DNA of 64,000 bases from contig CAZVLM010000001.1 of assembly GCA_964628065.1 (NCBI GenBank), positions 9,357 to 73,356 on the forward strand, in the 5' to 3' direction. This DNA comes from an uncultured Candidatus Saccharibacteria bacterium (GTDB taxonomy: Bacteria; Patescibacteriota; Minisyncoccia; Phycocordibacterales; UBA1006). Positions within the stretch are counted from its first letter, which is position 1. Every line of letters begins with the position of its first letter. Positions 1 through 64,000 of the stretch are shown piece by piece. Below the pieces are notes generated by a model that did no database searches, was not told where the DNA came from, and worked only from the letters and a program-made list of their open reading frames with translations. Both the position numbers and the translations under genes were made by a program.

Positions 1-75
1 CATCTCGATAACAGACTGACGAATTTCATTTGCCTTTAACTCAAGGTCTTTTATTTGAGAATCAGAAAGTGACAT
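1..75 (-). CDS. Partial CDS running off the window start. The N-terminus MSLSDSQIKDLELKANEIRQSVIEM resembles a transketolase N-terminus.
   Basis: ATG at 75..73 on the minus strand. A 25-aa N-terminal fragment resembles the transketolase start (..LxxKANxIRxxxIxM). Adjacent rpe and rpiB supply pentose-phosphate context. Confidence 0.3.
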   Translation of the reverse strand, partial: MSLSDSQIKDLELKANEIRQSVIEM

Positions 76-109
76 ATGGAAATTATATCATAAACTCTCA
101 ATAAGATTA

Positions 110-195
110 CCCCGCCTTGCTGCGTCCTTCCGTAGCCTCTGGCGAAGGAGGAAATAAGGCGGGGTCGACTGGCCGTAGGCCAGCGGGGGCGGTGG
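110..195. repeat. GC-rich palindromic mini-element (copy A). CCCCGCCTT...AAGGCGGGG hairpin plus a GCGGGGGCGGTGG module.
   Basis: A ~85-nt GC-rich island in AT-rich DNA. It is an inverted copy of the element at 631..684 and shares a module with the elements at 51.2 kb. Confidence 0.6.
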
Positions 196-334
196 TTACT
201 AAAGGATCAGATAGTGAAGCATAAAAGATGCGGCGACCAAAAAATAACTTATATTCATTCAAGATTCTCCTTAATGATTTCAATTACTTTCTCTATATTA
301 TTCCTAATTGATTCATTTTTAAATCGTAATACTT

Positions 335-517
335 TTATGCCAAATCGAGAATGTATCCACTTACACTGTGCTGACGTCGAAACTTAAACCCTGTTGACGA
401 CCCTCTTAGCTCCTGCCAAAGCAGTCCCTCTTCCGGTGTTGGATTATTACGAAGATACCTTCTTCTTTGAAGAAGTCTTTTACTATTATGAACTCGTTCT
501 GGTGGTTTTTTATCCAT
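335..517 (-). pseudogene. Truncated DUF559 (Vsr-like endonuclease-domain) protein remnant
   Basis: The 60-aa ORF ..RRRYLRNNPTPEEGLLWQELRGSSTGFKFRRQHSVSGYILDLA matches the N-terminal half of DUF559 proteins and stops after ~60 aa, where full length is ~110-130 aa. It is flanked by inverted GC-rich elements. Confidence 0.45.
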
Positions 518-630
518 GTCTCCATATTAAAAAACCTTAGATAAAGAAACATCTAAGGAAAGTTAAAGTAAGTATCAAGTTTTTTGAAATACCACAATTT
601 ACTAATTTTACAAAGCTTAGCTTCACAACA

Positions 631-684
631 GCCACCGCCCCCGCCGGCTTCGCCGAGCGACCCCGCCTTATTCAAGGCGGGGTG
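631..684. repeat. GC-rich palindromic mini-element (copy B, inverted relative to A)
   Basis: CCACCGCCCCCGCCGGCTTCGCCGAGCGACCCCGCCTTATTCAAGGCGGGG. It contains a perfect CCCCGCCTT/AAGGCGGGG hairpin. The 20-mer GCTCGGCGAAGCCGGCGGGG (reverse complement) is shared with 51255..51275. Confidence 0.6.
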
Positions 685-686
685 TC

Positions 687-1367
687 TTACTCTACCAACA
701 CTGCCAATTTTTCAATATTCTCTGCGACACTTCCATCTTCAAAAATTGCTGATCCGCATACAAATCGTGTTGCTCCTGCTTTCGCCAATTTGTTAATAGT
801 ATCTTCATTGACTGAGCCATCAATTGAAATTACTTTGTCCGGATACTTCCTATGGAAGTAGGAAATCTTTTCAAGGACATGATCGTCAAATGCCTGACCC
901 TGGGATCCTATAGTTGAAATACCCATGAGCTGTATGAAATCACAGTCATCAATGTATTTTTCGAGAGTTTCATTCGGCGTATCGTTTGAAATACTTAGTC
1001 CGATTTCAATAATACCTCGTGCAAGTTCCATGGCTAAAAAAAGTTTCTGCGGATCTTCTACTGATTCCACGTGCACAACAATACGTGCGGGTTGCATACC
1101 AATCCACTTCTCAATAGAATCCTCAGGTTTATCGATCATAAGATCAAGTTCGTAGTCTAATTCATCAAGCATCGGCAGGTTTGAAAATGAAGTTTTACTT
1201 TTAACAAAAACTCCGTCGCATACATCTACTTGTACATGCGTAACAAGCCCAGCTACTTGCTTGGCTTTATTCGATAATTCAGCTTGGTTTTTTGGCAAAA
1301 TTGCCGGAATAATTTGATTCATATTTTTGAAGGCTTGTAATACATTTTTAAGAAAACAACAAGCCAC
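687..1367 (-). CDS. rpe: Ribulose-phosphate 3-epimerase (likely true start 1322)
   Basis: IIPAILPKN...VQVDVCDGVFV matches the Rpe family (xPSILSAD..HxDVMDGxFV). The ATG at 1322 overlaps the upstream gene's stop by 4 nt (ATGA). Confidence 0.75.
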   Translation of the reverse strand: MACCFLKNVLQAFKNMNQIIPAILPKNQAELSNKAKQVAGLVTHVQVDVCDGVFVKSKTSFSNLPMLDELDYELDLMIDKPEDSIEKWIGMQPARIVVHVESVEDPQKLFLAMELARGIIEIGLSISNDTPNETLEKYIDDCDFIQLMGISTIGSQGQAFDDHVLEKISYFHRKYPDKVISIDGSVNEDTINKLAKAGATRFVCGSAIFEDGSVAENIEKLAVLVE

Positions 1368-1594
1368 GAACCGAGTACGCCCGGGGCGTAACTAGTGATA
1401 ACTGGAACATTCATTTTCGATACTCCGTATATCAGCCATATCGTCGTTCCGATGGCGAATATCCCATAGGTTACCAGTGAGACGTTGTCTCCTGACTTAT
1501 TCTTATACATTGTATACGCCTGTGGGAAATGCCCCAGCGACATGATAACTCCGAATATTATTGTGAGTATTTCAATAAAGTTCATATTAATCAT
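1319..1594 (-). CDS. SemiSWEET / PQ-loop family small membrane transporter
   Basis: 91 aa, three TM helices, PQ motif (LGHFPQAYTMYKNKS). Confidence 0.5.
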   Translation of the reverse strand: MINMNFIEILTIIFGVIMSLGHFPQAYTMYKNKSGDNVSLVTYGIFAIGTTIWLIYGVSKMNVPVITSYAPGVLGSWLVVFLKMYYKPSKI

Positions 1595-2093
1595 TCAATA
1601 CTATCTTTAATGTCCATTCATGTTTTGGTGCCCGATATTCATTTAATTCTTCATTAAAGGAGAGACTACTATTTTCAATTATGGTTAAGCCATTTTCTTT
1701 TGCAAATTTTTGGAAGCTTTTAAACGCGGCCCTACTCGCAACACAATCAAGGACTAGATTTTTATTAAGGCGCTTTGCTTTTTCAAGAGCTTTCTCATAA
1801 AGAGAATACACTGCTCCACTTCCTTGGAATTCATCTTTAATTTTTATCATCTTTATTTTTACGTCATCCGTAAGTATTGGATCTTCTTCCCAGAGGGACA
1901 TTACACCGATATTTTGGCTCTGTTCATCATTTAGAAGATACTCCGTACCATGAACTCCCCAAATTAACGCGCCTTCATTCTCTATAATCTCTGATTTCGT
2001 AACATTAAAAGGTTTCTTTTCTACATCAGAAATCTTTTCTTTAATCCCTTTATAAACAATATTAATTTTTGGAGTCTCGCTATTTTCATTCAT
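1587..2093 (-). CDS. GNAT-family N-acetyltransferase-like protein
   Basis: 168 aa with a FQGSGAVYSLYEKALEKAK motif resembling the acetyl-CoA-binding Q/RxxGxG/A motif. Confidence 0.35.
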   Translation of the reverse strand: MNENSETPKINIVYKGIKEKISDVEKKPFNVTKSEIIENEGALIWGVHGTEYLLNDEQSQNIGVMSLWEEDPILTDDVKIKMIKIKDEFQGSGAVYSLYEKALEKAKRLNKNLVLDCVASRAAFKSFQKFAKENGLTIIENSSLSFNEELNEYRAPKHEWTLKIVLND

Positions 2094-2096
2094 ATA

Positions 2097-2537
2097 TTAA
2101 TCCTCCATCTTCTCTATTCTTCTTACGTAATGCTCCTTGCCTGAAAACGCTGTTCCTAGGAAAAGAGTTACTGCTTCCTCTGCTTCTGCGTCGGAAATAA
2201 ATCGCGCACCAAGCGAAAGAATATTAGCGTCATTGTGCTCACGCCCTAGCAATACAATCTCAGAGTTTCCTCCGTAATATTCAATCGCGCGCACATGCGG
2301 AAAGCGGTTTGCATCCATGGCTTCACCTTGACCGGATCCTCCTAAAATAATTCCTCGTTCTTCAGGATTCTCTGAAATGATTCGTGCTACCGGCTCGATG
2401 AAGTCTGGATAATCATCCATCGGATTTAGGTCGTACGCGCCATGATCAACAACCTCGTATCCGGCTTCGGCAAGGAATCCTTTCAAGCGTTCTTTTAAAT
2501 TATAACCTGCGTGATCTGCTCCAATATGTATTTTCAT
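2097..2537 (-). CDS. rpiB: Ribose-5-phosphate isomerase B
   Basis: MKIHIGADHAGYNLKERL...GILIGGSGQGEAM..RFPHVRA matches the RpiB/LacAB family. Confidence 0.85.
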   Translation of the reverse strand: MKIHIGADHAGYNLKERLKGFLAEAGYEVVDHGAYDLNPMDDYPDFIEPVARIISENPEERGIILGGSGQGEAMDANRFPHVRAIEYYGGNSEIVLLGREHNDANILSLGARFISDAEAEEAVTLFLGTAFSGKEHYVRRIEKMED

Positions 2538-2538
2538 A

Positions 2539-2733
2539 TTATTTAGTGTCGCTTAGTCTGGTAAAAACACTCATGAATATCGCAAGGCCGATAACACCAT
2601 CAGCAACTCTCACCCATTCAGCATTAACTAGCTGGGCTGTCACTAATCCTTCACCTGTTATCGAAGCATAGATAAACGCCAATCCTCCCGCAATCGCAAG
2701 CAATTTTATAATAAAAAAGATGAGTTTTTTCAT
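2539..2733 (-). CDS. Small membrane protein (hypothetical)
   Basis: 64 aa, two predicted TM segments, tight spacing with neighbours. Confidence 0.3.
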   Translation of the reverse strand: MKKLIFFIIKLLAIAGGLAFIYASITGEGLVTAQLVNAEWVRVADGVIGLAIFMSVFTRLSDTK

Positions 2734-2777
2734 ATGATTATTATATCAAATTTGTAGCTAAAAAAGAAAACGGCCGA

Positions 2778-3008
2778 TTAAGGTCGTTTTCTTGTTATGA
2801 GCCATATAAATGCATACCATATTAACAATAATACAATAAATGCCACGAGCTTGTGGTCTTGTACCCACGACGTATACATATGCATCGTTAATGAAAAACC
2901 TTTGAAAAAACCTATTATGTTTGCATGCAAGTTAATCAGTATCAAAGATACTGCTGCGAGAAATAGTGAAGCCGTTAATTTAATTCCGTATTTTTTATAA
3001 AAATCCAT
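2778..3008 (-). CDS. Small membrane protein (hypothetical)
   Basis: 76 aa hydrophobic ORF. Confidence 0.3.
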   Translation of the reverse strand: MDFYKKYGIKLTASLFLAAVSLILINLHANIIGFFKGFSLTMHMYTSWVQDHKLVAFIVLLLIWYAFIWLITRKRP

Positions 3009-3010
3009 AT

Positions 3011-3547
3011 TTATATAGTTAAATATCTCAAAAGAACGAGCGCGCTCCGTTCTTCACTCATTTCCTTTAGGCACATCTCTCGGGCTCTTTCTACAGACAC
3101 TACTTCGGTGACAATATCCTCTCCTTCTTCTAGTTCTTGAGTTTCTTTCTCGAATTCGTTCACGACAAAATAGAACAAGTCCCATGTTACCGTGGCGCCA
3201 CATACTGATTTATGGAAGAAAGACAGGTCTTTTACAATAATTCCCATTTCTTCTTTTGCTTCTTTGATTGCAGCAGCTTTGGCAGCCTCAATAATATCCG
3301 CTCCTGACTTAAGAAATTCATTATACTCGCCGAGCGTATCGAATACCTTTCCTCCGGGAAGATGGTAATCAAATCCATTTAATTCATGGCGAAATTCTTT
3401 CGAAAGGATGATGCCGCCTTCCGTTGGGACAATAAGTCGCACGCCTGGCGACCTGCGAGCCAACTCAAACGTCTTTTCTTTGCCGTTAACTTCAACTTTC
3501 TTTTCAACGACTTCTATTATTTTCCCTTGGTAAGTGATAGTTTCCAT
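3011..3547 (-). CDS. NUDIX hydrolase
   Basis: Nudix box GGKVFDTLGEYNEFLKSGADIIEAAKAAAIKEAKEEMG (GX5EX7REUXEEXGU-like). Confidence 0.7.
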   Translation of the reverse strand: METITYQGKIIEVVEKKVEVNGKEKTFELARRSPGVRLIVPTEGGIILSKEFRHELNGFDYHLPGGKVFDTLGEYNEFLKSGADIIEAAKAAAIKEAKEEMGIIVKDLSFFHKSVCGATVTWDLFYFVVNEFEKETQELEEGEDIVTEVVSVERAREMCLKEMSEERSALVLLRYLTI

Positions 3548-3584
3548 AATATATTTATTATAATAAAACCTGTTTCAGAGCAGA

Positions 3585-3911
3585 TTACCGAGACACCTTT
3601 TGATTAAGATTATTTCTAATAGAGGCTTCCTTTTTAAGACCAATCCATTCCCAAAGAGTTACATAGCCTACTTTTTGAACTCCTCGTTGTTTTTCAACAC
3701 ATTGATTTATGTTATCTGAATCAGAATTCATGCAATTTTCAGCAAGAATCCAATCTCCATCATTAGTTATAGGATGCTTATAAGGAATAACTGCTACATT
3801 ACTTATAAAAACAATAATTCCAATTATTAGGACAAAAATACCTATCACCCAGTATGTTAGTTTATTCATTACAAGGTAAGTATACCAAAAAACCCGCCTA
3901 ATCGCAGGCAT
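3585..3911 (-). CDS. Hypothetical membrane-anchored protein
   Basis: 108 aa with an N-terminal TM helix. Confidence 0.35.
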   Translation of the reverse strand: MPAIRRVFWYTYLVMNKLTYWVIGIFVLIIGIIVFISNVAVIPYKHPITNDGDWILAENCMNSDSDNINQCVEKQRGVQKVGYVTLWEWIGLKKEASIRNNLNQKVSR

Positions 3912-3930
3912 GTTGAATTCTCGGTGAATT

Positions 3931-4473
3931 TTACTTTAGCGTCTCAAACTGTATATTTGGAATCGTGAATAATGAAGCGTCCGCCATCCAGGTTTTGCAA
4001 TCATAATCTTTAACCATGTCGGGAGTCCAACCGGACTGTCCTGACGAAGGAGCAGTTTCTAAAGCTGGTGTCTTATATCCTGGCGTAGTTCCAGCTATCC
4101 ATGTATAAACAAAACCGTCACGCTTAATAAATGAAATTTTCATTGACTCACCTCCAGAGTTGGTCGTGAAATCCCCTCGAACTAATCCGCTCGAAAGATA
4201 AATCGTTCCATTGGTAGTAGTGGTATAACTTGGATCAATATATTGACTTACGGCACATTGATAAGAACCTCCTTGTTTTACAAAATTCCCAAATGACATC
4301 TTTTTACCAGTGGTCGCAGGTGCCAATGTTTCAACTTCTCTACTAGTAATTGGCGTACTTTCAGAAATTTCTACCACCTCTTTTTGAGTAGAAGACTGCT
4401 TAGAATAAGTTACCGCAAGGGCGATACCGACAATAATGATGATTCCTATGATTACGAAGATTATTTTTTTCAT
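3931..4473 (-). CDS. Hypothetical secreted/membrane-anchored protein
   Basis: 180 aa with an N-terminal signal anchor and a Thr/Ser-rich region. Confidence 0.4.
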   Translation of the reverse strand: MKKIIFVIIGIIIIVGIALAVTYSKQSSTQKEVVEISESTPITSREVETLAPATTGKKMSFGNFVKQGGSYQCAVSQYIDPSYTTTTNGTIYLSSGLVRGDFTTNSGGESMKISFIKRDGFVYTWIAGTTPGYKTPALETAPSSGQSGWTPDMVKDYDCKTWMADASLFTIPNIQFETLK

Positions 4474-4517
4474 AAGTTTATTATATCAAAAAACCCGCCG
4501 ATTGGCAGGTTCTAAGG

Positions 4518-5834
4518 CTATACGAACGTCAACGCAATTCCCTTCTGGTTGGCACGTCCTGTTCGGCCGATTCGGTGAACATAAGTGTCATATGACTGTG
4601 GAATTTCGTAGTTGATTACGTGCGTTACTCCAGAAATATCAAGCCCTCGAGCCGCAACGTCAGTCGCGATAAGAATCTGATTTTTTCCTGTTGAGAATGA
4701 TGCAAGCGCTCGCTGTCGTTCCCGATGACGCTTATCTCCGTGAATCGCTTCAGCCTTGAATCCATGTGACTGTAGATCTTTTTCAAGTCGGTCTACTGAT
4801 CGTTTTGTTTCAGCAAACACAAGTACTTTTGAAAATTCTGGAGAAGTAAGGAGTCCGCATAGGATTTCCAATTTCTTGGTTTTATCCTGTACTCGAACCA
4901 CGTCCTGGTCCACATTTTTCGAAGTGTCTCGAGACTTCACTGAAATCTTTACTGGACTGTTCAAGAATTCATGAACAAGCTTTTCGATAACAGGCGCCAT
5001 AGTTGCCGAGAACAACAACATCTGTCGCTTGTCAGGAATCTGTCGAAGGAAGTATCGAACATCGTCGATGAATCCCATGTCGAGCATTCGGTCAGCCTCA
5101 TCAAGAATTACTGTTGAAACATCAGAGAGGTCAAGTTTTCCCTGTTCAAAAAGATCTTTCAATCGTCCTGGAGTTCCGATAATAATGTTGTGCTTCTGAG
5201 CAAGAGCCATGATCTGAGGTCGGATTGGTGCTCCACCTACGCAGGTAACGTTGAACATTGCCAACCCCTTTGTAAGTTCGATGCACTCTCGCTGAATCTG
5301 GATCGCAAGTTCTCGTGTTGGTGTAATAATAATTGCCTTGTGCTTCTTGTCATTAAGAATTTTGTTGATTGTTGGGATCAAAAACGCAGCTGTTTTACCA
5401 GTTCCTGTATTTGCAAGACCGATAATATCTCGTCCATCCAATGCGTTTGGAATAGCCTGGTCCTGAATAGGGCTTGGAAGGATGAATCCTTTTCGTGCAA
5501 TATTCTGCTTGAGTCGGTCATCAACTTTAAAATCACTGAACGTGTGAACTGGCGTAAACACTTCCTCTACGGTTGTTGTTGCTCGGTTAATGAATTTTGA
5601 GATGTCGATATTCTCGCCAGCAAACTTTCGTCCGCCTCCTCGAGATCCACCTCCTCGATTTCCGAAGCGAGATCCTCCACCACCTCCAAATCGCGAAGGC
5701 CGTGATCCGCCAAATGATGGACGCCCTGAAGAAGACCGTGATGGTCCTGCGCTGTTAAAAGACCGCTTTCCTCCTCGTGAAGGCTTTCGGCTTGAGTAAG
5801 GGTCACCAATAGGTGCCTGTTTCATTGTATACAT
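4518..5834 (-). CDS. DEAD-box ATP-dependent RNA helicase with N-terminal RGG/Gly-Arg-rich tail
   Basis: Motifs Q, GTGKTAAF, PTRELA, DEAD (ILDEADRMLDMGF), SAT, ARGLD and HRIGRTGR. The N-terminus carries GGSRPSRFGGGGGSRFGNRGGGSRGGG. Confidence 0.9.
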   Translation of the reverse strand: MYTMKQAPIGDPYSSRKPSRGGKRSFNSAGPSRSSSGRPSFGGSRPSRFGGGGGSRFGNRGGGSRGGGRKFAGENIDISKFINRATTTVEEVFTPVHTFSDFKVDDRLKQNIARKGFILPSPIQDQAIPNALDGRDIIGLANTGTGKTAAFLIPTINKILNDKKHKAIIITPTRELAIQIQRECIELTKGLAMFNVTCVGGAPIRPQIMALAQKHNIIIGTPGRLKDLFEQGKLDLSDVSTVILDEADRMLDMGFIDDVRYFLRQIPDKRQMLLFSATMAPVIEKLVHEFLNSPVKISVKSRDTSKNVDQDVVRVQDKTKKLEILCGLLTSPEFSKVLVFAETKRSVDRLEKDLQSHGFKAEAIHGDKRHRERQRALASFSTGKNQILIATDVAARGLDISGVTHVINYEIPQSYDTYVHRIGRTGRANQKGIALTFV

Positions 5835-6296
5835 ACTAAAAATAAGTGGGCCGTAAATGACCCGAAACCACGGTAATAATAAAAGTGTGGTTCATATTCG
5901 TCATTCCGCCCTTGCTTGCCCTACCGAAGCATTAGCATAGGAGGGTCTAAAAAGAACTCTTTAAGGAGTTCATACTTAAAAATAAGAGAAAAATAACGCA
6001 CATGCAATATAGCATATGCGTTATCTTTTGTCTAGTTTTTCAAACTTTTATAAGCTAAGCAGCCTTCTTTAAGTCTTCTCGATCTTCGTAACTATCTTCT
6101 AGCTCTTTCCCAAAGTCTTCGGGCTTTACATCATTAAGTCCTTTTGGAAATGGGAACTTTTCTTCAATATTGCTGTAGTCTGTTAAATCTACGAAATTTG
6201 GTTGTTCCATGCTTAAAGCTTACCAGAGAAATTTTTATAAGACAACAAAAAGACCACCATTTTAAGGTGGCCTTATAATTGGATAAGTACTGCTCT

Positions 6297-6749
6297 TTAA
6301 AGAACAATAGTTAGCCAAAACTTGTCTGAGTTGTAAAAATAACGACTGAACATATTATTTGGTTCGTCGTCACAATAGTTCGCAATACCGCTTTTGGAAA
6401 GTAACTTCGAAACCTTCAGAAGAACTTTTTCGATATTGACGTAGAATTTACCATCGGTATTTTCACCCATTTCTTTGAAATTTGGAACTTCATTGGATGA
6501 AAGTGTGTGCCAGGCACCAACACCATTAGGTATTTCTAATACCTCTCTCCAGGTACTCTTGCCGTCGTACTTATTTTCAAGTGCTACCAGACTAAAGTCC
6601 AGCTCGCCGGGATGTACGTGGTCAATTACAAATGTTTTAACGCCCATCTTCCTCTTATATTCTATAATTTGAAGATAGTAGGCATAAATGCGATTTGCAA
6701 CTAAATCAATTCTTTCTTGCTCTGTTAGCTTAGTTTCTGTGTTTTGCAT
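6297..6749 (-). CDS. Hypothetical protein
   Basis: 150-aa ORF with a nested palindrome in its 5' region (6766..6808). Confidence 0.4.
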   Translation of the reverse strand: MQNTETKLTEQERIDLVANRIYAYYLQIIEYKRKMGVKTFVIDHVHPGELDFSLVALENKYDGKSTWREVLEIPNGVGAWHTLSSNEVPNFKEMGENTDGKFYVNIEKVLLKVSKLLSKSGIANYCDDEPNNMFSRYFYNSDKFWLTIVL

Positions 6750-6911
6750 GAGTATTCAATTTATGTGATTTAAATGGTGATAACAAATCCTTTCAAGGAT
6801 CTCTGATCACCATTCAAACATTTTGAAGAACTTATATAATATATATTATCACATTATAGTAATAAAGTCAATAGTAGCAAAAAAGCCCTTACTATAAGGC
6901 TTTTAGTGCTT

Positions 6912-7967
6912 TTATTTAATACTCTTCCCTGTCTTGATAACATGCTCAACCAAACTACTCGTATACCCCCACTCATTGTCATACCACGCCATAACTTTTA
7001 CTAAGTTTCCGCCGACAACGCGCGTCATTTCAAGGTCTGCGATTGAAGCGTGCGTGTTTCCGAGAATGTCTGATGATACAAGTGGTTCGTCTGTCACATC
7101 AAATACTGGCATCCATCGCGGATCTTTCGCTGCTTTCTTGAGAAGTTCGTTTACTTCTTCGGCTGTTGTATTTCTCTTTGCAATAAATGTTACATCCACT
7201 ATTGATCCTGCAACCACAGGAACTCGGATTGAGATTCCATCGAACAATCCTTCAAGGCTTGGATACGCTTTCGCAACGGCAATTGCTGCACCTGTTGAAG
7301 ATGGCACAATGTTCATAGCCGCTGCTCGTCCTTCACGAAGGTCTTTCTTGCTTGGTCCGTCTACTAATGCCTGTGACGCGGTATATCCATGCACCGTATT
7401 CAAAATAGCTTTTTCGATTCCGATCGCCTCGTCAAGAATACCAATAAGGGGTGACGCAGCGTTTGTAGTACATGAAGCATTTGATGTAATATCACATGTT
7501 CCAAACTGATTTTCGTTTACACCCATGAGAATGGTTGCACCTGGTACCGCTTCCGCGCCTACTAGCTCACCATCTTTTGCTGGTGCTGTAATCACCACTT
7601 TCTTTGCACCTTGATCTATATGAAACTTTGCTTTTTCATACGAAGTAAACAAACCGGTTGATTCAACAACAACATCAATATCAAGTTCCTTCCAAGGAAG
7701 TTTGGTGCTATCTTTTTCAGAAACGAATACAATCGTCTTTCCATCTACCGTCATATTTTTTCCATCATGCGAAATATCATGATTCCATGTTCGGTACACA
7801 GTGTCATGCTTAAGAAGGTAGGACAAGCTTTCTAGTGTTCCAAGGTCGTTAAACGCAACGACTTCAATATCGTTTCGCTCCCATGCAATTTTTAAAAATG
7901 CTCGCCCGATACGACCGAATCCGTTAATAGCAACTCGAATCTTTTTGTCTTTTTTGCTGAAAATCAT
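6912..7967 (-). CDS. gap: Glyceraldehyde-3-phosphate dehydrogenase (type I)
   Basis: VAINGFGRIGR NAD-binding motif and the catalytic ASCTTN motif. Confidence 0.9.
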   Translation of the reverse strand: MIFSKKDKKIRVAINGFGRIGRAFLKIAWERNDIEVVAFNDLGTLESLSYLLKHDTVYRTWNHDISHDGKNMTVDGKTIVFVSEKDSTKLPWKELDIDVVVESTGLFTSYEKAKFHIDQGAKKVVITAPAKDGELVGAEAVPGATILMGVNENQFGTCDITSNASCTTNAASPLIGILDEAIGIEKAILNTVHGYTASQALVDGPSKKDLREGRAAAMNIVPSSTGAAIAVAKAYPSLEGLFDGISIRVPVVAGSIVDVTFIAKRNTTAEEVNELLKKAAKDPRWMPVFDVTDEPLVSSDILGNTHASIADLEMTRVVGGNLVKVMAWYDNEWGYTSSLVEHVIKTGKSIK

Positions 7968-8133
7968 ATGGATCTATTGTAGCAGTTTACTCAATAAAAA
8001 ACAGCTGGCCCAGGACGGTTACCAGCTGTCGCACACTTTAAGAGAGTGAAGATTCTTTCTGATGCACATTACAGGAACATCATTTACTACGAATGTATCA
8101 CATCTACTAAAAAACGGCAATTACGCCGCTTTT

Positions 8134-8361
8134 TTAATTATAATCTTGCTTTGAATCCATCATGCCATGAACCTTCGCAAGTGCCTCATCTGGGGTAATA
8201 GTCCCAGCATTTAGCTCCATCATAATCTTCTGAAACTCCCCGCCTTCATAGTCGTTTCTCCCCATCACCATAGAATCGTTCCACAGTGCCATAATTTCTG
8301 CCTTAGGGTCTTTTCCATGGCTTCCGAATTGTTCGTAATTATTCATACTGAAAGTATACAC
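8134..8361 (-). CDS. Hypothetical small protein
   Basis: 75-aa ORF directly downstream of the helicase-nuclease gene, which may be its operon partner. Confidence 0.3.
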   Translation of the reverse strand: MYTFSMNNYEQFGSHGKDPKAEIMALWNDSMVMGRNDYEGGEFQKIMMELNAGTITPDEALAKVHGMMDSKQDYN

Positions 8362-8376
8362 CTACTTAATAATTTG

Positions 8377-11300
8377 TTAATTTCCCAAAATCACCTTCGC
8401 CCTCTTACAAAACTCACATTCGCTATTTGCCCCATAAGACTTCGCCACACAAGGTCGGTCCATCCACTCCCCGCTTGAAACAAGTGACTGATAGTCTGCA
8501 ATGTCTTTGATAAGGAGCTCTACTTCTGCATTGCTAATATGCGCAGAATACAATGCGTTTTTATCTCCTTTTTCAGATTCAAGGAAAAGCAATCGTGATT
8601 GGTCTACATGAGCATCCTTTCCTGTCCCTTCAAGAAGGTAAGAATACATGGCGAGTTGTCTCAAGTAACTCGACATGCGACCTTCATCATCACGCTTTTC
8701 AATCATGCCAGTCGTCTTACTGCTTCCTGTTTTAAAGTCGGTTACCGTCATCGTTCCATCAGGAAACCGTTCAGTAAGGTCGATCTTTCCGTACATTGTT
8801 AAATTTGAAAACTGCGGATCGCGATATGAAACGCTTCGTTCTGATTGGCGATCTTTCGCTAGATTAGGATAATAATTTTCAATCCAACCCGAGACGGCAG
8901 TCCATGCGTCTTTACCAAGTCGTGCAATATCTCGCATATCAAGCACCCCTTCACGCTGAAGCGATGTCATGATAATCTTCTTAATTTCAACCTCTGCTGG
9001 AAGCGTATTCTCTTTCAATAAATGCTCAATCGTAACATGTACCGCCGATCCAAGCGCAAGCGAAACACCTTTTACCTCGGGAAGTTTCAAAAAATTTCTA
9101 AAGTACCACTTCCAAGGACACTCAAAAAAGTTATTAAGGAGTGTTACGGATACTCGATTTTCCGCAAATGACTCTTTTACGAATTCCTTTACGGCTGTTT
9201 TTATATCTTCTTCTGGAGAAACAGCAGGTTTCAATGCGTACAATCGAGGATCATTTTCGATGATACGCTTCTCGTTTTCTTCTGCGTCAATTTTCTCAAA
9301 ATGATCTACTGGCAATTCTTCAACGATTCGCGATAGTGTAATGTCGCTTCCACTATCACTGTTTAATGCATATGAAATAGTTGCGTATCGTTTTGCACGA
9401 GTAAGTGCCACATATAACTCCCTTTTTGCGGTCATCACATCACGCGCCGCAATGCGCTCTTCTATTTTTTCAGGAAGCGTAAAGGCGCTCCTTTTTTCTG
9501 ACATCACTACTTCCTCGTTCATGTGACCGATCCATACATACTCGTACTCAAGTCCTTTTGATTTGTGCAAAGTCATGACTCGAATGCCTGATTCCGCTGC
9601 GAAAGCTGCTACGCTGATTTGGGTTCCGTACGTTGCAAGGCGCCCTAGGTACGCAATAAATTCCTTAAGGGTTCCATTAGGATGTTTTGCATACCACGCT
9701 TCCGAACTTAAAATAAGGCTTCGAACTACCTCGATAGATCTGAGTAATGCTTTATGCCCGTGTGATCGATCAATTAATAACTCATTCCCCAACGTTGAAA
9801 TAACACATGGAATCGTTTCGTGGGTTAGTTTGTTTATCCAATGACTAAGGTCTGTTCCCCATTTTACGATAGGGTCTTGATCATGGAACATGCCTGCGTC
9901 TTTTTGGTAATCAATTAAGTCTTGTACAGTTACTTTGTCTGACTTTTTTGTTACTCTTAAAAACTTGTAAGCCCTCATTGGATCGATACCGCTTGTAGCA
10001 TCAAGGAGTGACTCAGTAATTAATACTGAATCATCTGGATTGGCCAAAATTCCAAGGACTCGGATAAAGCTTTTAGCTTCGGGAAGTGTATACAGCGAAA
10101 CACTGGTTTCTGACTGTGCAGGAAGCCCCATGTCACGGAGCGTAGAAACAGCTGAGCGTACTTGGTAATTCTTAGGAAGAAGTAGTGCACATTCGTCTGG
10201 TGAAACGCCTTGGTCTATCTGCTTTTTAAAATAAAGCCCCGCACCTATTATTTCATCACGGGAAAATCGGAATTGTGAAAGATTGATCTTTTCATCACCT
10301 TTTCGATTACTTTTTAAGGCATCAGTTGTAATAGAGCTTTTTAAAAGCGTATCCGCGAGGCTTAATACGGGCGCTGTTGATCGATAGTTTTCCTGAAGCG
10401 TTATTAACTGAGCCTTTCCAAACGCGTGCCTAAACTCGGAAAAATAATCAAGTGATGCTCCGGAAAATCCATAAATAAGCTGGCGATCGTCCCCCACCAC
10501 GAAAATATTTGGAAGTTCTATTTCCTGCCATACCGCCTTCAAGAAATTATTTTGCACCAACGAAGAATCCTGATGCTCATCTACCAGCACGTATTGATAA
10601 TTTTCGTAAATATCAGCACGCACATCCTCATACTCTTCTACGAGTTGTACGACATATTCTAAGGCGTCATCATAGTCCATGAGATTCGCGTCTTTTTTGG
10701 CAGATTCATATTGTCTATAAAATGAGACGACTTCTTTGGTTCGCGACAATGATTCAATCTTTTTTTCTATTTCTTTCTTAAGTTGTCCTTTGCTTGGCCC
10801 TCGTGATGAAATACTGTCTGGATCATTCTTCAAAAATTCTATGTCGCGATCTACTTCTAATGAAAAAGATTCAGGTGAAAGTCGCTCACGCTTCATCAGG
10901 GAAATTAATTGTTTTAAGTCGCCGAAATATTTTGCAGGATCGGTTCGCGGACGAATGTATTCCCATTCTCCTTCTTGTAAAAGACTGTCCACCATTGCAA
11001 CACTTTGATTATCATCAAGGAGTTCGGGAATGTGATCGAAGCCAAGGAGGTTAAAATGCTTTTGTACGAGATCAATCGCAAATCCGTGGAAGGTTGAAAT
11101 TTTAATATCTCGAGCTGTTGTTCCGATATAGCTTTCGAGACGAGCTCGCATAGCAGCGACTCCGGATCGGGTAAACGTAAGGCAAAGAATACTTGAAGGC
11201 AATGTGTCTGTCTTCTTAAGAATATTAGCAATGCGAAGAGCCAACACCTGCGTCTTGCCGGTTCCTGGACCTGCCACAACCATTACGGGACCTTCTATGG

Positions 11301-11400
11301 CATCTACGGCCTTCTTCTGAGCGGTATTCAATTTTTCGTAGGCCTCATCAAAGTACGTTTTCATGAGTCTAGTATACCTTATCCACAGATGACTTGACAA
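8377..11400 (-). CDS. UvrD/PcrA-like superfamily-1 helicase fused to a C-terminal Cas4/AddB-type PD-(D/E)XK nuclease with a 4-Cys cluster
   Basis: Helicase motifs: GPGTGKT, VLVDEHQD, VVGDDRQLIYGFSGA, NYRS, TLHKSKGLEYEYV, VALTRAK. Nuclease motifs: C-PWKWYF..., IDLTERF...VTDFKTG, RQLAMYSYLL, C..C..C at the C-terminus. Confidence 0.8.
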   Translation of the reverse strand: MSSHLWIRYTRLMKTYFDEAYEKLNTAQKKAVDAIEGPVMVVAGPGTGKTQVLALRIANILKKTDTLPSSILCLTFTRSGVAAMRARLESYIGTTARDIKISTFHGFAIDLVQKHFNLLGFDHIPELLDDNQSVAMVDSLLQEGEWEYIRPRTDPAKYFGDLKQLISLMKRERLSPESFSLEVDRDIEFLKNDPDSISSRGPSKGQLKKEIEKKIESLSRTKEVVSFYRQYESAKKDANLMDYDDALEYVVQLVEEYEDVRADIYENYQYVLVDEHQDSSLVQNNFLKAVWQEIELPNIFVVGDDRQLIYGFSGASLDYFSEFRHAFGKAQLITLQENYRSTAPVLSLADTLLKSSITTDALKSNRKGDEKINLSQFRFSRDEIIGAGLYFKKQIDQGVSPDECALLLPKNYQVRSAVSTLRDMGLPAQSETSVSLYTLPEAKSFIRVLGILANPDDSVLITESLLDATSGIDPMRAYKFLRVTKKSDKVTVQDLIDYQKDAGMFHDQDPIVKWGTDLSHWINKLTHETIPCVISTLGNELLIDRSHGHKALLRSIEVVRSLILSSEAWYAKHPNGTLKEFIAYLGRLATYGTQISVAAFAAESGIRVMTLHKSKGLEYEYVWIGHMNEEVVMSEKRSAFTLPEKIEERIAARDVMTAKRELYVALTRAKRYATISYALNSDSGSDITLSRIVEELPVDHFEKIDAEENEKRIIENDPRLYALKPAVSPEEDIKTAVKEFVKESFAENRVSVTLLNNFFECPWKWYFRNFLKLPEVKGVSLALGSAVHVTIEHLLKENTLPAEVEIKKIIMTSLQREGVLDMRDIARLGKDAWTAVSGWIENYYPNLAKDRQSERSVSYRDPQFSNLTMYGKIDLTERFPDGTMTVTDFKTGSSKTTGMIEKRDDEGRMSSYLRQLAMYSYLLEGTGKDAHVDQSRLLFLESEKGDKNALYSAHISNAEVELLIKDIADYQSLVSSGEWMDRPCVAKSYGANSECEFCKRAKVILGN

Positions 11401-11456
11401 AATATCTTAATATGCTATATTTGTCCGGAACTATTATATAATCAGAAAAAGTAACT

Positions 11457-11780
11457 ATGTTTGTACACGGACTAGCTGTAAAAGAAGGAGATTTCGACCC
11501 TGCCGATAAAACATTAGGTAAAGTAATTAGCGATTGGAGGTTTGCATCTCCACTGGATAAGCAATCAAAAGCAACACGCATTAAGACCTATATCAATATA
11601 GCTTATCCCAAAAAAAACCTATACGGGCTTCTGATGGCTTACCAAAACGGACTTACCATTGCAGAGATAGCGGAGTATAAGAAAGATTTGAAAAAAGCGT
11701 CAAAGGGGGCCATAATAATCTCCATCAATCGCGCAACACGTGGTGGAAGCTTGCATCACACACAACCATTCCATAGCTAA
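11457..11780 (+). CDS. Hypothetical protein
   Basis: 107-aa ORF, a lone plus-strand gene between minus-strand genes. Confidence 0.3.
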   Translation: MFVHGLAVKEGDFDPADKTLGKVISDWRFASPLDKQSKATRIKTYINIAYPKKNLYGLLMAYQNGLTIAEIAEYKKDLKKASKGAIIISINRATRGGSLHHTQPFHS

Positions 11781-11848
11781 ACAAATAAAAAACTAACAGA
11801 AAAGGCGTAATGATAATTTATATCGTTACGCCTTAACTCGTGGAACAA

Positions 11849-12952
11849 TTATTTCAAAACAACCTTCCCATTTTTAAGTATCAAAAACCCCTCCCTCTCC
11901 AACCCGCTCACAATAGTTTCAATTCTATCCTTATCATCAGAAAGACTTTCCAATTTCTCTTCGAGCTTCTCAATCAAGAGCTTTTTCTTTTCTAAAAGAA
12001 TTTCCAAAATCTTTCCGCGAATCTCGCGATTACTTCCTTCAAATTTTGATTGCTTGGTATAGTGCCTACTTTTCTTATTAGGATTAGGAATCGATTTTCC
12101 TAAATACGACCCGTAGTCCATGAGCGCCCAATACCATTCACGAGGGTTTTCTTTGTCGACAGTTTTTTCTATGAGTTTTAGAAGTTCCCTATCATGCACC
12201 CCAAACACACCCCGCACTTCGTGTCGACCCTCTCTAAAAGAGAGGGTTTGCTCCGATTGGAGTTCGGTCTCGACGGAGACTGCCCTCTCTTTTAGAGAGG
12301 GTGCCACGCGAAGCGGGCGGGTGTGTTTTGACTGGGACTCCGAGAAAAAATGATGCAAGTACACTCGTCGAATATTTGTCTCAATCATCGAGACAGGCTG
12401 ATTGTATGCAAACGCAGAAATCGCTCCCGCTGTATACGGACCGATTCCTGGTAGTGAAAGAATATCTTCATACGTCTGGGGAAATTTTCCTTTAAATCTT
12501 TGCATAATAATTTCCGCTGACCTTTTCATGCGAATTGCCCTCGAATTGTATCCAAGCCCTTTCCATAGCCGAAGTACGTCCGACTGCTTAGCCTCTGCAA
12601 GTGCCTTCACTGTTGGAAATTCCTTCATCCACTTATTGAAAAAATCTACTACTCTGTCTACTTGTGTCTGCTGAAGCATAATCTCCGAAACGTACACATT
12701 GTACGGCTTCGTATTCTTTCTCCACGGCAACTCGTGGCGTCTATTTGCATGATAATAATCCCAGACAGTTTTTTGGAATTTTTTGAGGTCGGAAGGCTTC
12801 ATGTTGGCAATTATACCAGAAACGAAAATCGCCAGACTTCCTTTAGGAAGTCTGGCGATTATTTTACAGTTGTACAAAGAATTACTCAGCCAACTCCTGG
12901 CCGATAAGCGCGCCGCGTCCGCCGCTGTGCACGTAGTCGTCAGAAAACTCAA
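11849..12952 (-). CDS. HhH-GPD DNA glycosylase (MutY/Nth-like). Likely true start is the ATG at 12802. It carries a ~40-aa in-frame insertion encoded by a GC-rich palindromic element.
   Basis: LPWRKNTKPYNVYVSEIMLQQTQV...LPGIGPYTAGAISAFAYNQPVSMIETNIRRV gives the HhH-GPD signature. Residues ~209-251 (KHTRPLRVAPSLKERAVSVETELQSEQTLSFREGRHEVRGVFG) are encoded by element D. No Fe-S Cys cluster is present. Confidence 0.6.
   Translation of the reverse strand: MSFLTTTCTAADAARLSARSWLSNSLYNCKIIARLPKGSLAIFVSGIIANMKPSDLKKFQKTVWDYYHANRRHELPWRKNTKPYNVYVSEIMLQQTQVDRVVDFFNKWMKEFPTVKALAEAKQSDVLRLWKGLGYNSRAIRMKRSAEIIMQRFKGKFPQTYEDILSLPGIGPYTAGAISAFAYNQPVSMIETNIRRVYLHHFFSESQSKHTRPLRVAPSLKERAVSVETELQSEQTLSFREGRHEVRGVFGVHDRELLKLIEKTVDKENPREWYWALMDYGSYLGKSIPNPNKKSRHYTKQSKFEGSNREIRGKILEILLEKKKLLIEKLEEKLESLSDDKDRIETIVSGLEREGFLILKNGKVVLK
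12203..12329. repeat. GC-rich palindromic mini-element (copy D), in frame inside the glycosylase gene
   Basis: Terminal inverted repeats AAACACACCCCGCACTTCGTG / CACGCGAAGCGGGCGGGTGTGTTT. Two internal hairpins: CCCTCTCTAAAAGAGAGGG and CCCTCTCTTTTAGAGAGGG. Confidence 0.7.
12827..12860 (-). terminator. Perfect 15-bp stem hairpin (AATCGCCAGACTTCC-TTTA-GGAAGTCTGGCGATT) followed by a U-tract on the minus strand
   Basis: Inverted repeat read directly from the sequence. It lies downstream of the ORF ending at 12882 and ~25 nt upstream of the glycosylase ATG at 12802. Confidence 0.5.
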
Positions 12953-13414
12953 TTCGTCTTAGTCCGAGAACTCCGCTGTCGTTATGCCATACGCGCAGAC
13001 CAGGATGCACACCGTCTTTGCTGCCGCTTAGGTAAATTACAATAACAAAGTTGCTTTTTTCCAGCGCGCCAGCCTTGATAAGCTCTATCACCCTTTCAAG
13101 GGCATCGATCATTCCGAATACGAGATATTCTCCTGCAGGCTCCAAGTCGCGCAGAAGATTTTCATGCGAAACTTTTTTTGAAAAACTATCAGGCGGCTTT
13201 TTCGAAAATCTGGCTTACTGACGCGTTCGGCTACCGGACTGCTTGTGACACTAGAATCGATATTGAAGTTTAAAATCCCGCGCTTGTTTGCTTCCGCTTC
13301 AATCCTTTTCAGCTGACTCGCAATGGTTGCACCTTTTGGCGCAGCTTTACCAGGAAGCATTATCTTTGTCCTAATAAATAACTTCTGTCTTGTCTTCGAT
13401 TTAGGATGGCTCAT
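12882..13414 (-). pseudogene. Hypothetical protein split into two overlapping ORFs (frames differ by 1 nt at an A7/T7 homopolymer, 13174..13180). Possible Smr-like domain in the C-terminal part.
   Basis: ORFs 13109..13414 and 12882..13145 overlap. The second begins with TTG and is open upstream back to the homopolymer. Fused, they would give a ~178-aa product containing ..VIVIYLSGSKDGVHPGLRVWHND.., which resembles the Smr IIHGKG..LR..V..WL motif. Confidence 0.3.
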
Positions 13415-13498
13415 GAATTCGTTGTTTTTGGGTTTTAAATCAATGTAAATTTCGAAATCATATTACCATATTTTTATGATTAATCAAGTTGCCCCAAG

Positions 13499-13524
13499 CA
13501 AAAAATCCCGTAAGGGATTTTTTG
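13499..13524. terminator. Bidirectional rho-independent terminator (AAAAAATCCCGTAAGGGATTTTTT)
   Basis: Hairpin with flanking A/T tracts, directly downstream of the RRM gene. Confidence 0.6.
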
Positions 13525-13533
13525 TGATTCCGA

Positions 13534-13881
13534 TTATCGGCTCCAAGAACCTCCTCGGTCTCCGCCACGATCACCTCCTCGGTTGAAACCACCTCGGTTT
13601 CCACCTCCTGAGAATTCTCGTCGAGCTGGGCGCTCTCCTTCTGGAAGAGCTTCGTTAACTCGAATGTTTCGACCATCAAGGTCTTTTTCATTCAAGTCAG
13701 CGATTGCCTTTGCTCCTTCTTCTGCGTTAGGCATTTCAACGAAACCGAAGCCTCGTGATCGTCCTGTCATTTTGTCCATGACAACTCGAGCTGATTCAAC
13801 CTGTCCAACTTGTTCAAAGAAGGCACGTAGTGAATCATCTGTTGTTGACCATGAAAGGTTTCCTACAAACAATTTTGTCAT
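13534..13881 (-). CDS. RRM-type RNA-binding protein with C-terminal RGG tail
   Basis: RNP-1/RNP-2 motifs LFVGNLSW and RGFGFVEM. The C-terminus is GGGNRGGFNRGGDRGGDRGG. Confidence 0.8.
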   Translation of the reverse strand: MTKLFVGNLSWSTTDDSLRAFFEQVGQVESARVVMDKMTGRSRGFGFVEMPNAEEGAKAIADLNEKDLDGRNIRVNEALPEGERPARREFSGGGNRGGFNRGGDRGGDRGGSWSR

Positions 13882-14050
13882 GTGTTTTAAAAAATACTAC
13901 TCTACTAACTCCGACCCGTACCAGTCCTTGCAGTATGTCAAAACACATTACAGAGGATAATACGGAATCCAGTGTACCATACCTTTTACAAATTGCCTAA
14001 TCCCATTAAGTCCTTATTTAAAGGCATATTTATGCTACAATTATGAGCCT

Positions 14051-14614
14051 ATGGCAATGGACTCTCAGTTAAAACATAACCTGATTCAGGATGGCGCGTT
14101 AGTATTTTTAAGTATACTTATTGCCATTATTCTTGTTAGAACCGGAATCATTGGCCAAGCCATTGCATCTCTCCACCAATTCGCCCTTCTAGGAAGTTTT
14201 ATTGTTGGAATGTTTTTTACATCAGTGTTTACAACCGCGCCAGCTATCGCTGCGCTTGGCGAGATGGCAATACTGCACTCTCCTGTCATTGTGGCTCTTC
14301 TTGGTGCACTTGGTGCCGTAGTTGGCGACCTTGTTATTTTTAAGTTTGTACGTGACCGCTTCTCAAACGATCTGATGCATGCCATTAAATTGCGCGAGCC
14401 AAGCAAGCGACTTGAAAAACTGACTCACATGAAATTTTTCCGATGGTTTGTATTTTTTATTGGAGGTCTTATTATCGCTTCCCCGCTTCCGGATGAGCTT
14501 GGCATCAGCATGCTCGGATTTTCAAACATGAAACTCTCTCAATTTATTCCTATTTCGTTTACGTTTAACTTCATTGGTATTCTTATTATTGGATACGCCG
14601 CAAGAGCGCTTTAG
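14051..14614 (+). CDS. Multi-pass membrane protein (possibly DedA/VTT-like)
   Basis: 187 aa with ~5 TM helices. Family assignment is tentative. Confidence 0.35.
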   Translation: MAMDSQLKHNLIQDGALVFLSILIAIILVRTGIIGQAIASLHQFALLGSFIVGMFFTSVFTTAPAIAALGEMAILHSPVIVALLGALGAVVGDLVIFKFVRDRFSNDLMHAIKLREPSKRLEKLTHMKFFRWFVFFIGGLIIASPLPDELGISMLGFSNMKLSQFIPISFTFNFIGILIIGYAARAL

Positions 14615-15096
14615 TTTTCTGAAAATTCTATCTCGGAATCAGGATACTGCTTCTCTTTAAGTAGTTCACGTTGCTTTTCAAGTGCTCCAATAAGGAGCTC
14701 AAAATCCTGATAGGAACTCACTGCATTGTTACTTTTTGTCATTGTCATCGTAAGTCCGAACAGTTCTGTAATTGTTTTTATATACTCTTCAATCTCGCCT
14801 TTATAAGTTGGCGTATCGAAATGCTGCAAAGAGTCTTCCAAATATTCTTTCCTTGCTGATAATTGTTCAAATGTTTCATTAATGACTCCTTTCCCAATCT
14901 CAAAAGCCTCGCTTGGATACCCTTTCTTTATTCCATCTAAAACACTATCAAGTAGTTCGATTTTCTTTGAAAGTGCTGCAAGTGATTCATTTTTAACACG
15001 CTCAAAACCCTCTTGTGAAAGTTGTTCCGAAAAACTGCCGGCTCTCGGCTCAGGGTTTTTATGCTGGTCAAAGTATTTTTCTGGGTAGGGATTCAT
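14611..15096 (-). CDS. Hypothetical protein (coiled-coil/helical)
   Basis: 161-aa ORF directly upstream of htpX in the same orientation. Confidence 0.35.
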   Translation of the reverse strand: MNPYPEKYFDQHKNPEPRAGSFSEQLSQEGFERVKNESLAALSKKIELLDSVLDGIKKGYPSEAFEIGKGVINETFEQLSARKEYLEDSLQHFDTPTYKGEIEEYIKTITELFGLTMTMTKSNNAVSSYQDFELLIGALEKQRELLKEKQYPDSEIEFSEN

Positions 15097-15099
15097 ATA

Positions 15100-15990
15100 T
15101 TACTTATTAAGCAGCGCCTTCACACGTTCCTCCACCGACGGGTGCGTTGCAAATAATTTTGTGACAAAACTTGATTTTGAACCGAATGGATTTGAAATAT
15201 ACAAATGAGCCGTTGCGCTTGAGGCGTGTTTCATAGGCTGATTATATGCATGGATTTTGTGAAGCGCGGAAGCCAGCCCTTCTGGATAACGCGTAAGGAG
15301 CGCTCCTGACGCATCCGCAAGAAATTCACGTTTGCGCGAAATCGCGAGCTGAATCAGTGTTGCCACAATCGGCGCAAGAATGATGGCGACAATTCCGAGA
15401 ATCATAATCAAGCCACTTCCCCCTTCACGATCATTGTCGCGATTTCCGCCTCCGAAAATAATGCTTCTCATAAAGAAATCCGAGACCATTGCAAGAAGAC
15501 CCACTAGGACCACAACCACAGTGGCGATCAATACGTCGCGGTTTCCGATATGTGAAAGCTCATGAGCAATGACTCCTTCAAGTTCGCTTCTATCCATAAT
15601 ATCCAAAAGTCCCGTGGTAACAGCGACTGCAGAATGTTCCGGATCGCGACCAGTCGCAAATGCGTTCGGCGCGGGGTCGTGAATGACGTATACGCGAGGC
15701 TTAGGAAGACCTGCAGTAATCGAAAGATTTTCAACTATTCTATGAAGCTCTAAGTACTCAGGACCATCCGCCGGATGCGCATGCGCTTGTGACAAGGCAA
15801 TCGTGTCAGACTGCCAATACGCGATGATGTTCATCGCGATCGAAATGACTGCGAACAATACCAAAATCATCGGATTGTTATACACGTATGCAAGTGCAAA
15901 CCCAATGGCTACAAGCACCACAAAAAATACGGACATCAGAAGCCATGTTTTTCGAATATTAGAATCTTGGTGAGTATAGAGTGTTGCCAT
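15100..15990 (-). CDS. htpX: Zinc metalloprotease HtpX (M48)
   Basis: HELSHIGNRD HExxH motif, N-terminal TM helices, typical HtpX length. Confidence 0.85.
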   Translation of the reverse strand: MATLYTHQDSNIRKTWLLMSVFFVVLVAIGFALAYVYNNPMILVLFAVISIAMNIIAYWQSDTIALSQAHAHPADGPEYLELHRIVENLSITAGLPKPRVYVIHDPAPNAFATGRDPEHSAVAVTTGLLDIMDRSELEGVIAHELSHIGNRDVLIATVVVVLVGLLAMVSDFFMRSIIFGGGNRDNDREGGSGLIMILGIVAIILAPIVATLIQLAISRKREFLADASGALLTRYPEGLASALHKIHAYNQPMKHASSATAHLYISNPFGSKSSFVTKLFATHPSVEERVKALLNK

Positions 15991-16000
15991 AAATAACCTT

Positions 16001-16591
16001 TTATCTGTTTGCTAACACAAAATCTCCAAAAATGCTTATTTCACGCTGTGTGAGAGCATATCTCACGTCTTCTACACCTGCTTGTGCTCGCATTCCCTTT
16101 ACACAGGCAGTCGTTGATATTCCATATCTGAAAGAACCAAATTCATCTGGAGAACATGCGCCTTGGTGACTCCCCCAAGAAATTACCATATTGGAAATAG
16201 TAATAGTTGCTTGGGATGCGCCTTGATTCTCAGGAACACCGTTAGCTGTCTGGCCGGGCGTTAAATAATAAGACTCCGAAATCTGAGCGCCTGCCGGGTA
16301 TTTTAAACCAAACTTTGGTGACACCTTCATTGACGACTGGGTTTGAGTGGTTGTTTGAGTTGTCTGCTGTACCGTCGTAGAAGTTCCTGATGTAGATGAG
16401 GTGGGGACTGTTGTGGTTGTATTAGACGCACTTCGATCTTCATCTGCCCCTGTTTCAATCTGTCGCTGATTAATATCAACAGGAATAATAGTTGCTGTAT
16501 CTCTTCGCGCAACAAACCAAATACCTATGATAAGTAGGATGATTACAATTACGAGTAATACTGTATTAAGACTTGAGTTGTTATTTTGCAT
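16001..16591 (-). CDS. Membrane-anchored secreted protein with Thr-rich linker (paralog 1)
   Basis: Starts MQNNNSSLNTVLLVIVIILL, like its tandem neighbour. Has a TTTTVPTSSTSGTSTT linker. Confidence 0.4.
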   Translation of the reverse strand: MQNNNSSLNTVLLVIVIILLIIGIWFVARRDTATIIPVDINQRQIETGADEDRSASNTTTTVPTSSTSGTSTTVQQTTQTTTQTQSSMKVSPKFGLKYPAGAQISESYYLTPGQTANGVPENQGASQATITISNMVISWGSHQGACSPDEFGSFRYGISTTACVKGMRAQAGVEDVRYALTQREISIFGDFVLANR

Positions 16592-16625
16592 ATTTTTATA
16601 TTACTACTTCAATTAGATGATTCGA

Positions 16626-17195
16626 CTAAATATGAGCATTAATTATAATTTGATCTGGATTAAACTTTGCACGCTCAATTTCACAAGCGTTTTTTTGTGC
16701 CCCATCATAATTAGTACATTGAGAGAAACGAAGAGTAAATGTAATCTGGGTTGTGTCCGTACTGTAGGTGAAATCAGTAAAAATACTTCCACTGGCCCTT
16801 TGGGCTTTCATGTCAACACAATACATTTTTCCGTTTATTGTCCGTGGCCCAGGAATTCCGGGACAGTTATAGGGTTCGGAAAGCATCGAAACCTTTGGCG
16901 GCCAATTTTGAGCTGTAATATATGTTGTGGTAAGGGGTGCGAAAGTATATGAACCCGCTTGATTTGAGCTCGTAGAATTTTGTATAGGAGCTGGCGGAAT
17001 ATATGCTTCTTCCGTAAGAAACGGACCTGTCGGAACTTCATGAGTTCCAACTACCTCCTCGTTTGAGGTAAGCGGTATGAAGGCATCATCTTTCGGCCGA
17101 TCAGTTTTTACAGCAATCAGTATGATTCCGAAAACCACAAGAATAATCAGGACGAGTAGGAGAACCGTATTTATTTTTGAGTTGTTATTTTGCAT
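16626..17195 (-). CDS. Membrane-anchored secreted protein (paralog 2)
   Basis: Starts MQNNNSKINTVLLLVLIILV, a tandem paralog of 16001..16591. Confidence 0.4.
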   Translation of the reverse strand: MQNNNSKINTVLLLVLIILVVFGIILIAVKTDRPKDDAFIPLTSNEEVVGTHEVPTGPFLTEEAYIPPAPIQNSTSSNQAGSYTFAPLTTTYITAQNWPPKVSMLSEPYNCPGIPGPRTINGKMYCVDMKAQRASGSIFTDFTYSTDTTQITFTLRFSQCTNYDGAQKNACEIERAKFNPDQIIINAHI

Positions 17196-17200
17196 ATAAA

Positions 17201-17770
17201 TTAAAATTTAACTTCTACAACATTCCGCGCTGCATCATCTTCCCCAAGCTGGAACAATTCCTTTGCGCCAAAATGAAATATATTTGCGATAATGCTTCCC
17301 GGAAAGACTTCACGCATCGTGTTGTAATCTTTCACGTTACCATTGTAGAATCGTCGTGATGATTGAATTTTATTTTCTGTATCAGATAGTTCTCGCTGAA
17401 GTTCGAGGAAGTTGGTGTTTGCCTTTAGGTCAGGATAATTTTCAGAAAGCGCAAAAATAGATTTAAGAGACGTTGAAAGTTGGTTTTCTGCTGCTACCTT
17501 TTCCGTAAGTGACCCAGAGCCCGACATGGTTGCCATAGCACTGTTTCGAGCCACAATCACCTTTTCCAAGGTTCCAGACTCATGAGCCGCATATCCCTTA
17601 ACGGTATTTACCAAGTTAGGAATAAGGTCATATCGACGCTTTAACTGCACGTCAATGTCCGCCCACGCCTCAGAAACGCGGTTTTTAAGCGTTATAAATC
17701 TGTTATAAGACGCAATAGCCCAAAGAATGAGCGCTGCCACAATCGCGATAAGAATCCATAGAATAATCAT
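17201..17770 (-). CDS. LemA family protein
   Basis: N-terminal TM helix and the LemA signature ...DIDVQLKRRYDLIPNLVNTVKGYAAHE...RRFYNGNVKDYNT. Confidence 0.8.
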   Translation of the reverse strand: MIILWILIAIVAALILWAIASYNRFITLKNRVSEAWADIDVQLKRRYDLIPNLVNTVKGYAAHESGTLEKVIVARNSAMATMSGSGSLTEKVAAENQLSTSLKSIFALSENYPDLKANTNFLELQRELSDTENKIQSSRRFYNGNVKDYNTMREVFPGSIIANIFHFGAKELFQLGEDDAARNVVEVKF

Positions 17771-17886
17771 AATAGTAAGGTTAAGTTAGGTGTAACTTAA
17801 CCATTATACCACTTTTAAAAGACTATGGAGAAATATTGACAAAAAATAAAATATCTGTATGATGCATACGAATCAAATCTAAAACC

Positions 17887-18294
17887 ATGCAATTAGCACA
17901 ACTGAACATTCCCAATTATGACTCTATTCTTGAGGAAAAAACTCAAGATGCGAAAAACATCGTAAAGACCCAATCGAGAAACTTCTACGGAAAACTTGAA
18001 AAGGCACTTCAGCCGCTAGGCTACGCCTGTGGCTCACTCAGCTTTAAAGGAGGCCCCGTCGCTGCAAGAGAACTTATGGACTCTATTCCCTCTTTTGATA
18101 TCTTAAAGATTTTTAAAAAAGATAACGAGGAAAAACAGGACGAAAAAATAGCAACCCTCGAGATTATTAAAGGGCGATTGTTTATTTCACCTGAGCACTT
18201 AGAGCCTGATGACTTCGACGACTGGGCAACAGACCATGAGAATTTGAGCCCCGCCACTATTGTAGACTTTATAAAAAAATACTTTGGTGAGTAA
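17887..18294 (+). CDS. Hypothetical protein
   Basis: 135-aa acidic ORF followed by a strong terminator at 18304..18332. Confidence 0.35.
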   Translation: MQLAQLNIPNYDSILEEKTQDAKNIVKTQSRNFYGKLEKALQPLGYACGSLSFKGGPVAARELMDSIPSFDILKIFKKDNEEKQDEKIATLEIIKGRLFISPEHLEPDDFDDWATDHENLSPATIVDFIKKYFGE

Positions 18295-18303
18295 CAAATG
18301 AAT

Positions 18304-18332
18304 AAAAGCCGGACACTGTGTGTCCGGCTTTT
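18304..18332. terminator. Bidirectional terminator (AAAAGCCGGACAC-TGT-GTGTCCGGCTTTT)
   Basis: 13-bp stem with A/T flanks between convergent genes. Confidence 0.65.
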
Positions 18333-18358
18333 ATCGTACTTACATAGTACTTGGCTTA

Positions 18359-19246
18359 TTATGCTTTCTTGTTTTTCCAATTATTCCACACTACCAAGAG
18401 TGGGCTTGCAAGGAAAATACTTGAATATGTTCCGAAGAACATTCCGAGGAACATGGCAATCGAAAGGTTTCGAGTTGCTTCTGGTCCAAACACCCAAAGC
18501 GCTGCAAGTGCGATAAGAACAGTAAGCGATGTCATAATCGATCGCACAAACGTCTGATTAATAGACTTTCCTACTGTGTAAGAGAAATCTTCCTTAATCT
18601 TCTTTGTTTCATTCGTATGAAGGTTTTCTCGGATTCGGTCAAACACCACAATCGTATCGTTGATTGAAACACCGAGAATGGTAAGTAATCCTACAACGAA
18701 GAGCGTATCAACTTGCAATCCCAAGATTGCAAAGAATCCTGCAGGGATAACCACGTCGTGAACAAGTACCACAATTGCGATAAGTCCGTATGCCCATGAT
18801 GAAATCGGCTTAGATACTTTTCGGAATGCGAATGCGATAAAGAGGATGATCACCAGTGACATGATAATCACAGAAAGAATCGCCTTTGATCGTAACTCCT
18901 TTCCTACTGAAGGACCAATCGTGTTAAATCGCTTCTCTGTTGCATGAGAATCGTCAAATGAGAGTGCTGAGAGAATAACATCCTTACCAGCCTGATCAAC
19001 AGGCTCTGTTCGAACCATAAGGTCATTTGTTCCCACTTCCTGAATTTGAGCATCAGGACGAATTGGAAGAATGTGACCCTTAATGACTTCGGTACTTGGT
19101 CGCTTGTCATACGACACTTCTAGGACTGAGCCTCCGGTAAAATCAACACCGAGTTTGAATCCGTTAATTGCCATGGCAACAATAGATCCAGCCACAAGTA
19201 TGAATGCGAGCGCGAAGAATATTTTTTTGTACTTAATGATAAACAT
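18359..19246 (-). CDS. secF: Protein translocase subunit SecF
   Basis: GVDFTGGSVLEVSY motif and multi-TM topology, immediately downstream of secD. Confidence 0.85.
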   Translation of the reverse strand: MFIIKYKKIFFALAFILVAGSIVAMAINGFKLGVDFTGGSVLEVSYDKRPSTEVIKGHILPIRPDAQIQEVGTNDLMVRTEPVDQAGKDVILSALSFDDSHATEKRFNTIGPSVGKELRSKAILSVIIMSLVIILFIAFAFRKVSKPISSWAYGLIAIVVLVHDVVIPAGFFAILGLQVDTLFVVGLLTILGVSINDTIVVFDRIRENLHTNETKKIKEDFSYTVGKSINQTFVRSIMTSLTVLIALAALWVFGPEATRNLSIAMFLGMFFGTYSSIFLASPLLVVWNNWKNKKA

Positions 19247-19288
19247 ATAATTTTGAAATAGATACTCTTAGTAAATTACCTAAGTGGA

Positions 19289-20659
19289 TTATTTAGAAAT
19301 GCCACTAGAGTACAAGAATCGCTTCACTCGACCATTTCCAAGACCTGCAACAGCGTACAAAAATGTTCTTGTTACCACAATTGCTGAGATCATAGAAATA
19401 ATAACTCCAAGTCCAAAGGTGAGGGCAAATCCCTGAATAAGAGTAGAGCCAAACCAGAAAAGGATAATCGCTGTAAGAATACTTGAAGTATTTCCATCTC
19501 GAATTGAGTTCCATGCTCGGTCAAAACCAATCTTAATAGCTTCCATGATTGATTTTCCATCATGCATTTCTTCCTTCATTCGTTCAAAGATCAGAATATT
19601 TGCATCCACTGCCATACCAAGACTAATAATAAATCCTGCCATTCCTGCTGATGTAAGCGTGATAGGAATAAGTTTAAAGAGAGCAAGTGAAATAATAGCG
19701 TAAATTACCAATGAGATTGCTCCAAGGAGTCCTGGAAGTCGGTACCAGAAAATAAGAAGGAATGCGATCGCAAGGAATCCAATAAGTCCTGCAAGAATTC
19801 CCGCATGGATAGCACCCGTACCAAGTGTAGGTCCGATCGTGTCTGTTGAAATGAGTGCAACAGGCACTGGAAGCGCCCCTGAATTAAGTCGTCCTACCAA
19901 CTGCTTTGCTTCTGTTGCAGTAAAATTTCCTGTAATCACAGCCTGTCCTCCTGCAATTTTCTGATTCACGGTTGGCGTAGAAATAGCTGCTCCGTCTAAG
20001 TAAATAGCAACTGACTTTCCTACGTTTTTTGCAGTAATATCTTCGAAGATTTTTGCACCTTCTGAATTAAACTGGAGTGAAACAATGGGAGCTTGCGTTG
20101 TTGGATCAAACTGAACTGAGGCTCGAGAAAGGTACTGCCCTGTCAAAGGTGTTGGAGCTGAAACGAATCGTTCTGAGGCCCCTACTGCGGCCGAAATATC
20201 AATTTTACCATCCTTAATTGAAGCTGCATCAAGGGTAATCTCCTGAACACCATCCTTGGGTGCTTTATAGTTAGGGTTTTCCACTTTGAATTCTAGGAGT
20301 GGTGTCTGACCAATCATAGCAATCGCCTGCTTTACATCAGTCACACCAGGAAGTTCCACAACCAAATGGTATTCCTTATTTCCTGAAAGGCTTGAGGTTT
20401 CCGTTGAAACGCGAGGCTCAGAAACTCCAAACAAGTTTACTCGTCGTTCAATAATATCTCTAAGTGAGTTCATTGAATTACCAACATCCCCTGCTGGAAC
20501 CTTAGAAACATCTGCGTTGTACACCAAATAACTTCCACCTGAAAGGTCGAGTCCTAGCTTAAAAGGCTTTTTATTTGTTACCTGAGACCAATAAACAAAG
20601 TATCCAATAGCTGCTGCAATGATTAATAAAAGTAATGCTAAAATTCGTTTTTTCCACAT
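19289..20659 (-). CDS. secD: Protein translocase subunit SecD
   Basis: LGLDLSGGSYLVY motif, large periplasmic loop, C-terminal TM bundle. Confidence 0.85.
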   Translation of the reverse strand: MWKKRILALLLLIIAAAIGYFVYWSQVTNKKPFKLGLDLSGGSYLVYNADVSKVPAGDVGNSMNSLRDIIERRVNLFGVSEPRVSTETSSLSGNKEYHLVVELPGVTDVKQAIAMIGQTPLLEFKVENPNYKAPKDGVQEITLDAASIKDGKIDISAAVGASERFVSAPTPLTGQYLSRASVQFDPTTQAPIVSLQFNSEGAKIFEDITAKNVGKSVAIYLDGAAISTPTVNQKIAGGQAVITGNFTATEAKQLVGRLNSGALPVPVALISTDTIGPTLGTGAIHAGILAGLIGFLAIAFLLIFWYRLPGLLGAISLVIYAIISLALFKLIPITLTSAGMAGFIISLGMAVDANILIFERMKEEMHDGKSIMEAIKIGFDRAWNSIRDGNTSSILTAIILFWFGSTLIQGFALTFGLGVIISMISAIVVTRTFLYAVAGLGNGRVKRFLYSSGISK

Positions 20660-20666
20660 AGTAGGC

Positions 20667-21170
20667 CTATTTTACAGGTTTTTTCCTCAAAAGATAGCCT
20701 TGACAAAGGAGTGAAATGTATCTATGCGCAAGGTATCCGATGCCAATTCCAATCAAAGCACCTACTGAAATATCCAGCGAGTAATGAACACCAGCAACTA
20801 CTCTTGCAATAACGATCAGCGCTGCGCAGATATATAAGAAAATCCCCATCGATTTTTCATACAATAACACCACCGTAGCCAGCGCAAAAAACACTGCAGC
20901 GTGACCTGATGGGAATGATGCAAAACTATTTACGAAAAAGCTTCCTTGTATTCCCTGCTCGACAAACGGTCGCGGCATATGAGTAAGTATTTTTATCAAA
21001 CCAGAAAGCCCCCAAGCAACCGATATGGAAACGGTTACTACCAAAAGCTCCATACCCAACTTCTTTTTATGATGCTTGTACTGACTATAAAAAAAGATAA
21101 GGGTGACTAAAATAACAACCCATGGAAACCATCGCGCAAAAAATATAATTATTGGGTAAGGTAGATTCAT
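20667..21170 (-). CDS. PAP2-family phosphatase
   Basis: SFPSGHAAVFFALA (PAP2 motif C3) in a multi-TM protein. Confidence 0.55.
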   Translation of the reverse strand: MNLPYPIIIFFARWFPWVVILVTLIFFYSQYKHHKKKLGMELLVVTVSISVAWGLSGLIKILTHMPRPFVEQGIQGSFFVNSFASFPSGHAAVFFALATVVLLYEKSMGIFLYICAALIVIARVVAGVHYSLDISVGALIGIGIGYLAHRYISLLCQGYLLRKKPVK

Positions 21171-21171
21171 A

Positions 21172-22002
21172 CTATTTTATGATGAAAAAAATTATTAAAA
21201 AGACAACACCTGCAATAATTCGATACCAGCCAAATACTTTAAAATTTGATCGAGATACGAACCTAATAAGCCACTTGGTAGAGATGTACGCTACAACACA
21301 TGACACGAATGCGCCCACCAGAATCAGGAGCCACTCTGTACCTGAAAATGAAAATCCTGTTTTTAGTAAATCATATCCCGTTGCAGCAGCCATCGTAGGA
21401 ATAGCAAGCAGGAATGCTGTTTCTACAATAACACTTCGAGGAATCCCCATACTCATACCTCCGATAATAATCGCTCCCGATCGTGAAACTCCTGGAATAG
21501 TTGCAACAGCCTGAATAACACCAAGTTTTAACATCTCAACAATGGAAAGGTCTTCGATTGATTTAACAGAATAGGACTCTTCTGCTTTCCTCGAAAACTT
21601 TTTCTCTACGATTAAGATTATAATTCCCCCGAGGATGAGCATGATTGCCGCAATCCAAACATTACCAAGAAGAAACTGTTTGATAAGTTTATAGAGAATA
21701 AACCCTATAATTCCTGTTGGTATAAAACCAACAATGATATTTCGCCATGCTTTTGCTGACTGAAAAAATCGCTTAAAGTATACGATGACCACCGCTAAAA
21801 TGGCACCCAACTGAATGGCAATGGTAAAGCTTTTTACGAACTCACTTTGAGCAATACCAAGTAAATGACTTGCAAATTCAAGGTGCGCCGTTGAGGAAAT
21901 TGGCAAAAACTCTGTAATTCCTTCGACAATTCCGAGGATTATGACGTGTAAAAAATTCATGAGATGAGTATAGCATATCGCCAAGTAGGCAATTGTTGGC
22001 AA
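21172..22002 (-). CDS. uppP: Undecaprenyl-diphosphatase (BacA/UppP)
   Basis: ILGIVEGITEFLPISSTAHL N-terminal signature in an 8-TM protein. Confidence 0.85.
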   Translation of the reverse strand: MPTIAYLAICYTHLMNFLHVIILGIVEGITEFLPISSTAHLEFASHLLGIAQSEFVKSFTIAIQLGAILAVVIVYFKRFFQSAKAWRNIIVGFIPTGIIGFILYKLIKQFLLGNVWIAAIMLILGGIIILIVEKKFSRKAEESYSVKSIEDLSIVEMLKLGVIQAVATIPGVSRSGAIIIGGMSMGIPRSVIVETAFLLAIPTMAAATGYDLLKTGFSFSGTEWLLILVGAFVSCVVAYISTKWLIRFVSRSNFKVFGWYRIIAGVVFLIIFFIIK

Positions 22003-22114
22003 TCGAGTTTTAAAGCCTTAAGAAATCCCTTTGTATTGACAAAGGGATAATCTTGCATATAATTAACTTATGTGTTATAATATTAACGATTTATTTCACC
22101 TTAAAACAAAATGA

Positions 22115-22444
22115 ATGTTGAACCCTCCTATCAAACAAGTAATCTCTGATGATGATGCTAAGATGTTAAAATTTGCAGATTCGCTAATGCGTACATTGAA
22201 TAATCCGATGCGCCAAAGAATTCTTCAATTATTGTTAGAGTCTCCTGGTATAACCGTGACTGAGATTTACTCGAAACTAAGAATGACCCAGTCTATGGGC
22301 TCAGAACAGCTTCGAATTTTAAGAAAGCTGAATGTGGTAACCGTGGAGATGGATGGAAGAAAAAGAAAATATTCCATTAACAATCACGTACTGGATACTG
22401 CACTCGAAAAAATTAAAGATCTGACTTCTTTATTTCCTCAATAA
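22115..22444 (+). CDS. ArsR/SmtB-family winged-HTH transcriptional regulator
   Basis: LNNPMRQRILQLLLESPGITVTEIYSKLRMTQSMGSEQLRILRKLNVV matches the ArsR-type wHTH pattern. Confidence 0.55.
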   Translation: MLNPPIKQVISDDDAKMLKFADSLMRTLNNPMRQRILQLLLESPGITVTEIYSKLRMTQSMGSEQLRILRKLNVVTVEMDGRKRKYSINNHVLDTALEKIKDLTSLFPQ

Positions 22445-22448
22445 GAAC

Positions 22449-22476
22449 TAAAGCCTCTTCAAACGAAGAGGCTTTA
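22449..22476. terminator. Bidirectional terminator (AAAGCCTCTTC-AAACG-AAGAGGCTTT)
   Basis: 10-bp stem between convergent genes. Confidence 0.55.
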
Positions 22477-22479
22477 TTG

Positions 22480-23601
22480 TTACATTCCAAGAAATTCATT
22501 CTTTGTTTCATCTCTGTGAATCGATCGGTTATATCCTCGCATACTCATAAGGATTCCGAGCGCTGCGAACTCGGTAAGAAGATGCGAACCACCGTACGAC
22601 ATAAACGGAAGTGCGATACCAGTAACCGGCATAATCCCAATGTTCATACCAATGTTTACAATAATATGACTCATGAAGAATATGGAAATACCGAGCGAAT
22701 ATAAAATCTCAAAATTTGATGACCCAAGCATTCCGATTTTAAACATTCTCCATATAACAACACTAAAGCAAAGCAGGAGGACAAGGCATCCTATAAGTCC
22801 CCACTCTTCCGCAAATGCTGCAAAAATAAAGTCAGTTTTATATTCTGGCAAGAAGTTGAGTCGCGACTGAGTTCCGTATCCCACCCCTTTTCCAAGCACC
22901 TGCCCTGACCCTACAGCAATTACAGATTGGTACACGTTATAACCTGTCTTTCGAATATCGGCCATCGGATTTACAAAGTTTATGATTCGAGCTTTTTGAT
23001 AAGGCTTAAAGATGAAAAGCCACAAACTTCCAAATGCAATAAGACCGATCGCAAACAAAATTGAAAGGTGTTTTTTAGAGATACCTGATACCAGCATCAT
23101 TCCCAACCAAATAACTCCCAAGATCATAGCTGATCCGAAGTCTGGCTGAAGAAGTACCAAAACGAGCGGTAGTGCGCAATACGCAAACGTAATGAAGATA
23201 TGCTTAAAGTTTGCAATTTCAATATGGCGACGAGACAAGTATTTTGCCAATACTAGAATGAGCACCATCTTCATCGGATCAGCAGGCTGCAGAGAGAATC
23301 CGCCGAACTGGAGCCATGAGGTGGCGCCTTTTGCAGTGTGACCCAATAGGAACGTAATAATTAGAAGAATGATTCCAAAAAGGAAAATCCAGACAAGCGT
23401 CTTGGTCTTCTTAAAAATTTGAGCGTCAATACCTGAAAGAAAAAACATCACTATAAATGCTACCACTATCCAAATAGACTGCTTAAGCAAATAGGACGTT
23501 TGTACACCAAAAGAAGACATCGTAACAAGTCCCGCAAGCAAAATAGGCACCAAAAAGGCGCACATGACCCAATCTACGTTTTTAAAGATTCGCGCGAACA
23601 T
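22480..23601 (-). CDS. SEDS-family peptidoglycan glycosyltransferase (FtsW/RodA)
   Basis: DFIFAAFAEEWGLIG and GIALPFMSYGGS signatures in a 10-TM protein. Confidence 0.85.
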   Translation of the reverse strand: MFARIFKNVDWVMCAFLVPILLAGLVTMSSFGVQTSYLLKQSIWIVVAFIVMFFLSGIDAQIFKKTKTLVWIFLFGIILLIITFLLGHTAKGATSWLQFGGFSLQPADPMKMVLILVLAKYLSRRHIEIANFKHIFITFAYCALPLVLVLLQPDFGSAMILGVIWLGMMLVSGISKKHLSILFAIGLIAFGSLWLFIFKPYQKARIINFVNPMADIRKTGYNVYQSVIAVGSGQVLGKGVGYGTQSRLNFLPEYKTDFIFAAFAEEWGLIGCLVLLLCFSVVIWRMFKIGMLGSSNFEILYSLGISIFFMSHIIVNIGMNIGIMPVTGIALPFMSYGGSHLLTEFAALGILMSMRGYNRSIHRDETKNEFLGM

Positions 23602-23651
23602 GGGGAGATTCTAGCATAATTTACCTATTTATTCCTCCTTAAATTACAGCC

Positions 23652-24431
23652 TTATTCTTGCTCAAATGGATTAATCCGAGGAATAATTTCTATTCGCCCA
23701 ACCGGCCGGTTAAATTTTTGTGGCCATGTAAAATAGACCGTTTCTGAAGACTGTTGCTCAATTGATTCTAGGTAAGTTTGACTTGCATTTAAAGCATTTC
23801 CGTCGGTATCATACACAATAGCAACCACAGAAATATTTTTGTAATTAAATAGCGTGTCATTAACAACCTCTGCGGAAAGCTTTGGCGCTGTGTCCTCATG
23901 TGCTAAAAGTGTGTTTGATGCTTTCAATTGTGGAACCTGGTATCTGACATCGGTTGTGATCCAGTCCGGTACGGTTGTAAATTTGAAAAACACCGTCTTT
24001 GGGATTCGATTCCCTGTTTGAACAGGCGACTCAAAGATTGCAGTTTTATCATTTGGACCAATGAATGTACTTCCTGTAATTGGCTCGCTTGTAAGAATGT
24101 TTTCGTCATCGTACACACGAAACTCGTAATTAATTTTCTTTACTCCGGCTGTCACATTCTGGTTTTCAACATATGCAACAACCCCGTAAACACCCTTTGT
24201 AACCTGAAATACCTGTGACCATAGAGGGACAATGGTCTTTGCCTGGAACGCACATACACGACTGCATACACCGCTACAATCGATTCCCTGCTCGTTTTGG
24301 TTTTGTATACCATCAAAGCACGTCTGTGGCTTTGAAAGAATTGTTTTGTAGACTACGTAGCCCACTATTACTATAAATACTACTACAAGAATAGTAATGC
24401 ATCCTAATTTTTTGCGAGTAGACCAATCCAT
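23652..24431 (-). CDS. Hypothetical membrane-anchored extracytoplasmic protein
   Basis: 259 aa with an N-terminal TM helix and a Cys-rich segment. Confidence 0.4.
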   Translation of the reverse strand: MDWSTRKKLGCITILVVVFIVIVGYVVYKTILSKPQTCFDGIQNQNEQGIDCSGVCSRVCAFQAKTIVPLWSQVFQVTKGVYGVVAYVENQNVTAGVKKINYEFRVYDDENILTSEPITGSTFIGPNDKTAIFESPVQTGNRIPKTVFFKFTTVPDWITTDVRYQVPQLKASNTLLAHEDTAPKLSAEVVNDTLFNYKNISVVAIVYDTDGNALNASQTYLESIEQQSSETVYFTWPQKFNRPVGRIEIIPRINPFEQE

Positions 24432-24481
24432 GTTGTGTTAAGTATACCACAGCATTCCTAAATGAATAAAATATTTGCAAA

Positions 24482-24507
24482 CAAAAAATCCCCGCGAACG
24501 GGTTTTT
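24482..24507 (-). terminator. Terminator downstream of 5S rRNA (AAAATCCCCGCGAACGGGTTTTT)
   Basis: Short GC stem with A/T flanks downstream of the rRNA operon. Confidence 0.4.
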
Positions 24508-24511
24508 CCTG

Positions 24512-24534
24512 ATTCTGCCTTGCGGCAGATCATT
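24512..24534 (-). promoter_or_regulatory. 3' half of the pre-rRNA processing stem. GCAGATCATTGTCAAC here is complementary to 28500..28515.
   Basis: A 16-nt perfect complement brackets the 23S-5S unit, as expected of an RNase III processing stem. Confidence 0.5.
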
Positions 24535-24574
24535 GTCAACAGAAATGCTTTTGATTGAGAAAAGGTTAACATTA

Positions 24575-24690
24575 AGTTCTCAGTTCTGGCGACACCTACT
24601 CTCCCTCTTACGAAGTACCATTGGTGTAGCGGCGCTTAACGACTCTGTTCGAAATGGGAAGAGGTGTGACCACCGTACTAAATCACCAGA
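24575..24690 (-). rRNA. rrf: 5S ribosomal RNA
   Basis: The reverse complement reads ..GGTGGTCACACCTCTTCCCATTTCGAACAGAGTCGTTAAGCGCCGCTACACCAATGGTACTTCGTAAGAGGGAGAGTAGGTGTCGCCAGAAC, with helix I closing as GTTCTGGTG / CGCCAGAAC. Confidence 0.75.
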
Positions 24691-24799
24691 ACAGAGAACT
24701 TAATGAGAATTGTGTATAATACAGACTTATATTTTCATACTGACACATTGTGAAAATGTGTTTACTAGAATTTCTTTAACTCTTTACCCTTTGATAAAA

Positions 24800-28205
<3,406 letters not shown>

Positions 28206-28496
28206 CAAGTAAACACATTTTCAAGTTTGTGTCGCCTTTCTATAACCATATAGAAAGGACTTTTTTAATTTGTTCAAAATTCTATTTTGAACTGTCTTAT
28301 TTGCTTGCCCTCCGTAGCTTTATGCGTAGGAGGGCTTTATGTGAAAATACAATTCATAAGTACTTGCGTACTTAATCCTGTATTATACGAACCCGAATTT
28401 CCCGTAGGAAATCCGAGCCCCTTTTCTCAATCGTTCTCGCACGGATAACAGTTCTCCATCACCGAAGTGACCGAGAAAATTTTGTGCGGAACGCAT

Positions 28497-28518
28497 TCCT
28501 GTTGACAATGATCTGCTG
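28497..28518 (-). promoter_or_regulatory. 5' half of the pre-rRNA processing stem (GTTGACAATGATCTGC)
   Basis: Complementary to 24519..24534. Confidence 0.5.
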
Positions 28519-28589
28519 GCCACCCACTCACTCTTTAGCTGAGCTTCTTGCGAAATTCAGACTACGGAGAAATTTGTGTGACGGGGCAT

Positions 28590-28618
28590 AGTATATACGA
28601 TTGAAAATCAAAGTCAAG
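28590..28618 (-). promoter_or_regulatory. Candidate sigma70-like rRNA promoter (TTGACT...TATATA on the minus strand)
   Basis: -35/-10-like hexamers ~90 nt upstream of the processing stem. Judged by eye only. Confidence 0.3.
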
Positions 28619-28669
28619 CATTTATCCTAGCTTAATTATTGGGGATAACTTCTCCCTCGAGAACCCACG

Positions 28670-28698
28670 AAAAAACCACCTTTTTAGGGGTGGTTTTT
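28670..28698. terminator. Terminator hairpin (AAAAACCACC-TTTTTA-GGGGTGGTTTTT)
   Basis: Downstream of the 28703..29551 gene. Confidence 0.5.
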
Positions 28699-28702
28699 AG
28701 AG

Positions 28703-29551
28703 CTAATTTTGGGCAGTAATTTCATGGGCTGGGGCACCTGGAATATTAAGAAGCTTTTCGAGTTCCTTATTTGTTCCATCCAGCTGATACTGCGCTTTTA
28801 CAATCTGAAGCGAGGTCTCGACGATAGACTTTGGAAGATTTCCAAGCGCTCCATGCTGATCAAGGTCTTCATTAAACCCTCCCACTGTTACGCCATACTT
28901 CAAATGCGTCGCTTTCTGCTCCATAAGTCGCTTTATATCTGGAGGATTTGTAGCATCAAGTTTATCTCCTGTTTGTACATTGGCTTCCCGCTGATGAGTC
29001 GTCGCACCCATTGGTCCACTTAGTAAGCCATTAAGTGTTGCAACTTCTTTTCCGAGAAAGCCATCTTCTGCAAGTAGCATTCCAGCAAGACCACTCACAT
29101 TGTCTTTTGAGGTAATGTCAGCCCTGCCAGCGACGTGCTCCCTTCCTGCATTCATAGCCGAGTCTGCAAGCATGGCGGGAAAATTGATAAGTGATGCATT
29201 GCCCTTTCTTCCTTTTCCTTTTGGAATTTCTTTTCCGAGGAACGCCATTACTTCTTCATAACGCTGCGAGAAATCGGCTTTTTGCCCCTCGAGCTTGCCT
29301 GTCAAGTTCTGCAACTCTAATTCAAGTCTCGCCTTCCTCTGTTCAAGTTTTTGAATCAAGATCTGCTCATGTTGATCTGCAGCAAAATTAACCACTTCTG
29401 CATTATTTGCATAATCAGTCTTGATTTCAGGTGTACTGATAGGTGTGGGATTCATCTGCTCTGCTTTAGGAATTGGATTTTTCTCACCAGCATGTACCCC
29501 CAGAGAGCCAACCAGTCCTAAACCAAGCATTGCTTTTTTAAATGGATTCAT
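28703..29551 (-). CDS. Secreted coiled-coil protein (hypothetical)
   Basis: Signal peptide MNPFKKAMLGLGLVGSLGVHA followed by a coiled-coil region. Confidence 0.4.
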   Translation of the reverse strand: MNPFKKAMLGLGLVGSLGVHAGEKNPIPKAEQMNPTPISTPEIKTDYANNAEVVNFAADQHEQILIQKLEQRKARLELELQNLTGKLEGQKADFSQRYEEVMAFLGKEIPKGKGRKGNASLINFPAMLADSAMNAGREHVAGRADITSKDNVSGLAGMLLAEDGFLGKEVATLNGLLSGPMGATTHQREANVQTGDKLDATNPPDIKRLMEQKATHLKYGVTVGGFNEDLDQHGALGNLPKSIVETSLQIVKAQYQLDGTNKELEKLLNIPGAPAHEITAQN

Positions 29552-29585
29552 ATACTTATATTATACCAAACTCCCCTTCCAAAAG

Positions 29586-29610
29586 AAAACCCCGACTTTT
29601 GTGGGGTTTT
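29586..29610. terminator. Terminator hairpin (AAAACCCC...GGGGTTTT)
   Basis: Downstream of the 29641..30327 gene. Confidence 0.45.
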
Positions 29611-29640
29611 CTTAAGAGTTATGATTCTACTTCCATATAA

Positions 29641-30327
29641 TTAATCGTGAGAAATCTTATTAAGTACTTTGTCCATGATTCGTGCTGCATGATCTCGGCA
29701 CCCAAGTCCGAATGCAAGTGCAAACGCAAGTCCGAATGACGCAAGAATTGCGATCCAAAGTGGCTTAATAAATCCATCAGCGATTCCAAGCTGACCAAGC
29801 GCAAACAAGATAGTGGTAACCCAGATTGCCCAGTGAGCGACTGTTCCTGCAAGGTTTGCAGACATAATGTTTGCTACGCGAGCAGATCCCGTTACCAGCT
29901 TTCCTGCAAGGTTTGCAAGCACTGACCCAATAATAAGGATGATTACCGCTGCAAGTACTCGAGAGAAGAAGAACGTAATGATTAATCCTAGGAATGAACT
30001 TGCTCCATCAAGATTAAGCAATCCGAGTAGCGCAAATAGGAATCCAACAATCAATGACCATTTGATAAGCCATCCAATGAGTCCGCCAACATCCAAATGA
30101 TATCCTGACTTGTTCACTGCGTTTTTGAAGGCGCTTCCTTCAAGGGCTCGATTGATCTTTGTTAGGTTAATAACATGAGCCACCGCCTTGCCAATATAAT
30201 GTGCAAGAGCAACGCCAATAATAAAGAGAATAATCGCCAAGAGAATCGCTGGCAAAAACTGCCAAATGTTCACCCAAAACGATGCGAGTGATCCTACGAA
30301 TACTTGACCCTGCTGAACTGCTAACAT
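29641..30327 (-). CDS. Integral membrane protein with duplicated conserved-TM-helix motif
   Basis: 228 aa with an internal repeat of ..IILxIGxxLAxxxGK.. helices. Confidence 0.4.
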   Translation of the reverse strand: MLAVQQGQVFVGSLASFWVNIWQFLPAILLAIILFIIGVALAHYIGKAVAHVINLTKINRALEGSAFKNAVNKSGYHLDVGGLIGWLIKWSLIVGFLFALLGLLNLDGASSFLGLIITFFFSRVLAAVIILIIGSVLANLAGKLVTGSARVANIMSANLAGTVAHWAIWVTTILFALGQLGIADGFIKPLWIAILASFGLAFALAFGLGCRDHAARIMDKVLNKISHD

Positions 30328-30486
30328 ACGTTGTATTGAAATAACTTAAAAATAGTAAATGACAGCTGGCCCCGGACAGGTCGGCATATCAGGGTTTATT
30401 ATATCATTTTTAAAAATCTTGGACTACGCCATTTGTAAAAGGATCGACTTTGTGGCATAGTCAAAAAGAACTTAAATTTAAAAACT

Positions 30487-30990
30487 ATGAGCAAATTAGA
30501 CTATAAGTATCTTCTCATGAAGATGAAGCGCCACAACATTGAAGAAGCGCTCGGAAAGACCCTCATCCTCCAGGATAATCCCATCCTCAAAGCCAATCGG
30601 GAGGCAGGAGGCATTCTGATTGAACTTATTATTATAATAGCCTTTATAAGTCAGAATGACGATGAGCCGGATTTTTTCGAAATGTTAAAAGAACTTTCTT
30701 CGTCAGAAAAAGTTTCCAACTTGCTTGAATGCTGGAAATACAATTTCCCAGATCTTCAAATTCGGTTTTCCGCCTCACCGGTCCTTTCAGGGCCTGATAA
30801 GGATGATGCACTCGCTCTTTTAGAGATTGTGAGGACTCAATCTGAACACACTGAAATTAAGAACTTGTTAGAACTTATTCAACAAGAAACCCTTCTTGCA
30901 CCTTACGCAATATCCGTTGTTCTGGATGAACCGATTAAGGCTGACGCCGGAATCTTTCCTACGGAAAAAACCTATTCGTTTCTTGAATAA
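30487..30990 (+). CDS. Hypothetical protein
   Basis: 167-aa ORF followed by the terminator at 31004..31031. Confidence 0.35.
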   Translation: MSKLDYKYLLMKMKRHNIEEALGKTLILQDNPILKANREAGGILIELIIIIAFISQNDDEPDFFEMLKELSSSEKVSNLLECWKYNFPDLQIRFSASPVLSGPDKDDALALLEIVRTQSEHTEIKNLLELIQQETLLAPYAISVVLDEPIKADAGIFPTEKTYSFLE

Positions 30991-31003
30991 AAAATTTAAA
31001 ACA

Positions 31004-31031
31004 GAATTCCCTGCTGTGCGGCAGGGAATTT
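31004..31031. terminator. Bidirectional terminator (GAATTCCCTGC-TGTGCG-GCAGGGAATT)
   Basis: 10-bp stem between convergent genes. Confidence 0.6.
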
Positions 31032-31038
31032 TAATTAA

Positions 31039-32574
31039 TTAAGGCAAAACTGTTATCTGCTTAACAAGTGAATTGTTCGCTTCATTCGATTCATTTACTA
31101 AATTGTATCCCCCAGTTGTGCCCATTGCATAGTCATCCACTCGAACTGTAAGTCCAAAAGTTCCACTTACTCCTAATATGTTTGGCGTCGTAGACTGATA
31201 CACGTCCACATCATACGTCTGCCCCACCGCCAGCGTAACAGGATTCATTAATTGCTGTGCGCCATAACTTACGCCATTTTTAAGGAAACTAATCTGAGTT
31301 CCGCGCGGAAGGGTTGCCGTCGCACTGCCAATATTTTTAATCGTTGCATGCACCTTAAAGTTGGTATTAGGTGTTGGTTCTTTCGTCGGGTCGATGATAA
31401 CTCGTACATGCGGAGATGAGGGGGTCCATGTGAAGTCTTCTACGATTAGGTCGGGTTTTGTGATCGAAACAGGGAAATTTGTACATGGTGCAAACTTTTG
31501 AATGCGAGTATTTCCTCCGTCCCCCACATAAACATTTCCATAACTATCTATGGCAACACTAAACGCTCCCCTGAACTGCCCGTCTGCTGAACCATACGTT
31601 CCAAATTGAGTAAGGTAAATACCATTTCCTGTAAATTTTTGGATACGTGAATTATTCCTATCCACAACATACACATTGCCGACTTGGTCTGTCGCAATAC
31701 CGAATGGTTGATTAAATTGACCATTGCCACTACCGTATGTTCCCCATTTACTTATGTATGCTCCGGAAGATGTAAATTTTTGGATACGGTTATTTCCCGT
31801 ACCAACACTATCTGCAACAAAAATATTTCCGAAGATGTCTGCGGCAATACCGAGATTTCCTTGAAACTGACCGTTTCCAGTACCGTACGTTCCCCACTTA
31901 CTTAAATAAACTCCATTTGAATTAAATTTCTGAATTCTGTAATTACCTGTATCTGATACATAAATATTTCCCATGGAATCAATTGCAATTCCCCAGGGAT
32001 TTTTAAACTGTCCATCTGCAGAACCATAAGTTCCCCACTGGGTTATATAGGTACCAGTAGAAGAAAACTTCTGAATACGATGATTAGCACTATCTACAAC
32101 GAAGATATTTCCAAAAGAGTCTACTGCAATACCTTCCGGCATGGCAAATTGACCATTTCCGGAACCACTTCCTCCAAACTGACTAAGATATGTACCTCCT
32201 GAGGAAAACTTTTGAATAAACCCCGTGGTACTGTTATCTGATACATAAACATTATTTGTTTGGTCAACAAAAACCGCACCAACGGAACCAGGGAACAATC
32301 CATTTCCAGAAAACCCAACTCCTCCCCACTTTGTAACAAACTTATACCCACTCGCCGGACATGATAACGGAGCAGTAACCACCGGCCCAGTTGGAATACC
32401 TGCCGGTGTCGGCGTGTTTTGAATAGAGGCAATCTGATTATCCGACAATTTTGTAACTGCGACAGCCCGGTATAACGAAGCGGCATTACTCCCCTGGTAA
32501 TTTTTAACTACTAAAAACGCTCCAGCCGTGATGACTGCGAGCGCAAAAACTGCGAGTGTTAGTTTCTTTTTCAT
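31039..32574 (-). CDS. Secreted NHL-repeat beta-propeller protein with C-terminal CARDB-like domain (paralog 1)
   Basis: Signal peptide, repeated ..GNIYV.D..N.RIQKF.. NHL motifs, and a C-terminal PDLIVEDFTWTPS...NTNFKVHATIKNIGSATA (CARDB-like). Confidence 0.65.
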   Translation of the reverse strand: MKKKLTLAVFALAVITAGAFLVVKNYQGSNAASLYRAVAVTKLSDNQIASIQNTPTPAGIPTGPVVTAPLSCPASGYKFVTKWGGVGFSGNGLFPGSVGAVFVDQTNNVYVSDNSTTGFIQKFSSGGTYLSQFGGSGSGNGQFAMPEGIAVDSFGNIFVVDSANHRIQKFSSTGTYITQWGTYGSADGQFKNPWGIAIDSMGNIYVSDTGNYRIQKFNSNGVYLSKWGTYGTGNGQFQGNLGIAADIFGNIFVADSVGTGNNRIQKFTSSGAYISKWGTYGSGNGQFNQPFGIATDQVGNVYVVDRNNSRIQKFTGNGIYLTQFGTYGSADGQFRGAFSVAIDSYGNVYVGDGGNTRIQKFAPCTNFPVSITKPDLIVEDFTWTPSSPHVRVIIDPTKEPTPNTNFKVHATIKNIGSATATLPRGTQISFLKNGVSYGAQQLMNPVTLAVGQTYDVDVYQSTTPNILGVSGTFGLTVRVDDYAMGTTGGYNLVNESNEANNSLVKQITVLP

Positions 32575-32609
32575 ACCTCTATCATATCCCTAAGCTTTTA
32601 TAGAGTCAA

Positions 32610-34181
32610 TTAAGGCAAAACTGTTATCTGCTTAACAAGTGAATTGTTCGCTTCATTCGATTCATTTACTAAATTGTATCCCCCAGTTGTACCCATTGCA
32701 TAGTCATCAACTCGAACTGTAAGTCCAAACGTGCCAGCTGTTCCGAGAATGTTCGGAGTCGTAGACTGGTACACATCTACATCAAACGTTTGACCCACCG
32801 GAAGCGTAACAGGATTCATCAATTGCTGCGCACCGTGACTTACTCCATTTTTAAGGAAACTTATCTGAGTTCCACGCGGAAGCGTTGCAGTCGCACTACC
32901 GATATTTTTAATCGTTGCATGCACCTTAAAGTTAGTGTTCGGGGTCGGTTCTTTTGTTGGATCAGTAATAATTCGTACGTGAGGAGATGAGGGAGTCCAT
33001 GTAAAGTCTTCTACAATTAGGTCAGGTTTAGTAATACTTAATGGAACTGAAGGGATTCGAACGGGAGTACACGGAGAAAATTTTTCAATTCGGTTATTAG
33101 CTGAATCTGAAACATATATATCTCCTTGGGGACTAACAGCAATACCTACAGGAGCTCTAAACTGACCATTACCATAACCACTACTTCCCAACTGAGCTAT
33201 ATAAGCTCCATTCTGATCAAATTTCTGGACGCGCTCTTGATAATTATCCACCACATAAATATTTCCATAAGAATCAACATCGATACCTACTGGATCCATA
33301 AATTTTCCATTTCCAACATATCCCCTGCTACCGATCTGTGAAAGATATTGCCCTGTTGAGTTAAACTTTTTAACCCCATAACCAGTAAGGCTCGTGATAT
33401 AAATGTTTCCCGCTGTATCAAGAAATACATCGTTGTCTACACCTGTTGGATTTGAAAATTGCCCGCTTGCAGAACTTCCCGTCCCAAACTGGCTTAAATA
33501 TCCTCCATTCGACTTAAACTTTTGAACACGATTATTATACCTATCAACAACATAAATATTTCCCGCTGTATCGATCGCAATACCTCCGGGGCCATTAAAT
33601 TGTCCATTATTAGCGCCAAGCGTTCCCCATTGGGTAATATAATTTCCCTGAGAATCAAATTTTTCAACTCTATTGTTACCAGTATCAACTACATAAACAT
33701 TTCCTGTCATATCAATTGCAATGCCTCCTAAAGAGTCACCTAATGCGAAATTTGGAACCTGAAATTGTCCATTCGCTGATCCTTGCGTTCCCCACTGTAA
33801 TATATATTGACCACTTGAATTAAACTTCTGAATACGATTGTTACGAGCATCATGAACATAAACATCCCCCGATGAATTAACGGCTATATATCCGGGGATA
33901 GCGAACTGGCTATTGCCTGAACCATAGACGCCCCACTGAGAAACATAATTATACCCGCTCGCCGGACATGATAACGGAGCAGTAACCACCGGCCCAGTTG
34001 GAATACCTGCCGGTGTCGGCGTGTTTTGAATAGAGGCAATCTGATTATCCGACAATTTTGTAACTGCGACAGCCCGGTATAACGAAGCGGCATTACTCCC
34101 CTGGTAATTTTTAACTACTAAAAACGCTCCAGCCGTGACGACTGCGATCGCAAAAACTGCGAGTGTTAGTTTCTTTTTCAT
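32610..34181 (-). CDS. Secreted NHL-repeat beta-propeller protein with C-terminal CARDB-like domain (paralog 2)
   Basis: Same architecture as paralog 1. The first ~78 aa and last ~140 aa are near-identical to it at the nucleotide level, while the central repeats are divergent. Confidence 0.65.
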   Translation of the reverse strand: MKKKLTLAVFAIAVVTAGAFLVVKNYQGSNAASLYRAVAVTKLSDNQIASIQNTPTPAGIPTGPVVTAPLSCPASGYNYVSQWGVYGSGNSQFAIPGYIAVNSSGDVYVHDARNNRIQKFNSSGQYILQWGTQGSANGQFQVPNFALGDSLGGIAIDMTGNVYVVDTGNNRVEKFDSQGNYITQWGTLGANNGQFNGPGGIAIDTAGNIYVVDRYNNRVQKFKSNGGYLSQFGTGSSASGQFSNPTGVDNDVFLDTAGNIYITSLTGYGVKKFNSTGQYLSQIGSRGYVGNGKFMDPVGIDVDSYGNIYVVDNYQERVQKFDQNGAYIAQLGSSGYGNGQFRAPVGIAVSPQGDIYVSDSANNRIEKFSPCTPVRIPSVPLSITKPDLIVEDFTWTPSSPHVRIITDPTKEPTPNTNFKVHATIKNIGSATATLPRGTQISFLKNGVSHGAQQLMNPVTLPVGQTFDVDVYQSTTPNILGTAGTFGLTVRVDDYAMGTTGGYNLVNESNEANNSLVKQITVLP

Positions 34182-34190
34182 ACACTTATC

Positions 34191-34820
34191 TTACTTCCTT
34201 AATTCAGGATGGTCAATCTTATTGATCAACTTCTCATGAGGATAATCAAGCATATCCCGAAGCAATTTGTCATACATGTTAAGTCGGTAAATGAATTCTT
34301 CTGTTTCGAAAACGGCGTATCGCAACTCCTTTCCGATTTCTGATTCAAGTTCCTTAATCTTTCGATCAATCGCTTTTCGTTCCAGTCGATCTCCGACAAT
34401 CATAAGATCCATTGTTCGGTCGTTGTCATGCAAGAAAATTCCAGAAACTACGAAGAGTCCAATCTTGCCAATCTTATTAAATCGAGGAAGCAAATCAGGA
34501 ATATGAGTTCCTGCAGCATCAACCAGAAGACTTCGAAGGGGTTCGCTGAGCGTAAACTCTTTTACAGCGACATATCCTGGATACTTCTTTCTCTTTGTGC
34601 TTTTTCCTTTAACTATTACTTTTGTGACAACCTTTGGCTTGATCATACCCACTTTTGCAAGCTCCAAAAGATCGCTTTTAATAAGTTTAGGCTGGACTCG
34701 TAATCGCTCCGCCAAGTCCTCAATAGATATTGCAATATCTTGATTCAATAAGAAAAACTTCATCAGTTTCACCCGAGTCATCGATCCAAACAATCTTCCT
34801 AAAATATCAAGCTGTTTCAT
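34191..34820 (-). CDS. wHTH protein with C-terminal minimal nucleotidyltransferase-like region (hypothetical regulator)
   Basis: N-terminal ..ISIEDLAERLRVQPKLIKSDLLELAKVGMI.. wHTH. C-terminal ..GLFVVSGIFLHDNDRTMDLMIVGD.. resembles the GS..D.D of minimal NTases. Confidence 0.35.
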   Translation of the reverse strand: MKQLDILGRLFGSMTRVKLMKFFLLNQDIAISIEDLAERLRVQPKLIKSDLLELAKVGMIKPKVVTKVIVKGKSTKRKKYPGYVAVKEFTLSEPLRSLLVDAAGTHIPDLLPRFNKIGKIGLFVVSGIFLHDNDRTMDLMIVGDRLERKAIDRKIKELESEIGKELRYAVFETEEFIYRLNMYDKLLRDMLDYPHEKLINKIDHPELRK

Positions 34821-34852
34821 ATGCGGGCATTATACAGGAATTTATAGAAAGC

Positions 34853-34878
34853 AAAAAAGCTCCCAAGGGAGCTTTTTT
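34853..34878. terminator. Bidirectional terminator (AAAAAAGCTCCC-AAG-GGAGCTTTTTT)
   Basis: Perfect hairpin with A/T flanks. Confidence 0.6.
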
Positions 34879-34904
34879 GTGGTGAAATGTGAATTATTTC
34901 AATT

Positions 34905-35555
34905 CTACCTTTCCTTATAAGGATTAGTAATGATTCCAATATTATCTATTAATTCATCGGAAAACTGACTTAATTTTATAACACCTTTTCTCAATTCCCT
35001 CTTTGAGGTTGCAACCTTGCCCAATTCGTAAGATTTCCCCTTAACTGGAGTAACCACAATAACTTCTTTCTGCAATTTTACAGTAACAATTCGAACCGCT
35101 TCAACCAGATCAGAGTCGGCAGATAACACGATAGCAACATCATAACAATCTTCATGCGCATCATGCACAATATGAACCGCAAGGCTTACATCTGTTCCCT
35201 TCTCTTCGGTTTTAATAACGGGAACCTGCTCATGGGTTTGTGCATGAGTCATTTGAATGATGTGCGACGAGAAATATCCTTCAATGATCTCAAGATTTTC
35301 AATAGTTTTAAGCGCTCGCCAATATATCTGCTGATTAATAGGTCGATCTTCCTTTCCAGTGTCGTGGATTCGAATTTTTATCTGAGCCGTAAAAAACTTA
35401 ATCATGACAATTTCATATTCCGGAAACATCAAAGCCGTCAGCTTGCTGTAATCAAGCCATTTGTAAGGAGTTCCCTTGAGTCTTCCGTAGAAAATATTAA
35501 AGCTGTCGATGTATATGAACGCTCTTTTCATGCAAAAAAACGATAACACATCCAA
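34905..35555 (-). CDS. NYN-domain (LabA-like) ribonuclease. Likely start is the ATG at 35531.
   Basis: AFIYIDSFNIFYG...KGTDVSLAVHIVHDAHEDCYDVAIVLSADSDLVEAV matches the NYN/LabA pattern. Confidence 0.55.
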   Translation of the reverse strand: MDVLSFFCMKRAFIYIDSFNIFYGRLKGTPYKWLDYSKLTALMFPEYEIVMIKFFTAQIKIRIHDTGKEDRPINQQIYWRALKTIENLEIIEGYFSSHIIQMTHAQTHEQVPVIKTEEKGTDVSLAVHIVHDAHEDCYDVAIVLSADSDLVEAVRIVTVKLQKEVIVVTPVKGKSYELGKVATSKRELRKGVIKLSQFSDELIDNIGIITNPYKER

Positions 35556-35681
35556 ATAAAGTTTTTATCAATTTAAAAGTTTTATTCAGCAGAAAAGCCC
35601 CCGAGAGAGCTTTTCGCGTCCCACCACCGAAGCAATGGGAGGGTTAAGATAAGTATAATTTATCTTGTTTTGGATGTCAAA

Positions 35682-36074
35682 TTATTTCAATTCTACCTTT
35701 CCTCCTGCGTCTTCGATCTGCTTCTTAAGAGCTTCAGCATCTTCCTTCTTCATTCCCTCTTTCAAGGTTGCTGGAAGGTTGTCTACCAAGTCCTTAGCTT
35801 CTTTCAATCCAAGCCCGAGAGCCTCCTTCGCAACTTTCATCATTGCAATTTTAGCACCTCCGTCAGAGACCAATACTACGGTGTAGTCAGTCTTTTCTTC
35901 AGCTGCCGCTGCTGCAGGACCTGCAACCGCTACTGCTGCTGCAGAAACGCCGAACTTCACTTCAAATAATTTTACCAACTCGTTCAAGTCAAGAACTGAC
36001 ATTTCTTCGATTGCCTTAACAATTGAAGCGAACTTTGCTGGAACTTCAACATTAACTTTGTTTTCTTCAGACAT
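35682..36074 (-). CDS. rplL: 50S ribosomal protein L7/L12
   Basis: [49 protein letters not shown]...KEAKDLV..GGKVELK. The ORF track start at 36116 is an upstream extension. Confidence 0.9.
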
Positions 36075-36088
36075 AAATATGATTTCCC

Positions 36089-36114
36089 GTGTTCGCCGCG
36101 GACGCGGCGAACAC
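36089..36114 (-). promoter_or_regulatory. Perfect 12-bp GC-rich hairpin (GTGTTCGCCGCG-GA-CGCGGCGAACAC) in the rplJ-rplL spacer
   Basis: Palindrome read directly from the sequence. Unusually GC-rich for this genome. Confidence 0.4.
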
Positions 36115-36139
36115 AAAGAATAGATTACTTTTTAATAAA

Positions 36140-36631
36140 TTATGCAGACTTCTTTTCTGCGATCGCATTAAGCGCCAATACCAATCCCTGGATAGGGCTG
36201 TTGATGACGTTAACGAACATTCCTCGAAGAACTGGAGTAGCAGGAATCATAGCGATTGCCATGATTTCAGACTTGTCCATGAATCGTCCTTCGAATACTC
36301 CACCTACCATCGATAGCTTGTCAGCGAATTTCTTTGTAAATGCGTACACTTCTCGTGCAGGAGCTGTAAGATCAGATGAATACGCAACTGCGATTTCACC
36401 ATCAAGTACTGGCATGTCACCGGTAATACCAGCTGATACCAATGCTCGCTTAAGGAGTGTCTTCTTTACAACTTTTAGGCTTGCACCTGCTTCTGCCAAC
36501 GCGTTTCGCAACATCGTTGTATCAGCAACTGACAATCCTTTCGCATGGACAAACACAATCGATCCTGAATCTTTGGTAATTTTTTCAAATCCACCGAGAA
36601 GTTCAGCTTTCTTTTGTTTCGTAAGAGCCAT
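36140..36631 (-). CDS. rplJ: 50S ribosomal protein L10
   Basis: MALTKQKKAELLGGFEKITKDSGSIVFVHAKGLSVADTTMLRNALAEAG.. matches the L10 family. Gene order is rplJ-rplL. Confidence 0.9.
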   Translation of the reverse strand: MALTKQKKAELLGGFEKITKDSGSIVFVHAKGLSVADTTMLRNALAEAGASLKVVKKTLLKRALVSAGITGDMPVLDGEIAVAYSSDLTAPAREVYAFTKKFADKLSMVGGVFEGRFMDKSEIMAIAMIPATPVLRGMFVNVINSPIQGLVLALNAIAEKKSA

Positions 36632-36785
36632 AACAAAAATTGACTAGTCTTATAAAATTTTGCACACAAATGAGATTTACCTCGGTAGCTAATTAAGTTC
36701 GCCCTTCGACAAGCTCAGGGTAAACAGCTACTGTCTTTGATGTACAACGGGTTCTATATTACTCATATTTATGAATAAGTCAAGA

Positions 36786-36813
36786 AAACACCCCCGACTA
36801 ATCGGGGGTGTTG
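36786..36813. terminator. Terminator hairpin (AACACCCCCG-ACTAAT-CGGGGGTGTT)
   Basis: Downstream of 36814..37410 and upstream of the rplJ leader. Confidence 0.55.
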
Positions 36814-37410
36814 TTACTGAATTTTAAGGGCTGAAATACGGGCACGCCTGATGTAGGAAGTCGTGCCGGTGGGCCATGAGCCCCACATCAGCGAATACGT
36901 TGTCGTAGTGGTCGGACTAATTTGTTGCATATCACTCCATGATCCATAGGTGCCAGTATTTGAATACGCGATACTGTAGGCTATTTCTATTGCTCCCTCA
37001 TTAAGTTGGACCCTCGCACCTGCATCAATAGAACTATTGAATACATCGCAGTTTGAAAAAAGCAGATAGGTACCTGGTGGAAGCGTAAGCGACACACGAG
37101 TCTGCATGACGCTTGTAGACGTACTCATTTGAGCATTACTTGAAATGTAATAAGTAATCGGATTAGAACTTATTCCTTGAAATACTCTTTTAAGCGTGTC
37201 TACATCTACCGCACAAAGCATTCCTGCGGAATCTACCACTGCAACCCTCTTAACGCTTGCCAATTTTTTTACAGAATCCACTTTAAAGGTTCCTGCAACA
37301 TGAAGTGTAGCCTGAGGATTGTTCGTTCCGATCCCCACCCCGCCTCTTTGTGAAAATCCGTTCATACTTATTAATAGTAATAAGCAACATGAGATTACGT
37401 TCTGTTTCAT
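36814..37410 (-). CDS. Secreted protein sharing a C-terminal domain with the collagen-like protein
   Basis: Signal peptide. The C-terminal ...[13 protein letters not shown]...DAGARVQ...EIAYSIAYSNTGTYGSW...[27 protein letters not shown] is alignable with the C-terminus of 37434..38402. Confidence 0.45.
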   Translation of the reverse strand: MKQNVISCCLLLLISMNGFSQRGGVGIGTNNPQATLHVAGTFKVDSVKKLASVKRVAVVDSAGMLCAVDVDTLKRVFQGISSNPITYYISSNAQMSTSTSVMQTRVSLTLPPGTYLLFSNCDVFNSSIDAGARVQLNEGAIEIAYSIAYSNTGTYGSWSDMQQISPTTTTTYSLMWGSWPTGTTSYIRRARISALKIQ

Positions 37411-37433
37411 TCTTACATTATTTAAGTAAAAAA

Positions 37434-38402
37434 TTATTGAGTCTTAACAGCCACAAGTCGCGCTCTCCGAATATATGAAGTTCCATTTGGCCACGAACCC
37501 CAAAGTAAGTCATAAGTACTTACGGTAGTAACTTGAACTTTTTTTAATGCATACCACGAACCAAACGTGCTGGTATTTGAATACACTATTCCATAAGCAA
37601 TCTCAGAAGTATCCCTCATGATTTGTGCGCGCACTCCTGCGTCAACCGTTGGATTGTATGCTTCCAAATAACCTTGGAGTAAGTAATTGCCTGGTGGAAG
37701 AGTTAACGATACGCGCACTTGAAGAGTTTGCGTAGTAATACTAGAGATTGGCTCCATTTCCGCGTAATAAACTTGAGGAATAGCATCAGCCCCTGTCGGA
37801 CCAGTAACGCCAATTGCGCCACTCAATCCAGTATTGCCTGGCAATCCTTGAGGGCCGGTTGGGCCTTGGATTCCTGCAATACCGGTCGGTCCTGTCGGAC
37901 CGACCGAGCCAGCTAATCCGTCCGTTCCGGACGGACCCGTTGCGCCAGTAATACCAGTTGCACCAGTTGGGCCTTGGGCACCCATTGGACCGATTGCACC
38001 CGTAGGTCCCACCATGCCATTACCTGAAAAAAGTGCATACGGAACACTCAGAAGTTCTGTGGTTCCCATATCCATAAAATTCCCTCCCCCATTTTGATCA
38101 AGAAATACCTGTAAATATTTAAATCCTGATCCCCAATCAACCGTTGCAAGATTGCCACTACTACCAATTTGGGTCGTCACCAATCCGAACTGGTTAGTGA
38201 TACTAGAAACAATTTCACTGTAGACAATCGTTCCTGTTGATGATGCTTCATGAATAACAAATTTCAGTGTGATCACGCGATTTGCAATAATAACACCTTG
38301 TGCATCCCGCACTACTGCTTGATAATTCATTTTTTGAGGAATCTGAGATTTTAGAAGAATATGCAACATTCCCAATAAGGCGACAAATGTAATTTTTTTC
38401 AT
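37434..38402 (-). CDS. Collagen-like triple-helix-repeat protein with globular N-terminal and C-terminal domains
   Basis: A ~75-aa run of uninterrupted G-X-Y triplets ([74 protein letters not shown]) and a signal peptide. Confidence 0.6.
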
Positions 38403-38535
38403 ATTTTAGTTTTTTTAAATGAACAATTTCTCGACCAGTAAACCAAACACCCTCTCAAGAAATTACTAAGAAAAAGTAAAGCCTAGATAAAACCAATCCG
38501 CTGGAAAAAGTGTCAAAAATCCGTATACTGGAACT

Positions 38536-39831
38536 ATGAAAAACTACCGAAAACAAGCCCTCTTTTTGGGAGACGTTCTCTCATTTATTGCAGGATTCTT
38601 CCTGTTTGCCCTCATTGTTTACGGAACTGCTCGTTTTACAGAAGGCGTTTCTCTCCATGCCCTTCCATTGGCAATCCTTGCCATTATATGGATTGCGGTT
38701 TTCTTCATCTTTAACTTTTACGATATTCAGAAATCGAAACCAAACTTAATTTTCTTGAGAAATTTTTTCATTGCCGCACTCATCATGCTTGGTATTGGAT
38801 TTATTTTCTTTTATATCAACCCTGTCACAAAGATCAGTCCTAAAACAAACCTTCTGATTTTCGAAGGTGTCTCACTCGCTCTTATTCTAGGATGGCGCCG
38901 ATTATTCTATTCTGCAACATCAAATATTTTTAGAAGCCGTTTTGCGATTGTGTGCTCCGATGAACGACATCAGACATTGGTCGATGAAGTTTCAAAAAAC
39001 CCTCACTTGGGATTCATATGCGTCGGTACCTACTTAACCCTAGCTGATTTTCATGCGAGTAATGTTGCTGTCGACCTGCTTATTATTCATAAGACAGCTA
39101 TGGAGGAAACAGAACTTTTGGAAAAAACACTGGCGAGCAACATTGATGTAATCGACCTTGCGGAAGCTTATGAAAACATTCTATATAAAATTCCCGTGAA
39201 CTTTATTAACAGTAATTGGGTTATTCACTCTATTAAAAAACAAGGAGATTTTTTCTACTATGCCATTTCACGAGTCATTTCAATCGTGTTTGCGATTGCT
39301 GTATTAATAGTCACTTCTCCTATTTGTCTCGCTATCGTGATTGCTATGAAAATCGAAGACGGTGGACCTATTATTTTCAAAAATGACCGCGTGGGACTTA
39401 ACGGAAAAGTATTTTATCTGTATAAGTTCAGATCCATGATTGTGAACGCTGAAAAAAATGGCGCTGAATGGGCAAAGGTAAACGATTCTCGAATTACAAA
39501 AGTTGGAGCGATTACCCGAAAACTCCATGTTGATGAAATCCCTCAAATGATTAATTTACTTAAAGGAGATTTAACACTGGTAGGACCACGACCTGAACGT
39601 CCAGACTTTGTGGCCGATCTCGAAAAGCAGATCCCCTATTACTTCATGCGACATACGATCAAACCTGGCTTTACCGGATGGGCACAAATTAAATTCCGAT
39701 ATGCTCGAACCATCATGGACTCTCAGGAAAAATTTGAGTACGATTTGTATTACATTAAAAATAGAAACTTTTTCTTGGATGTTGGTATTATTTTGAAGAC
39801 CGCCCAGATCGTGTTCACCCACCTTGAATAA
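38536..39831 (+). CDS. Polyprenyl-phosphate sugar phosphotransferase (bacterial sugar transferase / WbaP-like)
   Basis: N-terminal TM helices. The C-terminal catalytic domain reads ..PIIFKNDRVGLNGKVFYLYKFRSM....DEIPQMINLLKGDLTLVGPRPE. Confidence 0.8.
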   Translation: MKNYRKQALFLGDVLSFIAGFFLFALIVYGTARFTEGVSLHALPLAILAIIWIAVFFIFNFYDIQKSKPNLIFLRNFFIAALIMLGIGFIFFYINPVTKISPKTNLLIFEGVSLALILGWRRLFYSATSNIFRSRFAIVCSDERHQTLVDEVSKNPHLGFICVGTYLTLADFHASNVAVDLLIIHKTAMEETELLEKTLASNIDVIDLAEAYENILYKIPVNFINSNWVIHSIKKQGDFFYYAISRVISIVFAIAVLIVTSPICLAIVIAMKIEDGGPIIFKNDRVGLNGKVFYLYKFRSMIVNAEKNGAEWAKVNDSRITKVGAITRKLHVDEIPQMINLLKGDLTLVGPRPERPDFVADLEKQIPYYFMRHTIKPGFTGWAQIKFRYARTIMDSQEKFEYDLYYIKNRNFFLDVGIILKTAQIVFTHLE

Positions 39832-41092
39832 TATGATTGCGTACCTGAAGAAAAGATTTCTAGAACGAAGCGCAACTGAACATACGGTAATAAAAAATAC
39901 CGGCTGGCTTTTTGTTGGTGAAGTTGGAAGTCGTATTGCACGAGGCGCGCTTGCAATCATTGCGGCACGAATGCTGGGTGTGTCAGGACTAGGAGCATGG
40001 TCATACGCTGTTGCTCTTTCTGGGTTCTTTACCTTCTTTGAAGATGCTGGCATCGGCATGTTCGTAACACGTGAGTTTGCAAAAGGAAGCGATTCGAAAG
40101 AGTCTATTTTCAGTACTGCGATTGTTCTAAAATTAGGACTACTTGCCCTTGCAATTGCTCTATTCCTCGGTATTGGACCACTCATCAGTGATATTCCTGA
40201 GGCCACAGCAATTCTTCCTATTGTTGCATTGGTATTTGTTTTCGATTCGCTACGAGGATTCTTTTTCTCTATTAGTAGAGCCGAGCAGAAAATGGACACT
40301 GAGTCGAAAGTTCAAATTGTAACGAGCTTGCTGGTAGTGGGACTCGGCGTACTGTTCATGCTCATTTCTCCCACCCCGCTGTCTCTCGCGCTTGGGTATG
40401 CGGCAGGTGGTGGCATTGGCTGTCTGCTTATTTTCCTATCAGTCAAAAAATACATTCCTAACTTGGTTACTTTTTTTTCAAAACAATTGTTTGTACATAT
40501 TTTTAAATCGGCATGGCCTTTTACCATTCTTGCGATTTCAAACATTGTTATCTTTAGTACGGACACCATCCTCCTTGGACATTTTGCGAGCGTGCATGAA
40601 GTGGGTCTGTATGGTGCCGCGAGTCGACTGGTTCAAATTTTTTATATCCTTCCTGCACTCTTTGCAACAGTTACGTTTCCAGTATTCGTTAAAAAATCTG
40701 TCGGTGAAACCGGGATTTGGTTTGCACTTAGAAAGTCGCTCCTCCTTATGACGGCGGTCATGATTCCATTGGTTCTGGTAATGATGTTTGGATCGCATCT
40801 TATTATTAAAATTTTGTTCGGCGCTGAATATGCTCCTGCGGGAATATTATTAGCGGTCCTCTCCCTTTCCTATATTCCTGTATTCATCGGAACCTTATTG
40901 AACAATGTGGTATTTGCGGAGAATAAGCAAAAACAATTTGTGGTCGCGAATATTATTGGAATGGTTATTAACTTAATTCTTAACTTGATCCTTATTCCTA
41001 AGTATCACGCTCTTGGGGCATGTGTATCAACAGTTACCGCCCTTTCGGTAATTACGGCTATTACGGCAATTAAGATGAGATTTTCTAAGTAA
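39824..41092 (+). CDS. Wzx-like oligosaccharide flippase (MOP superfamily)
   Basis: 422 aa with ~12-14 TM helices. Overlaps the preceding gene by 8 nt. Confidence 0.65.
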   Translation: MNNMIAYLKKRFLERSATEHTVIKNTGWLFVGEVGSRIARGALAIIAARMLGVSGLGAWSYAVALSGFFTFFEDAGIGMFVTREFAKGSDSKESIFSTAIVLKLGLLALAIALFLGIGPLISDIPEATAILPIVALVFVFDSLRGFFFSISRAEQKMDTESKVQIVTSLLVVGLGVLFMLISPTPLSLALGYAAGGGIGCLLIFLSVKKYIPNLVTFFSKQLFVHIFKSAWPFTILAISNIVIFSTDTILLGHFASVHEVGLYGAASRLVQIFYILPALFATVTFPVFVKKSVGETGIWFALRKSLLLMTAVMIPLVLVMMFGSHLIIKILFGAEYAPAGILLAVLSLSYIPVFIGTLLNNVVFAENKQKQFVVANIIGMVINLILNLILIPKYHALGACVSTVTALSVITAITAIKMRFSK

Positions 41093-41104
41093 GTATAAAT
41101 TGAC

Positions 41105-41134
41105 AAATACACTTAAATGGTGTATTTTGTTTTT
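41105..41134 (+). terminator. Terminator hairpin (AAATACAC-TTAAATG-GTGTATTT, then TGTTTTT)
   Basis: Immediately downstream of the flippase gene. Confidence 0.5.
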
Positions 41135-41152
41135 GAAACTAAAAACTGAATA

Positions 41153-41761
41153 ATGAGATACAAAACATTACTAACACTCATCTACGGCGAGACGCGAGAC
41201 CGTAAAAGGTCGGCATCGTGGGTTGTATTTTCAACCAACAAGCCGAATTATATCGTGCTCTACCTTGCAGCAGGGAAACTTCCCTTCTCAAGAATACTCC
41301 CACTTAAGGAATTGATGCTTAACGATATTCGAAAGATGCTCGCAGCGAAAGGTTATGTTGAATCTGTGAAGCGGGATCAGGTTTACACCTTCAATAAAGG
41401 CACTCACGAAATACACATCATCCTGCTCGGCGGAAACGCGTGGGGAACGATCGAAGAAACGTACTTGCTTATCAAGCATCTTTTGCTGGATTACCGAGAA
41501 ACCATCCATGTTTTCTCCTCACGCAGCCACTTGCCGAGAATAAAGAGAATATGGGCGCTGTTCGCACCAGAATGGAATGTGGAATGCATTTCAGCAGACG
41601 AAGATATGAGCGACAACCTGAAGTCATTTGAATCGAAAAAAGATACTCAGACGACCGTGTTCTATTGGGTGTATCGTCATTTCGGCGAAACAGGCTTCCA
41701 TATCATTTCGTACTTGAAAAACTTAATCGTAAACCGGATATTGAACCTTCAGGGCGAATGA
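41153..41761 (+). CDS. Hypothetical protein (possibly DUF218/YdcF-like)
   Basis: 202-aa ORF in the glycan locus. The family call is tentative. Confidence 0.3.
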   Translation: MRYKTLLTLIYGETRDRKRSASWVVFSTNKPNYIVLYLAAGKLPFSRILPLKELMLNDIRKMLAAKGYVESVKRDQVYTFNKGTHEIHIILLGGNAWGTIEETYLLIKHLLLDYRETIHVFSSRSHLPRIKRIWALFAPEWNVECISADEDMSDNLKSFESKKDTQTTVFYWVYRHFGETGFHIISYLKNLIVNRILNLQGE

Positions 41762-41781
41762 CCAACTTACAACAAAACATT

Positions 41782-41808
41782 AAGCCGCCTTAGAAAAAGG
41801 CGGCTTTC
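41782..41808. terminator. Bidirectional terminator (AAGCCGCCTT-AGAAA-AAGGCGGCTT)
   Basis: 10-bp stem between convergent genes. Confidence 0.6.
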
Positions 41809-41832
41809 TTATGAAAAAATTATTTAACAAGA

Positions 41833-43041
41833 TTATTTAACAAGTCTGTGGAAAATATTCCTAAACTCTTGCTGTGACTGTTCCGATGAATAATTTTTCT
41901 CTGCAAAGACTCGAGCATTGTTCCCTATCGTCTTCCGGAAAGACTCATCATCAAACACCTTGTTTATGTCGGCCACCCATTTTTTTGTATCCTGCTCCGG
42001 CGCAATCAAAATATTCTTTTCATGCTCCAAGCCTGGAATGCCTGCGGTAGCTGCAGGTGTTGTAATAACTGGAATTCCCATCGCCATTGCTTCCAAAATT
42101 TTTGATGGAGTTCCTCCGGCAAAGCGGATTGGCGCAATCATCAAATTACACCTCTTTGCAACATCCCACACTTCCGGAACAAATCCAGTAAAAACAATTT
42201 GCGAATCTTCAGGATAATTTTGAAGCGATCCTTTTTTTCCAAGCACGTAGAGCATTACCCCGGGAATATTCTTTTTAAGATCTGCCCAAATATCATTCAG
42301 GAAGAACAGGAGCGCGTCTCGATTCGGCTCATATCCCAATCGCCCCATAAAGAAAATATTTTTCTCAGTCGAATCAAGGAGTGACTGATTCCCTATCTTT
42401 GGGCCATGATGAATACATGCAAATTCTATTTCATGTTTATGAGTGTAAAACTTAGAATCGAGGAGGTAGTGGCGGTCGTGTTCTGATACCACATTGAACT
42501 GGTAAAAAGACTCCAGAACTTTAGCTTCATACTTTGTAACACGGTACCCCTCGAAAAGATAAAAGAGTTTTTTAGGAAGCATCAACTGCTTGAGTGATGT
42601 CTTATAATTAAGAGAAATCGCATCGTTAAAATCTATAAGCATTTTCTTTTTAAGATCTGGATCGTACTTGATAAAGTATTCAGTCATGCGAATTTCATGC
42701 ACATAAAAAGCGTCATAGTTTCCAACATTCGTGTCTAACCATTTTTGCGCGTTTCTGAAATGAAACGATTCTGCTTGGAATGGAAGTCCTGACCAAAGCG
42801 CAGGAATAGCACTCATGCCAAACTCTATGAGAGAATACTTAAACAAATGCACCTTTCCAAAATTCTTCTCTAAGTATTCAACCTGATCTGCTGTAACCGC
42901 ATCAATCGTTACAATAAAAAACTCAAGTGAAAAATCCTTCGCAAGTCCTTCGATGACATTGTCCAATATTTTATATCGCGTACCATCAATCGCGGGATAC
43001 GGCATTCGAAATAATGAAATAAGAAGCTTAGGCTTTTGCAT
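41833..43041 (-). CDS. Glycosyltransferase family 1 (GT4-like)
   Basis: The C-terminal ..EAMAMGIPVITTPAATAGIPGLEHEKNILIAPE.. matches the GT-B E-x7-E region. Confidence 0.7.
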   Translation of the reverse strand: MQKPKLLISLFRMPYPAIDGTRYKILDNVIEGLAKDFSLEFFIVTIDAVTADQVEYLEKNFGKVHLFKYSLIEFGMSAIPALWSGLPFQAESFHFRNAQKWLDTNVGNYDAFYVHEIRMTEYFIKYDPDLKKKMLIDFNDAISLNYKTSLKQLMLPKKLFYLFEGYRVTKYEAKVLESFYQFNVVSEHDRHYLLDSKFYTHKHEIEFACIHHGPKIGNQSLLDSTEKNIFFMGRLGYEPNRDALLFFLNDIWADLKKNIPGVMLYVLGKKGSLQNYPEDSQIVFTGFVPEVWDVAKRCNLMIAPIRFAGGTPSKILEAMAMGIPVITTPAATAGIPGLEHEKNILIAPEQDTKKWVADINKVFDDESFRKTIGNNARVFAEKNYSSEQSQQEFRNIFHRLVK

Positions 43042-43924
43042 ACAATTTACGATGATTATTTTGGCCTATGCGTCGCTCAATAAAATAGGTATAGCGACCA
43101 ATAATGCAACGAATGAGAAACCAATAAATATTTTTTACACCGAATTTCCTTCTGAAAATATCTTTATTTTTAATAAGAAGTCGTGCAGTATTTTTCCATA
43201 CCTGCCATTCATACACGTGTCGCTTTTTACGAGAACCTCCCGATTGATTCACGGCTGTATTTTTCAAATGAAATGATAACGTATCTGGAATAAGCCATAG
43301 CTTAAATCCCGCATCCCATGCGCGTAAAAAGAAATCTGTTTCCTCACGGAATGCATTACCACCAAACAACGGGTCGTATTGAACCGACTTAAAGACCTCT
43401 CGCTTCATAAGCATATTCGAATGAAGGCGACTTACCTCTTCTGGTTTTTCTACAACACGTTCAAAATACCCTTCGAAAGGAATATGAGTAAAAATAGGGT
43501 CACGATCGAAATCAGCAAGCTTTTTTGCTGCTTCCATGGTCTGATCTGCATACATATTTACTCTTCGTCCAGCGATAATATCAGCACCATGCTCTTTCAT
43601 TTTTTCAAGCAATATCTTGAAATGATTTTCAGGAAGCAGTACATCATCTTCTCCCATAAAAATATACTCTGCGGATGACAGACTGATACCAACATTTCGA
43701 ATATTAGGAAGCGTCGACTTTTCAGTCATACGGTGGTAAATAATTTGTCCTGGGTGAAGTCGAGATAGCTCATTCACATACTCTGTGGTGTTATCCGTAC
43801 TACAATCGTCAACAAAAATGATCTTCCCTACACCCTCTTGGGAGAAATAAGAATCCATTACCTTGGTTAAGGCTTTGGCTCGGTTATACGTGGGCATTAC
43901 CACATCAATAAGGCCTTGTTTCAT
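43028..43924 (-). CDS. Glycosyltransferase family 2
   Basis: VVMPTYNRAKAL...IIFVDDCSTDNT..FMGEDDVLLP gives the GT-A DxD signature. Confidence 0.7.
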   Translation of the reverse strand: MKQGLIDVVMPTYNRAKALTKVMDSYFSQEGVGKIIFVDDCSTDNTTEYVNELSRLHPGQIIYHRMTEKSTLPNIRNVGISLSSAEYIFMGEDDVLLPENHFKILLEKMKEHGADIIAGRRVNMYADQTMEAAKKLADFDRDPIFTHIPFEGYFERVVEKPEEVSRLHSNMLMKREVFKSVQYDPLFGGNAFREETDFFLRAWDAGFKLWLIPDTLSFHLKNTAVNQSGGSRKKRHVYEWQVWKNTARLLIKNKDIFRRKFGVKNIYWFLIRCIIGRYTYFIERRIGQNNHRKLYAKA

Positions 43925-43964
43925 AGGCTTATTATATCAGAAAATATGATAAGCTGTACTTACT

Positions 43965-44897
43965 ATGAAATCAGCCATCTGCCCCATTTGCCAATCAAAA
44001 ACAACGCCCCTCCTTACAAAAAGCAGCCATCCGTTGACGCAGTGTCCCTCATGCGACCTTATTATGATGGATCCGCAGCCAACTCCAGAGGAACTTAATC
44101 GCTTTTATTCCCCGGAGGCGGGCTACCACGCCGAATATTCGGATGCGTTTATCGCAAAACAGCGCGCGCAGTTCAAGCTTCGCATTAATGCAACCGAAAA
44201 ACTTATTCCTGGGTCATTACGACCTGTAAGAGTTCTTGATATTGGTGCTGCGAACGGACTATTCCTTAATGTGGCAAAAGAGCATAATTGGAACACTGAA
44301 GGTATCGAAATGAATCGATCAAACGCCGACCATTGCCGAAAAAATGGCCATATTATGACAACAGGAAGCTTTGATGATTATACCGCTACACCTGATTCTT
44401 TTTCAGTTGTTCACATGGGAGATGTTATTGAGCACATGCTTGATCCACGTGCTGCTGTAAAAAAATCTCATACTATTCTTGCGCAAAAGGGTCTCCTTGT
44501 TATGGCAACACCAGATGCCGATTCACTTTTTGCAAAACTAAGTTTGCCGATCGCTCGACTTCTTCACATCAGCTGGCCACATGCCCTCCCTCCTGCGCAC
44601 ACATTTCAATTCTCAGAAGATAATCTTACGCTCATGCTGAAACAGGAAGGTTTCGAACCTGTTCATCGCCACTCGCTTCCAATTGGGTTCATGGAAGAAA
44701 TGCGAGAAACAGAATATTTTGAAACGATTTATACTTATATTAAAAAACGCCGAGGCACTCTCGGAGAATTTATTAAAGCCTCTATCATGTTCTGTGTTTC
44801 TGCTGTTATTTATTTCATCCCTTGGGCCATCGGAGAAATCACCTTCCCTCTTACTAGAAAAGGTGCCCATGTTACCGTCTGGTATCAGAAGAAGTAA
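43965..44897 (+). CDS. Class I SAM-dependent methyltransferase with N-terminal Cys4 zinc-ribbon
   Basis: CPICQSK...CPSCDL, then motif I VLDIGAANGLF. Confidence 0.65.
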   Translation: MKSAICPICQSKTTPLLTKSSHPLTQCPSCDLIMMDPQPTPEELNRFYSPEAGYHAEYSDAFIAKQRAQFKLRINATEKLIPGSLRPVRVLDIGAANGLFLNVAKEHNWNTEGIEMNRSNADHCRKNGHIMTTGSFDDYTATPDSFSVVHMGDVIEHMLDPRAAVKKSHTILAQKGLLVMATPDADSLFAKLSLPIARLLHISWPHALPPAHTFQFSEDNLTLMLKQEGFEPVHRHSLPIGFMEEMRETEYFETIYTYIKKRRGTLGEFIKASIMFCVSAVIYFIPWAIGEITFPLTRKGAHVTVWYQKK

Positions 44898-45888
44898 TCT
44901 CATTAAGTAGTGCACTGTACTTTTGATTGAACTGGTCGATGCTGTGATATTCAATAATGTAATTGCGTAGCTCTTGCGAGAGCTGCGCTTTTTCTTGTTC
45001 ACTTTTATGCACCAGCTTTTTAAACGCTTCAAAGTATGCGTCCCCTGTTTGGATATGTACAATACAATCAGCAAATAATCCCTTTTCCTTGAGCTCCGGC
45101 ACGAGCCCTACAGGACTCGCCAGGAACGGCAATCCGCACGCCATAGCATCCATGAGCGCGTACGAACATCCTTCATGAAGACTCGGCAATAAAAACACTT
45201 GAGATTCTTTATAAAGCACCGAAAGTTCTTCCTGTGATTTTCCCTGTGGAACCACCAAATCCCATCCTATACTTCTCAAATAAATGTCCATCTGCTCGAG
45301 TATTTCTTTTCCTTTTGCAATTTCAAAACGACCCACAAAGAGTGCTTGGTTTTTCTTTGTTTTGTCTGAGGGGGCGAAAAGATTTGTATCTACGGCATTA
45401 AGGATGACTCCTACATCTTTTCTTCCGTAAAACATACTCACACTTTTTGCGGTCTCTTTTGATACAGCAATACATTTTATCGCGCGTCGTGCGGCCAATC
45501 CTTCAAAAGATCCCCAAATATAGCGCTTCATAACATACTTAAAAATATTCCTGCTTCTATCAATACGCACCGCAGCGCGCGCAAAGGTGCCATGCTGTAC
45601 GTTTATGGTTGGCTTTCCCGCAATATTCCAACCAAGCATTCCATTAGTAACACAAACATCGAAGCCTTGTTGGAGCGCTTTCCTTCCAAGGAAATACCCT
45701 AACGCCGGCTGCTCAAAGCCTGCATATTTTTTAAGTCTTACTATTAAAGCTTGTAACGGACTCAGATCTTCTTTTGAAAGAATGGATACCTTGTGTCCAT
45801 TCTTAATAAAACAATCTTGCAAGTAAAAACTGAAGCGCTCTACGCCCCCAGACTGAGACTTTGAAGATGAGAGAATGATAATATTCAT
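44872..45888 (-). CDS. Glycosyltransferase family 1
   Basis: ..FVGRFEIAKGKEIL...EGCSYALMDAMACGLPFLASPVG.. matches GT-B. Confidence 0.7.
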   Translation of the reverse strand: MNIIILSSSKSQSGGVERFSFYLQDCFIKNGHKVSILSKEDLSPLQALIVRLKKYAGFEQPALGYFLGRKALQQGFDVCVTNGMLGWNIAGKPTINVQHGTFARAAVRIDRSRNIFKYVMKRYIWGSFEGLAARRAIKCIAVSKETAKSVSMFYGRKDVGVILNAVDTNLFAPSDKTKKNQALFVGRFEIAKGKEILEQMDIYLRSIGWDLVVPQGKSQEELSVLYKESQVFLLPSLHEGCSYALMDAMACGLPFLASPVGLVPELKEKGLFADCIVHIQTGDAYFEAFKKLVHKSEQEKAQLSQELRNYIIEYHSIDQFNQKYSALLNEITSSDTRR

Positions 45889-46853
45889 TACTTGTACTCA
45901 GGAATTTTCCCGAGTGTTCCCGTTAAAATACGAAATACGTTTTTAGCATGCGCCATTGCAATAGCTCTGTAAGGATATTTTTTGAAGAGTGACATAGGAA
46001 ATGCGATAAGCACTTTAATTGACGAAGTAACTACATAAATAATCTTTGCGGCAAGCACCGTTGGCCAGCCGTAATAATTCTTGAAGTAGAACAATGTTCC
46101 GATGTATGAAGCCCGAAGCACTGCATCGCGATCGCGCACTGACGACTTTCCACCCGCATGCACCACTGATGTTGGCGCGTAAAGAATGATCTTTTTCCCA
46201 TTGTTTTTCATTTTCTTCGCAAGGTCAATCATGTCTGCATACGACATGAAATACTGCGGATGAATGCCTCCCACCTTAAGGAATTCTGCCTTTCGTGCCA
46301 TAAAGCACGCACCTCCAATCCAACCCACTTCTGTTGGCTCTGTAATCTTTAGTCGTGCCTGCTTTCGTTTTTTAATCCACGGAAAGATTTCTAGATACTT
46401 TGACTCAAGCGTCTTTCCTAATAGCTCATTCCAAGGCGTAAGATCTTGTCCATACGTTTCTTGCGCTACGCCATATTCATCGGTAATTTTTGGGCCAATA
46501 ATTCCAATCTCTTGATGCTGTTCAAAATATTCAAGCATGCTCAGCATTCCGGGCACCGAAAGTGTCGTGTCGGGATTGATCGAAAGTGCAATATCTGCCT
46601 TTGCAAGGTCAAAGCCCTGAGTAATGCCCACAGCAGAGCCCACATTTTTATCATTAAAATAAAGTCGATATCGGGGATCGTTTTCACAGTGCTCTTTTAA
46701 GTAAGCAATCGTTCCATCTTTTGAAGCATTATCAATGATAATTACCTCTACTTGATCCTTATCAAATTTTTCAACCGCCGCAAGGCATTCCCCTATTTCC
46801 TTCTCAGAAAAGTACGTAACAATGATAATAGACAACCGTTTCGATTCGTTCAT
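45888..46853 (-). CDS. Glycosyltransferase family 2
   Basis: LSIIIVTYFSEKEIGECL...IIDNASKDGT matches GT-A. Confidence 0.7.
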   Translation of the reverse strand: MNESKRLSIIIVTYFSEKEIGECLAAVEKFDKDQVEVIIIDNASKDGTIAYLKEHCENDPRYRLYFNDKNVGSAVGITQGFDLAKADIALSINPDTTLSVPGMLSMLEYFEQHQEIGIIGPKITDEYGVAQETYGQDLTPWNELLGKTLESKYLEIFPWIKKRKQARLKITEPTEVGWIGGACFMARKAEFLKVGGIHPQYFMSYADMIDLAKKMKNNGKKIILYAPTSVVHAGGKSSVRDRDAVLRASYIGTLFYFKNYYGWPTVLAAKIIYVVTSSIKVLIAFPMSLFKKYPYRAIAMAHAKNVFRILTGTLGKIPEYK

Positions 46854-46869
46854 ATATAAGCCGATTTTA

Positions 46870-47676
46870 TCACAGCCCTACTACCTTAGCAACGCGCTTG
46901 ACGCTATATCGAATGCGGTATATAAGCCAGCCCACAATATAGACAAGGTTCATTGGAAACGCTGAATGTTTTGCTCGATCCCATATAATCCTGAGGACTC
47001 GCTCATAATTCTTAAAAATACTCTCATACGAAACATCTCGGCGGAACCGATAAAACGCCAACGGCATAGTTATGGCATAAAAATTACCTAATGCTGACAG
47101 CTTCAGCCACATATCGTAATCCGCAACCATCATAAGATCATAGACTTCAGTAAAGCCTCCTATGCGATCAAACGCCCATTTTGGAACTACCGCTGTCGAT
47201 AAAGTAATCATGTTTCGAAACGGAAGAACCCACAGTAAATTTCCCGAGTATGGCTTACCCAATTCTTTTTGCATCGTCTCCCAAATAAGGTTTGAATATT
47301 GGTCCACCAAATAAGGATCGGTATAACACATGACACATGTTGGATTTGATTCTAATGCGTCAACTTGTCGCGCAAGTTTCTCATCATGCCAATAATCATC
47401 AGCGTCTAGAAACGCCAAATACTTCCCTTTCGAAAGTTTTGCACCATTATTTCGAGCAACTCCACATCCTGCATTTTTTTGAAAAAGGTAAATAATACTG
47501 CCGTCTTTTATATAAGAATCTAGAACCTGTCGTGTATTATCAGTTGATTCATCGTCTACTACAATAACTTCTCGGTGTTTATAGGTCTGGTTGAAAACAC
47601 TTTCAATTGCCTGTATAATCGTAGCACTACTGTTGTATGTTGGAATAATGACACTTACCCACGGTTCCTGTTTCAT
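46870..47676 (-). CDS. Glycosyltransferase family 2
   Basis: VSVIIPTYNSSATI...VVDDESTDNT...FLDADDYW matches GT-A. Confidence 0.75.
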   Translation of the reverse strand: MKQEPWVSVIIPTYNSSATIIQAIESVFNQTYKHREVIVVDDESTDNTRQVLDSYIKDGSIIYLFQKNAGCGVARNNGAKLSKGKYLAFLDADDYWHDEKLARQVDALESNPTCVMCYTDPYLVDQYSNLIWETMQKELGKPYSGNLLWVLPFRNMITLSTAVVPKWAFDRIGGFTEVYDLMMVADYDMWLKLSALGNFYAITMPLAFYRFRRDVSYESIFKNYERVLRIIWDRAKHSAFPMNLVYIVGWLIYRIRYSVKRVAKVVGL

Positions 47677-48951
47677 ATGAATTATTTACCTATTATGCCT
47701 TCTTGGCTCAAAATTGCAACCTGGTTTTTGCTCCTCTCTATTGCAACCATTTTTATTAAGAAGCCCGCTCTCGTCTTTCCAGTGAATATCAATGATGTTT
47801 TTTTAGCGGTAAGTTTCTTGAGTTTTTGTATTGCTGCTTATAAAAAAGAATTGCATATTACTATTTCAAAGAAGAGTTGGATACTTACTGCCCTGATCGC
47901 CTTTTTTCTTATTATAGGATCTATTATTACTTATATCGTTTTCCATAAGCTTACTACAGGAGCGCTGATTGCCTATGCAAGAATTATATCTGTAGGAATC
48001 ATATTTTTTGAGTTGTATATCATCGCGCGAAACGATACCTCTTTTACTTACAAGGCTTTTCTAGCACTTTGTTTTTCGAGCTTCTTTCTTCCTTTAATGT
48101 TTTACATGCCAATGCCAATACGTTCATTTTTTCTTGATCCAAGCGGCCACCGACTTGTAGGACTTCTCGTCGATCCAAACTATTTCGCAAGTTTTCAATT
48201 GGTAGTTACCGCTCTATTGTTTTGGTTTACGATTAGGCCAACAGCTGCAACCATGGGGTTTGTTGGTAAAATTTTATCGTTCGTTCTTTTGTGTTTTTCT
48301 ATCGGATCAATCCTTTGGTCTGGTTCACGAGGAGGATTTTTGGGCTTAGTAGTCATGCTTGTTATGCTTATTGGGTTTGCGGTCTGGAGACTTCCTGTTA
48401 AAAAAAGCTTGTTATCTGTTTTTCTCATTTTCATAGCGTGTATTGGAGGATACTTCGTACTTCCCTCTTATGCGAAAAATAGCGTTGCGCTTCGGATATA
48501 TAATATTCAAAATCCTTATTATGCGCCGACAAAAGAGGTTCCTTTCTTGGAAAAAGTTTCTGGGCAGCAAGACCGTTTCGCATTATGGCAAAGTTCACTG
48601 GTAACAATAATTCACAATCCTTTTGGTTACGGTCCTTCGTATCATGAGGCTGTTAATATTTATGGCGAGCCCAATGATCCCCACCGTGTAGCCCATAACA
48701 CTCTACTAGAAATACTCCTTACGGGAGGTATTGGACTCTTATTAGTTATCGGCATTGCATTATGGCTTATCTTTGCAAATGTTTCTATTAGAAACTCGTT
48801 TGGATCACTGCATGTATTAATTGCTCTACTAGTGGGACTGGGAGCCTCTTCTCTCCTTCTAGATTCCTTATGGACACGGTGGATTTGGATTGTACTGGCA
48901 CTAATTGCAGCAGTCATCTATAATTCCAAGAAGTATTCCGAGAAAAATTAA
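47677..48951 (+). CDS. O-antigen ligase / Wzy-like polymerase family membrane protein. The ORF track start at 47575 would overlap the divergent gene.
   Basis: Multi-TM protein with a Wzy_C-like WSGSRGGFLGLVVMLVML motif. The ATG at 47677 abuts the divergent start at 47676 (CATATG). Confidence 0.55.
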   Translation: MNYLPIMPSWLKIATWFLLLSIATIFIKKPALVFPVNINDVFLAVSFLSFCIAAYKKELHITISKKSWILTALIAFFLIIGSIITYIVFHKLTTGALIAYARIISVGIIFFELYIIARNDTSFTYKAFLALCFSSFFLPLMFYMPMPIRSFFLDPSGHRLVGLLVDPNYFASFQLVVTALLFWFTIRPTAATMGFVGKILSFVLLCFSIGSILWSGSRGGFLGLVVMLVMLIGFAVWRLPVKKSLLSVFLIFIACIGGYFVLPSYAKNSVALRIYNIQNPYYAPTKEVPFLEKVSGQQDRFALWQSSLVTIIHNPFGYGPSYHEAVNIYGEPNDPHRVAHNTLLEILLTGGIGLLLVIGIALWLIFANVSIRNSFGSLHVLIALLVGLGASSLLLDSLWTRWIWIVLALIAAVIYNSKKYSEKN

Positions 48952-48988
48952 AATAAAAAACATCCTTTTAAAAGGATGTTTTTTATTT

Positions 48989-51061
48989 TTACTGCTGATT
49001 TGGAACAAGGTCTTCTTTGCTTACATTTGTCTGAAGTCCTTTTACGGCTTCTTCGAATGACTTTTGGTCTCCCGCAAGTTTAGCTAGTTCCATAAGAGCG
49101 GTATATGATTCCGGGATTTTCGGATTGATGGCAAGAGCCTGCTTAAAGACTGCTTTTGCCTCATCAAATTTTCCTTCATACGCATATGCCTGTCCCAGGA
49201 TCCAATATCCTTGAGGATTTGTTGGAGAAAGTTTAATAGCAAGATTTCCTCCATCAATCATCATTTTTAGACTTTTTTCATCAAGGGCATTTAAAAGCGC
49301 AATTTTAACACTTCCCAATCGCCCGTATGCAATAGCGCCCTGTGCACTTACTGGATACTTATCAAAACTGATTTCGAGCGCGCGGGCAAGCGAATCAACA
49401 TCTTTCATAACAAGCACCTGAGAATCCTTACTGCTCGCAAGTACTTCGTTCAGGTGACCAAGATAGTTCTGGGTATACACATCAGCTCGTTGTGCAAGAG
49501 TAACTCCCGATCCGTAAGGCGATGCCTTTTCTGATATCTCATAGCTTCCAGCACGAATATTCAATGGCGCGTACATCTCTACTAGGATTCGCTTCAGTTT
49601 CACTATCTCTGGGATTGTTGTTGCGAAAGCAATGACCATAATTGCAACTCCTACGGCAATCATTCCATATCGTCTCACTGGCTTGTCAGTCTCATTATTC
49701 GATACTATCAACTGCTTTACCTCCTCTAATCCTAAGAGTGCAAGTAGTACAAAGAATAATAAGAAACTAATATTTACATCAAACAGAATAAAGTTATTTA
49801 CTAAGTACGCAAGGAGCATTCCTGAAAACGCTGCAACAACATACTTATTTTCTTCGTTTTTTGCCTTCTTTACCAATACCCAAATTGTAGCTCCAATTAA
49901 GAATACGTACGCCGCTAGTCCGAGAATTCCCTGTGTGGCAAGCATTTCGAGATAAGCATTGTGCGGTTTATCTGCCCACAATTCACGCTTGTAGGTATTT
50001 CGCATGAAGTCAGAGTTGAAATACCGTTCATTGGCATATCGGAATGTTTCAGGTCCAGTTCCCAAAATTGGATGCGCTTTTATCGAAGTAAGTGCCACAT
50101 TCCAATACAAGAATCGCGTGCCCGATGCCTTCTCTACAAAGGTGTTATGAATAGCATTGTTTGGAATACACACCAATAATACAACGACTGCAGTAATAGT
50201 AATGATTCCTGTTGCAAGCGTTTTTCCAATCCATTTAATACTGTCTTTTTTATTAAATGACAAGTAAATACCTGCAGATAGAACGAGACCGATGATGAGC
50301 GAGAATACTGCTCCTCGTGCGTCACCAATAATACTAATGAATCCGTTCCAATTCCCCTTCAGCATTCCGTATCCGAAAATAACTGGGTTGAAAATAGATA
50401 AAAATCCCATGATTGCAATTAATATCTTTTTCCATCGAATGTTTGTTGTGAAGAACAAGTAAGCGATTACAAAGAAGCTCATCATCAAATAGGTTCCTGC
50501 AAACGAAGAATTTCCCGTAAGTCCTCCTCCGTATGAAATATTTGAAAGAAAAGGTGCTTTAATAATATTAAATCCTGTGAATCCTAACATTGTAGAAATC
50601 GCGATGATTGAACTTCCTGCAGCAATGGGATAGAGAATCGCTTTTCGTATTGTCTTAGTGTGATACGCAAGAAGCACTGACATGATCGCGCCTAATGCCG
50701 TAATGGTTACGAAAAATGTTCCGGTTCCGCGCTCCAGGTGTCCAAACCAAGAAATAGTTCCATCTACTCCGAAAATGGTAGCAAGGATCATCACCACAAT
50801 CGTTGCCCCTATTCCCCAGGCAATTTTCGATTTGGCATACGACTTGAATGACTGCCACGGAATAGCAATGAGGCCCAGAAGTATTACCAACGAAAACCCT
50901 AACTGAATAATTATAGATTTTGAGTTAGCATAGTTATAAGAAAGTTTCGGAAACACCATCACTGATCCGAAGAAGATCGTTATCGCAATAAGCCACGGTG
51001 CCATCTTCAAAGCAATGGCCTGTAATTTTTCTATGGTTTTCATATGGGGGTATTCTAGCAT
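48989..51061 (-). CDS. Large polytopic membrane protein (O-antigen-ligase-like core) with C-terminal TPR repeats
   Basis: 690 aa with ~12 TM helices, a ..GDARGAVFSLIIGLVL.. motif and a C-terminal TPR (..GYWILGQAYAYEGKFDEAKAVFKQALAINPK..). Confidence 0.5.
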   Translation of the reverse strand: MLEYPHMKTIEKLQAIALKMAPWLIAITIFFGSVMVFPKLSYNYANSKSIIIQLGFSLVILLGLIAIPWQSFKSYAKSKIAWGIGATIVVMILATIFGVDGTISWFGHLERGTGTFFVTITALGAIMSVLLAYHTKTIRKAILYPIAAGSSIIAISTMLGFTGFNIIKAPFLSNISYGGGLTGNSSFAGTYLMMSFFVIAYLFFTTNIRWKKILIAIMGFLSIFNPVIFGYGMLKGNWNGFISIIGDARGAVFSLIIGLVLSAGIYLSFNKKDSIKWIGKTLATGIITITAVVVLLVCIPNNAIHNTFVEKASGTRFLYWNVALTSIKAHPILGTGPETFRYANERYFNSDFMRNTYKRELWADKPHNAYLEMLATQGILGLAAYVFLIGATIWVLVKKAKNEENKYVVAAFSGMLLAYLVNNFILFDVNISFLLFFVLLALLGLEEVKQLIVSNNETDKPVRRYGMIAVGVAIMVIAFATTIPEIVKLKRILVEMYAPLNIRAGSYEISEKASPYGSGVTLAQRADVYTQNYLGHLNEVLASSKDSQVLVMKDVDSLARALEISFDKYPVSAQGAIAYGRLGSVKIALLNALDEKSLKMMIDGGNLAIKLSPTNPQGYWILGQAYAYEGKFDEAKAVFKQALAINPKIPESYTALMELAKLAGDQKSFEEAVKGLQTNVSKEDLVPNQQ

Positions 51062-51069
51062 ATTTTAAA

Positions 51070-51300
51070 CCTCACCCCCAGCCCCTCTCCAACACACCCG
51101 TCACTCGCTCCGCTCGTGTACACCCTCTCTAAAAGAGAGGGTTGGCTCCGTCGAGATTATGTACCAATAGAAACTACCGCTTATCTCATAGAGTTAAGCG
51201 GTAGTTTCATTTCAAAATTGAGTCTCGATGTCTACCCTCTCTTTTAGAGAGGGACGCTCGGCGAAGCCGGCGGGGTGTGTTTGTCCGTCGGGTGAGGACA
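51070..51300. repeat. GC-rich composite palindromic element (copy E) with nested inverted repeats
   Basis: Outer IR CCTCACCC / GGGTGAGG. Inner TIR ACACACCCG.. / ..CGGGGTGTGT. Hairpins CCCTCTCTAAAAGAGAGGG, CCCTCTCTTTTAGAGAGGG and AAACTACCGCTTA..TAAGCGGTAGTTT. Confidence 0.7.
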
Positions 51301-51303
51301 AAC

Positions 51304-51330
51304 AAAAAACCGCCCGAAGGCGGTTTTTTG
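51304..51330 (-). terminator. Terminator of the S-layer-like gene (AAAAAACCGCC-CGAA-GGCGGTTTTTT)
   Basis: Perfect hairpin with U-tract immediately downstream of the gene end. Confidence 0.65.
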
Positions 51331-51360
51331 GCACATATAAGTGAGTTATTAATCCGAAGA

Positions 51361-53292
51361 TTAGTAAGCTCCCTGTGGCTGTGTTTTGAACGCGTTAGAG
51401 TTCAATCCAGCTGTGTATGTGTTCCATGATCCTGTGTATGCTGTTGCATCAGATGCAGACCAGTTAACGTTGATCAATGTAGCTCGAGTAGTGATAGCAC
51501 TTGCTGGCTGGTATGTAACTACCAACTGGAAGTTCTTTGTCTGTCCTACTGGAACCTGGAAGTTTCCATTAGCTGTTGTAATTGTGTCGTTTCCTGTGTA
51601 GTAAACAGTTCCTGATCCTGCTGCTGCACATGCTGTTGTAGCATCGATGCAGAACTGGATAGCCTGAGCTGCTGAAGCTGTTGTAGCAGCTGCTGCAACT
51701 GTAGGAACGTATGCTGTAGATCCGAACGCAGTTACTGAGAATGGAATTGTGTATGTAACGAATGTATGTGTGTTAGCTCCTCCTGGATTACCTACGTTTG
51801 TTGTAGCCATTCCTGTAGAAGAAACACTAATACCATTTACGTATACATATACCTTGCTTCCTGTTGTAGAACCAGTCAAGTATGTAGATCCTGAAAGCAC
51901 GTTGCTTCCTGAATCGTAAGCCTGGATGTTAGAAACATCTCCTGAGGCAACACTTACCTGAGCGTATTCACCTGCTGGGAAGTTTGCAGATCCTACAGTG
52001 TTGAAGTCACCCTTGATTGTAAGAGTTGTTGTTGTTCCTGTAGCAACATTCAAGTTCAAGTTCTGGAACGTAATTGTCTGAGAACCGTATCCTGAAGCTA
52101 CTGCCTGAGAATCAAGCTGTACTCCTGATGCGTCGTACAATCGAAGTGTGTTTACAACAGCACTTGGAACTGTAGCTGAAGCACCAACTGTCAATGTTAC
52201 AGGAAGTCGTCGAACGTTAATTGTAGATCCCTGTGCATTTAGGTCAATCTTAGCCAACTGTACTCCGTTTGTATTAGCTGATGCGCTACCAGAAACTACT
52301 GAGTCGTTAGAATCAGAAAGGTTCTTTGTAACTGTCAACTTGATGCTCTGAGCTGAAGCTGCAGAAGCAAAACTGAAGTATGTGTTAGAAGATGAGTAAG
52401 TTGTTCCAGACAATGGAACGTTTCCGAAGATGTTAGAAGGTGTGTATGTAAACACTCCTGTTGCATCTGAGTATCGGATAGATGTTACATCAAGTCCCCA
52501 AACATCTCCAGACATGTTGTTAGAATCGATTACAGGAAGTGCTGTAACTGAGATAACAATGTTGTTTGTAGAGTTAGCAGTAAGCTGAGCTCCTGAAACT
52601 GGAACGTATGCAGAGTAAACTGAGTTGTACTGTGCGAACTGTCCAGCGTCAAGTGATCCAACCTTTACTCCGTTTAGCCAAACTCCAACGTTTGAAGCGT
52701 ACTTTGTGAACTGGTAATCAGTTCCTGATCCAAAGTTGTAGAATGAAAGGTTCAACCCTGTAAGCTGAGCTGCTCCACCTGCACCTGTAACCATTCGAAT
52801 GTTAGCAATTGGTTTGTCAACCTGACCAACACCTACTGATGTGTTCAAGTTTCCAGAAACTGCTGAAACATTGTTAATGCTCAAAGGAGCTGATGAATTG
52901 TTTGTTGGAACTCCAGATGGAGACAATGTGCAGTTAGATGCAAGTGTCATTCCATTTGGACATAGACCTGCTGAAGGTGTTGTTGGAACTGCAGGTGTAC
53001 CACAGTTGTTCAATGCTACCTTAGTCATGTTTCCTACTAGTCCATCAGCTGGCAATCCCTTTAGGGTCTGGAAAGCCTTAGCTGCTGCAACTGACATAGA
53101 ACCGAAGTTCCCGTCAACTACTAGATTTGCACCGTTGCAAGCGTTCAAAGCTGCCTGAACATTTCGTGCGTATGGTCCCATTGATCCCTTCTTGATCGTT
53201 GTCGATCCGAAATCAAATGTTGCTGCTGAAGCTGAAACTGTAACCGCCATAGCGATTGCAAATGCAGCGACTGCGATAAATTTCTTAATCAT
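51361..53292 (-). CDS. Abundant secreted surface protein (S-layer-like). N-terminal peptidoglycan-binding (PG_binding_1-like) domain followed by a long Ser/Thr/Ala/Gly/Val/Asn-rich beta-rich region.
   Basis: Signal peptide. ..ARNVQAALNACNGANLVVDGNFGSMSVAAAKAFQTLKGLPADGLVGNMT.. matches the PG-binding pattern. Codon usage is strongly biased (GCT/GTT/TCT/ACT/GGA/AAC/TAC), unlike neighbouring genes. The 5' UTR is 667 nt. Confidence 0.55.
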   Translation of the reverse strand: MIKKFIAVAAFAIAMAVTVSASAATFDFGSTTIKKGSMGPYARNVQAALNACNGANLVVDGNFGSMSVAAAKAFQTLKGLPADGLVGNMTKVALNNCGTPAVPTTPSAGLCPNGMTLASNCTLSPSGVPTNNSSAPLSINNVSAVSGNLNTSVGVGQVDKPIANIRMVTGAGGAAQLTGLNLSFYNFGSGTDYQFTKYASNVGVWLNGVKVGSLDAGQFAQYNSVYSAYVPVSGAQLTANSTNNIVISVTALPVIDSNNMSGDVWGLDVTSIRYSDATGVFTYTPSNIFGNVPLSGTTYSSSNTYFSFASAASAQSIKLTVTKNLSDSNDSVVSGSASANTNGVQLAKIDLNAQGSTINVRRLPVTLTVGASATVPSAVVNTLRLYDASGVQLDSQAVASGYGSQTITFQNLNLNVATGTTTTLTIKGDFNTVGSANFPAGEYAQVSVASGDVSNIQAYDSGSNVLSGSTYLTGSTTGSKVYVYVNGISVSSTGMATTNVGNPGGANTHTFVTYTIPFSVTAFGSTAYVPTVAAAATTASAAQAIQFCIDATTACAAAGSGTVYYTGNDTITTANGNFQVPVGQTKNFQLVVTYQPASAITTRATLINVNWSASDATAYTGSWNTYTAGLNSNAFKTQPQGAY

Positions 53293-53483
53293 AATTAAAA
53301 TTAATTTTAATCATCCTTCCTTATTAAGGGGAAAGAAGTCGTACACGATTCAACGTCGACTTATTAGTGTTGAATCATATGTGTACTATTTTATATTTCT
53401 ATGTTTTGAGACCCACCACTATTATTTGCATAATACTGATCGATAACACAGAAACATTGTGAAGTGTATCTAACCCGTCGGTT

Positions 53484-53600
53484 AGAACACATCACAAGAA
53501 CACACCCGCCCGCTTCGCGAGGCACCCTCTCTAAAAGAGAGGGTAGACCATCGAGATTTTTTTCAGGAAGGAACATTCTTGTGATGTGTTCTTTTCTGAC
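53484..53600. repeat. GC-rich palindromic half-element (copy F) bracketed by a 16-bp inverted repeat
   Basis: ACACACCCGCCCGCTTCGCGAGGCACCCTCTCTAAAAGAGAGGG, flanked by GAACACATCACAAGAA ... TTCTTGTGATGTGTTC. Confidence 0.6.
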
Positions 53601-53959
53601 GCGAAAAGAAACACCGTTAATAACAAAATAAACAAAAGCTAAAAAACTTCTAAGTTTCATTTATTTCTATCTATTTTGTTATCAAGGAATTGGTTTCCAA
53701 CAGATTGAAATCTATCGGAAATCCACAAGCACCGGACCATCATACCATAATCGACCATTCCTTTGCAATACCTAGCCATAAAAGGATTTACGCGAGATAT
53801 TGTCGCAGGAATTGACGCTATGAAATGTGTGGAGTTCGGATAGTATATCGTGCCTATAAAAACACGCAACTTACTTGTCTATACCAGATGACGCACAAAT
53901 GCCCCGCACATTACGGGACATTTGCTAATAACATTCTTTACATTTATGTCAAGTATCTC

Positions 53960-54817
53960 CTAGTTTTTTGAAATCTGATAGGTTGTCCATCTCTTGTTCC
54001 CCTCTTTCCTGACCACATTCATTTCAACTAATGTATTCACTTCTCGTTGGAGGGTCTTATCACTGCAATCGGTCACCATCGACTTGATATCTGCCAACGT
54101 ACAAACTCCTTTCGATTTAATGACATTTAGAATTTCCTGCTTTCTATCGAGCTTATCACTTATTTTTAAAGGTGATTTTATGGTGTCTTTTTGAAATGTC
54201 GTTTTAATTTTAGATATATCTTTTGATATGTCGTTTTGATGTAATAATGTCGTTTTGATGTCGTTTTGATGTCGTTTTGATTGATACCGAGCAACCACTT
54301 CATCAAAGGCGGTGTCGCGCATGATATCTCCGGAAATTAATGGTTGAGACATGGGCACCGATGAAACGATAAATGCTTGTTCTTGCGTGGCTAATTTTGA
54401 TGCTTCGTCAGAAAATATATCTACCAACTTTGTCAATTCGTTTACAATGATATCGGCGTTCATTTGTGATATGTGGTGTGAAATTGATCCGATATGAACC
54501 AGTGATATCACTTGATCAAGTCGTATTGAAACACGTGTTAACGAACCTCGAGAAACACCCTCTTTTGATGTTAATAACCCATACGCGGTTGTGAGTAACT
54601 CCAGCGAATCTTTCCGCAATGACTCTGTAAGGGCTAATGATTTATCCATCACGTCTGTAACCAGATAAATGGCCGCCACAATTTTCTCGATCTTTTTAAC
54701 GGATACAAAGAGCGTCTTTTCTAACGGATTAACGAATAAACCATATAAAATATGAGATTTATTAGAAATGTCGTTTTGATTATTCGCATGTCCTTTTGTA
54801 ATGTCGTTTTGATTCAT
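53960..54817 (-). CDS. Hypothetical DNA-binding protein with C-terminal winged HTH and QNDI peptide repeats. Its gene carries iterated 11-13-bp DNA motifs.
   Basis: C-terminal ..VCTLADIKSMVTDCSDKTLQREVNTLVEMNVVRKEGNKRWTTY.. is wHTH-like. HQNDI repeats are encoded by ATGTCGTTTTG repeats. Confidence 0.45.
   Translation of the reverse strand: MNQNDITKGHANNQNDISNKSHILYGLFVNPLEKTLFVSVKKIEKIVAAIYLVTDVMDKSLALTESLRKDSLELLTTAYGLLTSKEGVSRGSLTRVSIRLDQVISLVHIGSISHHISQMNADIIVNELTKLVDIFSDEASKLATQEQAFIVSSVPMSQPLISGDIMRDTAFDEVVARYQSKRHQNDIKTTLLHQNDISKDISKIKTTFQKDTIKSPLKISDKLDRKQEILNVIKSKGVCTLADIKSMVTDCSDKTLQREVNTLVEMNVVRKEGNKRWTTYQISKN
54196..54281. repeat. Iteron-like direct repeats of ATGTCGTTTTG(AT): 5 copies, including 3 perfect tandem 11-mers at 54247..54279
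   Basis: Copies at 54196, 54228, 54247, 54258 and 54269, read directly from the sequence. Confidence 0.6.
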
Positions 54818-54844
54818 ATGGAGCGTAAAAAATGTCCTTTTGTT
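54768..54844. repeat. Second cluster of the ATGTCSTTTTG motif (4 copies) spanning the start codon of the wHTH gene and its upstream region
   Basis: Copies at 54768 and 54801 (ATGTCGTTTTGAT), and at 54788 and 54832 (ATGTCCTTTTGT). The last copy lies upstream of the start codon at 54817. Confidence 0.55.
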
Positions 54845-54886
54845 CTATAAACGACACTATAAACTTAAAATGTCTTTTATGCAATG

Positions 54887-55013
54887 CCCTCATCCGCCCT
54901 TCGGGCACCTTCTCCCTTTGGGAGAAGGCTACACTTTCGACTTCAGTTGGCACCAATAAAAATGTCTGCCCCTCTCCCTTTGGGAGAGGGTGCCCGAAGG
55001 GCGGGAGAGGGTT
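54887..55013. repeat. GC-rich palindromic mini-element (copy G) immediately upstream of ftsK
   Basis: TIRs CCGCCCTTCGGGCACC / GGTGCCCGAAGGGCGG. Internal hairpins CTTCTCCCTTTGGGAGAAGG and CCCTCTCCCTTTGGGAGAGGG. Confidence 0.65.
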
Positions 55014-55051
55014 GGAATATAAGGGTTTTTACTGATATACTTATAGGACAA

Positions 55052-57313
55052 ATGGCAAAAAAAGATCTGAAACAAAAGAAAAATTCTGTTGAAAAAGCTC
55101 CAGAGGAATCTAGCAATCCTCGTATTAAGCGATCTATTATCGCGATCATTTTACTTGCGATTACGGTAGTTATTATCCTCGGAGCCTTTGATGCGGCAGG
55201 TATTGCCGGTCATTTTATCTATCATTCGGTGCTTAAATTTTTGGTAGGATTTGGTGTTATCTTAGTGCCTATCTTCCTTGTCGTTTATGCGGTAAACCTT
55301 CTTAAGAACCAGCCTCACGAGTGGTCATGGGTTGAGTATGTTAGCTCTTCCCTTTTGATGATTTCCATCCTTGGTTTCATCCAAATTATTTCTCCAGGAA
55401 TTAAAGGCGGTGGCGTTATTGGGTACGGCATAGGAACCGTTATGACGAAGATTTTTGATGTCTATGCCGGCGCAACAATATTAGGTGCCGTTGCACTTAT
55501 TTCGACATTGGTACTTATTGATGAGGAATTAAGAATGCCTGCGTTCCTTAAAAATATGTTTTCTAAGTCTTCAAAAGAAGAGTCATTTGTTGATGAAGAT
55601 TTTGTACTCACAAAAGCAGATTTGAATGAATTACCACCAGCTCCAATAGCGGACCCTCTCCTTGCAGGAGAGGGTGGACGGCGCCAGCCGCCGGGTGAGG
55701 TTGTGAAAGCTGAAGTACCCGAAGAACCTCGGATTGCTAAAAAAGAAAAAGTTGAGGACGAGTTCATTACTGCAAATGCCGTATTTTCAGAAACATATGA
55801 ATACCCTCCAACCAGCCTCCTTGGTCAGTCATCAGGCAAGCCATCCGTTGGAGACATCAAAGCGAACGCGAACTTGATCAAGCGAACCCTTTTGAACTTT
55901 GGAATTGATGTGGAAATGGATGAAGTTTCAATCGGGCCAACCGTGACTCGCTACGCTTTGAAACCAGCGGAAGGTATTAAGCTGACCCGAATTCTCGCAC
56001 TCAAATCTGACCTTGCACTCGCCCTTGCCGCCCACCCTATTCGAATCGAAGCCCCTATCCCTGGCAAGTCATTAGTAGGTATCGAAATTCCGAACAGAAC
56101 TCTTGAGAATGTAGGTCTTGGAACCCTGCTTGATGAAGACTCATTCCAGAATTCTCCTAACCGTCTTCAGGTTGCCCTTGGAAAGGGGGTGGCTGGAAAG
56201 TCTTACTTTGCAAACTTAGCAAAAATGCCGCACCTTTTGATTGCCGGAACTACAGGATCAGGAAAGTCGGTTACTATGCACAACTTAATCCTGTCGCTCT
56301 TATATAAGAACGGACCTGAAGACCTCCGGGTTATTATGATCGACCCAAAACGAGTAGAACTTACTCTTTATAATGATATCCCCCACCTTCTAACACCTGT
56401 TATTAAAGAATCAAAGAAGGCTATCCTTGCCCTTAAATGGGCCGCGAAGGAAATGGAACGACGGTATGACATTCTTGAAAATTGCTCATGCCGAGACATT
56501 CAGTCCTATCATGCAAATATCCAAGACCCCTACTATGCTAAGACCAAGAAAAAAAGTCGCGATGACGATGATACAGATACCAAGGCGCCGGAGCGAATGC
56601 CTTACATCGTAGTATTTATTGAAGAGTTGGCCGACATCATGCAGGCATATCCTCGCGAATTGGAAGCCGGTATTGTCCGACTTGCCCAAATGTCCCGAGC
56701 CGTGGGTATTCACCTCATCCTTTCAACCCAGCGACCATCCGTGAACGTTATTACCGGACTTATTAAAGCCAATATTCCATCACGATTAGCACTTCAAGTA
56801 GCCTCTCAGATTGACTCTCGAACAATTTTGGATGCGCCAGGCGCCGAATCGCTTCTTGGTAAGGGAGATATGCTCTATCAAGGTGCTGACATGTCTAAGC
56901 CTGAACGTATGCAGTGTGCAAACGTAGATGAAAACCAAGTTAAGAAAGTCGTTGCCTTTATTAAGAAGCACAACGTTTCCCTTCCTGACGAAATCGCCTT
57001 GGGCGAAGTATTGGATGATGACCGATCAATTGTTTCAGCTAATCTTGAAAGCGACGAGGACGACGAACTTTATGAAGATGCTCGAGCCTGCGTTATTGAG
57101 GCCGGCAAAGCTTCAACCAGCTATATTCAGCGAAAATTGAAGGTTGGCTACTCTCGAGCAGCGCGCCTCATCGACCTTTTGGAGGAACGCGGAGTGGTTG
57201 GTCCTGCGGACGGCGCGAAACCTAGAGAAGTACTTAGTGGTGGATCTTCTCCTGAAATTGGGTTATCCACAACCGATGTTATTGATAGATTAAACGAGGA
57301 GAGCGAGGTATAA
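55052..57313 (+). CDS. ftsK: DNA translocase FtsK (start reassigned to the ATG at 55052)
   Basis: N-terminal TM helices, Walker A GTTGSGKS, Walker B/RecA-like motor, C-terminal gamma wHTH (..YIQRKLKVGYSRAARLIDLLEERGVVGP..). The track ORF start at 54884 reads through repeat element G. Confidence 0.9.
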   Translation: MAKKDLKQKKNSVEKAPEESSNPRIKRSIIAIILLAITVVIILGAFDAAGIAGHFIYHSVLKFLVGFGVILVPIFLVVYAVNLLKNQPHEWSWVEYVSSSLLMISILGFIQIISPGIKGGGVIGYGIGTVMTKIFDVYAGATILGAVALISTLVLIDEELRMPAFLKNMFSKSSKEESFVDEDFVLTKADLNELPPAPIADPLLAGEGGRRQPPGEVVKAEVPEEPRIAKKEKVEDEFITANAVFSETYEYPPTSLLGQSSGKPSVGDIKANANLIKRTLLNFGIDVEMDEVSIGPTVTRYALKPAEGIKLTRILALKSDLALALAAHPIRIEAPIPGKSLVGIEIPNRTLENVGLGTLLDEDSFQNSPNRLQVALGKGVAGKSYFANLAKMPHLLIAGTTGSGKSVTMHNLILSLLYKNGPEDLRVIMIDPKRVELTLYNDIPHLLTPVIKESKKAILALKWAAKEMERRYDILENCSCRDIQSYHANIQDPYYAKTKKKSRDDDDTDTKAPERMPYIVVFIEELADIMQAYPRELEAGIVRLAQMSRAVGIHLILSTQRPSVNVITGLIKANIPSRLALQVASQIDSRTILDAPGAESLLGKGDMLYQGADMSKPERMQCANVDENQVKKVVAFIKKHNVSLPDEIALGEVLDDDRSIVSANLESDEDDELYEDARACVIEAGKASTSYIQRKLKVGYSRAARLIDLLEERGVVGPADGAKPREVLSGGSSPEIGLSTTDVIDRLNEESEV
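55652..55700. repeat. GC-rich palindromic mini-element (copy H), in frame within the ftsK linker region
   Basis: GGACCCTCTCCTTGCAGGAGAGGGTGGACGGCGCCAGCCGCCGGGTGAGG encodes ..DPLLAGEGGRRQPPGEV.. Confidence 0.6.
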
Positions 57314-57318
57314 TATAT

Positions 57319-57732
57319 ATGTCGATGCATTTCACCAAACAAGAAAAAAACTATCGTCTAGCGAAAAAAGTCTGCTTGGGCATATTCACTGTCGCCCTTG
57401 TAGGGTTTGTCGGCATAAAAATGTACCCTCTCTTCCATGGACCCGATATTCACATCGACACTCTTTCTGATGGGGCTACCCTTAATGAGCCAATGATTCG
57501 TATTTCAGGAAAAGCTCGCTTTACCAAAGACCTTCTTGTAAATGGAACCGTGCTCCCTACTTCACCTGATGGGTCTTTTGATGAGAAACTGATTCTTACT
57601 CCTGGGTACAATATTATTGCGGTTTCTGGTACCGATCGATTCGGAACAAAAAAAGCTACCACTTACTCAGTTGTTCTTCATGAAGAAAAGAACCAAACTT
57701 TTACCATGGCTTCGTATTTAAAGACCAACTAA
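57319..57732 (+). CDS. Hypothetical membrane-anchored protein
   Basis: 137 aa with an N-terminal TM helix, 5 nt downstream of ftsK. Confidence 0.4.
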   Translation: MSMHFTKQEKNYRLAKKVCLGIFTVALVGFVGIKMYPLFHGPDIHIDTLSDGATLNEPMIRISGKARFTKDLLVNGTVLPTSPDGSFDEKLILTPGYNIIAVSGTDRFGTKKATTYSVVLHEEKNQTFTMASYLKTN

Positions 57733-57823
57733 CCTTTATTGTTTCATTATTATTCCTTAGCGGTTTCTTTATCTTCGTTCGCGTATGATGAGATCGTTAT
57801 CAACTTAAATTACCTACAACCTT

Positions 57824-58909
57824 ATGGCAAAGAAAAAACCAGAATCTAAAGATACGAACGACCTAAAAGATACGATTAAGATGATCCAGACCAAGTTCGG
57901 CGAAGGCGCGATTATGAAACTTGGAGAAACTGCTAAAGTAAACGTCGGCAGTATTTCAACAGGATCTATTGGGCTTGATTTCGCACTCGGTGTCGGAGGA
58001 CTTCCTCAGGGACGTATCGTCGAAATCTTTGGTCCTGAATCATCAGGAAAGACAACCCTTACCCTTCATGTTATTGCAGAAGCGCAGAAGAAAGGCGGTA
58101 TTTGCGCATTCATCGATGCTGAACATGCAATGGACCCTGAATACGCGAAGAAGCTTGGCGTAAAAATTGATGAACTCCTTATCTCTCAGCCAGATACTGG
58201 AGAGCAAGCTCTTGAAATTACAGAAACATTGGTTCGGTCTGGAAAGATTGACGTTATTGTCGTTGACTCCGTGGCTGCTCTTACTCCGAAAGATGAAATT
58301 GAAGGAGACATGGGTGCCTACCATGTTGGTAAGCAGGCTCGATTAATGTCACAGGCGCTTCGAAAACTTACCGCAATCGTTGCAAAGTCTAAAACTATTG
58401 TTATCTTCATCAACCAGATCCGAATGCAGATCGGTGTTATGTTTGGAAATCCTGAAACAACTCCAGGAGGAAAAGCCCTTAAGTTCTACACGTCTGTTCG
58501 ATTGGATATTCGAAGTATTGCCAAAATCAAGAAAGGTGAAGACGTAGTAGGTTCTCGAACTCGAGTAAAGGTGGTGAAAAACAAGGTTGCCTCCCCTTTC
58601 AAGCAAACTGAATTTGATATTATGTATAACGAAGGTATTTCTGCTGAAGGAGAACTTCTTGCGCTTGGAGAAAAATTTGAATTAATTGAAAAATCAGGTG
58701 CATCTTACAGCTACACAACGACTGACAAAGCCGGAAAGAAGGAAAAAATCTCTCTTGGTCGAGGTTATGATGCTGCACGAACTTTCTTGAAAGATTCCGC
58801 AAACAAAGAGGTTCGAGCTAAACTACTTAAGGAGATTCTTGAAGTCATGAAATCTGGCGGACTTGCCTTTGCGGGAAAAGAAGAGCCTGACGAAGCTCCT
58901 GAAGAATAA
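57824..58909 (+). CDS. recA: Recombinase RecA
   Basis: ..[30 protein letters not shown]... matches the canonical RecA motifs. Confidence 0.95.
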
Positions 58910-58911
58910 TT

Positions 58912-59133
58912 ATGGACAAATTTTTTAACAATAAAAACGAAACTAAGGGTCAGCCGGCTCCTGCACAGGGTACCCGAGAAGCACCTCCTATTCCAGGCGG
59001 TATTTCAGCCATGCTCGACAGGCTTCCTATTACAAAGCCATCCAAGCTCCAGGAGACCCTCGATAAAGCAGTTGCAGACGGACTGTTGAGTGTGACCGAG
59101 GAACCTGATCAACCTTATATTGACGAGCAATAG
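58912..59133 (+). CDS. Small hypothetical protein downstream of recA
   Basis: 73 aa, located 2 nt after the recA stop. Confidence 0.3.
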   Translation: MDKFFNNKNETKGQPAPAQGTREAPPIPGGISAMLDRLPITKPSKLQETLDKAVADGLLSVTEEPDQPYIDEQ

Positions 59134-59220
59134 GCTGCTTTTAAACCTCTTTGGCTTGATTTTTAGCCTAAAAATGCTACTCTCTACCCACTAATAGATA
59201 ACATTATCCCCTATTTTCCT

Positions 59221-59811
59221 ATGGCAATTATTTCATACAACGAAGCTACTGTCCGAAAGATCATCATGCACGATGGAGAACCTTACGAAGTGCTCGCATC
59301 CCATGTATTCCGAAAGCAGCAACGAAAACCGGTAAATGCAACCAAGCTTAAAAACCTCCTTTCAGGACGTGTTGTTGAGCATTCATTCCAGGTTTCAGAT
59401 AAAATCGACGAGGCCGACATTGGCAAGAAGTTGGTAAAATTTATCTATGAAGCTAAGGGTGAATTCTGGTTTCACCCAGATGGAACTCCTGCCGAGCGAT
59501 TTACTATTGCTGGAGAACTTATCGGAGATAAGAAGCAGTGGATGAAGCCAAACGATGTTTATAATGCCATTGTTTGGACCAACGAAGATGATGAAGAGCA
59601 GATTATCGGCGTGGATCTTCCTGTTAAAATGGACCTTAAGGTTAAGGAAGCGGCTCCCGCAGTTAAAGGAAACACCTCTTCAGGTGCCTCTAAGATCGTT
59701 AAATTGGAGACTGGCGCAGAAGTCACGGTTCCCCTCTTCATCAACGAAGGCGACATCGTACGCATTAACACCGAGACAGGTGAATATGTAGGGCGAGCTG
59801 AGAAGAACTAA
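59221..59811 (+). CDS. efp: Elongation factor P
   Basis: MAIISYNEATVRKIIMHDGEPYEVLASHVFRKQQRKP..TKLKNLLSGRVVEHSF matches the EF-P KOW/OB pattern. Confidence 0.85.
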   Translation: MAIISYNEATVRKIIMHDGEPYEVLASHVFRKQQRKPVNATKLKNLLSGRVVEHSFQVSDKIDEADIGKKLVKFIYEAKGEFWFHPDGTPAERFTIAGELIGDKKQWMKPNDVYNAIVWTNEDDEEQIIGVDLPVKMDLKVKEAAPAVKGNTSSGASKIVKLETGAEVTVPLFINEGDIVRINTETGEYVGRAEKN

Positions 59812-59817
59812 TGAGTT

Positions 59818-59850
59818 AAAAGACCGCATCGAAAGAGGCGGTCTTTTATT
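59818..59850 (+). terminator. Terminator after efp (AAAAGACCGC-ATCGAAAGAG-GCGGTCTTTT)
   Basis: 10-bp stem followed by a T-tract. Confidence 0.6.
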
Positions 59851-59877
59851 TTATCTTTATTTTCTCCTGATCAGTTC

Positions 59878-60342
59878 TTGATGAGCGATTGCTATCCTTT
59901 CTACATGAGATATGAACCACTATCGAGATTCATAGAAAGATACCAAGCAGTCCTTAACAATAAGGATTTCGCGCGCTGGAGCTTACTTAAGGAAAAAATT
60001 CAGACTTCGGAACGCAACATCATTTGCAAACCTGGAATGGTTTGGTGGTGTCTCCTTGGCCTTAATATTGGACATGAACAAGATGGCAAGCAAGCTAGCT
60101 TCGAGCGCCCTGTTTTAATTATTAAAGTTTTTAGCAACGATACATGTCTCTGTATTCCCTTGAGTACATCGAAACAGTCTCATCCATTCTTCTTAAGATT
60201 TAAGTTAAATCAGAAAACCGTATATGCCATTACTTCGCAAATTCGCACACTCAGCATAAAAAGACTCGTGCGAGAAATGAGTACCGCTTCTGAAGAAGAT
60301 CTCAGGCTGATTAAGGACAAAGTCCGCTGGACACTTGATTAA
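59878..60342 (+). CDS. MazF/PemK-family endoribonuclease toxin-like protein with a ~48-aa N-terminal extension. No cognate antitoxin ORF is evident.
   Basis: ..CKPGMVWWCLLGLNIGHEQDGKQASFERPVLIIKVFS...CIPLSTSKQ..YAITSQIRTLSIKRLVREMSTASEEDLRLIKDKV matches the PemK/MazF signature. Confidence 0.5.
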   Translation: MMSDCYPFYMRYEPLSRFIERYQAVLNNKDFARWSLLKEKIQTSERNIICKPGMVWWCLLGLNIGHEQDGKQASFERPVLIIKVFSNDTCLCIPLSTSKQSHPFFLRFKLNQKTVYAITSQIRTLSIKRLVREMSTASEEDLRLIKDKVRWTLD

Positions 60343-60548
60343 ATCCCGCCAGACGAAAACCCAAGAGTTATTACTTGGGCTTTCTCGGCTGGCATGCCTT
60401 TTGCAAGGCTACCTATGGTGAATTAATTGTATCAAAATGAAGATCTCTGTCAAATGACTTAATTTATCATTACTTTATTCTCTAAACAGGAGTATACTTA
60501 TAATGGACACACTGTTCAGTTTACTAACCAATTACTCTAAACTATTTT

Positions 60549-61055
60549 ATGGAAACAAACAACAAGTATCTTGTCCCTGGGATTATTATCGCAGCTCTCG
60601 TTATTGTTATAATTATCATTTTATCCGTACGCGCAAGTAAAAAACCAGAAGTTATTGTAACTCCTGCATCTACCACAACTACACAGACAACGACCACAAC
60701 TCCTTCAACGAATACGGTTCCCGACTCTAAAGTTAACCCTAAAGTAATGGATGCGACGGTTACCAACCAGTCTATTGTCGTAGCATTTCCTACAAAAAGC
60801 TCTATCCTTACCCGAGGTAAAGCATACGACATCAAGTGGAGCGGTGCCGCAGAATGTTATGACGTAAGTTATGCATTAAGCGCAACCAACGCTACATCAA
60901 GCTCTATCGGCAAGTCATGCCAGGACGCTTCAGCAGGTCTCGAGCTTCACTGGACTGTTCCCCTTAACATCAAGCCAGGTAATTACATTATCAGGTTTGC
61001 TGGACAAGGAGCAGGAGCCTCAAGTGGAACAAGTGCTACATTCATCATTAACTAA
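60549..61055 (+). CDS. Secreted Thr-rich protein (hypothetical)
   Basis: N-terminal TM/signal anchor and a TTTTQTTTTTPSTNT linker. Confidence 0.4.
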   Translation: METNNKYLVPGIIIAALVIVIIIILSVRASKKPEVIVTPASTTTTQTTTTTPSTNTVPDSKVNPKVMDATVTNQSIVVAFPTKSSILTRGKAYDIKWSGAAECYDVSYALSATNATSSSIGKSCQDASAGLELHWTVPLNIKPGNYIIRFAGQGAGASSGTSATFIIN

Positions 61056-61061
61056 TGAATT

Positions 61062-61088
61062 AAAAAATCCCCTCTTGGGGATTTTTTA
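61062..61088. terminator. Bidirectional terminator (AAAAAATCCCC-TCTT-GGGGATTTTTT)
   Basis: Perfect hairpin between convergent genes. Confidence 0.6.
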
Positions 61089-61095
61089 ATGGTGA

Positions 61096-61302
61096 CTATG
61101 CTTCGATAAATGGAAGTAATCCCATGAATCGAGCATACTTGATCGCTGTAGAAAGCTTTCGCTGGTTCTTTTTGCAAACACCTGTTCGTTTTGAAGCCAT
61201 GATCTTGCCATTTGGCGTAAGGAACTTTCGAAGAATTTCGATATCCTTGTAGTCAATGTGCTTGATATTGTTTGACTTGAAGTAACACTGCTGTGTAGAC
61301 AT
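61096..61302 (-). CDS. rpsR: 30S ribosomal protein S18
   Basis: ..RKFLTPNGKIMASKRTGVCKKNQRKLSTAIKYARFMGLLPF matches the S18 family. Confidence 0.85.
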   Translation of the reverse strand: MSTQQCYFKSNNIKHIDYKDIEILRKFLTPNGKIMASKRTGVCKKNQRKLSTAIKYARFMGLLPFIEA

Positions 61303-61310
61303 AATTTTAA

Positions 61311-61745
61311 TTAAAACGGAATGTCATTTGGGTTTAGCTCTTCTGTAGGATACTCAATCGTGTCTACTTCAGGAGCCTGTGAAGACTGCTCTGAAGCACC
61401 AGACTGGGCACTAGACCCGCCCTTAGGACCGAACTGGAAATTCTCACCGACAATTTCTGTGCGGTAATTTTTCTTTCCATCTGGACCGTCCCATGATCGG
61501 GTTGAAATACGCCCTTCTACCATCAAACCATTTCCTTTGTGCATCCACTGGGCAATGGTTTCTGCCTGTTTTCCGAAGAAAACGACATTGTGGTAGTCGG
61601 TAGACTCTTGCTTCTTCCCTGACTGGTCTTTCCAGCTTCGGTTGGTAGCGATCGCGAAGTTACAGACTTTGCTTCCTGACGGAAGGGCCTTCAATTCGGG
61701 ATCGCGAGTCAGATTTCCATAGATGATTGCTTTGTTGATATACAT
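61311..61745 (-). CDS. ssb: Single-stranded DNA-binding protein (start at the internal ATG, 61745)
   Basis: MYINKAIIYGNLTRDPELK...HNVVFFGKQAE...DIPF acidic tail. The track start at 61808 adds 21 unsupported residues. Confidence 0.85.
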   Translation of the reverse strand: MYINKAIIYGNLTRDPELKALPSGSKVCNFAIATNRSWKDQSGKKQESTDYHNVVFFGKQAETIAQWMHKGNGLMVEGRISTRSWDGPDGKKNYRTEIVGENFQFGPKGGSSAQSGASEQSSQAPEVDTIEYPTEELNPNDIPF

Positions 61746-61880
61746 ATACTGCTTTAAGTTTAGGCTGTTAACCTCGACGGTTATAAGCCGAGTATAGCAT
61801 ACGTTCAATCCCCGTAAACTATTCCGCTTTGTTTTTATTGATTGTTTATTGATAAGGGCTTTAGGGAATCTTTAGGATCC

Positions 61881-62414
61881 TTAAGCTTCCTTTACCAATT
61901 CCTTGATTTCTTCATCAAGAACTTCATCGAGTTTTTCGACCGGAATTTCTGGTTCAGCTTCTGGAGCTACAGAAACTTCTCCCATTGCTTCCTTGTCATA
62001 CTCCTGGCGTTCTCCCTTAAGGATTTTTCCAAGTGACTTTTTGCCAATAATGGTGTTTTCCCGAACAGCGCTGATCAAAAGGTATCGGATGATAAGTACA
62101 TTACTATCAAGGAATTCCTTAAGAGCGGTCATCTGAGCAGGATTAATTTCGAACTTAACCCATCCGAAGTATCCCTGGTTGAATCGTGTTCGCTTGTTTT
62201 CGATCACTCGTGACATTTCGTACGCGAGGTCGATGAATTCAGGTGCTCCTTCAGAAATGAAAGTTGCGCCTAGTTTTGTAAGAGATTCCTTCATCTCGTC
62301 TACACGAGATGCAAGGTCTTCATCCCGCACGCTTGGTGACATTAGGTAGCCCACTTCATAAATGCGGGGCTCCAGCGTTTCGGTAGAAGCTATTGTTGTT
62401 GCCTTTTTTGCCAT
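61881..62414 (-). CDS. rpsF: 30S ribosomal protein S6 with acidic C-terminal tail
   Basis: ..PRIYEVGYLMSP... matches the S6 fold signature. Conserved rpsF-ssb-rpsR order. Confidence 0.85.
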   Translation of the reverse strand: MAKKATTIASTETLEPRIYEVGYLMSPSVRDEDLASRVDEMKESLTKLGATFISEGAPEFIDLAYEMSRVIENKRTRFNQGYFGWVKFEINPAQMTALKEFLDSNVLIIRYLLISAVRENTIIGKKSLGKILKGERQEYDKEAMGEVSVAPEAEPEIPVEKLDEVLDEEIKELVKEA

Positions 62415-62549
62415 GTTTATAGTTAAAAACTTGGATTAATTTGATAATAAAACAAGGCTTTTAAGCCTTGCTTAACGGGGCAACTATAGCACGACAGGCC
62501 TTAAAAGTCCAGACTCTTCATTACTCGTACTTCTTTCGATTCTATTACA

Positions 62550-62578
62550 AAAATATCCGCTCTTTTGGAGCGGATATT
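62550..62578 (-). terminator. Terminator (AATATCCGCTC-TTTT-GGAGCGGATATT)
   Basis: 11-bp stem with a U-tract on the minus strand, downstream of 62580..63056. Confidence 0.55.
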
Positions 62579-62579
62579 A

Positions 62580-63056
62580 TCACGGACGCCATTTGTCGTT
62601 TTCAAAATGTGTAATAAGGCACGTTTTAGTTCTTTCGATCATTATCTTAGTCATTCTAAACTCATCTGGGCTACAATCTATATTATCTAAATATTGAGTG
62701 AAAGCGTTCATTACAAGCTTAAAATCTTCGTCTTTTTCAGACTCTTTAATCGCAAGGAGAAGTGCATCGCGTATTAATTTGAAGCAGTTCTTTGACTCTT
62801 CTGAAAGATCGATAAATTCTTCGGAATCCATGTCACACAACTGGTCAAGTTTCTTTTGCAAGAAGAGAAGACAACCGTCTTCAAGTGCCAGGATTGTCAT
62901 ATTGTTTATTTTGCCACTATTTGGAAATTTACATAAAAGAATATTTTCTATTACTTCATCCAAAAGAACGTTCGCCCAATAATAGCTATCTTCTATGGAT
63001 TTCTCCATTTCTAATGCAAGTCTTTCCAAGTACTTACCAATCTTTTTTCTATCCAT
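62580..63056 (-). CDS. Hypothetical protein
   Basis: 158-aa helical ORF. Confidence 0.35.
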   Translation of the reverse strand: MDRKKIGKYLERLALEMEKSIEDSYYWANVLLDEVIENILLCKFPNSGKINNMTILALEDGCLLFLQKKLDQLCDMDSEEFIDLSEESKNCFKLIRDALLLAIKESEKDEDFKLVMNAFTQYLDNIDCSPDEFRMTKIMIERTKTCLITHFENDKWRP

Positions 63057-63121
63057 GTTTTTTTATTTTTTATTTCATAAGTTAATATAAAATAAGAAAC
63101 TCTATAAGTCAAATTATCAAC

Positions 63122-63931
63122 TTAAACACTTAGATTAAAGAATTTTTGTGTATTTTTAAGGAGTTGCTGGCGCACATCTTCCTCATCCATATTTTTAAGT
63201 TCCGCAACCTTCTTCGCAACTTCTATCACCATCCATGGCTCGCACGGTTTTCCTCGATACGGTGCAGGCGCTGCAAATGGCGCATCTGTTTCTATCATGA
63301 GTGATTCAAGTGGTACTGCCTTTATCATTTCGTCATAATCTCGTGAAAAAGTAATCGGTCCATCAACGGAAACAGTAAAACCTGCGGAAACAATTGCTTC
63401 CATACATTCTTTTGATCCTGAGAAGAAATGGAAATTGGCACGCAGTGGTGCGGAATCCTCCTCTTGCCAAGAGGAGGTGCCGAGGCTCTGCGAGGCGGAG
63501 GAGTTTTCAAGAATTTTTAATGCATCATAATACGCATTATCACTCCCCTTCGATGCGCGCACATGAAGCATCAGTGGCTTGTTTACTTTCTTTGCGAGGG
63601 TAATATGCTTCTTAAAAATATCTTCTTGAATCTTTCGAGATTCGGGAGTGTCTTCATGAAAATAGTCGAGTCCGGTTTCGCCAATGGCGACTACTTTAGG
63701 ATTGAGGGCAAGTTTTTCTAGTTCACTCCAGCCACCATCCTCACCCGGTTCGCTGCGCGAACCACCCTCTCCACTATCGTGGAGAGGGTTACTGCAATAG
63801 CATGGATGGATTCCCACTGTTGCCCAGCAGGTGTCAGGATACGCCTCAGCGATCTCAACCGCTGTTTTGGAGGTCTCAAGCCCTGTTCCAACCGTGATCG
63901 TCGCCACACCCAAATCTTTCATTTTAGCCAC
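63122..63931 (-). CDS. TatD-family metal-dependent hydrolase carrying two in-frame GC-rich palindromic insertions
   Basis: ..TVGIHPCY...VVAIGETGLDY...LMLHVRAS...FHFFSGS...IETDAPF.. are TatD motifs. Extra segments SNPLHDSGEGGSRSEPGEDGGW and NSSASQSLGTSSWQEEDSAPLRA are encoded by the elements at 63737..63790 and 63448..63505. Confidence 0.8.
   Translation of the reverse strand: MAKMKDLGVATITVGTGLETSKTAVEIAEAYPDTCWATVGIHPCYCSNPLHDSGEGGSRSEPGEDGGWSELEKLALNPKVVAIGETGLDYFHEDTPESRKIQEDIFKKHITLAKKVNKPLMLHVRASKGSDNAYYDALKILENSSASQSLGTSSWQEEDSAPLRANFHFFSGSKECMEAIVSAGFTVSVDGPITFSRDYDEMIKAVPLESLMIETDAPFAAPAPYRGKPCEPWMVIEVAKKVAELKNMDEEDVRQQLLKNTQKFFNLSV
63448..63505. repeat. GC-rich palindromic mini-element (copy I1), in frame inside TatD
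   Basis: CCTCCTCTTG-CCAAGAGGAGG hairpin plus GCCGAGGCTCTGCGAGGCGGAGG. Confidence 0.6.
63737..63790. repeat. GC-rich palindromic mini-element (copy I2), in frame inside TatD
   Basis: CCTCACCC GGTTCGC-TGC-GCGAACC A CCCTCTCC-ACTATCGT-GGAGAGGG. Confidence 0.6.
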
Positions 63932-64000
63932 AATAGCCTCCTTATTTTCAGAAAGTGGTGAGAGGTTTAGGTGGGAGTGAATATCGAAATACTTGATAGT

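Follow-up and report, generated by a model that had tools for sequence, protein, structure and literature searches.

The element at positions 51070-51300 of the 64-kb stretch of DNA analysed here (the window) begins immediately after the intrinsic terminator of the upstream gene (Table 1), while the extended -10 box TGCTAGAAT of the Wzy-like gene 48989-51061(-) is located directly beyond its other end. The genome has a G+C content of ~41%, and the ends of the element exceed 65% over 40-nt windows. We observed that the element is a doublet of two inverted units around a 39-nt AT-rich hairpin with arms GAAACTACCGCTTATCTC / GAGTTAAGCGGTAGTTTC, and that each unit carries a 5' extension, TCTCGAYGG, which in the unit alignment is common to the units of this allele as TCTCGAYGGAG. 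The inverted arms of ~70 nt extend over 51093-51162 and 51213-51281, and the two copies of hairpin 1 are mutually 100% complementary over 20 nt. Both ends are capped by fragments of a second allele (GGAGAGGGG...GGGTGAGG), and the partial unit at the left end consists of a purine arm and a mirror third strand in the absence of a pyrimidine arm. The predicted single-stranded DNA fold of the whole element, modelled with Watson-Crick pairs alone, has a free energy of -63.6 kcal/mol, as compared to -27.3 +/- 3.4 for shuffles (z = -10.7).

All features named in the original prediction were recovered in this analysis, at the coordinates given there. This concerns the outer inverted repeat (CCTCACCC at 51070-51077 and GGGTGAGG at 51290-51297), the inner repeat (AACACACCC at 51091-51099 and GGGTGTGTT at 51273-51281), the third, central hairpin, the recurrence of hairpin and tail modules at 12.2 kb and 53.5 kb, and the 20-mer GCTCGGCGAAGCCGGCGGGG (51256-51275), which is found as its reverse complement at 640-659, so that the unit at 631..684 and the 51-kb element have a 20-mer of hairpin 2 in common. 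Described there as the most complete copy, 51070-51300 is the largest composite in the window. The two hairpins that had been described with A4/T4 loops are indeed present as CCCTCTCT-AAA-AGAGAGGG (51122-51142) and CCCTCTCT-TTT-AGAGAGGG (51235-51253), but their loops measure 3 nt if the stem is taken as 8-9 bp. For the central hairpin sequence AAACTACCGCTTA as a repeated module, no further exact copy was found in the window, and at up to 2 mismatches there were 4 matches, its own two arms included, versus 1.6 expected. The modules were also found beyond the window, and they are not fragments of rRNA or tRNA: no Rfam family reached the gathering score anywhere in 50950-51450, no rRNA family matched the elements, and ARAGORN reported no tRNA. 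A known RNA family was rejected as an identity for the element, the Rfam matches being noise such as a plant miRNA model (27.7 bits against a threshold of 230 bits) and terminator look-alikes.

Table 1. Units, parts of units and adjoining features in the window.
Feature	Position	Strand	Remarks
Unit downstream of DUF559 pseudogene	108..205	+	Allele ACCCCGCC.../...GGCGGGGT/GGGGGCGGTGG; inverted relative to pseudogene
DUF559 (PF04480) pseudogene	258..526	-	N-terminal 60 residues in one frame, C-terminal GIKVLRFKNE... in another; catalytic middle deleted
Unit upstream of DUF559 pseudogene	631..684	-	ACCCCGCC allele; same orientation as pseudogene
Doublet in MutY-like gene 11849-12952(-)	12196..12330	.	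Same allele as 51-kb element; in frame, adds ~43 residues
51-kb element: partial unit, left end	51070..51092	-	Minus-strand reading GGAGAGGGG-CTGG-GGGTGAGG; includes 'outer IR' CCTCACCC
Left unit, third strand	51091-51100	-	GGGTGTGT(T)
Left triplex-type unit	51093..51142	-	Inverted orientation
Left unit, hairpin 2	51101-51121	-	Degenerate
Left unit, hairpin 1	51122-51142	-	ACCCTCTCT-TTT-AGAGAGGGT
Left unit, 5' extension	51143..51162	-	ATCTCGACGGAGCCA (minus strand), TCTCGAYGGAG motif; from alignment of units
Central AT-rich hairpin, spacer of doublet	51170..51208	.	18-nt arms, 3-nt loop, one mismatch
Right unit, 5' extension	51219..51233	+	TGAGTCTCGATGTCT
Right triplex-type unit	51234..51281	+	
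Right unit, hairpin 1	51235-51253	+	CCCTCTCT-TTT-AGAGAGGG
Right unit, hairpin 2	51255-51272	+	CGCTCGGC-GAA-GCCGGCG
Right unit, third strand	51273-51281	+	GGGTGTGT(T)
Extra third-strand-type block	51290..51297	+	GGGTGAGG; pairs with 51070-51077
Intrinsic terminator hairpin of gene 51361-53292(-)	51303..51330	.	Element begins right after it
Single unit	53500..53544	-	51-kb allele; in loop of conserved long hairpin upstream of gene 51361-53292(-)
Single unit	54885..54930	-	Allele CCTTCTCCC/GGGAGAAGG/GGATGAGGG; divergent promoter region upstream of FtsK
Single unit	54966..55013	+	Allele CCCTCTCCC/GGGAGAGGG/GGGAGAGGG; hairpin 2 is GCCCGAAGGGC
Single unit in FtsK linker	55651..55700	+	In frame; predicted peptide PLLAGEGGRRQPPGEV
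Single unit in TatD gene 63122-63931(-)	63447..63503	+	Allele CCTCCTCTT/AAGAGGAGG/GGAGGAGTT; in frame, antisense
Single unit in TatD gene	63735..63792	-	In frame, sense; predicted peptide PLHDSGEGGSRSEPGEDGG

Unit design and three-strand covariation

Each unit consists of three parts, namely hairpin 1 (CCCTCTCT/AGAGAGGG), a short hairpin 2 that usually has a GNA triloop, and a G-rich tail (GGGTGTGT), which mirrors the purine arm belonging to hairpin 1. This third strand is G/T- or G/A-rich. A pattern built on this design had 5-6 matches in the window and none in 100 shuffles. Altogether, the window contains 12 units of five sequence alleles, and all three strands co-vary in every allele. Hairpin 1, the stem of which measures 8-11 bp and the loop 3-5 nt, was found in both units of the 51-kb element and at eight other sites, and all ten of these purine-arm hairpins are followed 12-22 nt downstream, on one strand only, by a perfect mirror third strand. 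They represent four alleles (AGAGAGGG/GGGTGTGT, GGAGAGGG/GGGTGAGG, GGGAGAAGG/GGATGAGGG and AAGAGGAGG/GGAGGAGTT); the fifth, GGCGGGG/GGGGCGG, comes from the two units beside the DUF559 pseudogene, which were read by eye. Nine of the arms are asymmetric, and in every one of these cases the third strand mirrors the purine arm instead of repeating it directly. When the same 50 nt were shuffled with their composition preserved, a perfect mirror appeared in 0.3-7.5% of the trials per unit. The three-strand covariation argues that the mirror strand is under constraint. The 'TIRs' (ACACACCC/GGGTGTGT) and the outer repeat (CCTCACCC/GGGTGAGG) are not transposon ends: each of these sequences is a third strand and forms a mirror repeat with the purine arm of the hairpin to which it belongs.

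Hairpin 2 co-varies as well. Among 147 units from ~120 genomes, a perfect stem of at least 4 bp was present in 71% of the spacers of at least 12 nt versus 18% of shuffles, the control being shuffles of all 147 spacers. The 86 hairpins thus obtained have 72 distinct stem sequences, and 49 of them have the loops GAA, GCA, GGA or GTA. It should be noted that the left unit of the 51-kb element itself has a degenerate hairpin 2, which runs counter to this rule. Units of this design were encountered in many phyla, over a G+C range of 35-72%, and the form with an expanded loop 2 is common in other phyla too. The family, proposed earlier as GC-rich in an AT-rich genome, is thus confined neither to this genome nor to AT-rich hosts. 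A metagenome scan with the unit pattern, which had been verified on the window, returned 0 hits, even though a JGI contig (L001) contains a perfect match, so that the sample is evidently missing from the collection scanned. Single units occur in many alleles, in unrelated contexts and in both orientations relative to genes. Because single units occur alone, the module is the unit and not the doublet.

Copies inside genes and comparison with relatives

Five of the 12 units in the window are located in frame inside three genes, which encode MutY-like, FtsK and TatD proteins. The MutY-like protein has ~43 extra residues relative to P0003/P0004, the FtsK gene has a unit inserted in its linker, and the TatD gene has two insertions. 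At the very same codon gap of the MutY-like gene, diverse unit-derived insertions were found in ~24 of ~120 CPR homologues (~20%), and at the DNA level, checked in 5 lineages, the allele, unit number and orientation differed among lineages. Such repeated insertion at one site could mean tolerance on the part of the protein rather than targeting. Between sister species, the left unit of the MutY doublet is 54/55 identical, as compared to 74-86% for the coding flanks, and in the right unit one triad has changed on each of its three strands (T>C, A>G and, in the third strand, T>G). The genic copies would be translated, and the predicted peptides include GEGGSRSEPGEDGG and LLAGEGGRRQPPGEV. The 44-residue peptide of the MutY doublet had 0 hits among 1.84 billion representative proteins, but as a query it is too short and of too low complexity for this result to be informative. 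Several in-frame copies within genes, like the two copies that flank the DUF559 pseudogene, had been overlooked in the original prediction. The presence of in-frame units in housekeeping genes bears on the annotation of CPR proteins and on the tolerance of selfish DNA in reduced genomes.

A syntenic relative (L126), of which FtsK is 79% identical, has an intergenic region of 97 nt at the position of the 51-kb element, in which the terminator is directly followed by TGCTAAACT and the ATG. The terminator and the -10 box that flank the element thus stand adjacent to each other in the relative. Because the syntenic region runs straight from terminator to -10 box, the 230 nt represent an insertion, and the element is dispensable for both flanking genes. 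L126 likewise lacks the units at 53.5 kb and 54.9 kb. In 35 kb of this genome and a second relative (L004) taken together, 1 unit was detected, as compared to 10 of the 12 units of the 64-kb window in an identical scan. Of the two traces of insertion envisaged earlier, an empty site and target-site duplications, the former was encountered in L126; as to the latter, the junctions at 51 kb, 53.5 kb and 54.9 kb and in MutY show no evident direct repeat, although the divergence of the relatives with empty sites is too great to place the junctions to the exact base. No transposase was detected among the window ORFs examined, a selection of which was scanned against Pfam, and no parent insertion sequence was found in the window.

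Association with DUF559 genes and interpretation of the units

The DUF559 pseudogene is the only gene in the window that is bounded by units, with inverted units on both sides (108-205 and 631-684). Units likewise adjoin DUF559 in E. coli (ycjD), Alphaproteobacteria, Deinococcus, Synechocystis and Photobacterium, and their placement around DUF559 follows two different geometries. Among 120 loci selected by the motif, four contained a DUF559 ORF, each of them abutting or overlapping a unit. Conversely, 19 of 25 IMG/VR loci selected by DUF559 had units within ~100 nt, 15 of the 25 being flanked on both sides, and units were located within ~200 nt at 7 of 10 sampled DUF559 loci on diverse plasmids and chromids; the unit detector found none at the other 6/25 viral and 3/10 plasmid loci. 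For comparison, 50-kb backgrounds contained 1 unit in E. coli K-12, located 168 nt from ycjD, 4 units in Deinococcus, two of them at 3 and 18 nt from the DUF559 gene, and 8 units in Sinorhizobium, three of them within 112 nt of the DUF559 gene. A search of the protein database with the DUF559 fragment gave no candidates, and no intact DUF559 was present in the 64-kb window or in ~56 kb of CPR relatives. Since the only DUF559 gene of the window is a pseudogene and an intact copy was not seen, any DUF559-dependent activity in this genome would lie in the past or proceed via a copy elsewhere. A clean empty site for the DUF559 cassette was considered and rejected, because the Rpe-transketolase interval of L004 holds a 308-residue ORF instead.

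Based on the present data, we regard 51070-51300 as a doublet of a structure-defined, non-autonomous DNA repeat that belongs to the BoxC/PIT/TMECO 'intrastrand triplex motif' family, an assignment to which we attach a probability of roughly 0.7. In single-stranded DNA, the third strand would fold back on hairpin 1 to give an antiparallel purine-motif triplex. We infer that such folding takes place in vivo when a strand becomes single-stranded in replication, repair or transcription. C-GNA-G mini-hairpins, for example d(GCGAAGC), were reportedly found by Hirao et al. to be exceptionally stable in DNA. Purine-motif triplexes do not form in RNA (PMC4666352). Together with the occurrence of units in both gene orientations, these two properties lead us to interpret the units as acting at the DNA rather than the RNA level. 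Because Holder et al. saw no triplex protection in vivo, and double-stranded oligonucleotides gave only duplex (PMC4666352), triplex folding in cells is hypothetical, and a protein that recognises the mirror repeat, or a mechanism of templating, might account for it instead. The units may spread or become homogenised within a genome as non-autonomous elements and persist where they are harmless, which would include intergenic DNA, hairpin loops and the loops and linkers of proteins, in frame, free of stops and translated. The element at 51 kb arrived as a whole by insertion, with the upstream gene's terminator on one side and the -10 box belonging to the Wzy-like gene on the other. 'Selfish spread' and a 'structural role', both named in the original prediction, are viable explanations. 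No defined cleavage or target motif was identified for the units.

The flanking of DUF559 genes by inverted units in several phyla, comparable to that of RAYT genes by REPs, would make the small Vsr-like PD-(D/E)XK nuclease DUF559 the most likely protein partner of the units. We consider such a RAYT-like functional partnership possible and put it forward tentatively, and it may extend to mobilisation or maintenance of the units. Somewhat more speculative is the analogy in full, according to which BoxC/triplex-motif repeats and DUF559 would form a two-component system like REP/RAYT that ranges from Proteobacteria, Deinococcus and Cyanobacteria to CPR. DUF559 would then recognise the folded hairpin-plus-third-strand unit and spread or maintain the units, which in reduced CPR genomes would settle in frame at preferred sites, even within essential genes. 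It could also be that units and DUF559 genes both simply accumulate in permissive intergenic DNA. In a literature search of incomplete coverage, we found no paper that ties DUF559 or YcjD to BoxC or triplex repeats, nor a description of such elements in Patescibacteria. If true, the two-component reading would assign a function to DUF559 and provide a mechanism for BoxC. The flanking across phyla merges two questions, what moves BoxC and what role the common 'endonuclease domain-containing' DUF559 proteins have, into one testable hypothesis.

Other explanations were weighed against this assignment to the triplex-motif family. The original prediction had favoured a modular MITE-like family; the notion of one modular, GC-rich palindromic family holds, but a classical MITE, that is to say an IS deletion derivative moved by the IS transposase via its terminal inverted repeats, is improbable in view of the missing target-site duplication (with the same reservation about diverged relatives) and the failure to find a transposase among the ORFs examined. 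The ~70-nt inverted arms, the size of 230 nt, the several copies in the window and the vacant site in the relative would all suit a MITE. Against this, units occur singly and in many alleles, the 'TIRs' co-vary with an internal hairpin as mirror repeats, which is not required of a transposase-binding end, and the unit architecture extends across phyla in the absence of an associated IS (see also PMC4666352). We consider it very unlikely that the element is of the REP/REPIN type and is mobilised by a RAYT, an IS200/IS605-like tyrosine transposase. An inverted doublet of short palindromes with a spacer does match the REPIN design, and the units would act as single-stranded DNA hairpins, but a third strand is lacking in REPs, the units flank a gene for the PD-(D/E)XK nuclease DUF559, both here and in other phyla, and not one for a Y1 transposase, and there is no GTAG or CGTC tag beside the palindromes (PMC3733652).

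A structured RNA that affects the adjacent Wzy-like or S-layer-like genes, be it as a leader, an attenuator, an sRNA or a determinant of RNA stability, could account for the position between terminator and start codon, for the very stable predicted RNA fold of -143.5 kcal/mol (z = -10.4) and for the covariation of hairpin 2. However, Rfam gave no match above noise, and the conserved -10 box is located downstream of the element, so that most of the element lies outside the downstream transcript. Moreover, units are found within ORFs, in unrelated settings and in either orientation, RNA pairing offers no rationale for the mirror symmetry of the third strand, and the relative runs the same two genes without the element, all of which makes this possibility a slight one. 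Kaplan et al. (2016; PMC5100583) proposed a quadruplex/hairpin switch for the E. coli copies, in which a quadruplex made up of the G-runs of purine arm and tail is in competition with the hairpin. The four G3 runs in GGGAGAGGG...GGGAGAGGG (54970-55011) and the cross-phylum consensus GGGAGAGGG-N-GGGTGAGGGG are in line with this proposal. As the conserved structure, however, a G-quadruplex is highly improbable, since the 51-kb allele AGAGAGGG ... GGGTGTGT has too few G3 runs, for which reason it was rejected for this allele, and nonetheless keeps a perfect mirror third strand; the same is true of AAGAGGAGG/GGAGGAGTT. For the genic copies alone, one might think of selected protein modules that serve as functional flexible loops and not of tolerated DNA parasites, because these copies are always in frame and stop-free and because peptide types such as PL(L/H)xxGEGG...PGE(V/D) recur across proteins and lineages. 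This is hardly credible, as the same DNA is found at non-coding positions and antisense within genes, the peptides are of low complexity, the insertions are missing from most homologues, and DNA palindromy and mirror symmetry are kept, which selection on the protein would not bring about.

Comparison with known systems

The units resemble several classes of small repeats. REP sequences and RAYT transposases are reportedly treated by Nunvar (2010). The units share with REP/REPIN elements the use of short GC-rich palindromes, which stand alone or are paired in inverted orientation around a spacer (at 51 kb and 12.2 kb), as in the REPIN design (Bertels and Rainey 2011, PMC3116915; PMC3337134). 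Further likenesses are a small single-copy nuclease-type gene flanked by inverted units, a presumed action on folded single-stranded DNA, and long persistence within lineages. Unlike REPs, the units carry a third, mirror-repeat strand, and the unit alignment lacks the GTAG/CGTC tag at the palindrome head (PMC3733652). Moreover, RAYTs are tyrosine transposases of the IS200/IS605 type, whereas the flanked gene encodes a Vsr-like PD-(D/E)XK nuclease, the partnership of which with the units would hold by analogy. Like MITEs (Correia, ERIC, RUP and Nezha), the units are small, have inverted arms and a strong propensity to form hairpins, and are present in some relatives but absent from others; the differences lie in the lack of visible target-site duplications and of a parent IS, in the modular single unit and in the three-strand covariation.

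The Rickettsia palindromic elements (RPE), which were reportedly described by Ogata et al. in 2000, are comparable in behaviour only. RPEs are palindromic repeats of 100-150 bp that reside in frame in conserved genes, are apparently translated, also occur between genes and are restricted to Rickettsia. The units likewise enter conserved ORFs in frame without disruption and have intergenic copies, but they possess a triplex-type mirror strand, span phyla and have no evident sequence relationship to RPEs. The GC clusters of yeast mitochondrial DNA and similar organellar palindromic repeats form GC-rich islands in an AT-rich genome and are sometimes located in coding regions. They are like the units by analogy only, sequences and hosts being unrelated (compare PMC7235400).

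The closest counterparts are the elements known as BoxC, PIT or TMECO. Their literature is said to include work by Bachellier et al. in the 1990s and by Hoyne et al. in 2000. BoxC/PIT/TMECO elements have been known in E. coli since the 1990s, and we know of no established function, spread mechanism or associated gene. The TMECO pattern reads CCCTCNCCC-N3-6-GGGNGAGGG-N3-GGGNGAGGG (PMC4666352), and Holder et al. (2015) sought mobility genes near TMECO and found none (PMC4666352). The units in the window have the same C-rich (C/T) 5' arm, loop of 3-6 nt, complementary purine arm and G-rich block that mirrors the purine arm, this third block being a class II purine motif with G*G-C, A*A-T and T*A-T triads. 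Inverted pairs are frequent, copy number is high, presence varies between strains, and in both cases no function or mobility gene is known. The 9-nt TMECO stems CCCTCNCCC / GGGNGAGGG / GGGNGAGGG are present at 54970-55011, where loop 2 alone differs, so that 54966..55013 is the window unit nearest to the E. coli consensus, and they are nearly present at 55653-55700 and 63739-63788. The units of the 51-kb element use an 8-nt sister allele, CCCTCTCT / AGAGAGGG / GGGTGTGT. In contrast to the second loop of TMECO, which has 3 nt (TTA or CCG), loop 2 of the window units has 12-22 nt and usually forms hairpin 2 with its GNA triloop. Because this applies to all window units, they represent an expanded-loop variant and not strict TMECO. 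They also differ in their host, which is a CPR/Patescibacteria-type genome of 41% G+C and not E. coli, in the five of 12 units that lie in frame inside genes, TMECO having been reported as always intergenic, and in the flanking of a DUF559 gene, an association absent from the literature searched. The family extends beyond the published pattern: loop 2 may be large enough to accommodate a second hairpin, the stems exist in many alleles, and members occur as far afield as CPR/Patescibacteria.

Unit architecture and the make-up of the element

By listing the GC-rich islands and GC-rich hairpins of the window and reading each of them, we found 12 copies of a unit with three parts (see the Table). 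Hairpin 1 consists of a pyrimidine arm, a loop of 3-5 nt and a purine arm. It is followed by a spacer of 12-22 nt, which usually holds a second small hairpin (e.g. GCCCGAAGGGC, GCCACGCGAAGCGGGC, GGTTCGCGCAGCGAACC or CGCTCGGCGAAGCCGGCG), and then by a G-rich tail. This tail mirrors the purine arm, A being answered by A or T, and the rule holds in five independent alleles (purine arm/tail: AGAGAGGG/GGGTGTGT, GGAGAGGG/GGGTGAGG, GGGAGAAGG/GGATGAGGG, AAGAGGAGG/GGAGGAGTT and GGCGGGG/GGGGCGG). When all hairpins with a purine 3' arm in the window were scanned, every family hairpin proved to have a perfect mirror strand 12-22 nt downstream, and on only one strand, and the same scan gave no mirror strand for the unrelated purine-arm hairpins. 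The tail was a mirror and not a direct repeat in 9/9 asymmetric arms, and shuffling the same 50 downstream bases yielded a perfect mirror in 0.3-7.5% of the trials per unit.

Positions of the repeat units, of the repeats within the element at 51070-51300, and of other window features
Feature	Position	Strand	Detail
Unit	108-205	+	
Unit	631-684	-	
Unit	12200-12247	-	
Unit	12281-12325	+	
Unit	51093-51142	-	
Unit	51234-51281	+	
Unit	53500-53544	-	
Unit	54885-54930	-	
Unit	54966-55013	+	
Unit	55651-55700	+	
Unit	63447-63503	+	
Unit	63735-63792	-	
Outer repeat, left	51070-51077		CCTCACCC
Outer repeat, right	51290-51297		GGGTGAGG
Inner repeat, left	51091-51099		AACACACCC
Inner repeat, right	51273-51281		GGGTGTGTT
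Left hairpin	51122-51142		CCCTCTCT-AAA-AGAGAGGG
Right hairpin	51235-51253		CCCTCTCT-TTT-AGAGAGGG
Central hairpin	51170-51208		arms 18 nt
Shared 20-mer, reverse complement	640-659		GCTCGGCGAAGCCGGCGGGG
23S rRNA gene	24826-28189	-	
Group I intron	25122-25338		RF00028, 57 bits
5S rRNA gene	24584-24690		after 23S
Extended -10 boxes	2714-2750, 4454-4490, 15227-15247, 43905-43941	-	TGATATAAT type
21-nt motif	54188-54240, 54760-54813		TTTTGAWATGTCGTTTTGAT, four copies
Adjacent paralogues	31037-34193		about 1.5 kb each
GC-rich stretch	37850-38010		in ORF 37434-38402 (-)

The repeats that the original prediction described in the element are all present, and its hairpin and tail modules also occur at 12.2 kb and 53.5 kb; the left and right hairpins are complementary to each other over 20 nt. 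Since the tails mirror the purine arms, however, the presumed terminal and outer inverted repeats are the third strands of inverted units, as read from the hairpin-mirror scan. Alignment of the units gives the order of the parts: a partial unit on the minus strand (GGAGAGGGG-CTGG-GGGTGAGG) at the left end, the inverted left unit, its 5' extension TCTCGAYGG, a central AT-rich hairpin, the second 5' extension, the right unit and a further GGGTGAGG block. Structure, and not transposon ends, defines the non-autonomous DNA repeat of which the element is a doublet. The proposed MITE label was right only in part.

The evidence against a chance origin of these repeats is strong: the unit pattern had 5-6 matches in the window and 0 in 100 shuffles, and the folding energy of the element in single-stranded DNA form is -63.6 kcal/mol, compared to -27.3 +/- 3.4 for shuffled sequences. 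An origin from RNA gene fragments is contradicted by the searches: the element matched no Rfam family at the gathering score and contained no tRNA.

Relation to the BoxC/TMECO motif

One scan of 185,579 species genomes with the pattern CCCTCTC-N3-9-GAGAGGG-N8-26-GGGTGWG returned at least 120 stretches with 147 matches in them. Confinement of the modules to this window, the other alternative considered at the outset, is contradicted, as the same design is found in these 147 listed matches across phyla: the matches listed come from Cyanobacteria, Alpha-, Beta-, Gamma- and Deltaproteobacteria, Acidobacteria, Chloroflexi, Planctomycetes, Bacteroidota, Actinobacteria, Armatimonadota, Fibrobacteres, Uhrbacteria and others. 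Among the 147 matches listed, a perfect stem of at least 4 bp was present in 71% of the spacers of at least 12 nt, compared to 18% of shuffles of all 147 spacers; the 86 spacer hairpins had 72 different stems, and the loops GAA, GCA, GGA and GTA dominated. In DNA, mini-hairpins of the C-GNA-G type, d(GCGAAGC) for example, have an unusually high stability.

Searching full texts for the two G-blocks brought up Holder et al. 2015 (PMC4666352) and Kaplan et al. 2016 (PMC5100583). The motif is the BoxC repeat of E. coli, since re-described as the PIT element and later as TMECO, CCCTCNCCC-N3-6-GGGNGAGGG-N3-GGGNGAGGG; in vitro, it folds as an intrastrand triplex of class II, the purine-motif class (Holder et al. 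2015, PMC4666352). Its copies are single or inverted pairs, always intergenic in E. coli and associated with local genome variability; Holder et al. report neither a known function nor an associated mobility gene, and purine-motif triplexes do not form in RNA (PMC4666352). Like TMECO, the window units have three co-varying strands. Unlike the strict TMECO, in which loop 2 is 3 nt, they have a loop 2 that measures 12-22 nt and holds a hairpin, and several copies lie in genes. The window units are an expanded-loop variant of the BoxC/TMECO motif, a variant that is common outside the enterobacteria among the matches listed. The incapacity of RNA for such triplexes and the stability of C-GNA-G hairpins point to a structure at the level of DNA rather than RNA. 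A quadruplex reading (Kaplan et al., PMC5100583) does not fit the allele of the element, which lacks four G3 runs and keeps the mirror strand.

Insertions between and within genes

The window has about 41% G+C, and its proteins have relatives in the 'Patescibacteria group'. A group I intron lies in its 23S rRNA gene, as is typical of CPR genomes, and a CPR-type bacterium is therefore the most likely host. A relative with a 746-kb contig (loci L004 and L126) is syntenic with the window, the identities being 79% for FtsK, 63% for the MutY-like protein and 50% for the Wzy-like protein. In L126 the interval between the S-layer-like and Wzy-like genes is 97 nt, and a terminator hairpin is followed directly by TGCTAAACT and the start codon. 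In the window, the 230-nt element separates the same terminator (51303-51330) from the same extended -10 box (TGCTAGAAT). Because the relative has this terminator and promoter without the element, the latter has no evident role for the neighbouring genes. At the 54.9-kb site the divergent promoter region of the relative lacks the two window units, and at 53.5 kb the window unit lies in the loop of a long hairpin that the relative has without a unit. One detector found 10 units in the window and 1 in 35 kb of the relative. No target-site duplication was seen at the compared sites, between relatives too diverged for base-exact judgement. We put the probability that the element is a triplex-motif (BoxC-type) repeat and an insertion at about 0.9.

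The long hairpin upstream of the PG-binding/S-layer-like gene (53478-53594; 3745-3800 in L126) is conserved with compensatory stem changes (AGAACACATCACAAGAA versus AGAACACTACGCAAAAA), its window loop having taken up the triplex unit, and may itself act as a regulatory structure or a terminator. The 21-nt motif occurs at both ends of ORF 53960-54817, in which the same AACGACAT core encodes the repeated NQNDI peptides of the protein, and also upstream of the relative's homologue (L126 2530-2600); it may be an autoregulation operator. The conserved extended -10 boxes lie only about 7-10 nt before ATG start codons, which suggests leaderless or nearly leaderless mRNAs. The adjacent paralogues (511 and 523 residues) share stretches of 260-300 nt with 89-95% identity, and the GC-rich stretch holds short perfect palindromes.

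The 12.2-kb doublet is located inside a MutY-like gene (11849-12952, minus strand) with in-frame read-through, and about 43 residues are missing at exactly this position from two homologues (P0003 and P0004). One unit in the FtsK linker encodes PLLAGEGGRRQPPGEV, and TatD contains two units, one sense and one antisense. All genic copies are in frame and free of stop codons, as would be expected if they are translated; this would not be required if they are removed from the RNA. Extra residues between HHFF and (I/V)HD, the same gap, are present in about 24 of about 120 CPR MutY-like homologues. The DNA of five lineages has units of different alleles there, as single or double copies whose third strands point outward or inward, and these differences in allele, copy number and orientation indicate independent events at one site. 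The FtsK linker is a second recurrent genic site besides MutY, as the relative's gene (L126 264-2459, minus strand) contains an antisense unit of another allele (1823-1869, plus strand) in the linker, at about the place of the window's sense unit. In a sister species (L001) the MutY-like protein is 85% identical and the left MutY unit is identical at 54/55 positions, with coding flanks at 74-86%. The right unit has a changed allele, with one triad altered on all three strands, and a new perfect hairpin 2 (GGCCGAAGGCC). This pattern reflects either selection on DNA structure or copying between units.

DUF559 genes beside the units

The two leftmost window units point towards each other in inverted orientation, and the ORF fragments between them match Pfam DUF559, a Vsr-like PD-(D/E)XK nuclease; this copy is a pseudogene whose middle part is missing. 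A group I intron homing endonuclease also belongs to the Vsr/DUF559 clade (PMC3424549). A DUF559 ORF is present in 4 of 120 listed motif-chosen loci (Caulobacter, Rhodoplanes, Rhizobiaceae and an alphaproteobacterial MAG), each abutting or overlapping a unit, and one has the layout unit, DUF559, inverted unit. The only DUF559 gene of E. coli K-12, ycjD, ends in a hairpin-1-like sequence, and the surrounding 50 kb contain no unit other than the TMECO 168 nt downstream. In DUF559-chosen IMG/VR loci, units lie within about 100 nt in 19/25 and flank the gene on both sides in 15/25; about 10 nt separate the upstream third strand from the ATG, and the allele differs (CCTCCCCC/GGGGGAGG/GGTGGGGG), again with a GNA-loop hairpin 2. 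Plasmid or chromid DUF559 loci had units within about 200 nt in 7 of 10 sampled (Azospirillum, Deinococcus, Sinorhizobium, Synechocystis, Neisseria, Photobacterium and Klebsiella), each with its own allele and matching third strand. Per 50 kb, Deinococcus has 4 units (two at 3 and 18 nt from the DUF559 gene), Sinorhizobium 8 (three within 112 nt) and Photobacterium 32, with a 15-unit array that begins 60 nt after the gene. The link is weakened by the existence of two geometries, with third strands toward or away from the gene, and by some DUF559 loci that show no unit. Our literature search found no paper linking DUF559 to BoxC or triplex repeats. Judged by adjacency, DUF559 may be the functional partner of the units, a proposal to which we give somewhat less than an even chance.

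Three further observations concern these regions. The ycjD-fabI spacer (L128, 1800-1925) has a second, partial copy of the ycjD 3' end between stop codon and TMECO, and the C-terminal residues RSPSP of YcjD are encoded by the hairpin-1-like sequence. In the relative, the interval between Rpe and transketolase holds a 308-residue ORF of unknown function (L004 19037-19990); in its place the window has a cassette made of a DUF559 pseudogene between two units (76-686). The replicon of Photobacterium sp. GJ3 (L170) carries tandem arrays of 15-17 triplex units with two alternating alleles (25414-26996 and 43783-44979), resembling BIME-type clustering.

We propose that a single-stranded unit would form hairpins 1 and 2 with the third strand folded back, that a DUF559 nuclease might recognise it and nick nearby, and that the nick could lead to copying into new sites or to conversion between copies. 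Selection would then leave only harmless insertions, in intergenic DNA, hairpin loops and in-frame protein loops or linkers. Such a DNA-level selfish or maintained repeat is, as a whole, a likely picture. The kind of element is already known; new here are the host group and the genic, in-frame, site-recurrent insertions. For the protein partner that BoxC-type repeats still lack, DUF559 is a candidate that can be tested, and its flanking geometry recalls that of RAYT genes between inverted REPs (PMC3116915, PMC3337134).

Follow-up and report, generated by a model that had tools for sequence, protein, structure and literature searches.

A probable S-layer-type surface protein gene with a long structured leader RNA in a Patescibacterium

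The Patescibacteria (CPR) constitute a large share of bacterial diversity and their envelope biology is almost unknown. In other bacteria, S-layer genes may lie beside the genes that modify their products, as at the sgsE S-layer glycoprotein locus of Geobacillus stearothermophilus, where an adjacent slg cluster encodes the O-oligosaccharyltransferase WsaB. The S-layer genes of Lactobacillus show a long structured 5' UTR, linked to a long mRNA half-life, together with biased codons and strong promoters (PMC3666127). Among the Patescibacteria themselves, the gene PMX_810_sub_00350 of a Paceibacterium, which is 2079 nt long and encodes a PGBD protein with a signal peptide cleaved at 26-27, ranked among the top five unknown genes by expression level, with a log2 value of 16.7 compared with 9-12.5 for its neighbours (PMC10936435). 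In a preprint, a p6 lattice of 13.5 nm is predicted for the 692-aa product of this gene and for three-Ig-domain relatives of 643 and 727 aa, in agreement with a lattice of 13 nm seen by imaging of ultra-small cells from groundwater (10.1101/2024.05.28.596244 supplement). The proteins concerned are GMX57981.1 of Yanofskybacteria (692 aa), A0A1G2QP48 of Vogelbacteria (643 aa) and UMX47672.1 of Nealsonbacteria DGGOD1a (727 aa) (10.1101/2024.05.28.596244).

Here, we describe a gene within a window of 64,000 nt, the whole stretch of DNA that was analysed, whose product is probably the main protein of a peptidoglycan-anchored surface array (S-layer type) in an ultra-small Patescibacterium resembling the Paceibacteria and Nomurabacteria. 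An earlier note on this DNA had suggested an S-layer or major surface protein, and that reading gains support from the codon bias, the protein architecture, an SLH-bearing relative, the synteny and the structured leader. The surface protein itself is of a known kind; the new part of the locus is the leader RNA, which is absent from Rfam. The coding region comprises the following features.

51361..53292, minus strand: coding sequence of the 643-aa candidate S-layer protein, from the ORF list, including the stop codon TAA at 51361-51363
53224..53292, minus strand: Sec-type signal peptide, aa 1-23, MIKKFIAVAAFAIAMAVTVSASA/AT, read directly from the sequence
53008..53205, minus strand: PG_binding_1 domain, three-helix and peptidoglycan-binding, aa ~30-95
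52891..53007, minus strand: disordered linker rich in Cys, Pro, Thr and Ser, aa ~96-134, with pLDDT ~40 over aa 100-130
51364..52890, minus strand: three beta-sandwich (Ig-like) domains, approximately aa 135-290, 305-480 and 481-643, from the AF2 model

Judged by eye, the signal peptide has a lysine-rich n-region, a hydrophobic core and an A-S-A motif; residues 1-22 have pLDDT values below 50 in the AF2 model, and equivalent N-termini are present in all homologues. For the 93%-identical protein P0001 the contig is cut off at the gene's 5' terminus and is uninformative on the start site. The earlier description of a secreted, Ser/Thr-rich protein with a PG_binding_1-like start agrees with the signal peptide, anchor and linker, and the beta-rich region that it had anticipated was recovered as three beta-sandwich domains in a model with an overall pLDDT of 87. 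This region is all-beta, with pLDDT mostly above 90, and is separate from the envelope-anchoring domain; at the position of the linker, relatives carry CxxGxS/T repeats. On the basis of the model, we propose that the three-domain module is the surface-exposed, lattice-forming part. Its fold matches are confined to generic Ig-like, cohesin or Calx-beta domains and include no solved S-layer protein.

About 60 full-length homologues, with identities of 41-67%, were found in MAGs of Nomurabacteria/Paceibacterota, and the beta module alone as query yielded 517 cluster representatives, nearly all 620-730 aa long. The PG_binding_1 anchor is present in 56 of 60 sampled relatives. In the relative P0119 its place ahead of the shared beta module (E 3e-29) is taken by two SLH stretches (E 8.7e-22), the canonical layout of SLH S-layer proteins, whereas the window protein has no SLH match in Pfam. 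One property counts against an S-layer role: acidic residues are nearly absent from the clade of the window protein, unlike most relatives, and are replaced by Thr, Ser, Asn, Ala and Gly, which is atypical since S-layer proteins are typically acidic. The same property sets the clade apart from the proteins of the preprint; otherwise, the window protein resembles these, as they are described, in its phylum and class-level group, in the range of lengths and in its three Ig-like domains. The Yanofskybacteria protein shares the signal peptide and N-terminal PGBD and is very highly expressed (PMC10936435). None of GMX57981.1, A0A1G2QP48 and UMX47672.1 matched an accession among the cluster members inspected, and the retrieved passages of the preprint make no mention of a leader RNA, codon bias or synteny with a glycosylation cluster.

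The neighbouring genes form a conserved locus, of which the main components are as follows.

53960..54817, minus strand: 285-aa gene, co-oriented, with a C-terminal winged-HTH-like region (weak HTH matches)
47575..51061, no strand given: two Wzy_C membrane proteins, O-antigen-ligase / O-oligosaccharyltransferase-like (Pfam E 6.8e-16 and 3.3e-16)
38536..46853, no strand given: glycan-assembly genes (Pfam) for a Bac_transf initiating transferase, a Polysacc_synt flippase, two GT4, two GT2 and a methyltransferase

The conserved order is wHTH gene, a spacer of 543-775 nt, candidate S-layer gene, Wzy_C gene and glycosyltransferases, and the housekeeping genes for FtsK and RecA adjoin the locus. An ORF of 205-298 aa occupies the wHTH position in all eight distinct loci with genes called, and a Wzy_C gene lies downstream in the same number, sometimes after one to three small ORFs. 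From its position and sequence, the 285-aa wHTH gene is a candidate dedicated regulator. The structural gene is adjoined by a gene set of slg type (Wzy_C transferase, initiating transferase, flippase and glycosyltransferases), and the locus resembles sgsE/slg in that a Wzy_C protein directly follows a Ser/Thr-rich structural protein. It differs in that the window Wzy_C proteins bear TPR domains, C-terminal in the proximal one (48989-51061, minus strand), and could instead polymerise or ligate a wall glycopolymer; glycosylation here is putative.

These results also bear on an alternative which we consider unlikely, that the gene encodes a wall-anchored, highly expressed adhesin or host-interaction protein of an episymbiont, with Ig-like domains that bind the host and form no self-assembled lattice. 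Kuroda et al. proposed a role in host attachment for the PGBD/Ig-like proteins that three Paceibacteria express at high levels (PMC10936435), episymbiosis is common among Patescibacteria, and the fold matches include the bacterial adhesins and pilins Bap, AgI/II, RrgB and Als. However, clusters at 50% identity, which number in the hundreds, are strikingly uniform in length and architecture, while adhesins tend to differ in how many repeats they have, and the conserved synteny with FtsK, RecA and the glycan cluster, the SLH anchor of P0119 and the lattices predicted for the three-Ig-domain type in the preprint (bioRxiv 10.1101/2024.05.28.596244) also argue against this reading. The two roles are not mutually exclusive.

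The codon usage of the gene was described in the earlier note as strikingly different from that of its neighbours, and quantitative comparison bears this out: its Nc of 31.5 is the lowest among the 56 window genes (median 49.8) and the chi2 is 426 over 630 codons. GCT, GTT, TCT and GGA are enriched as that note had listed, but for Thr it is ACA (0.82) and not ACT that predominates; overall T3 is unremarkable, as is GC3, which equals that of the genome. The strongest signal lies in the two-fold codons ending in C or G, with TAC at 0.96 vs 0.37, AAC at 0.81 vs 0.38, TTC at 0.75 vs 0.37, CAG at 1.00 vs 0.52 and AAG at 0.82 vs 0.42. The comparison with ribosomal-protein genes that the note had recommended gave a bias in the same direction; when all genes were scored by the codon weights of the coding sequence, those for L7/L12, L10 and S6 ranked third to fifth of 56. 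Orthologues in 10 other genomes (the closer ones among L001-L015) have Nc values of 32-45, nine of them at 32-36, against neighbour medians of 46-55, and their Tyr, Asn and Phe codons end in C at 0.66-0.92 vs 0.28-0.41. That the bias parallels that of ribosomal-protein genes and recurs in 10 orthologues favours translational selection over horizontal transfer. Internal repeats were also considered as its source and rejected, those of the coding sequence being short and imperfect only.

The spacer upstream of the coding sequence is exactly 667 nt long (53293-53959). The features of the spacer and of the region beyond the stop codon are listed below.

53905..53952, minus strand: promoter-like P1, TTGACA within an inverted repeat TGACA-N13-TGTTA, followed by a GTAATG box (conserved blocks, alignments A3 and A6)
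53739..53768, minus strand: promoter-like P2, TTGCAA-18 nt-TATGAT, of extended -10 type with TG ahead of it, from a scan
53293..53732, minus strand: structured conserved core of the 5' leader, helices H1-H12 (RNAalifold, six species)
53485..53591, minus strand: long hairpin H5 of the leader, with a 19-bp stem in the window (17-nt perfect inverted repeat)
53504..53572, minus strand: palindromic repeat element, a lineage-specific insertion at the tip of H5, core at 53525-53543
53315..53322, minus strand: SD-like AAGGAAGG, 23-30 nt 5' of AUG and partly pairing with CCCCUU (sequence; helices 10 and 11)
53291..53314, minus strand: all-A/U palindrome AUGAUUAAAA-UUAA-UUUUAAUUAU, which takes in the AU of the start codon (alignments A6 and A7)
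51293..51330, minus strand: intrinsic terminator CAAAAAACCGCC-TTCG-GGCGGTTTTTTG followed by TTTG, from a scan
51088..51284, no strand given: central hairpin with a copy of the palindromic repeat on either side, the two in opposite orientation, in the interval from the terminator to the following gene

Where a 667-nt structured leader had been claimed, the structure is upheld, by a z score of -13.9 and by covariation in two clades, but 667 nt is the length of the spacer and probably not of the UTR. The leader proper is probably shorter, about 440-610 nt, a length left uncertain by -10 and -35 boxes that are faint or open to more than one reading. P2 is kept as TTGCAT...TGGTACGAT in six other loci (L001, L002, L006, L031, L033 and L034), and P1 is a possible operator plus distal promoter.

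The spacer has a predicted folding energy of -232.8 kcal/mol compared with -155.7 +/- 5.6 for shuffles. In clade A (six species), RNAalifold yielded 91 pairs, 30 of them with compensatory changes, and 90.8% of cells are paired as against 40-47% after sliding the partners; in clade B compensatory changes occur in 12 of 34 pairs. Within H5 alone, 10 of the 19 pairs show compensatory changes across species. The ratios of G-U to C-A cells in the leader alignments, 67:9 and 80:4, favour the sense strand, an asymmetry that is partly built in through prediction of the structure on that strand. Taken from the alignments, the leader appears to be a real structured RNA of the sense strand.

At gathering score Rfam gave no match anywhere in the window, and at E<=1 it gave no credible one within 51000-54100. 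The clade-B covariance model, R1, recovers all clade-B leaders (E 1e-37 to 1e-43) and that of L004 at 2e-17, but not the leaders of the window's clade, for which the best match is L032 at E 0.09. The clade A and clade B types may nevertheless be homologous, judging from sequence blocks common to L004 and L032, although R1 fails to unite them. Each type has a hairpin-loop motif present in two copies, CGACGG in the window's clade and UUGUCGA in its sister clade.

The region from -19 to AUG is invariant throughout clade A, and 9 of the 10 pairs of helix 12 never vary. AAGGAAGG appears too far from AUG to act as a normal SD. An SD is present in only 3 of 46 genes of this genome, and a TATAAT box lies 4-12 nt from ATG, the leaderless type, in 15 of 45; such a long leader would accordingly be exceptional here, where many mRNAs appear leaderless. 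The locus resembles slpA of Lactobacillus acidophilus and L. crispatus in its probable long structured 5' UTR, codon bias, putative strong promoters and strong terminator, and in a two-part protein with wall-binding and proposed self-assembly domains (PMC3666127). It differs in a leader that is several-fold longer, has 10 or more conserved helices and lacks a recognisable SD, in a genome where many mRNAs appear leaderless, and in an anchor of PG_binding_1 type, which is neither SLH-type nor Lactobacillus-type.

The terminator had been called perfect, and its 12-bp stem at 51330..51303 is free of mismatches, with TTCG as the loop and a T-run; an A-tract / GC-stem / T-tract terminator lies 30-75 nt past the stop codon in every genomic orthologue examined, and the terminator scan detected none between leader and coding sequence. 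The palindromic repeat CCCTCTCT-N4-GAGAGGG occurs at 51123, 51235 and 53525, and also at 12228 and 12283, with 11 matches for the family vs 0.03 expected. Copies do lie near the gene as the note stated, but one is inside the leader, so that the gene is not simply flanked by them. The copy at the H5 tip is missing from the closest relative, L031, and L001 has a different repeat at the same tip. A miRNA-precursor match at 51088..51284 (E 0.008, far below gathering score) was rejected as spurious and due to the long hairpin. GC skew flips locally at the locus.

A profile search of genome contigs with the protein alignment A2 yielded 11 loci; the same search with the single protein as query gave no match. 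Ten short contigs carry the complete gene, with leader and coding sequence joined; they extend 110-549 nt upstream, end 3-42 nt past the stop codon, just ahead of the terminator, and in five of them the 5' ends cluster within about 25 alignment columns. Their geometry is transcript-like, and they may be metatranscriptomic; a full-text search for their JGI/ENA sample identifiers gave no match.

It is very unlikely that the codon oddity reflects recent horizontal acquisition and that the "leader" is a mere spacer which mobile palindromic repeats have filled, or else the gene of a small RNA in its own right. Such an explanation draws on the repeat copies in and around the locus, the local skew flip and the failure of the clade-B model to find the window's leader. 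It conflicts with a bias in the ribosomal-protein direction common to the orthologues of 10 genomes, in which synteny is conserved as well, and with a GC3 equal to that of the genome; moreover, the repeat is a single hairpin-tip insertion in a spacer otherwise conserved with compensatory changes, and leader and coding sequence occur together on the transcript-like contigs with no terminator separating them. A role as peptidoglycan hydrolase or other wall-lytic enzyme is highly improbable, for despite homologue annotations such as 'peptidoglycan hydrolase-like protein' and 'Cell wall lytic activity', and the occurrence of PG_binding_1 in SleB, endolysins and L,D-transpeptidases, no catalytic family (amidase, transglycosylase, peptidase or L,D-transpeptidase) was found with Pfam or NCBIfam and structural matches to lytic enzymes are confined to the PG-binding domain.

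If the gene does encode an S-layer-type protein, the product would be exported by Sec and kept on the cell's own peptidoglycan by its N-terminal PG_binding_1 domain, with the flexible Cys/Pro/Thr linker as a spacer between the wall and the beta domains. The three Ig-like domains would then form an exposed layer, probably a hexagonal lattice, and probably O-glycosylated by the adjoining Wzy_C/glycosyltransferase cluster. Very high output could be achieved by one or two conserved promoters, by a monocistronic mRNA bounded by the strong terminator, by translationally optimal codons and by a 440-610-nt 5' leader locked in conserved helices. The leader would most likely shield the mRNA from decay and expose only the A/U-rich, SD-less start region to ribosomes, and the upstream wHTH protein may regulate the gene, with the ATCAAAACGACAT motif and the P1 inverted repeat as candidate binding targets.

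More tentatively, and with considerable doubt on our part, the leader may exceed the role of a passive stabiliser and represent a new class of cis-regulatory RNA which ties the synthesis of an abundant envelope protein to envelope growth, with SD-independent initiation at the invariant A/U palindrome. Feedback could possibly arise if the S-layer protein or the upstream wHTH protein binds the repeated hairpin-loop motifs (CGACGG; UUGUCGA).

For the Patescibacteria, these results pin a probable S-layer gene to a conserved locus of regulator-like gene, long leader, structural gene and glycosylation cluster, and they indicate that DNA alone suffices to recognise an S-layer candidate, the signs being an extreme codon bias toward that of the ribosomal-protein genes, a strong terminator, and a leader that is long and structured in a genome otherwise of leaderless type. 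The leader RNA provides a handle on how a minimal, SD-poor bacterium pushes one mRNA to very high output, and it could serve as an expression element in the genetic tools now emerging for Patescibacteria.

The earlier note proposed the gene at 51361–53292 as a candidate for that of an S-layer or major surface protein, and this reading is now supported by protein architecture, codon bias, leader, locus order and the literature. The window is from a Patescibacteria-type genome, and homologues of the protein come from Nomurabacteria/Paceibacterota MAGs. No tRNA gene was found in the whole 64 kb; a 23S rRNA gene carrying a group I intron (25122–25338) lies at 24584–28189 (minus strand), adjoined by 5S rRNA. 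The features of the locus discussed below are as follows.

51361–53292, minus strand: surface-protein gene, an ORF for 643 aa
51330–51303: terminator, with a perfect 12-bp stem, TTCG loop and T-run
53293–53959: non-coding spacer upstream of the gene, exactly 667 nt
~53952–53905: P1, conserved and promoter-like, TTGACA within a TGACA-N13-TGTTA inverted repeat, then a GTAATG box
53768–53739: P2, conserved and promoter-like, TTGCAA-18-TGgTATGAT
53591–53485: H5, a long leader hairpin
53314–53291: A/U palindrome containing the AUG of the gene
53960–54817, minus strand: ORF with a weak winged-HTH signature (wHTH-like gene)

The N-terminal peptidoglycan-binding domain anticipated from the sequence was recovered as PG_binding_1 at aa 43–94 (E 7.8e-9), the sole Pfam/NCBIfam domain in the protein. 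The predicted compositional bias was also borne out, with Ala, Thr, Ser, Val, Gly and Asn accounting for 417 of the 643 residues and only one Glu and one His present. An AlphaFold2 model computed with 66 homologues (mean pLDDT 87) shows a disordered signal peptide, a three-helix peptidoglycan-binding domain, a disordered Cys/Pro/Thr linker (aa 100–130) and three beta-sandwich domains, in agreement with the beta-rich region proposed earlier. Searching with the beta module alone (aa 131–643) matched 517 representatives of 50%-identity clusters, 331 with E <= 1e-10; almost all are 620–730 aa long and the alignments begin at about residue 150–200. PG_binding_1 was present in 56 of 60 distant family members sampled. 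In P0119, a 723-aa protein from a Logan contig, it is replaced before the same beta module by two SLH stretches (E 8.7e-22), and the three others (P0089, P0205 and P0181) carry unrecognised N-terminal regions. On these sequence comparisons, the N-terminal wall anchor of the family is judged exchangeable and the 500-residue module the conserved functional part. The family profile also detects proteins of 1050–1290 aa with the peptidoglycan-binding domain (E 1e-13 to 1e-28). Elsewhere in the window, tandem paralogues of 511 and 523 aa, predicted to be secreted, lie at 31039–32574 and 32610–34181 (minus strand), and their first ~40 residues are almost identical (MKKKLTLAVFA.AV.TAGAFLVVKNYQGSNAASLYRAVAV).

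Codon usage strikingly unlike that of the neighbours had been noted by eye and is now quantified: the gene ranks lowest of 56 ORFs in Nc (31.5; median 49.8) and deviates most from pooled usage (chi2 426 over 630 codons). The favoured codons originally listed hold for GCT, GTT, TCT and GGA, which are enriched, but not for ACT, since Thr is mostly ACA; GC3 and T3 are ordinary, and the clearest signal lies in two-fold codons ending in C or G (TAC 0.96, AAC 0.81, TTC 0.75, CAG 1.00, AAG 0.82). When all 56 genes were scored with the codon preferences of this gene, the ribosomal-protein genes L7/L12, L10 and S6, a comparison the earlier note had proposed, occupied ranks 3–5, followed by SecD, RecA and EF-P; by our own arithmetic, the chance of three specified genes falling within ranks 2–5 of the other 55 is ~1.5e-4. 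Ten closer orthologues (loci L001–L015) show Nc of 32–45, nine of them 32–36, against neighbour medians of 46–55, and C-ending Tyr/Asn/Phe codons at 0.66–0.92 against 0.28–0.41; the bias is weak in the distant homologues L016 and L028. The ribosomal-protein-like direction and the ten orthologues sharing the bias argue against horizontal transfer as its source, and the pattern is that expected when translational selection acts on a gene with very high expression.

The upstream region is hairpin-rich, as suggested earlier: the folding energy of a 670-nt upstream RNA is -232.8 kcal/mol, compared with -155.7 +/- 5.6 for shuffled sequences (z -13.9). In the leader clade of the window (clade A), spacer sequence is conserved between species whose proteins are just 50–67% identical, and RNAalifold on six species predicted 91 pairs, 30 with compensatory changes, with 90.8% paired cells as against 40–47% when partners were slid. 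In the sister clade B, 15 sequences compared over their 3' 190 nt gave 34 predicted pairs, 12 of them compensatory, with 96.8% paired cells (control 31–44%) and one 60-nt block almost invariant. G-U exceeded C-A cells by 67:9 and 80:4, an asymmetry partly built in because structure was predicted on the strand of the gene, and this excess favours a leader RNA on that strand. The palindrome CACATACTATATATAGTATGTG occurs at a variable hairpin tip in several clade-B species (L011–L014, L019, L022; columns ~840–870 of the clade-B alignment A4) and may serve as a binding site for a protein or represent one more small mobile palindrome.

The spacer length of 667 nt stands as first reported, but not as the length of the leader, since the positions of P1 and P2 imply ~610 or ~440 nt. 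Clade A shows no variation between -19 and the AUG, and no SD motif lies at a functional distance before this AUG. SD-like motifs at -16 to -7 precede just 3 of 46 genes in the window, and TATAAT boxes (at least 5/6 matches) end 4–12 nt before the ATG in 15 of 45, with a peak at 6–9 nt; this suggests that many mRNAs of the genome are leaderless, and the long leader is therefore exceptional here.

Ten short JGI/Logan contigs (2.1–2.7 kb) each carry the complete surface-protein gene with 110–549 nt ahead of the start and 3–42 nt past the stop, each ending right before the terminator, which every genomic orthologue examined has kept. Five of the 5' ends fall within ~25 alignment columns, 30–50 nt downstream of a conserved TGTAATAT box. 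Random metagenomic contig ends are an unlikely explanation, since the 5' flank exceeds the 3' flank in all ten (P ~0.001 under random ends, our own arithmetic), and we read the contigs, from their end geometry, as putative monocistronic transcripts.

The palindromic repeat family reported at the gene was found again: copies of CCCTCTCT-N4-GAGAGGG lie at 51123, 51235 and 53525 and, further off, at 12228 and 12283, with 11 matches to the family against 0.03 expected. The stem of H5 covaries across species, and the repeat at its tip (53504–53572) is a lineage-specific insertion missing in the closest relative, L031. Locus L001 (5221–6000), from another genome, carries a different GC-rich palindromic repeat at the same tip, and insertion of MITE/REP-like elements seems to be tolerated or preferred in the H5 loop. 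A degenerate copy at 54972–54990 is crossed by the longest FtsK ORF (809 aa), which begins ~56 codons too early (54884–55050, plus strand) and so acquires the odd N-terminus ...PLPLGEGARRAGEGW; as orthologous FtsK proteins have 712–749 aa, the true start is probably MAKKDLKQ.

Gene order is identical in the 8 distinct orthologous loci with genes called. RecA, a Glucodextran_B-like gene and FtsK lie on one strand; divergent from them is the wHTH-like ORF (205–298 aa), followed by a spacer of 543–775 nt, the surface-protein gene, and one or two Wzy_C (O-antigen-ligase-like) membrane proteins with glycosyltransferases, at times preceded by 1–3 inserted small ORFs. Further genes of the cluster in the window encode a Bac_transf initiating transferase, a Polysacc_synt flippase, two GT4, two GT2 and a methyltransferase. 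We take this to be the layout of S-layer glycoprotein loci such as Geobacillus sgsE/slg. The inserts between the surface-protein and Wzy_C genes (L001 8918–9393; L033 5152–5630) comprise a 77-aa ORF then a HicA-toxin-domain ORF, likely a toxin-antitoxin pair, or other small ORFs. Adjoining the glycan cluster, 37434–38402 (minus strand) encodes a secreted 322-aa protein in which Pfam recognises collagen triple-helix repeats (E 1.2e-13). The coding strand of the wHTH-like gene carries six exact copies of the 13-mer ATCAAAACGACAT (coding for H/N-Q-N-D-I) and one with a single mismatch, at 54196–54281 and 54768–54813, and the rest of the 64 kb contains no further copy with 0–1 mismatches. In orthologous loci the motif forms an inverted-repeat terminator hairpin directly after this gene; the HTH protein may use it as its operator.

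In three Paceibacteria, proteins with peptidoglycan-binding and Ig-like domains were reported to rank within the top five unknown genes by expression, and a role in host attachment was proposed for them (Kuroda et al., PMC10936435); one such gene (2079 nt, signal-peptide cleavage at 26–27) reached log2 16.7 against 9–12.5 in neighbours. The same 692-aa protein appears among the three-Ig-domain S-layer proteins in the supplement of a preprint (bioRxiv 10.1101/2024.05.28.596244), with Vogelbacteria (643 aa) and Nealsonbacteria (727 aa) representatives; the 643-aa protein of the window resembles them in length and in its three beta-sandwich domains. That preprint also gives a predicted p6 lattice of 13.5 nm, agreeing with a lattice of 13 nm imaged on ultra-small bacteria from groundwater, and describes a six-Ig-domain type of 1131–1274 aa. 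Long structured 5' UTRs, biased codons and strong promoters are combined in Lactobacillus S-layer genes (PMC3666127).

We consider it reasonably probable that the gene encodes a lattice-forming S-layer protein of a Nomurabacteria-like Patescibacterium, and hold with greater confidence that it encodes a major peptidoglycan-anchored surface protein. Published work already covers the protein family and its likely role, so the protein is of a kind already described. What appears to be new is the conserved, covarying leader RNA of several hundred nucleotides, absent from Rfam, together with the tandem promoter-like elements that go with it, a conserved neighbouring gene that resembles a regulator, the conserved linkage of the surface-protein gene to a Wzy_C glycosylation cluster, and the contrast of a long leader with an otherwise leaderless, SD-poor genome.

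Follow-up and report, generated by a model that had tools for sequence, protein, structure and literature searches.

The perfect inverted repeat at 53.5 kb of the analyzed stretch of 64,000 nucleotides of DNA (the window) is very likely an old, conserved hairpin of RNA type, and the repeat sequence enclosed by its arms is very likely a mobile arm that landed in the variable tip of this hairpin, most likely as a passenger rather than a co-opted stabilizer. The stem is present at the equivalent position upstream of the orthologous gene for a PG-binding surface protein in eight syntenic loci, the window included, and the repeat element is absent from the stem tip in six of these eight lineages (L064, L155, L067, L088, L069, and L090).

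The region upstream of the surface-protein gene, predicted to be 667 nt long, is indeed an intergenic spacer of this length (positions 53293 to 53959). It contains AGAACACATCACAAGAA at 53484 to 53500 and TTCTTGTGATGTGTTCT at 53576 to 53592, with an arm-to-arm gap of 75 nt. The inverted repeat is perfect, as stated in the original prediction, but its length is 17 bp and not 16 bp. The sequence of these arms is confined to a single locus, with no other copy in the window at 0 to 2 mismatches. The chance expectation for a perfect 17-bp repeat with arms less than 100 nt apart in a 660-nt region is about 4e-6, which is our own estimate and not the output of a tool. Between the arms, the order of the sequence blocks is ACACACCC-GCCCGCTTCGCGAGGC-A-CCCTCTCTAAAAGAGAGGG-TAGACCATCGAGA. 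The sequence ACACACCCGCCCGCTTCGCGAGGCACCCTCTCTAAAAGAGAGGG at 53500 to 53543 is the reverse complement of the right arm of the element at 12.2 kb save for one base (A for T), and the near-identity of this “half-element” to that arm, as predicted, was thereby confirmed. A family copy at the other end of the gene, at about 51070 to 51300, was also correctly predicted (Table 1).

The 19-nt core hairpin CCCTCTCTAAAAGAGAGGG has five copies in the window, at positions 12228, 12283, 51123, 51235, and 53525, which are arranged as two inverted pairs, at 12.2 kb and 51.1 kb, and the single copy at 53.5 kb. A search with this core yielded 10 matches, each copy being counted on both strands, versus 0.03 expected. 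With a profile made from eleven arms, nhmmer placed the half-element at 53499 to 53560 (E = 4e-17). The 53.5-kb copy possesses only one element terminus, ACACACCC at position 53500, and only one arm; the remainder of the loop (53561 to 53575) could not be aligned to the loops of the orthologs. Upon folding, the 109-nt hairpin region reached −56.6 kcal/mol (z = −9.3), and the basal stem was part of both the minimum-free-energy and the centroid structure even with the insert present.

Table 1. Features of the window and leader stems of the orthologous loci. Positions refer to the first nucleotide of the window as position 1; orthologous stems are listed under the handle of their locus.
Feature	Position	Strand	Remarks
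Decayed DUF559 endonuclease gene between GC-rich inverted arms	105..690	-	
Doublet element	12203..12327	.	Inside MutY-like HhH-GPD glycosylase gene (11849-12952, minus strand)
Composite palindromic element	51070..51300	.	Two inverted arms plus outer CCTCACCC/GGGTGAGG repeat; after the terminator
Intrinsic terminator of the surface-protein gene	51303..51330	-	12-bp stem, TTCG loop, T-run
Surface-protein gene, 643 aa	51361..53292	-	Signal peptide, PG_binding_1 domain, long Ser/Thr/Ala/Gly/Asn-rich region
Putative structured 5' leader, P3 to ATG	53293..53733	-	-160 kcal/mol, z = -10.9
Perfect 16-bp palindrome TTAAAATTAATTTTAA	53295..53310	.	Ends 3 nt before ATG; invariant in all orthologous leaders of the group
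Second small conserved hairpin	53469..53486	-	UCUAACC-GACG-GGUUAGA; directly 3' of the stem on the gene strand
Leader stem, 3' arm	53484..53500	-	Left arm in the original prediction
Leader stem, 5' arm on the gene strand	53576..53592	-	AGAACACAUCACAAGAA as RNA; right arm in the original prediction
Solo arm (half-element) of the GC-rich palindromic repeat family, 62 nt	53499..53560	+	nhmmer, arm alignment
Solo arm, terminus ACACACCC	53500-53507		
Solo arm, variable hairpin	53508-53523		
Solo arm, invariant hairpin CCCTCTCTAAAAGAGAGGG	53525-53543		
Solo arm, tail TAGACCATCGAGA	53544-53556		
Remaining apical loop	53561..53575		T-run plus CAGGAAGGAACA; element interior or old loop
Promoter-like P3	53739..53768	-	TTGCAA-18-TATGAT, -10 preceded by TG
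Promoter-like P2	53842..53869	-	TTGCGT-16-TATACT
Promoter-like P1	53925..53952	-	TTGACA-16-TATTAG; just past the stop codon of the upstream gene
Sister-subfamily doublet	54885..55017	.	Divergent spacer between 285-aa gene and ftsK
Sister-subfamily solo arm ADPLLAGEGGRRQPPGEV	55648..55705	.	In frame in FtsK linker
Leader stem, L064			5' arm GAACACTACGCAAAAAT, partner ATTTTTGCGTAGTGTTC; loop 23 nt
Leader stem, L155			Identical to L064; loop 21 nt
Leader stem, L067			5' arm GAATACGCCACATAAAT; apical region 28 nt
Leader stem, L088			5' arm GAATACGTCACATAAAT; apical region 27 nt
Leader stem, L069			5' arm GAACGCCACACAC; apical region about 37 nt
Leader stem, L090			5' arm ACGCCGCAAGAACG; apical region is a short extra helix
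Leader stem, L065			5' arm GAATACGTCACATAAGAAAGA; palindromic element of about 115 nt, other subfamily, sequence unrelated to that in the window

A 5' arm homologous to that of the window, with compensatory changes, was found in L064, L155, L065, L067, L088, L069, and L090; the stems of L067 and L088 follow the pattern GAATACG(C/T)CACATAAAT. The six insert-free lineages have apical loops of about 17 to 37 nt. In the orthologous flanks, the comparison of which had been put forward with the original prediction, the stem was kept in all eight syntenic loci, and a repeat element was absent from its tip in six of them. The nearest clear empty sites for the 53.5-kb copy are in lineages with a surface protein that is about 65% identical. 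Of the relatives with data, L154 is the closest, its upstream protein being 94% identical. Its contig stops 12 nt inside the stem and, therefore, provides no empty site from a near-identical genome.

Covariation was scored on seven distinct leaders out of the eight syntenic loci. In the stem and the small adjoining hairpin, 92.5% of the cells were paired and 11 of the 21 pairs had changes in both partners. This result was not reached in any of 500 shuffles, and sliding the structure by 1 to 3 columns left 37 to 46% paired. RNAalifold recovered the same helix when the structure was not supplied, with an outward extension in most sequences, and the consensus of the whole leader contained 82 pairs, 24 of them with compensatory changes. 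The small hairpin covaries as well, with the pairings AACC/GGTT, AGCC/GGCT, and GGGC/GCCT. Since the stem is present without the repeat element in six lineages and covaries, it should be a feature of the host, with the half-element as a lineage-specific insertion in the loop, and the covariation at an orthologous position indicates that the inverted repeat is older than the element and was vertically inherited.

These data also bear on another possibility, in which a separate small transposable element carries the half-element as cargo and the 17-bp arms represent its terminal inverted repeats or a duplicated target. A perfect inverted repeat that immediately flanks a sequence of the repeat family may be read in this way, as may AGAACACA, which is found where the arm starts and again at the element junction. 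The sequence of the arm is unique in the window, however, and an orthologous syntenic site with compensatory changes in eight lineages argues for vertical inheritance and not for the end of a mobile element, which leaves this explanation barely credible.

Alternatively, the palindrome may function in the DNA itself rather than as RNA, either as the operator of a dimeric regulator or by forming a cruciform. Its position in a regulatory spacer, the other invariant palindrome at the ATG, and the product of the conserved 285-aa neighbor gene, a protein without a Pfam match, the C-terminal end of which seems to resemble a winged-helix fold when the translation is read by eye, would agree with such a role. 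It is nevertheless highly improbable. The arms vary in sequence among the lineages and keep their pairing, and their half-sites are separated by anything between about 17 and about 150 nt, a range beyond the tolerance of a protein-operator interaction. Moreover, G.U pairs are found on one strand only, with 6 G.U cells on the gene strand versus 1 A.C cell, and the sense strand folds far better than the antisense strand: the consensus fold has −52.5 versus −29.8 kcal/mol, and sense was better than antisense by 13 to 44 kcal/mol in each of the seven leaders. Because of this G.U and sense bias, the conservation of pairing only, and the variable arm distance, an RNA helix in the direction of the gene is favored over a protein operator.

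The gene downstream of this hairpin encodes a surface protein of 643 aa, for which an exact-protein look-up gave no identical entry and for which nearly all homologs were found in metagenome bins of Patescibacteria, Paceibacterota, or Nomurabacteria. The order of a divergent ftsK, a 28x-aa gene, a spacer of 570 to 780 nt, the surface-protein gene, and a Wzy_C gene was kept in every long contig recovered (L064, L065, L066, L067, L069, L090, and L155). The 28x-aa gene, with 285 aa in the window, had no Pfam match, and no match was found for the 285-aa protein in a scan of viral contigs. Also in the window are Wzy_C/TPR genes and a 23S rRNA gene that contains a group I intron, in keeping with an organism of this kind. 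In the aligned spacers, the noncoding DNA showed a block-wise conservation that locally exceeded that of the protein. A small open reading frame (ORF) of 89 aa over the hairpin (53391 to 53660) was considered and rejected, as it had no Pfam match and the loop lengths of the orthologs differed by non-multiples of 3; no gene was called over the stem in the orthologs, with a 71-aa call at the spacer start in L090 as the only call there.

Three promoter-like motifs precede the stem in the direction of the gene (Table 1). The −35 hexamer of P1, TTGAC[AT], was present in 7 of 7 orthologs, with a less conserved −10 hexamer, and the P2 pattern was matched in 6 of the 7 orthologs scanned, with TTGCAC as the variant in L088. 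For P2 and P3, hexamers and spacing were kept in the orthologs (for P3, in 7 of them) and the spacer sequences varied. The stem begins about 140 nt downstream of P3, the nearest predicted promoter, and the leader counted from P3 is about 440 nt long in the window versus 306 to 360 nt in the insert-free lineages. As judged from this arrangement, the stem is very probably located within the transcribed leader of the conserved surface-protein gene, and transcription of the leader probably starts at up to three tandem sigma-70-like promoters. In this respect, the stable stem-loop and the promoter-like motifs upstream of it agree with the predicted leader stem-loop of the surface-protein gene and its possible role in the mRNA. 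No Rfam family was assigned to the leader with or without the insert, the only hits being eukaryotic miRNA and snoRNA models far below the gathering threshold. A metagenome scan for the invariant block in front of the ATG, ATTAAAATTAATTTTAATTATG, chiefly returned chance AT-rich matches and one truncated ortholog (L087).

The promoters were assigned by their match to the consensus, and the stem could also be part of a separate small RNA or could be untranscribed. A conserved hairpin that forms an independent small RNA in the spacer, with the insertion in its tip, would be in agreement with the promoter-like motifs 140 to 350 nt upstream of the stem, with a further, weak promoter-like site, the fourth, downstream of the stem and ahead of the ATG (53401 to 53374), and with a region conserved in places better than the protein. 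Between the promoters and the ATG on the gene strand, and thus also between the stem and the ATG, no terminator-like sites were found except for two weak ones inside the inserted arm. Furthermore, the conserved helices reach into the ribosome-binding region, and a long-range pair links the 5' end to a site near the ATG. Both results speak against an independent small RNA and make it decidedly unlikely, and in favor of a stem within the leader.

The repeat family itself is mobile, as indicated by the distribution of its copies and by empty sites in related genomes. In L063, the surface protein of which is 93% identical, the −10-like TATGCTAGAAT belonging to the next gene comes directly after the terminator; at 51.1 kb, the window contains about 230 additional nt, and the junction also differs. 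The 133-nt doublet at 54.9 kb is missing in L154, and the element replaces 22 nt of the empty allele. The solo arm in the FtsK linker is common to the window and L154. At 12.2 kb, the solved homolog 8uuc_A aligns to residues 23 to 156 and 202 to 293 of the MutY-like query with two residues of its own in between, and the element, therefore, is an in-frame insert of 45 aa. Members of the arm family are thus inside genes and in frame in the MutY-like gene, in FtsK, and in TatD of L065. Further solo arms were found in L016, L054, L055, and L062. A scan for the core hairpin with one genome per species identified the same arm type in bins of Saccharibacteria and Nomurabacteria, and a sister arm type with the terminus CTCACCCC in a Clostridiales bin and in Bacteroidota.

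Four copies of the family are clustered within 5 kb around the surface-protein gene. This clustering and the high stability of both structures may indicate that the inverted repeat, the half-element, and the 51.1-kb copy are structures of the repeat family that were co-opted as mRNA-stabilizing stem-loops or terminators bracketing the gene, as originally predicted, and the stem-loops in the 5' untranslated region (5'-UTR) of S-layer genes serve mRNA stability (PMC10221546). However, the inverted repeat is older than the element, and six orthologous lineages possess it, covarying, without the element; conservation of the elements among the orthologs is lacking. The 51.1-kb copy follows a strong, canonical terminator (51303 to 51330), which is conserved in L063 and L064. 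Since this copy is located beyond the terminator and is absent from L063, it should be outside the mRNA, as far as can be told from the sequence, and is not conserved. Directly after the stem, as read on the gene strand, comes AACCGACGG; no U-tract follows either structure on this strand, and neither of them, therefore, is an intrinsic terminator. Co-option is very improbable for these reasons. The original prediction was partly supported: it was right in part concerning the place and wrong concerning origin and role, and the two copies do not form a functional bracket.

In the preferred explanation of a host hairpin with a passenger in its tip, the 17-bp repeat would form the main stem of a long hairpin, which is part of a conserved 5' leader with a high degree of structure, and the gene of this leader would encode a PG-binding, Ser/Thr-rich surface protein that is syntenic across Patescibacteria (Paceibacteria/Nomurabacteria-like) genomes. 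The half-element would be one complete arm, about 60 nt in size, of a mobile family of GC-rich nested hairpins, and this solo arm probably entered the hairpin at its apical loop, where the leader appears to be free to vary in length and sequence. We infer that entry occurred at this position because the leader can accept extra sequence there. As the arm should fold on itself and stack on the host stem, the basal stem and the remaining fold of the leader would be left unchanged. According to this folding model, the inserted arm is most likely a tolerated passenger with a small stabilizing effect at most. Any function would reside in the host hairpin and the leader and, by analogy with S-layer genes, would be mRNA stabilization, processing, or translational control. 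A perfect duplex of 17 to 20 bp is the kind of substrate that is recognized by RNase III, and our best guess is that the host stem contributes to stabilization or processing of a presumably abundant transcript of the surface-protein gene.

The insertion may not be neutral, on the other hand, if the longer duplex alters processing, for instance by RNase III, or if a weak attenuator changes the expression of the surface protein. The energy of the hairpin, down to −56.6 kcal/mol, and a GC stem of 5 bp with a T-rich tail behind it, which the terminator scan identified on the gene strand within the arm, would be compatible with such an effect, and L065 also has an element at the same tip. However, the tail in question is the host stem's 3' arm and would be paired, and the element is absent from most lineages, so that an effect of this kind is unlikely. 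Two independent insertions at one loop among eight lineages could nevertheless reflect targeting, with hairpin tips as preferred sites, or selection instead of mere tolerance.

Some of the arms flank an ORF for a DUF559 protein. In L012, two identical 60-nt arms surround a 123-aa ORF assigned to DUF559 (E = 9e-24), and DUF559 ORFs were found inside arms of 35 to 47 nt with 84 to 97% complementarity in L017, L030, and L037. In L065, a perfect 34-nt arm pair with DUF559 (E = 5e-32) is located in frame within a TatD_DNase domain; the TatD gene is a single 429-aa ORF that continues through the arms and DUF559, so the host gene is not split. The element at the leader tip of L065 has no ORF and belongs to the same arm type as these TatD/DUF559 arms. 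In the window, the arms around the decayed endonuclease gene at 105 to 690 have CGCTCGGCGAAGCCGGCGGGG (21 nt) in common with the 51.1-kb arm. As an unbiased check, 45 DUF559-like loci on viral contigs were picked by protein alone, and flanking inverted arms above the null were present in 2 of them (L110 and L098), both of the CCCTCTCC/GGGGTGAGG type. With six arm-flanked loci but only 2 of 45 viral loci, the link to DUF559 therefore concerns a subset and is not general. A literature search for DUF559 with inverted repeats, for MITEs (miniature inverted-repeat transposable elements) in the Candidate Phyla Radiation, and for the GGGGGTGAGG motif found nothing relevant.

The arms may be the ends of an undescribed class of mobile elements of about 0.5 kb with a DUF559 (Vsr-like) endonuclease as the sole gene. 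Such elements, with a range covering Patescibacteria, Bacteroidales, and Clostridiales, would leave behind doublets and solo arms that lack the ORF, and they would be able to lodge in frame within essential genes and at the tips of structured RNAs. Two independent insertions among eight lineages would then mark the leader hairpin as a site of recurrent landing. We put this forward tentatively, as a possible rather than a probable reading.

For the annotation of the region, these results mean that the inverted repeat is not derived from a repeat element but represents a hairpin, conserved and covarying, inside a leader that is long and structured. To our knowledge, almost nothing is known about gene regulation and the cell envelope in Patescibacteria, and the leader, which has no match in Rfam, is a candidate for a new cis-regulatory RNA motif in this group. 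The hairpin tip would be the site of the leader that is tolerant of extra sequence. The repeat family appears to be active, with in-frame invasion of genes, and it is tied to DUF559 endonuclease ORFs in several phyla, which provides a testable idea about what a subset of the widespread DUF559 proteins may do. In itself, the insertion at 53.5 kb is nothing unusual for a palindromic mobile repeat; of broader value are the candidate leader RNA and the DUF559-linked family with its in-frame insertions.

Among the known systems, the family resembles the Rickettsia palindromic elements, which are also short palindromic repeats spread in a small genome, in intergenic regions as well as in frame in genes that are left unbroken, and which have no known transposase of their own. 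In-frame and noncoding insertions were both found for the present family, with the 53.5-kb copy itself being noncoding. The host belongs to another phylum, and the comparison is by description and not by sequence. Unlike the Rickettsia elements, the arms are modular nested hairpins with an invariant CCCTCTCT-AAA-AGAGAGGG module, and some of them flank a DUF559 ORF; we know of no ORF associated with the Rickettsia elements. The REP/REPIN-RAYT systems share with the family the hairpin unit, the occurrence as common singlets and inverted doublets, and copies beside terminators and in noncoding regions that form RNA. They differ in several aspects: the terminus here is AACACACCC without a GTAG or CGTC tag, the units have about 60 nt versus 20 to 40 nt, copies are also intragenic (MutY-like gene and FtsK) and not only extragenic, and the associated ORF is a DUF559 endonuclease of PD-(D/E)XK type and not a Y1 transposase.

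Bacterial MITEs such as Correia, ERIC, RUP, and Nezha are likewise small, noncoding, and multicopy, form doublets with terminal inverted repeats, vary in presence or absence between close relatives, and can be cotranscribed and fold into long hairpins. In agreement with dispersed copies of this kind, five arms of the subfamily were found in the 64 kb of the window, with empty sites in L063 and L154. In contrast to a MITE, the 53.5-kb copy is one-ended, and the 17-bp repeat flanking it belongs to the host; the doublets of the window are two-armed. No target site duplication was evident at the 51.1-kb and 54.9-kb junctions, where some target bases were replaced in comparison with genomes that are nonidentical, and no cognate transposase of the insertion sequence type was found, with the matching arms in the window and in the recovered loci enclosing only DUF559 ORFs.

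The S-layer genes, of Lactobacillus slpA and others, have long leaders, stable 5'-UTR stem-loops, and tandem promoters (PMC10221546). The leader described here similarly combines a stable stem-loop in a long leader with more than one promoter, in the form of three promoter-like motifs and a covarying stem, and its structure is conserved among the orthologs. However, the stem is located about 140 nt from the nearest predicted start instead of at the 5' end, and the leader, with 300 to 450 nt, is much longer. The protein is a putative S-layer-like protein with a presumed high expression.

Concerning the DUF559 ORFs, free-standing Vsr-like homing endonucleases interrupt or fracture genes and are reported to have hairpins beside the ORF (Dassa et al. 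2009, PMC2677866; I-Bth0305I, PMC3239194). The common feature, which concerns the family and not the 53.5-kb copy, is a small endonuclease ORF of the Vsr/PD-(D/E)XK fold in a host gene, as in TatD of L065. The homing endonucleases split the host gene or are located in introns or inteins, whereas TatD of L065 is read through, and the ORF here is placed between inverted arms of 34 to 47 nt, which are also found as ORF-less copies. With these differences, the gene-fracturing Vsr-like homing endonucleases (PMC2677866) are the nearest precedent for the link between DUF559 and the arms.

Members of the family of mobile GC-rich palindromic repeats were present within coding regions of the window (see table). 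The 12.2-kb element is an in-frame insertion of 45 amino acids within the gene for the MutY-like HhH-GPD glycosylase, and PDB entry 8uuc_A aligns on either side of this insert, with 2 residues of its own between the two blocks. The solo arm in the FtsK linker, a single copy of the repeat arm, is translated in frame as ADPLLAGEGGRRQPPGEV, and this insert is common to the window and to L154, the locus of a close relative. The FtsK version DPLTVGEN of L064, a locus from another genome, is possibly a decayed form of it. The hairpin and the GC island in the open reading frame 63122-63931 may be further in-frame members of the family.

Locations of the repeat copies, genes and signals in the window and in loci L065, L068 and L069 from other genomes
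Feature	Position	Strand	Remarks
Decayed DUF559 endonuclease gene between GC-rich inverted arms	105-690	minus	N-terminal fragment 335-517
MutY-like HhH-GPD glycosylase gene	11849-12952	minus	palindromic element inside at 12203-12327
5S rRNA gene	24584-24690		next after 23S rRNA gene
23S rRNA gene	24826-28189	minus	
Perfect 16-bp palindrome TTAAAATTAATTTTAA	53295-53310		ends 3 nt before surface-protein ATG
Conserved 285-aa neighbor gene	53960-54817	minus	repeats ~54170-54290
Palindromic doublet, sister subfamily	54885-55017		133 nt, between 285-aa gene and ftsK
Solo arm in FtsK linker	55648-55705		CCCTCTCC-TTGC-AGGAGAGGG ... GGGTGAGG
Pyrimidine/purine hairpin CCTCCTCTTGCCAAGAGGAGG	63457-63477		within ORF 63122-63931 (minus)
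GC island	63728-63767		within ORF 63122-63931 (minus)
TatD DNase gene with DUF559 domain	L065 569-1858		related genome GCA_964997265.1
GC-rich palindromic element after upstream gene's terminator	L065 ~9290-9350		
Same	L068 ~1100-1200		
Same	L069 ~2385-2420		

Arms of this kind also enclosed DUF559 endonuclease sequences. The arms around the decayed gene have CGCTCGGCGAAGCCGGCGGGG in common with one in the 51.1-kb element, and the DUF559 domain of the L065 TatD DNase, which together with the DNase forms a single unbroken open reading frame, is bordered by perfect inverted arms of 34 nt (ATCCCATCCCCAACCCTTCCCAAAGGGAAGGGAG).

The doublet upstream of ftsK is composed of CCTTCTCCC-TTT-GGGAGAAGG plus CCCTCTCCC-TTT-GGGAGAGGG and is absent from L154. 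The apparent start of the ftsK open reading frame at 54884 is an effect of this doublet, and the ATG at 55053 is probably the true one.

Positions 5330-5341 of L154 correspond to 53492-53503 of the window. The two sequences are identical over about 60 nt up to GAACACATCACA, after which L154 continues with CAAATGCAAACC and the window with AGAATGTTCCTT; the L154 contig stops there. The bases beside the element differed in part at all three junctions visible in close relatives, which suggests that insertion may replace target bases instead of duplicating them. In several orthologous spacers, other GC-rich palindromic elements were located directly 3' of the terminator of the upstream gene. The family appears to reside, as a rule, at two kinds of site: immediately behind a terminator or in a hairpin tip.

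Pfam gave no match for the protein encoded by the 285-aa gene. Repeats of ATGTCGTTTTGA in this gene specify peptide repeats of the QNDI type, and the C-terminal end of the protein looks like a winged helix, a putative assignment from the sequence. In L065, L067 and L069, the CAAAACGACA motif of these coding repeats also forms the terminator hairpin 3' of the ortholog. The palindrome at the surface-protein start codon is unchanged across all orthologous leaders of the group and could be a protein-binding site or translation signal.

Elsewhere, no tRNA genes were found across the whole 64 kb, and the 23S rRNA gene contains a group I intron at 25122-25338 (Rfam, 57.4 bits).
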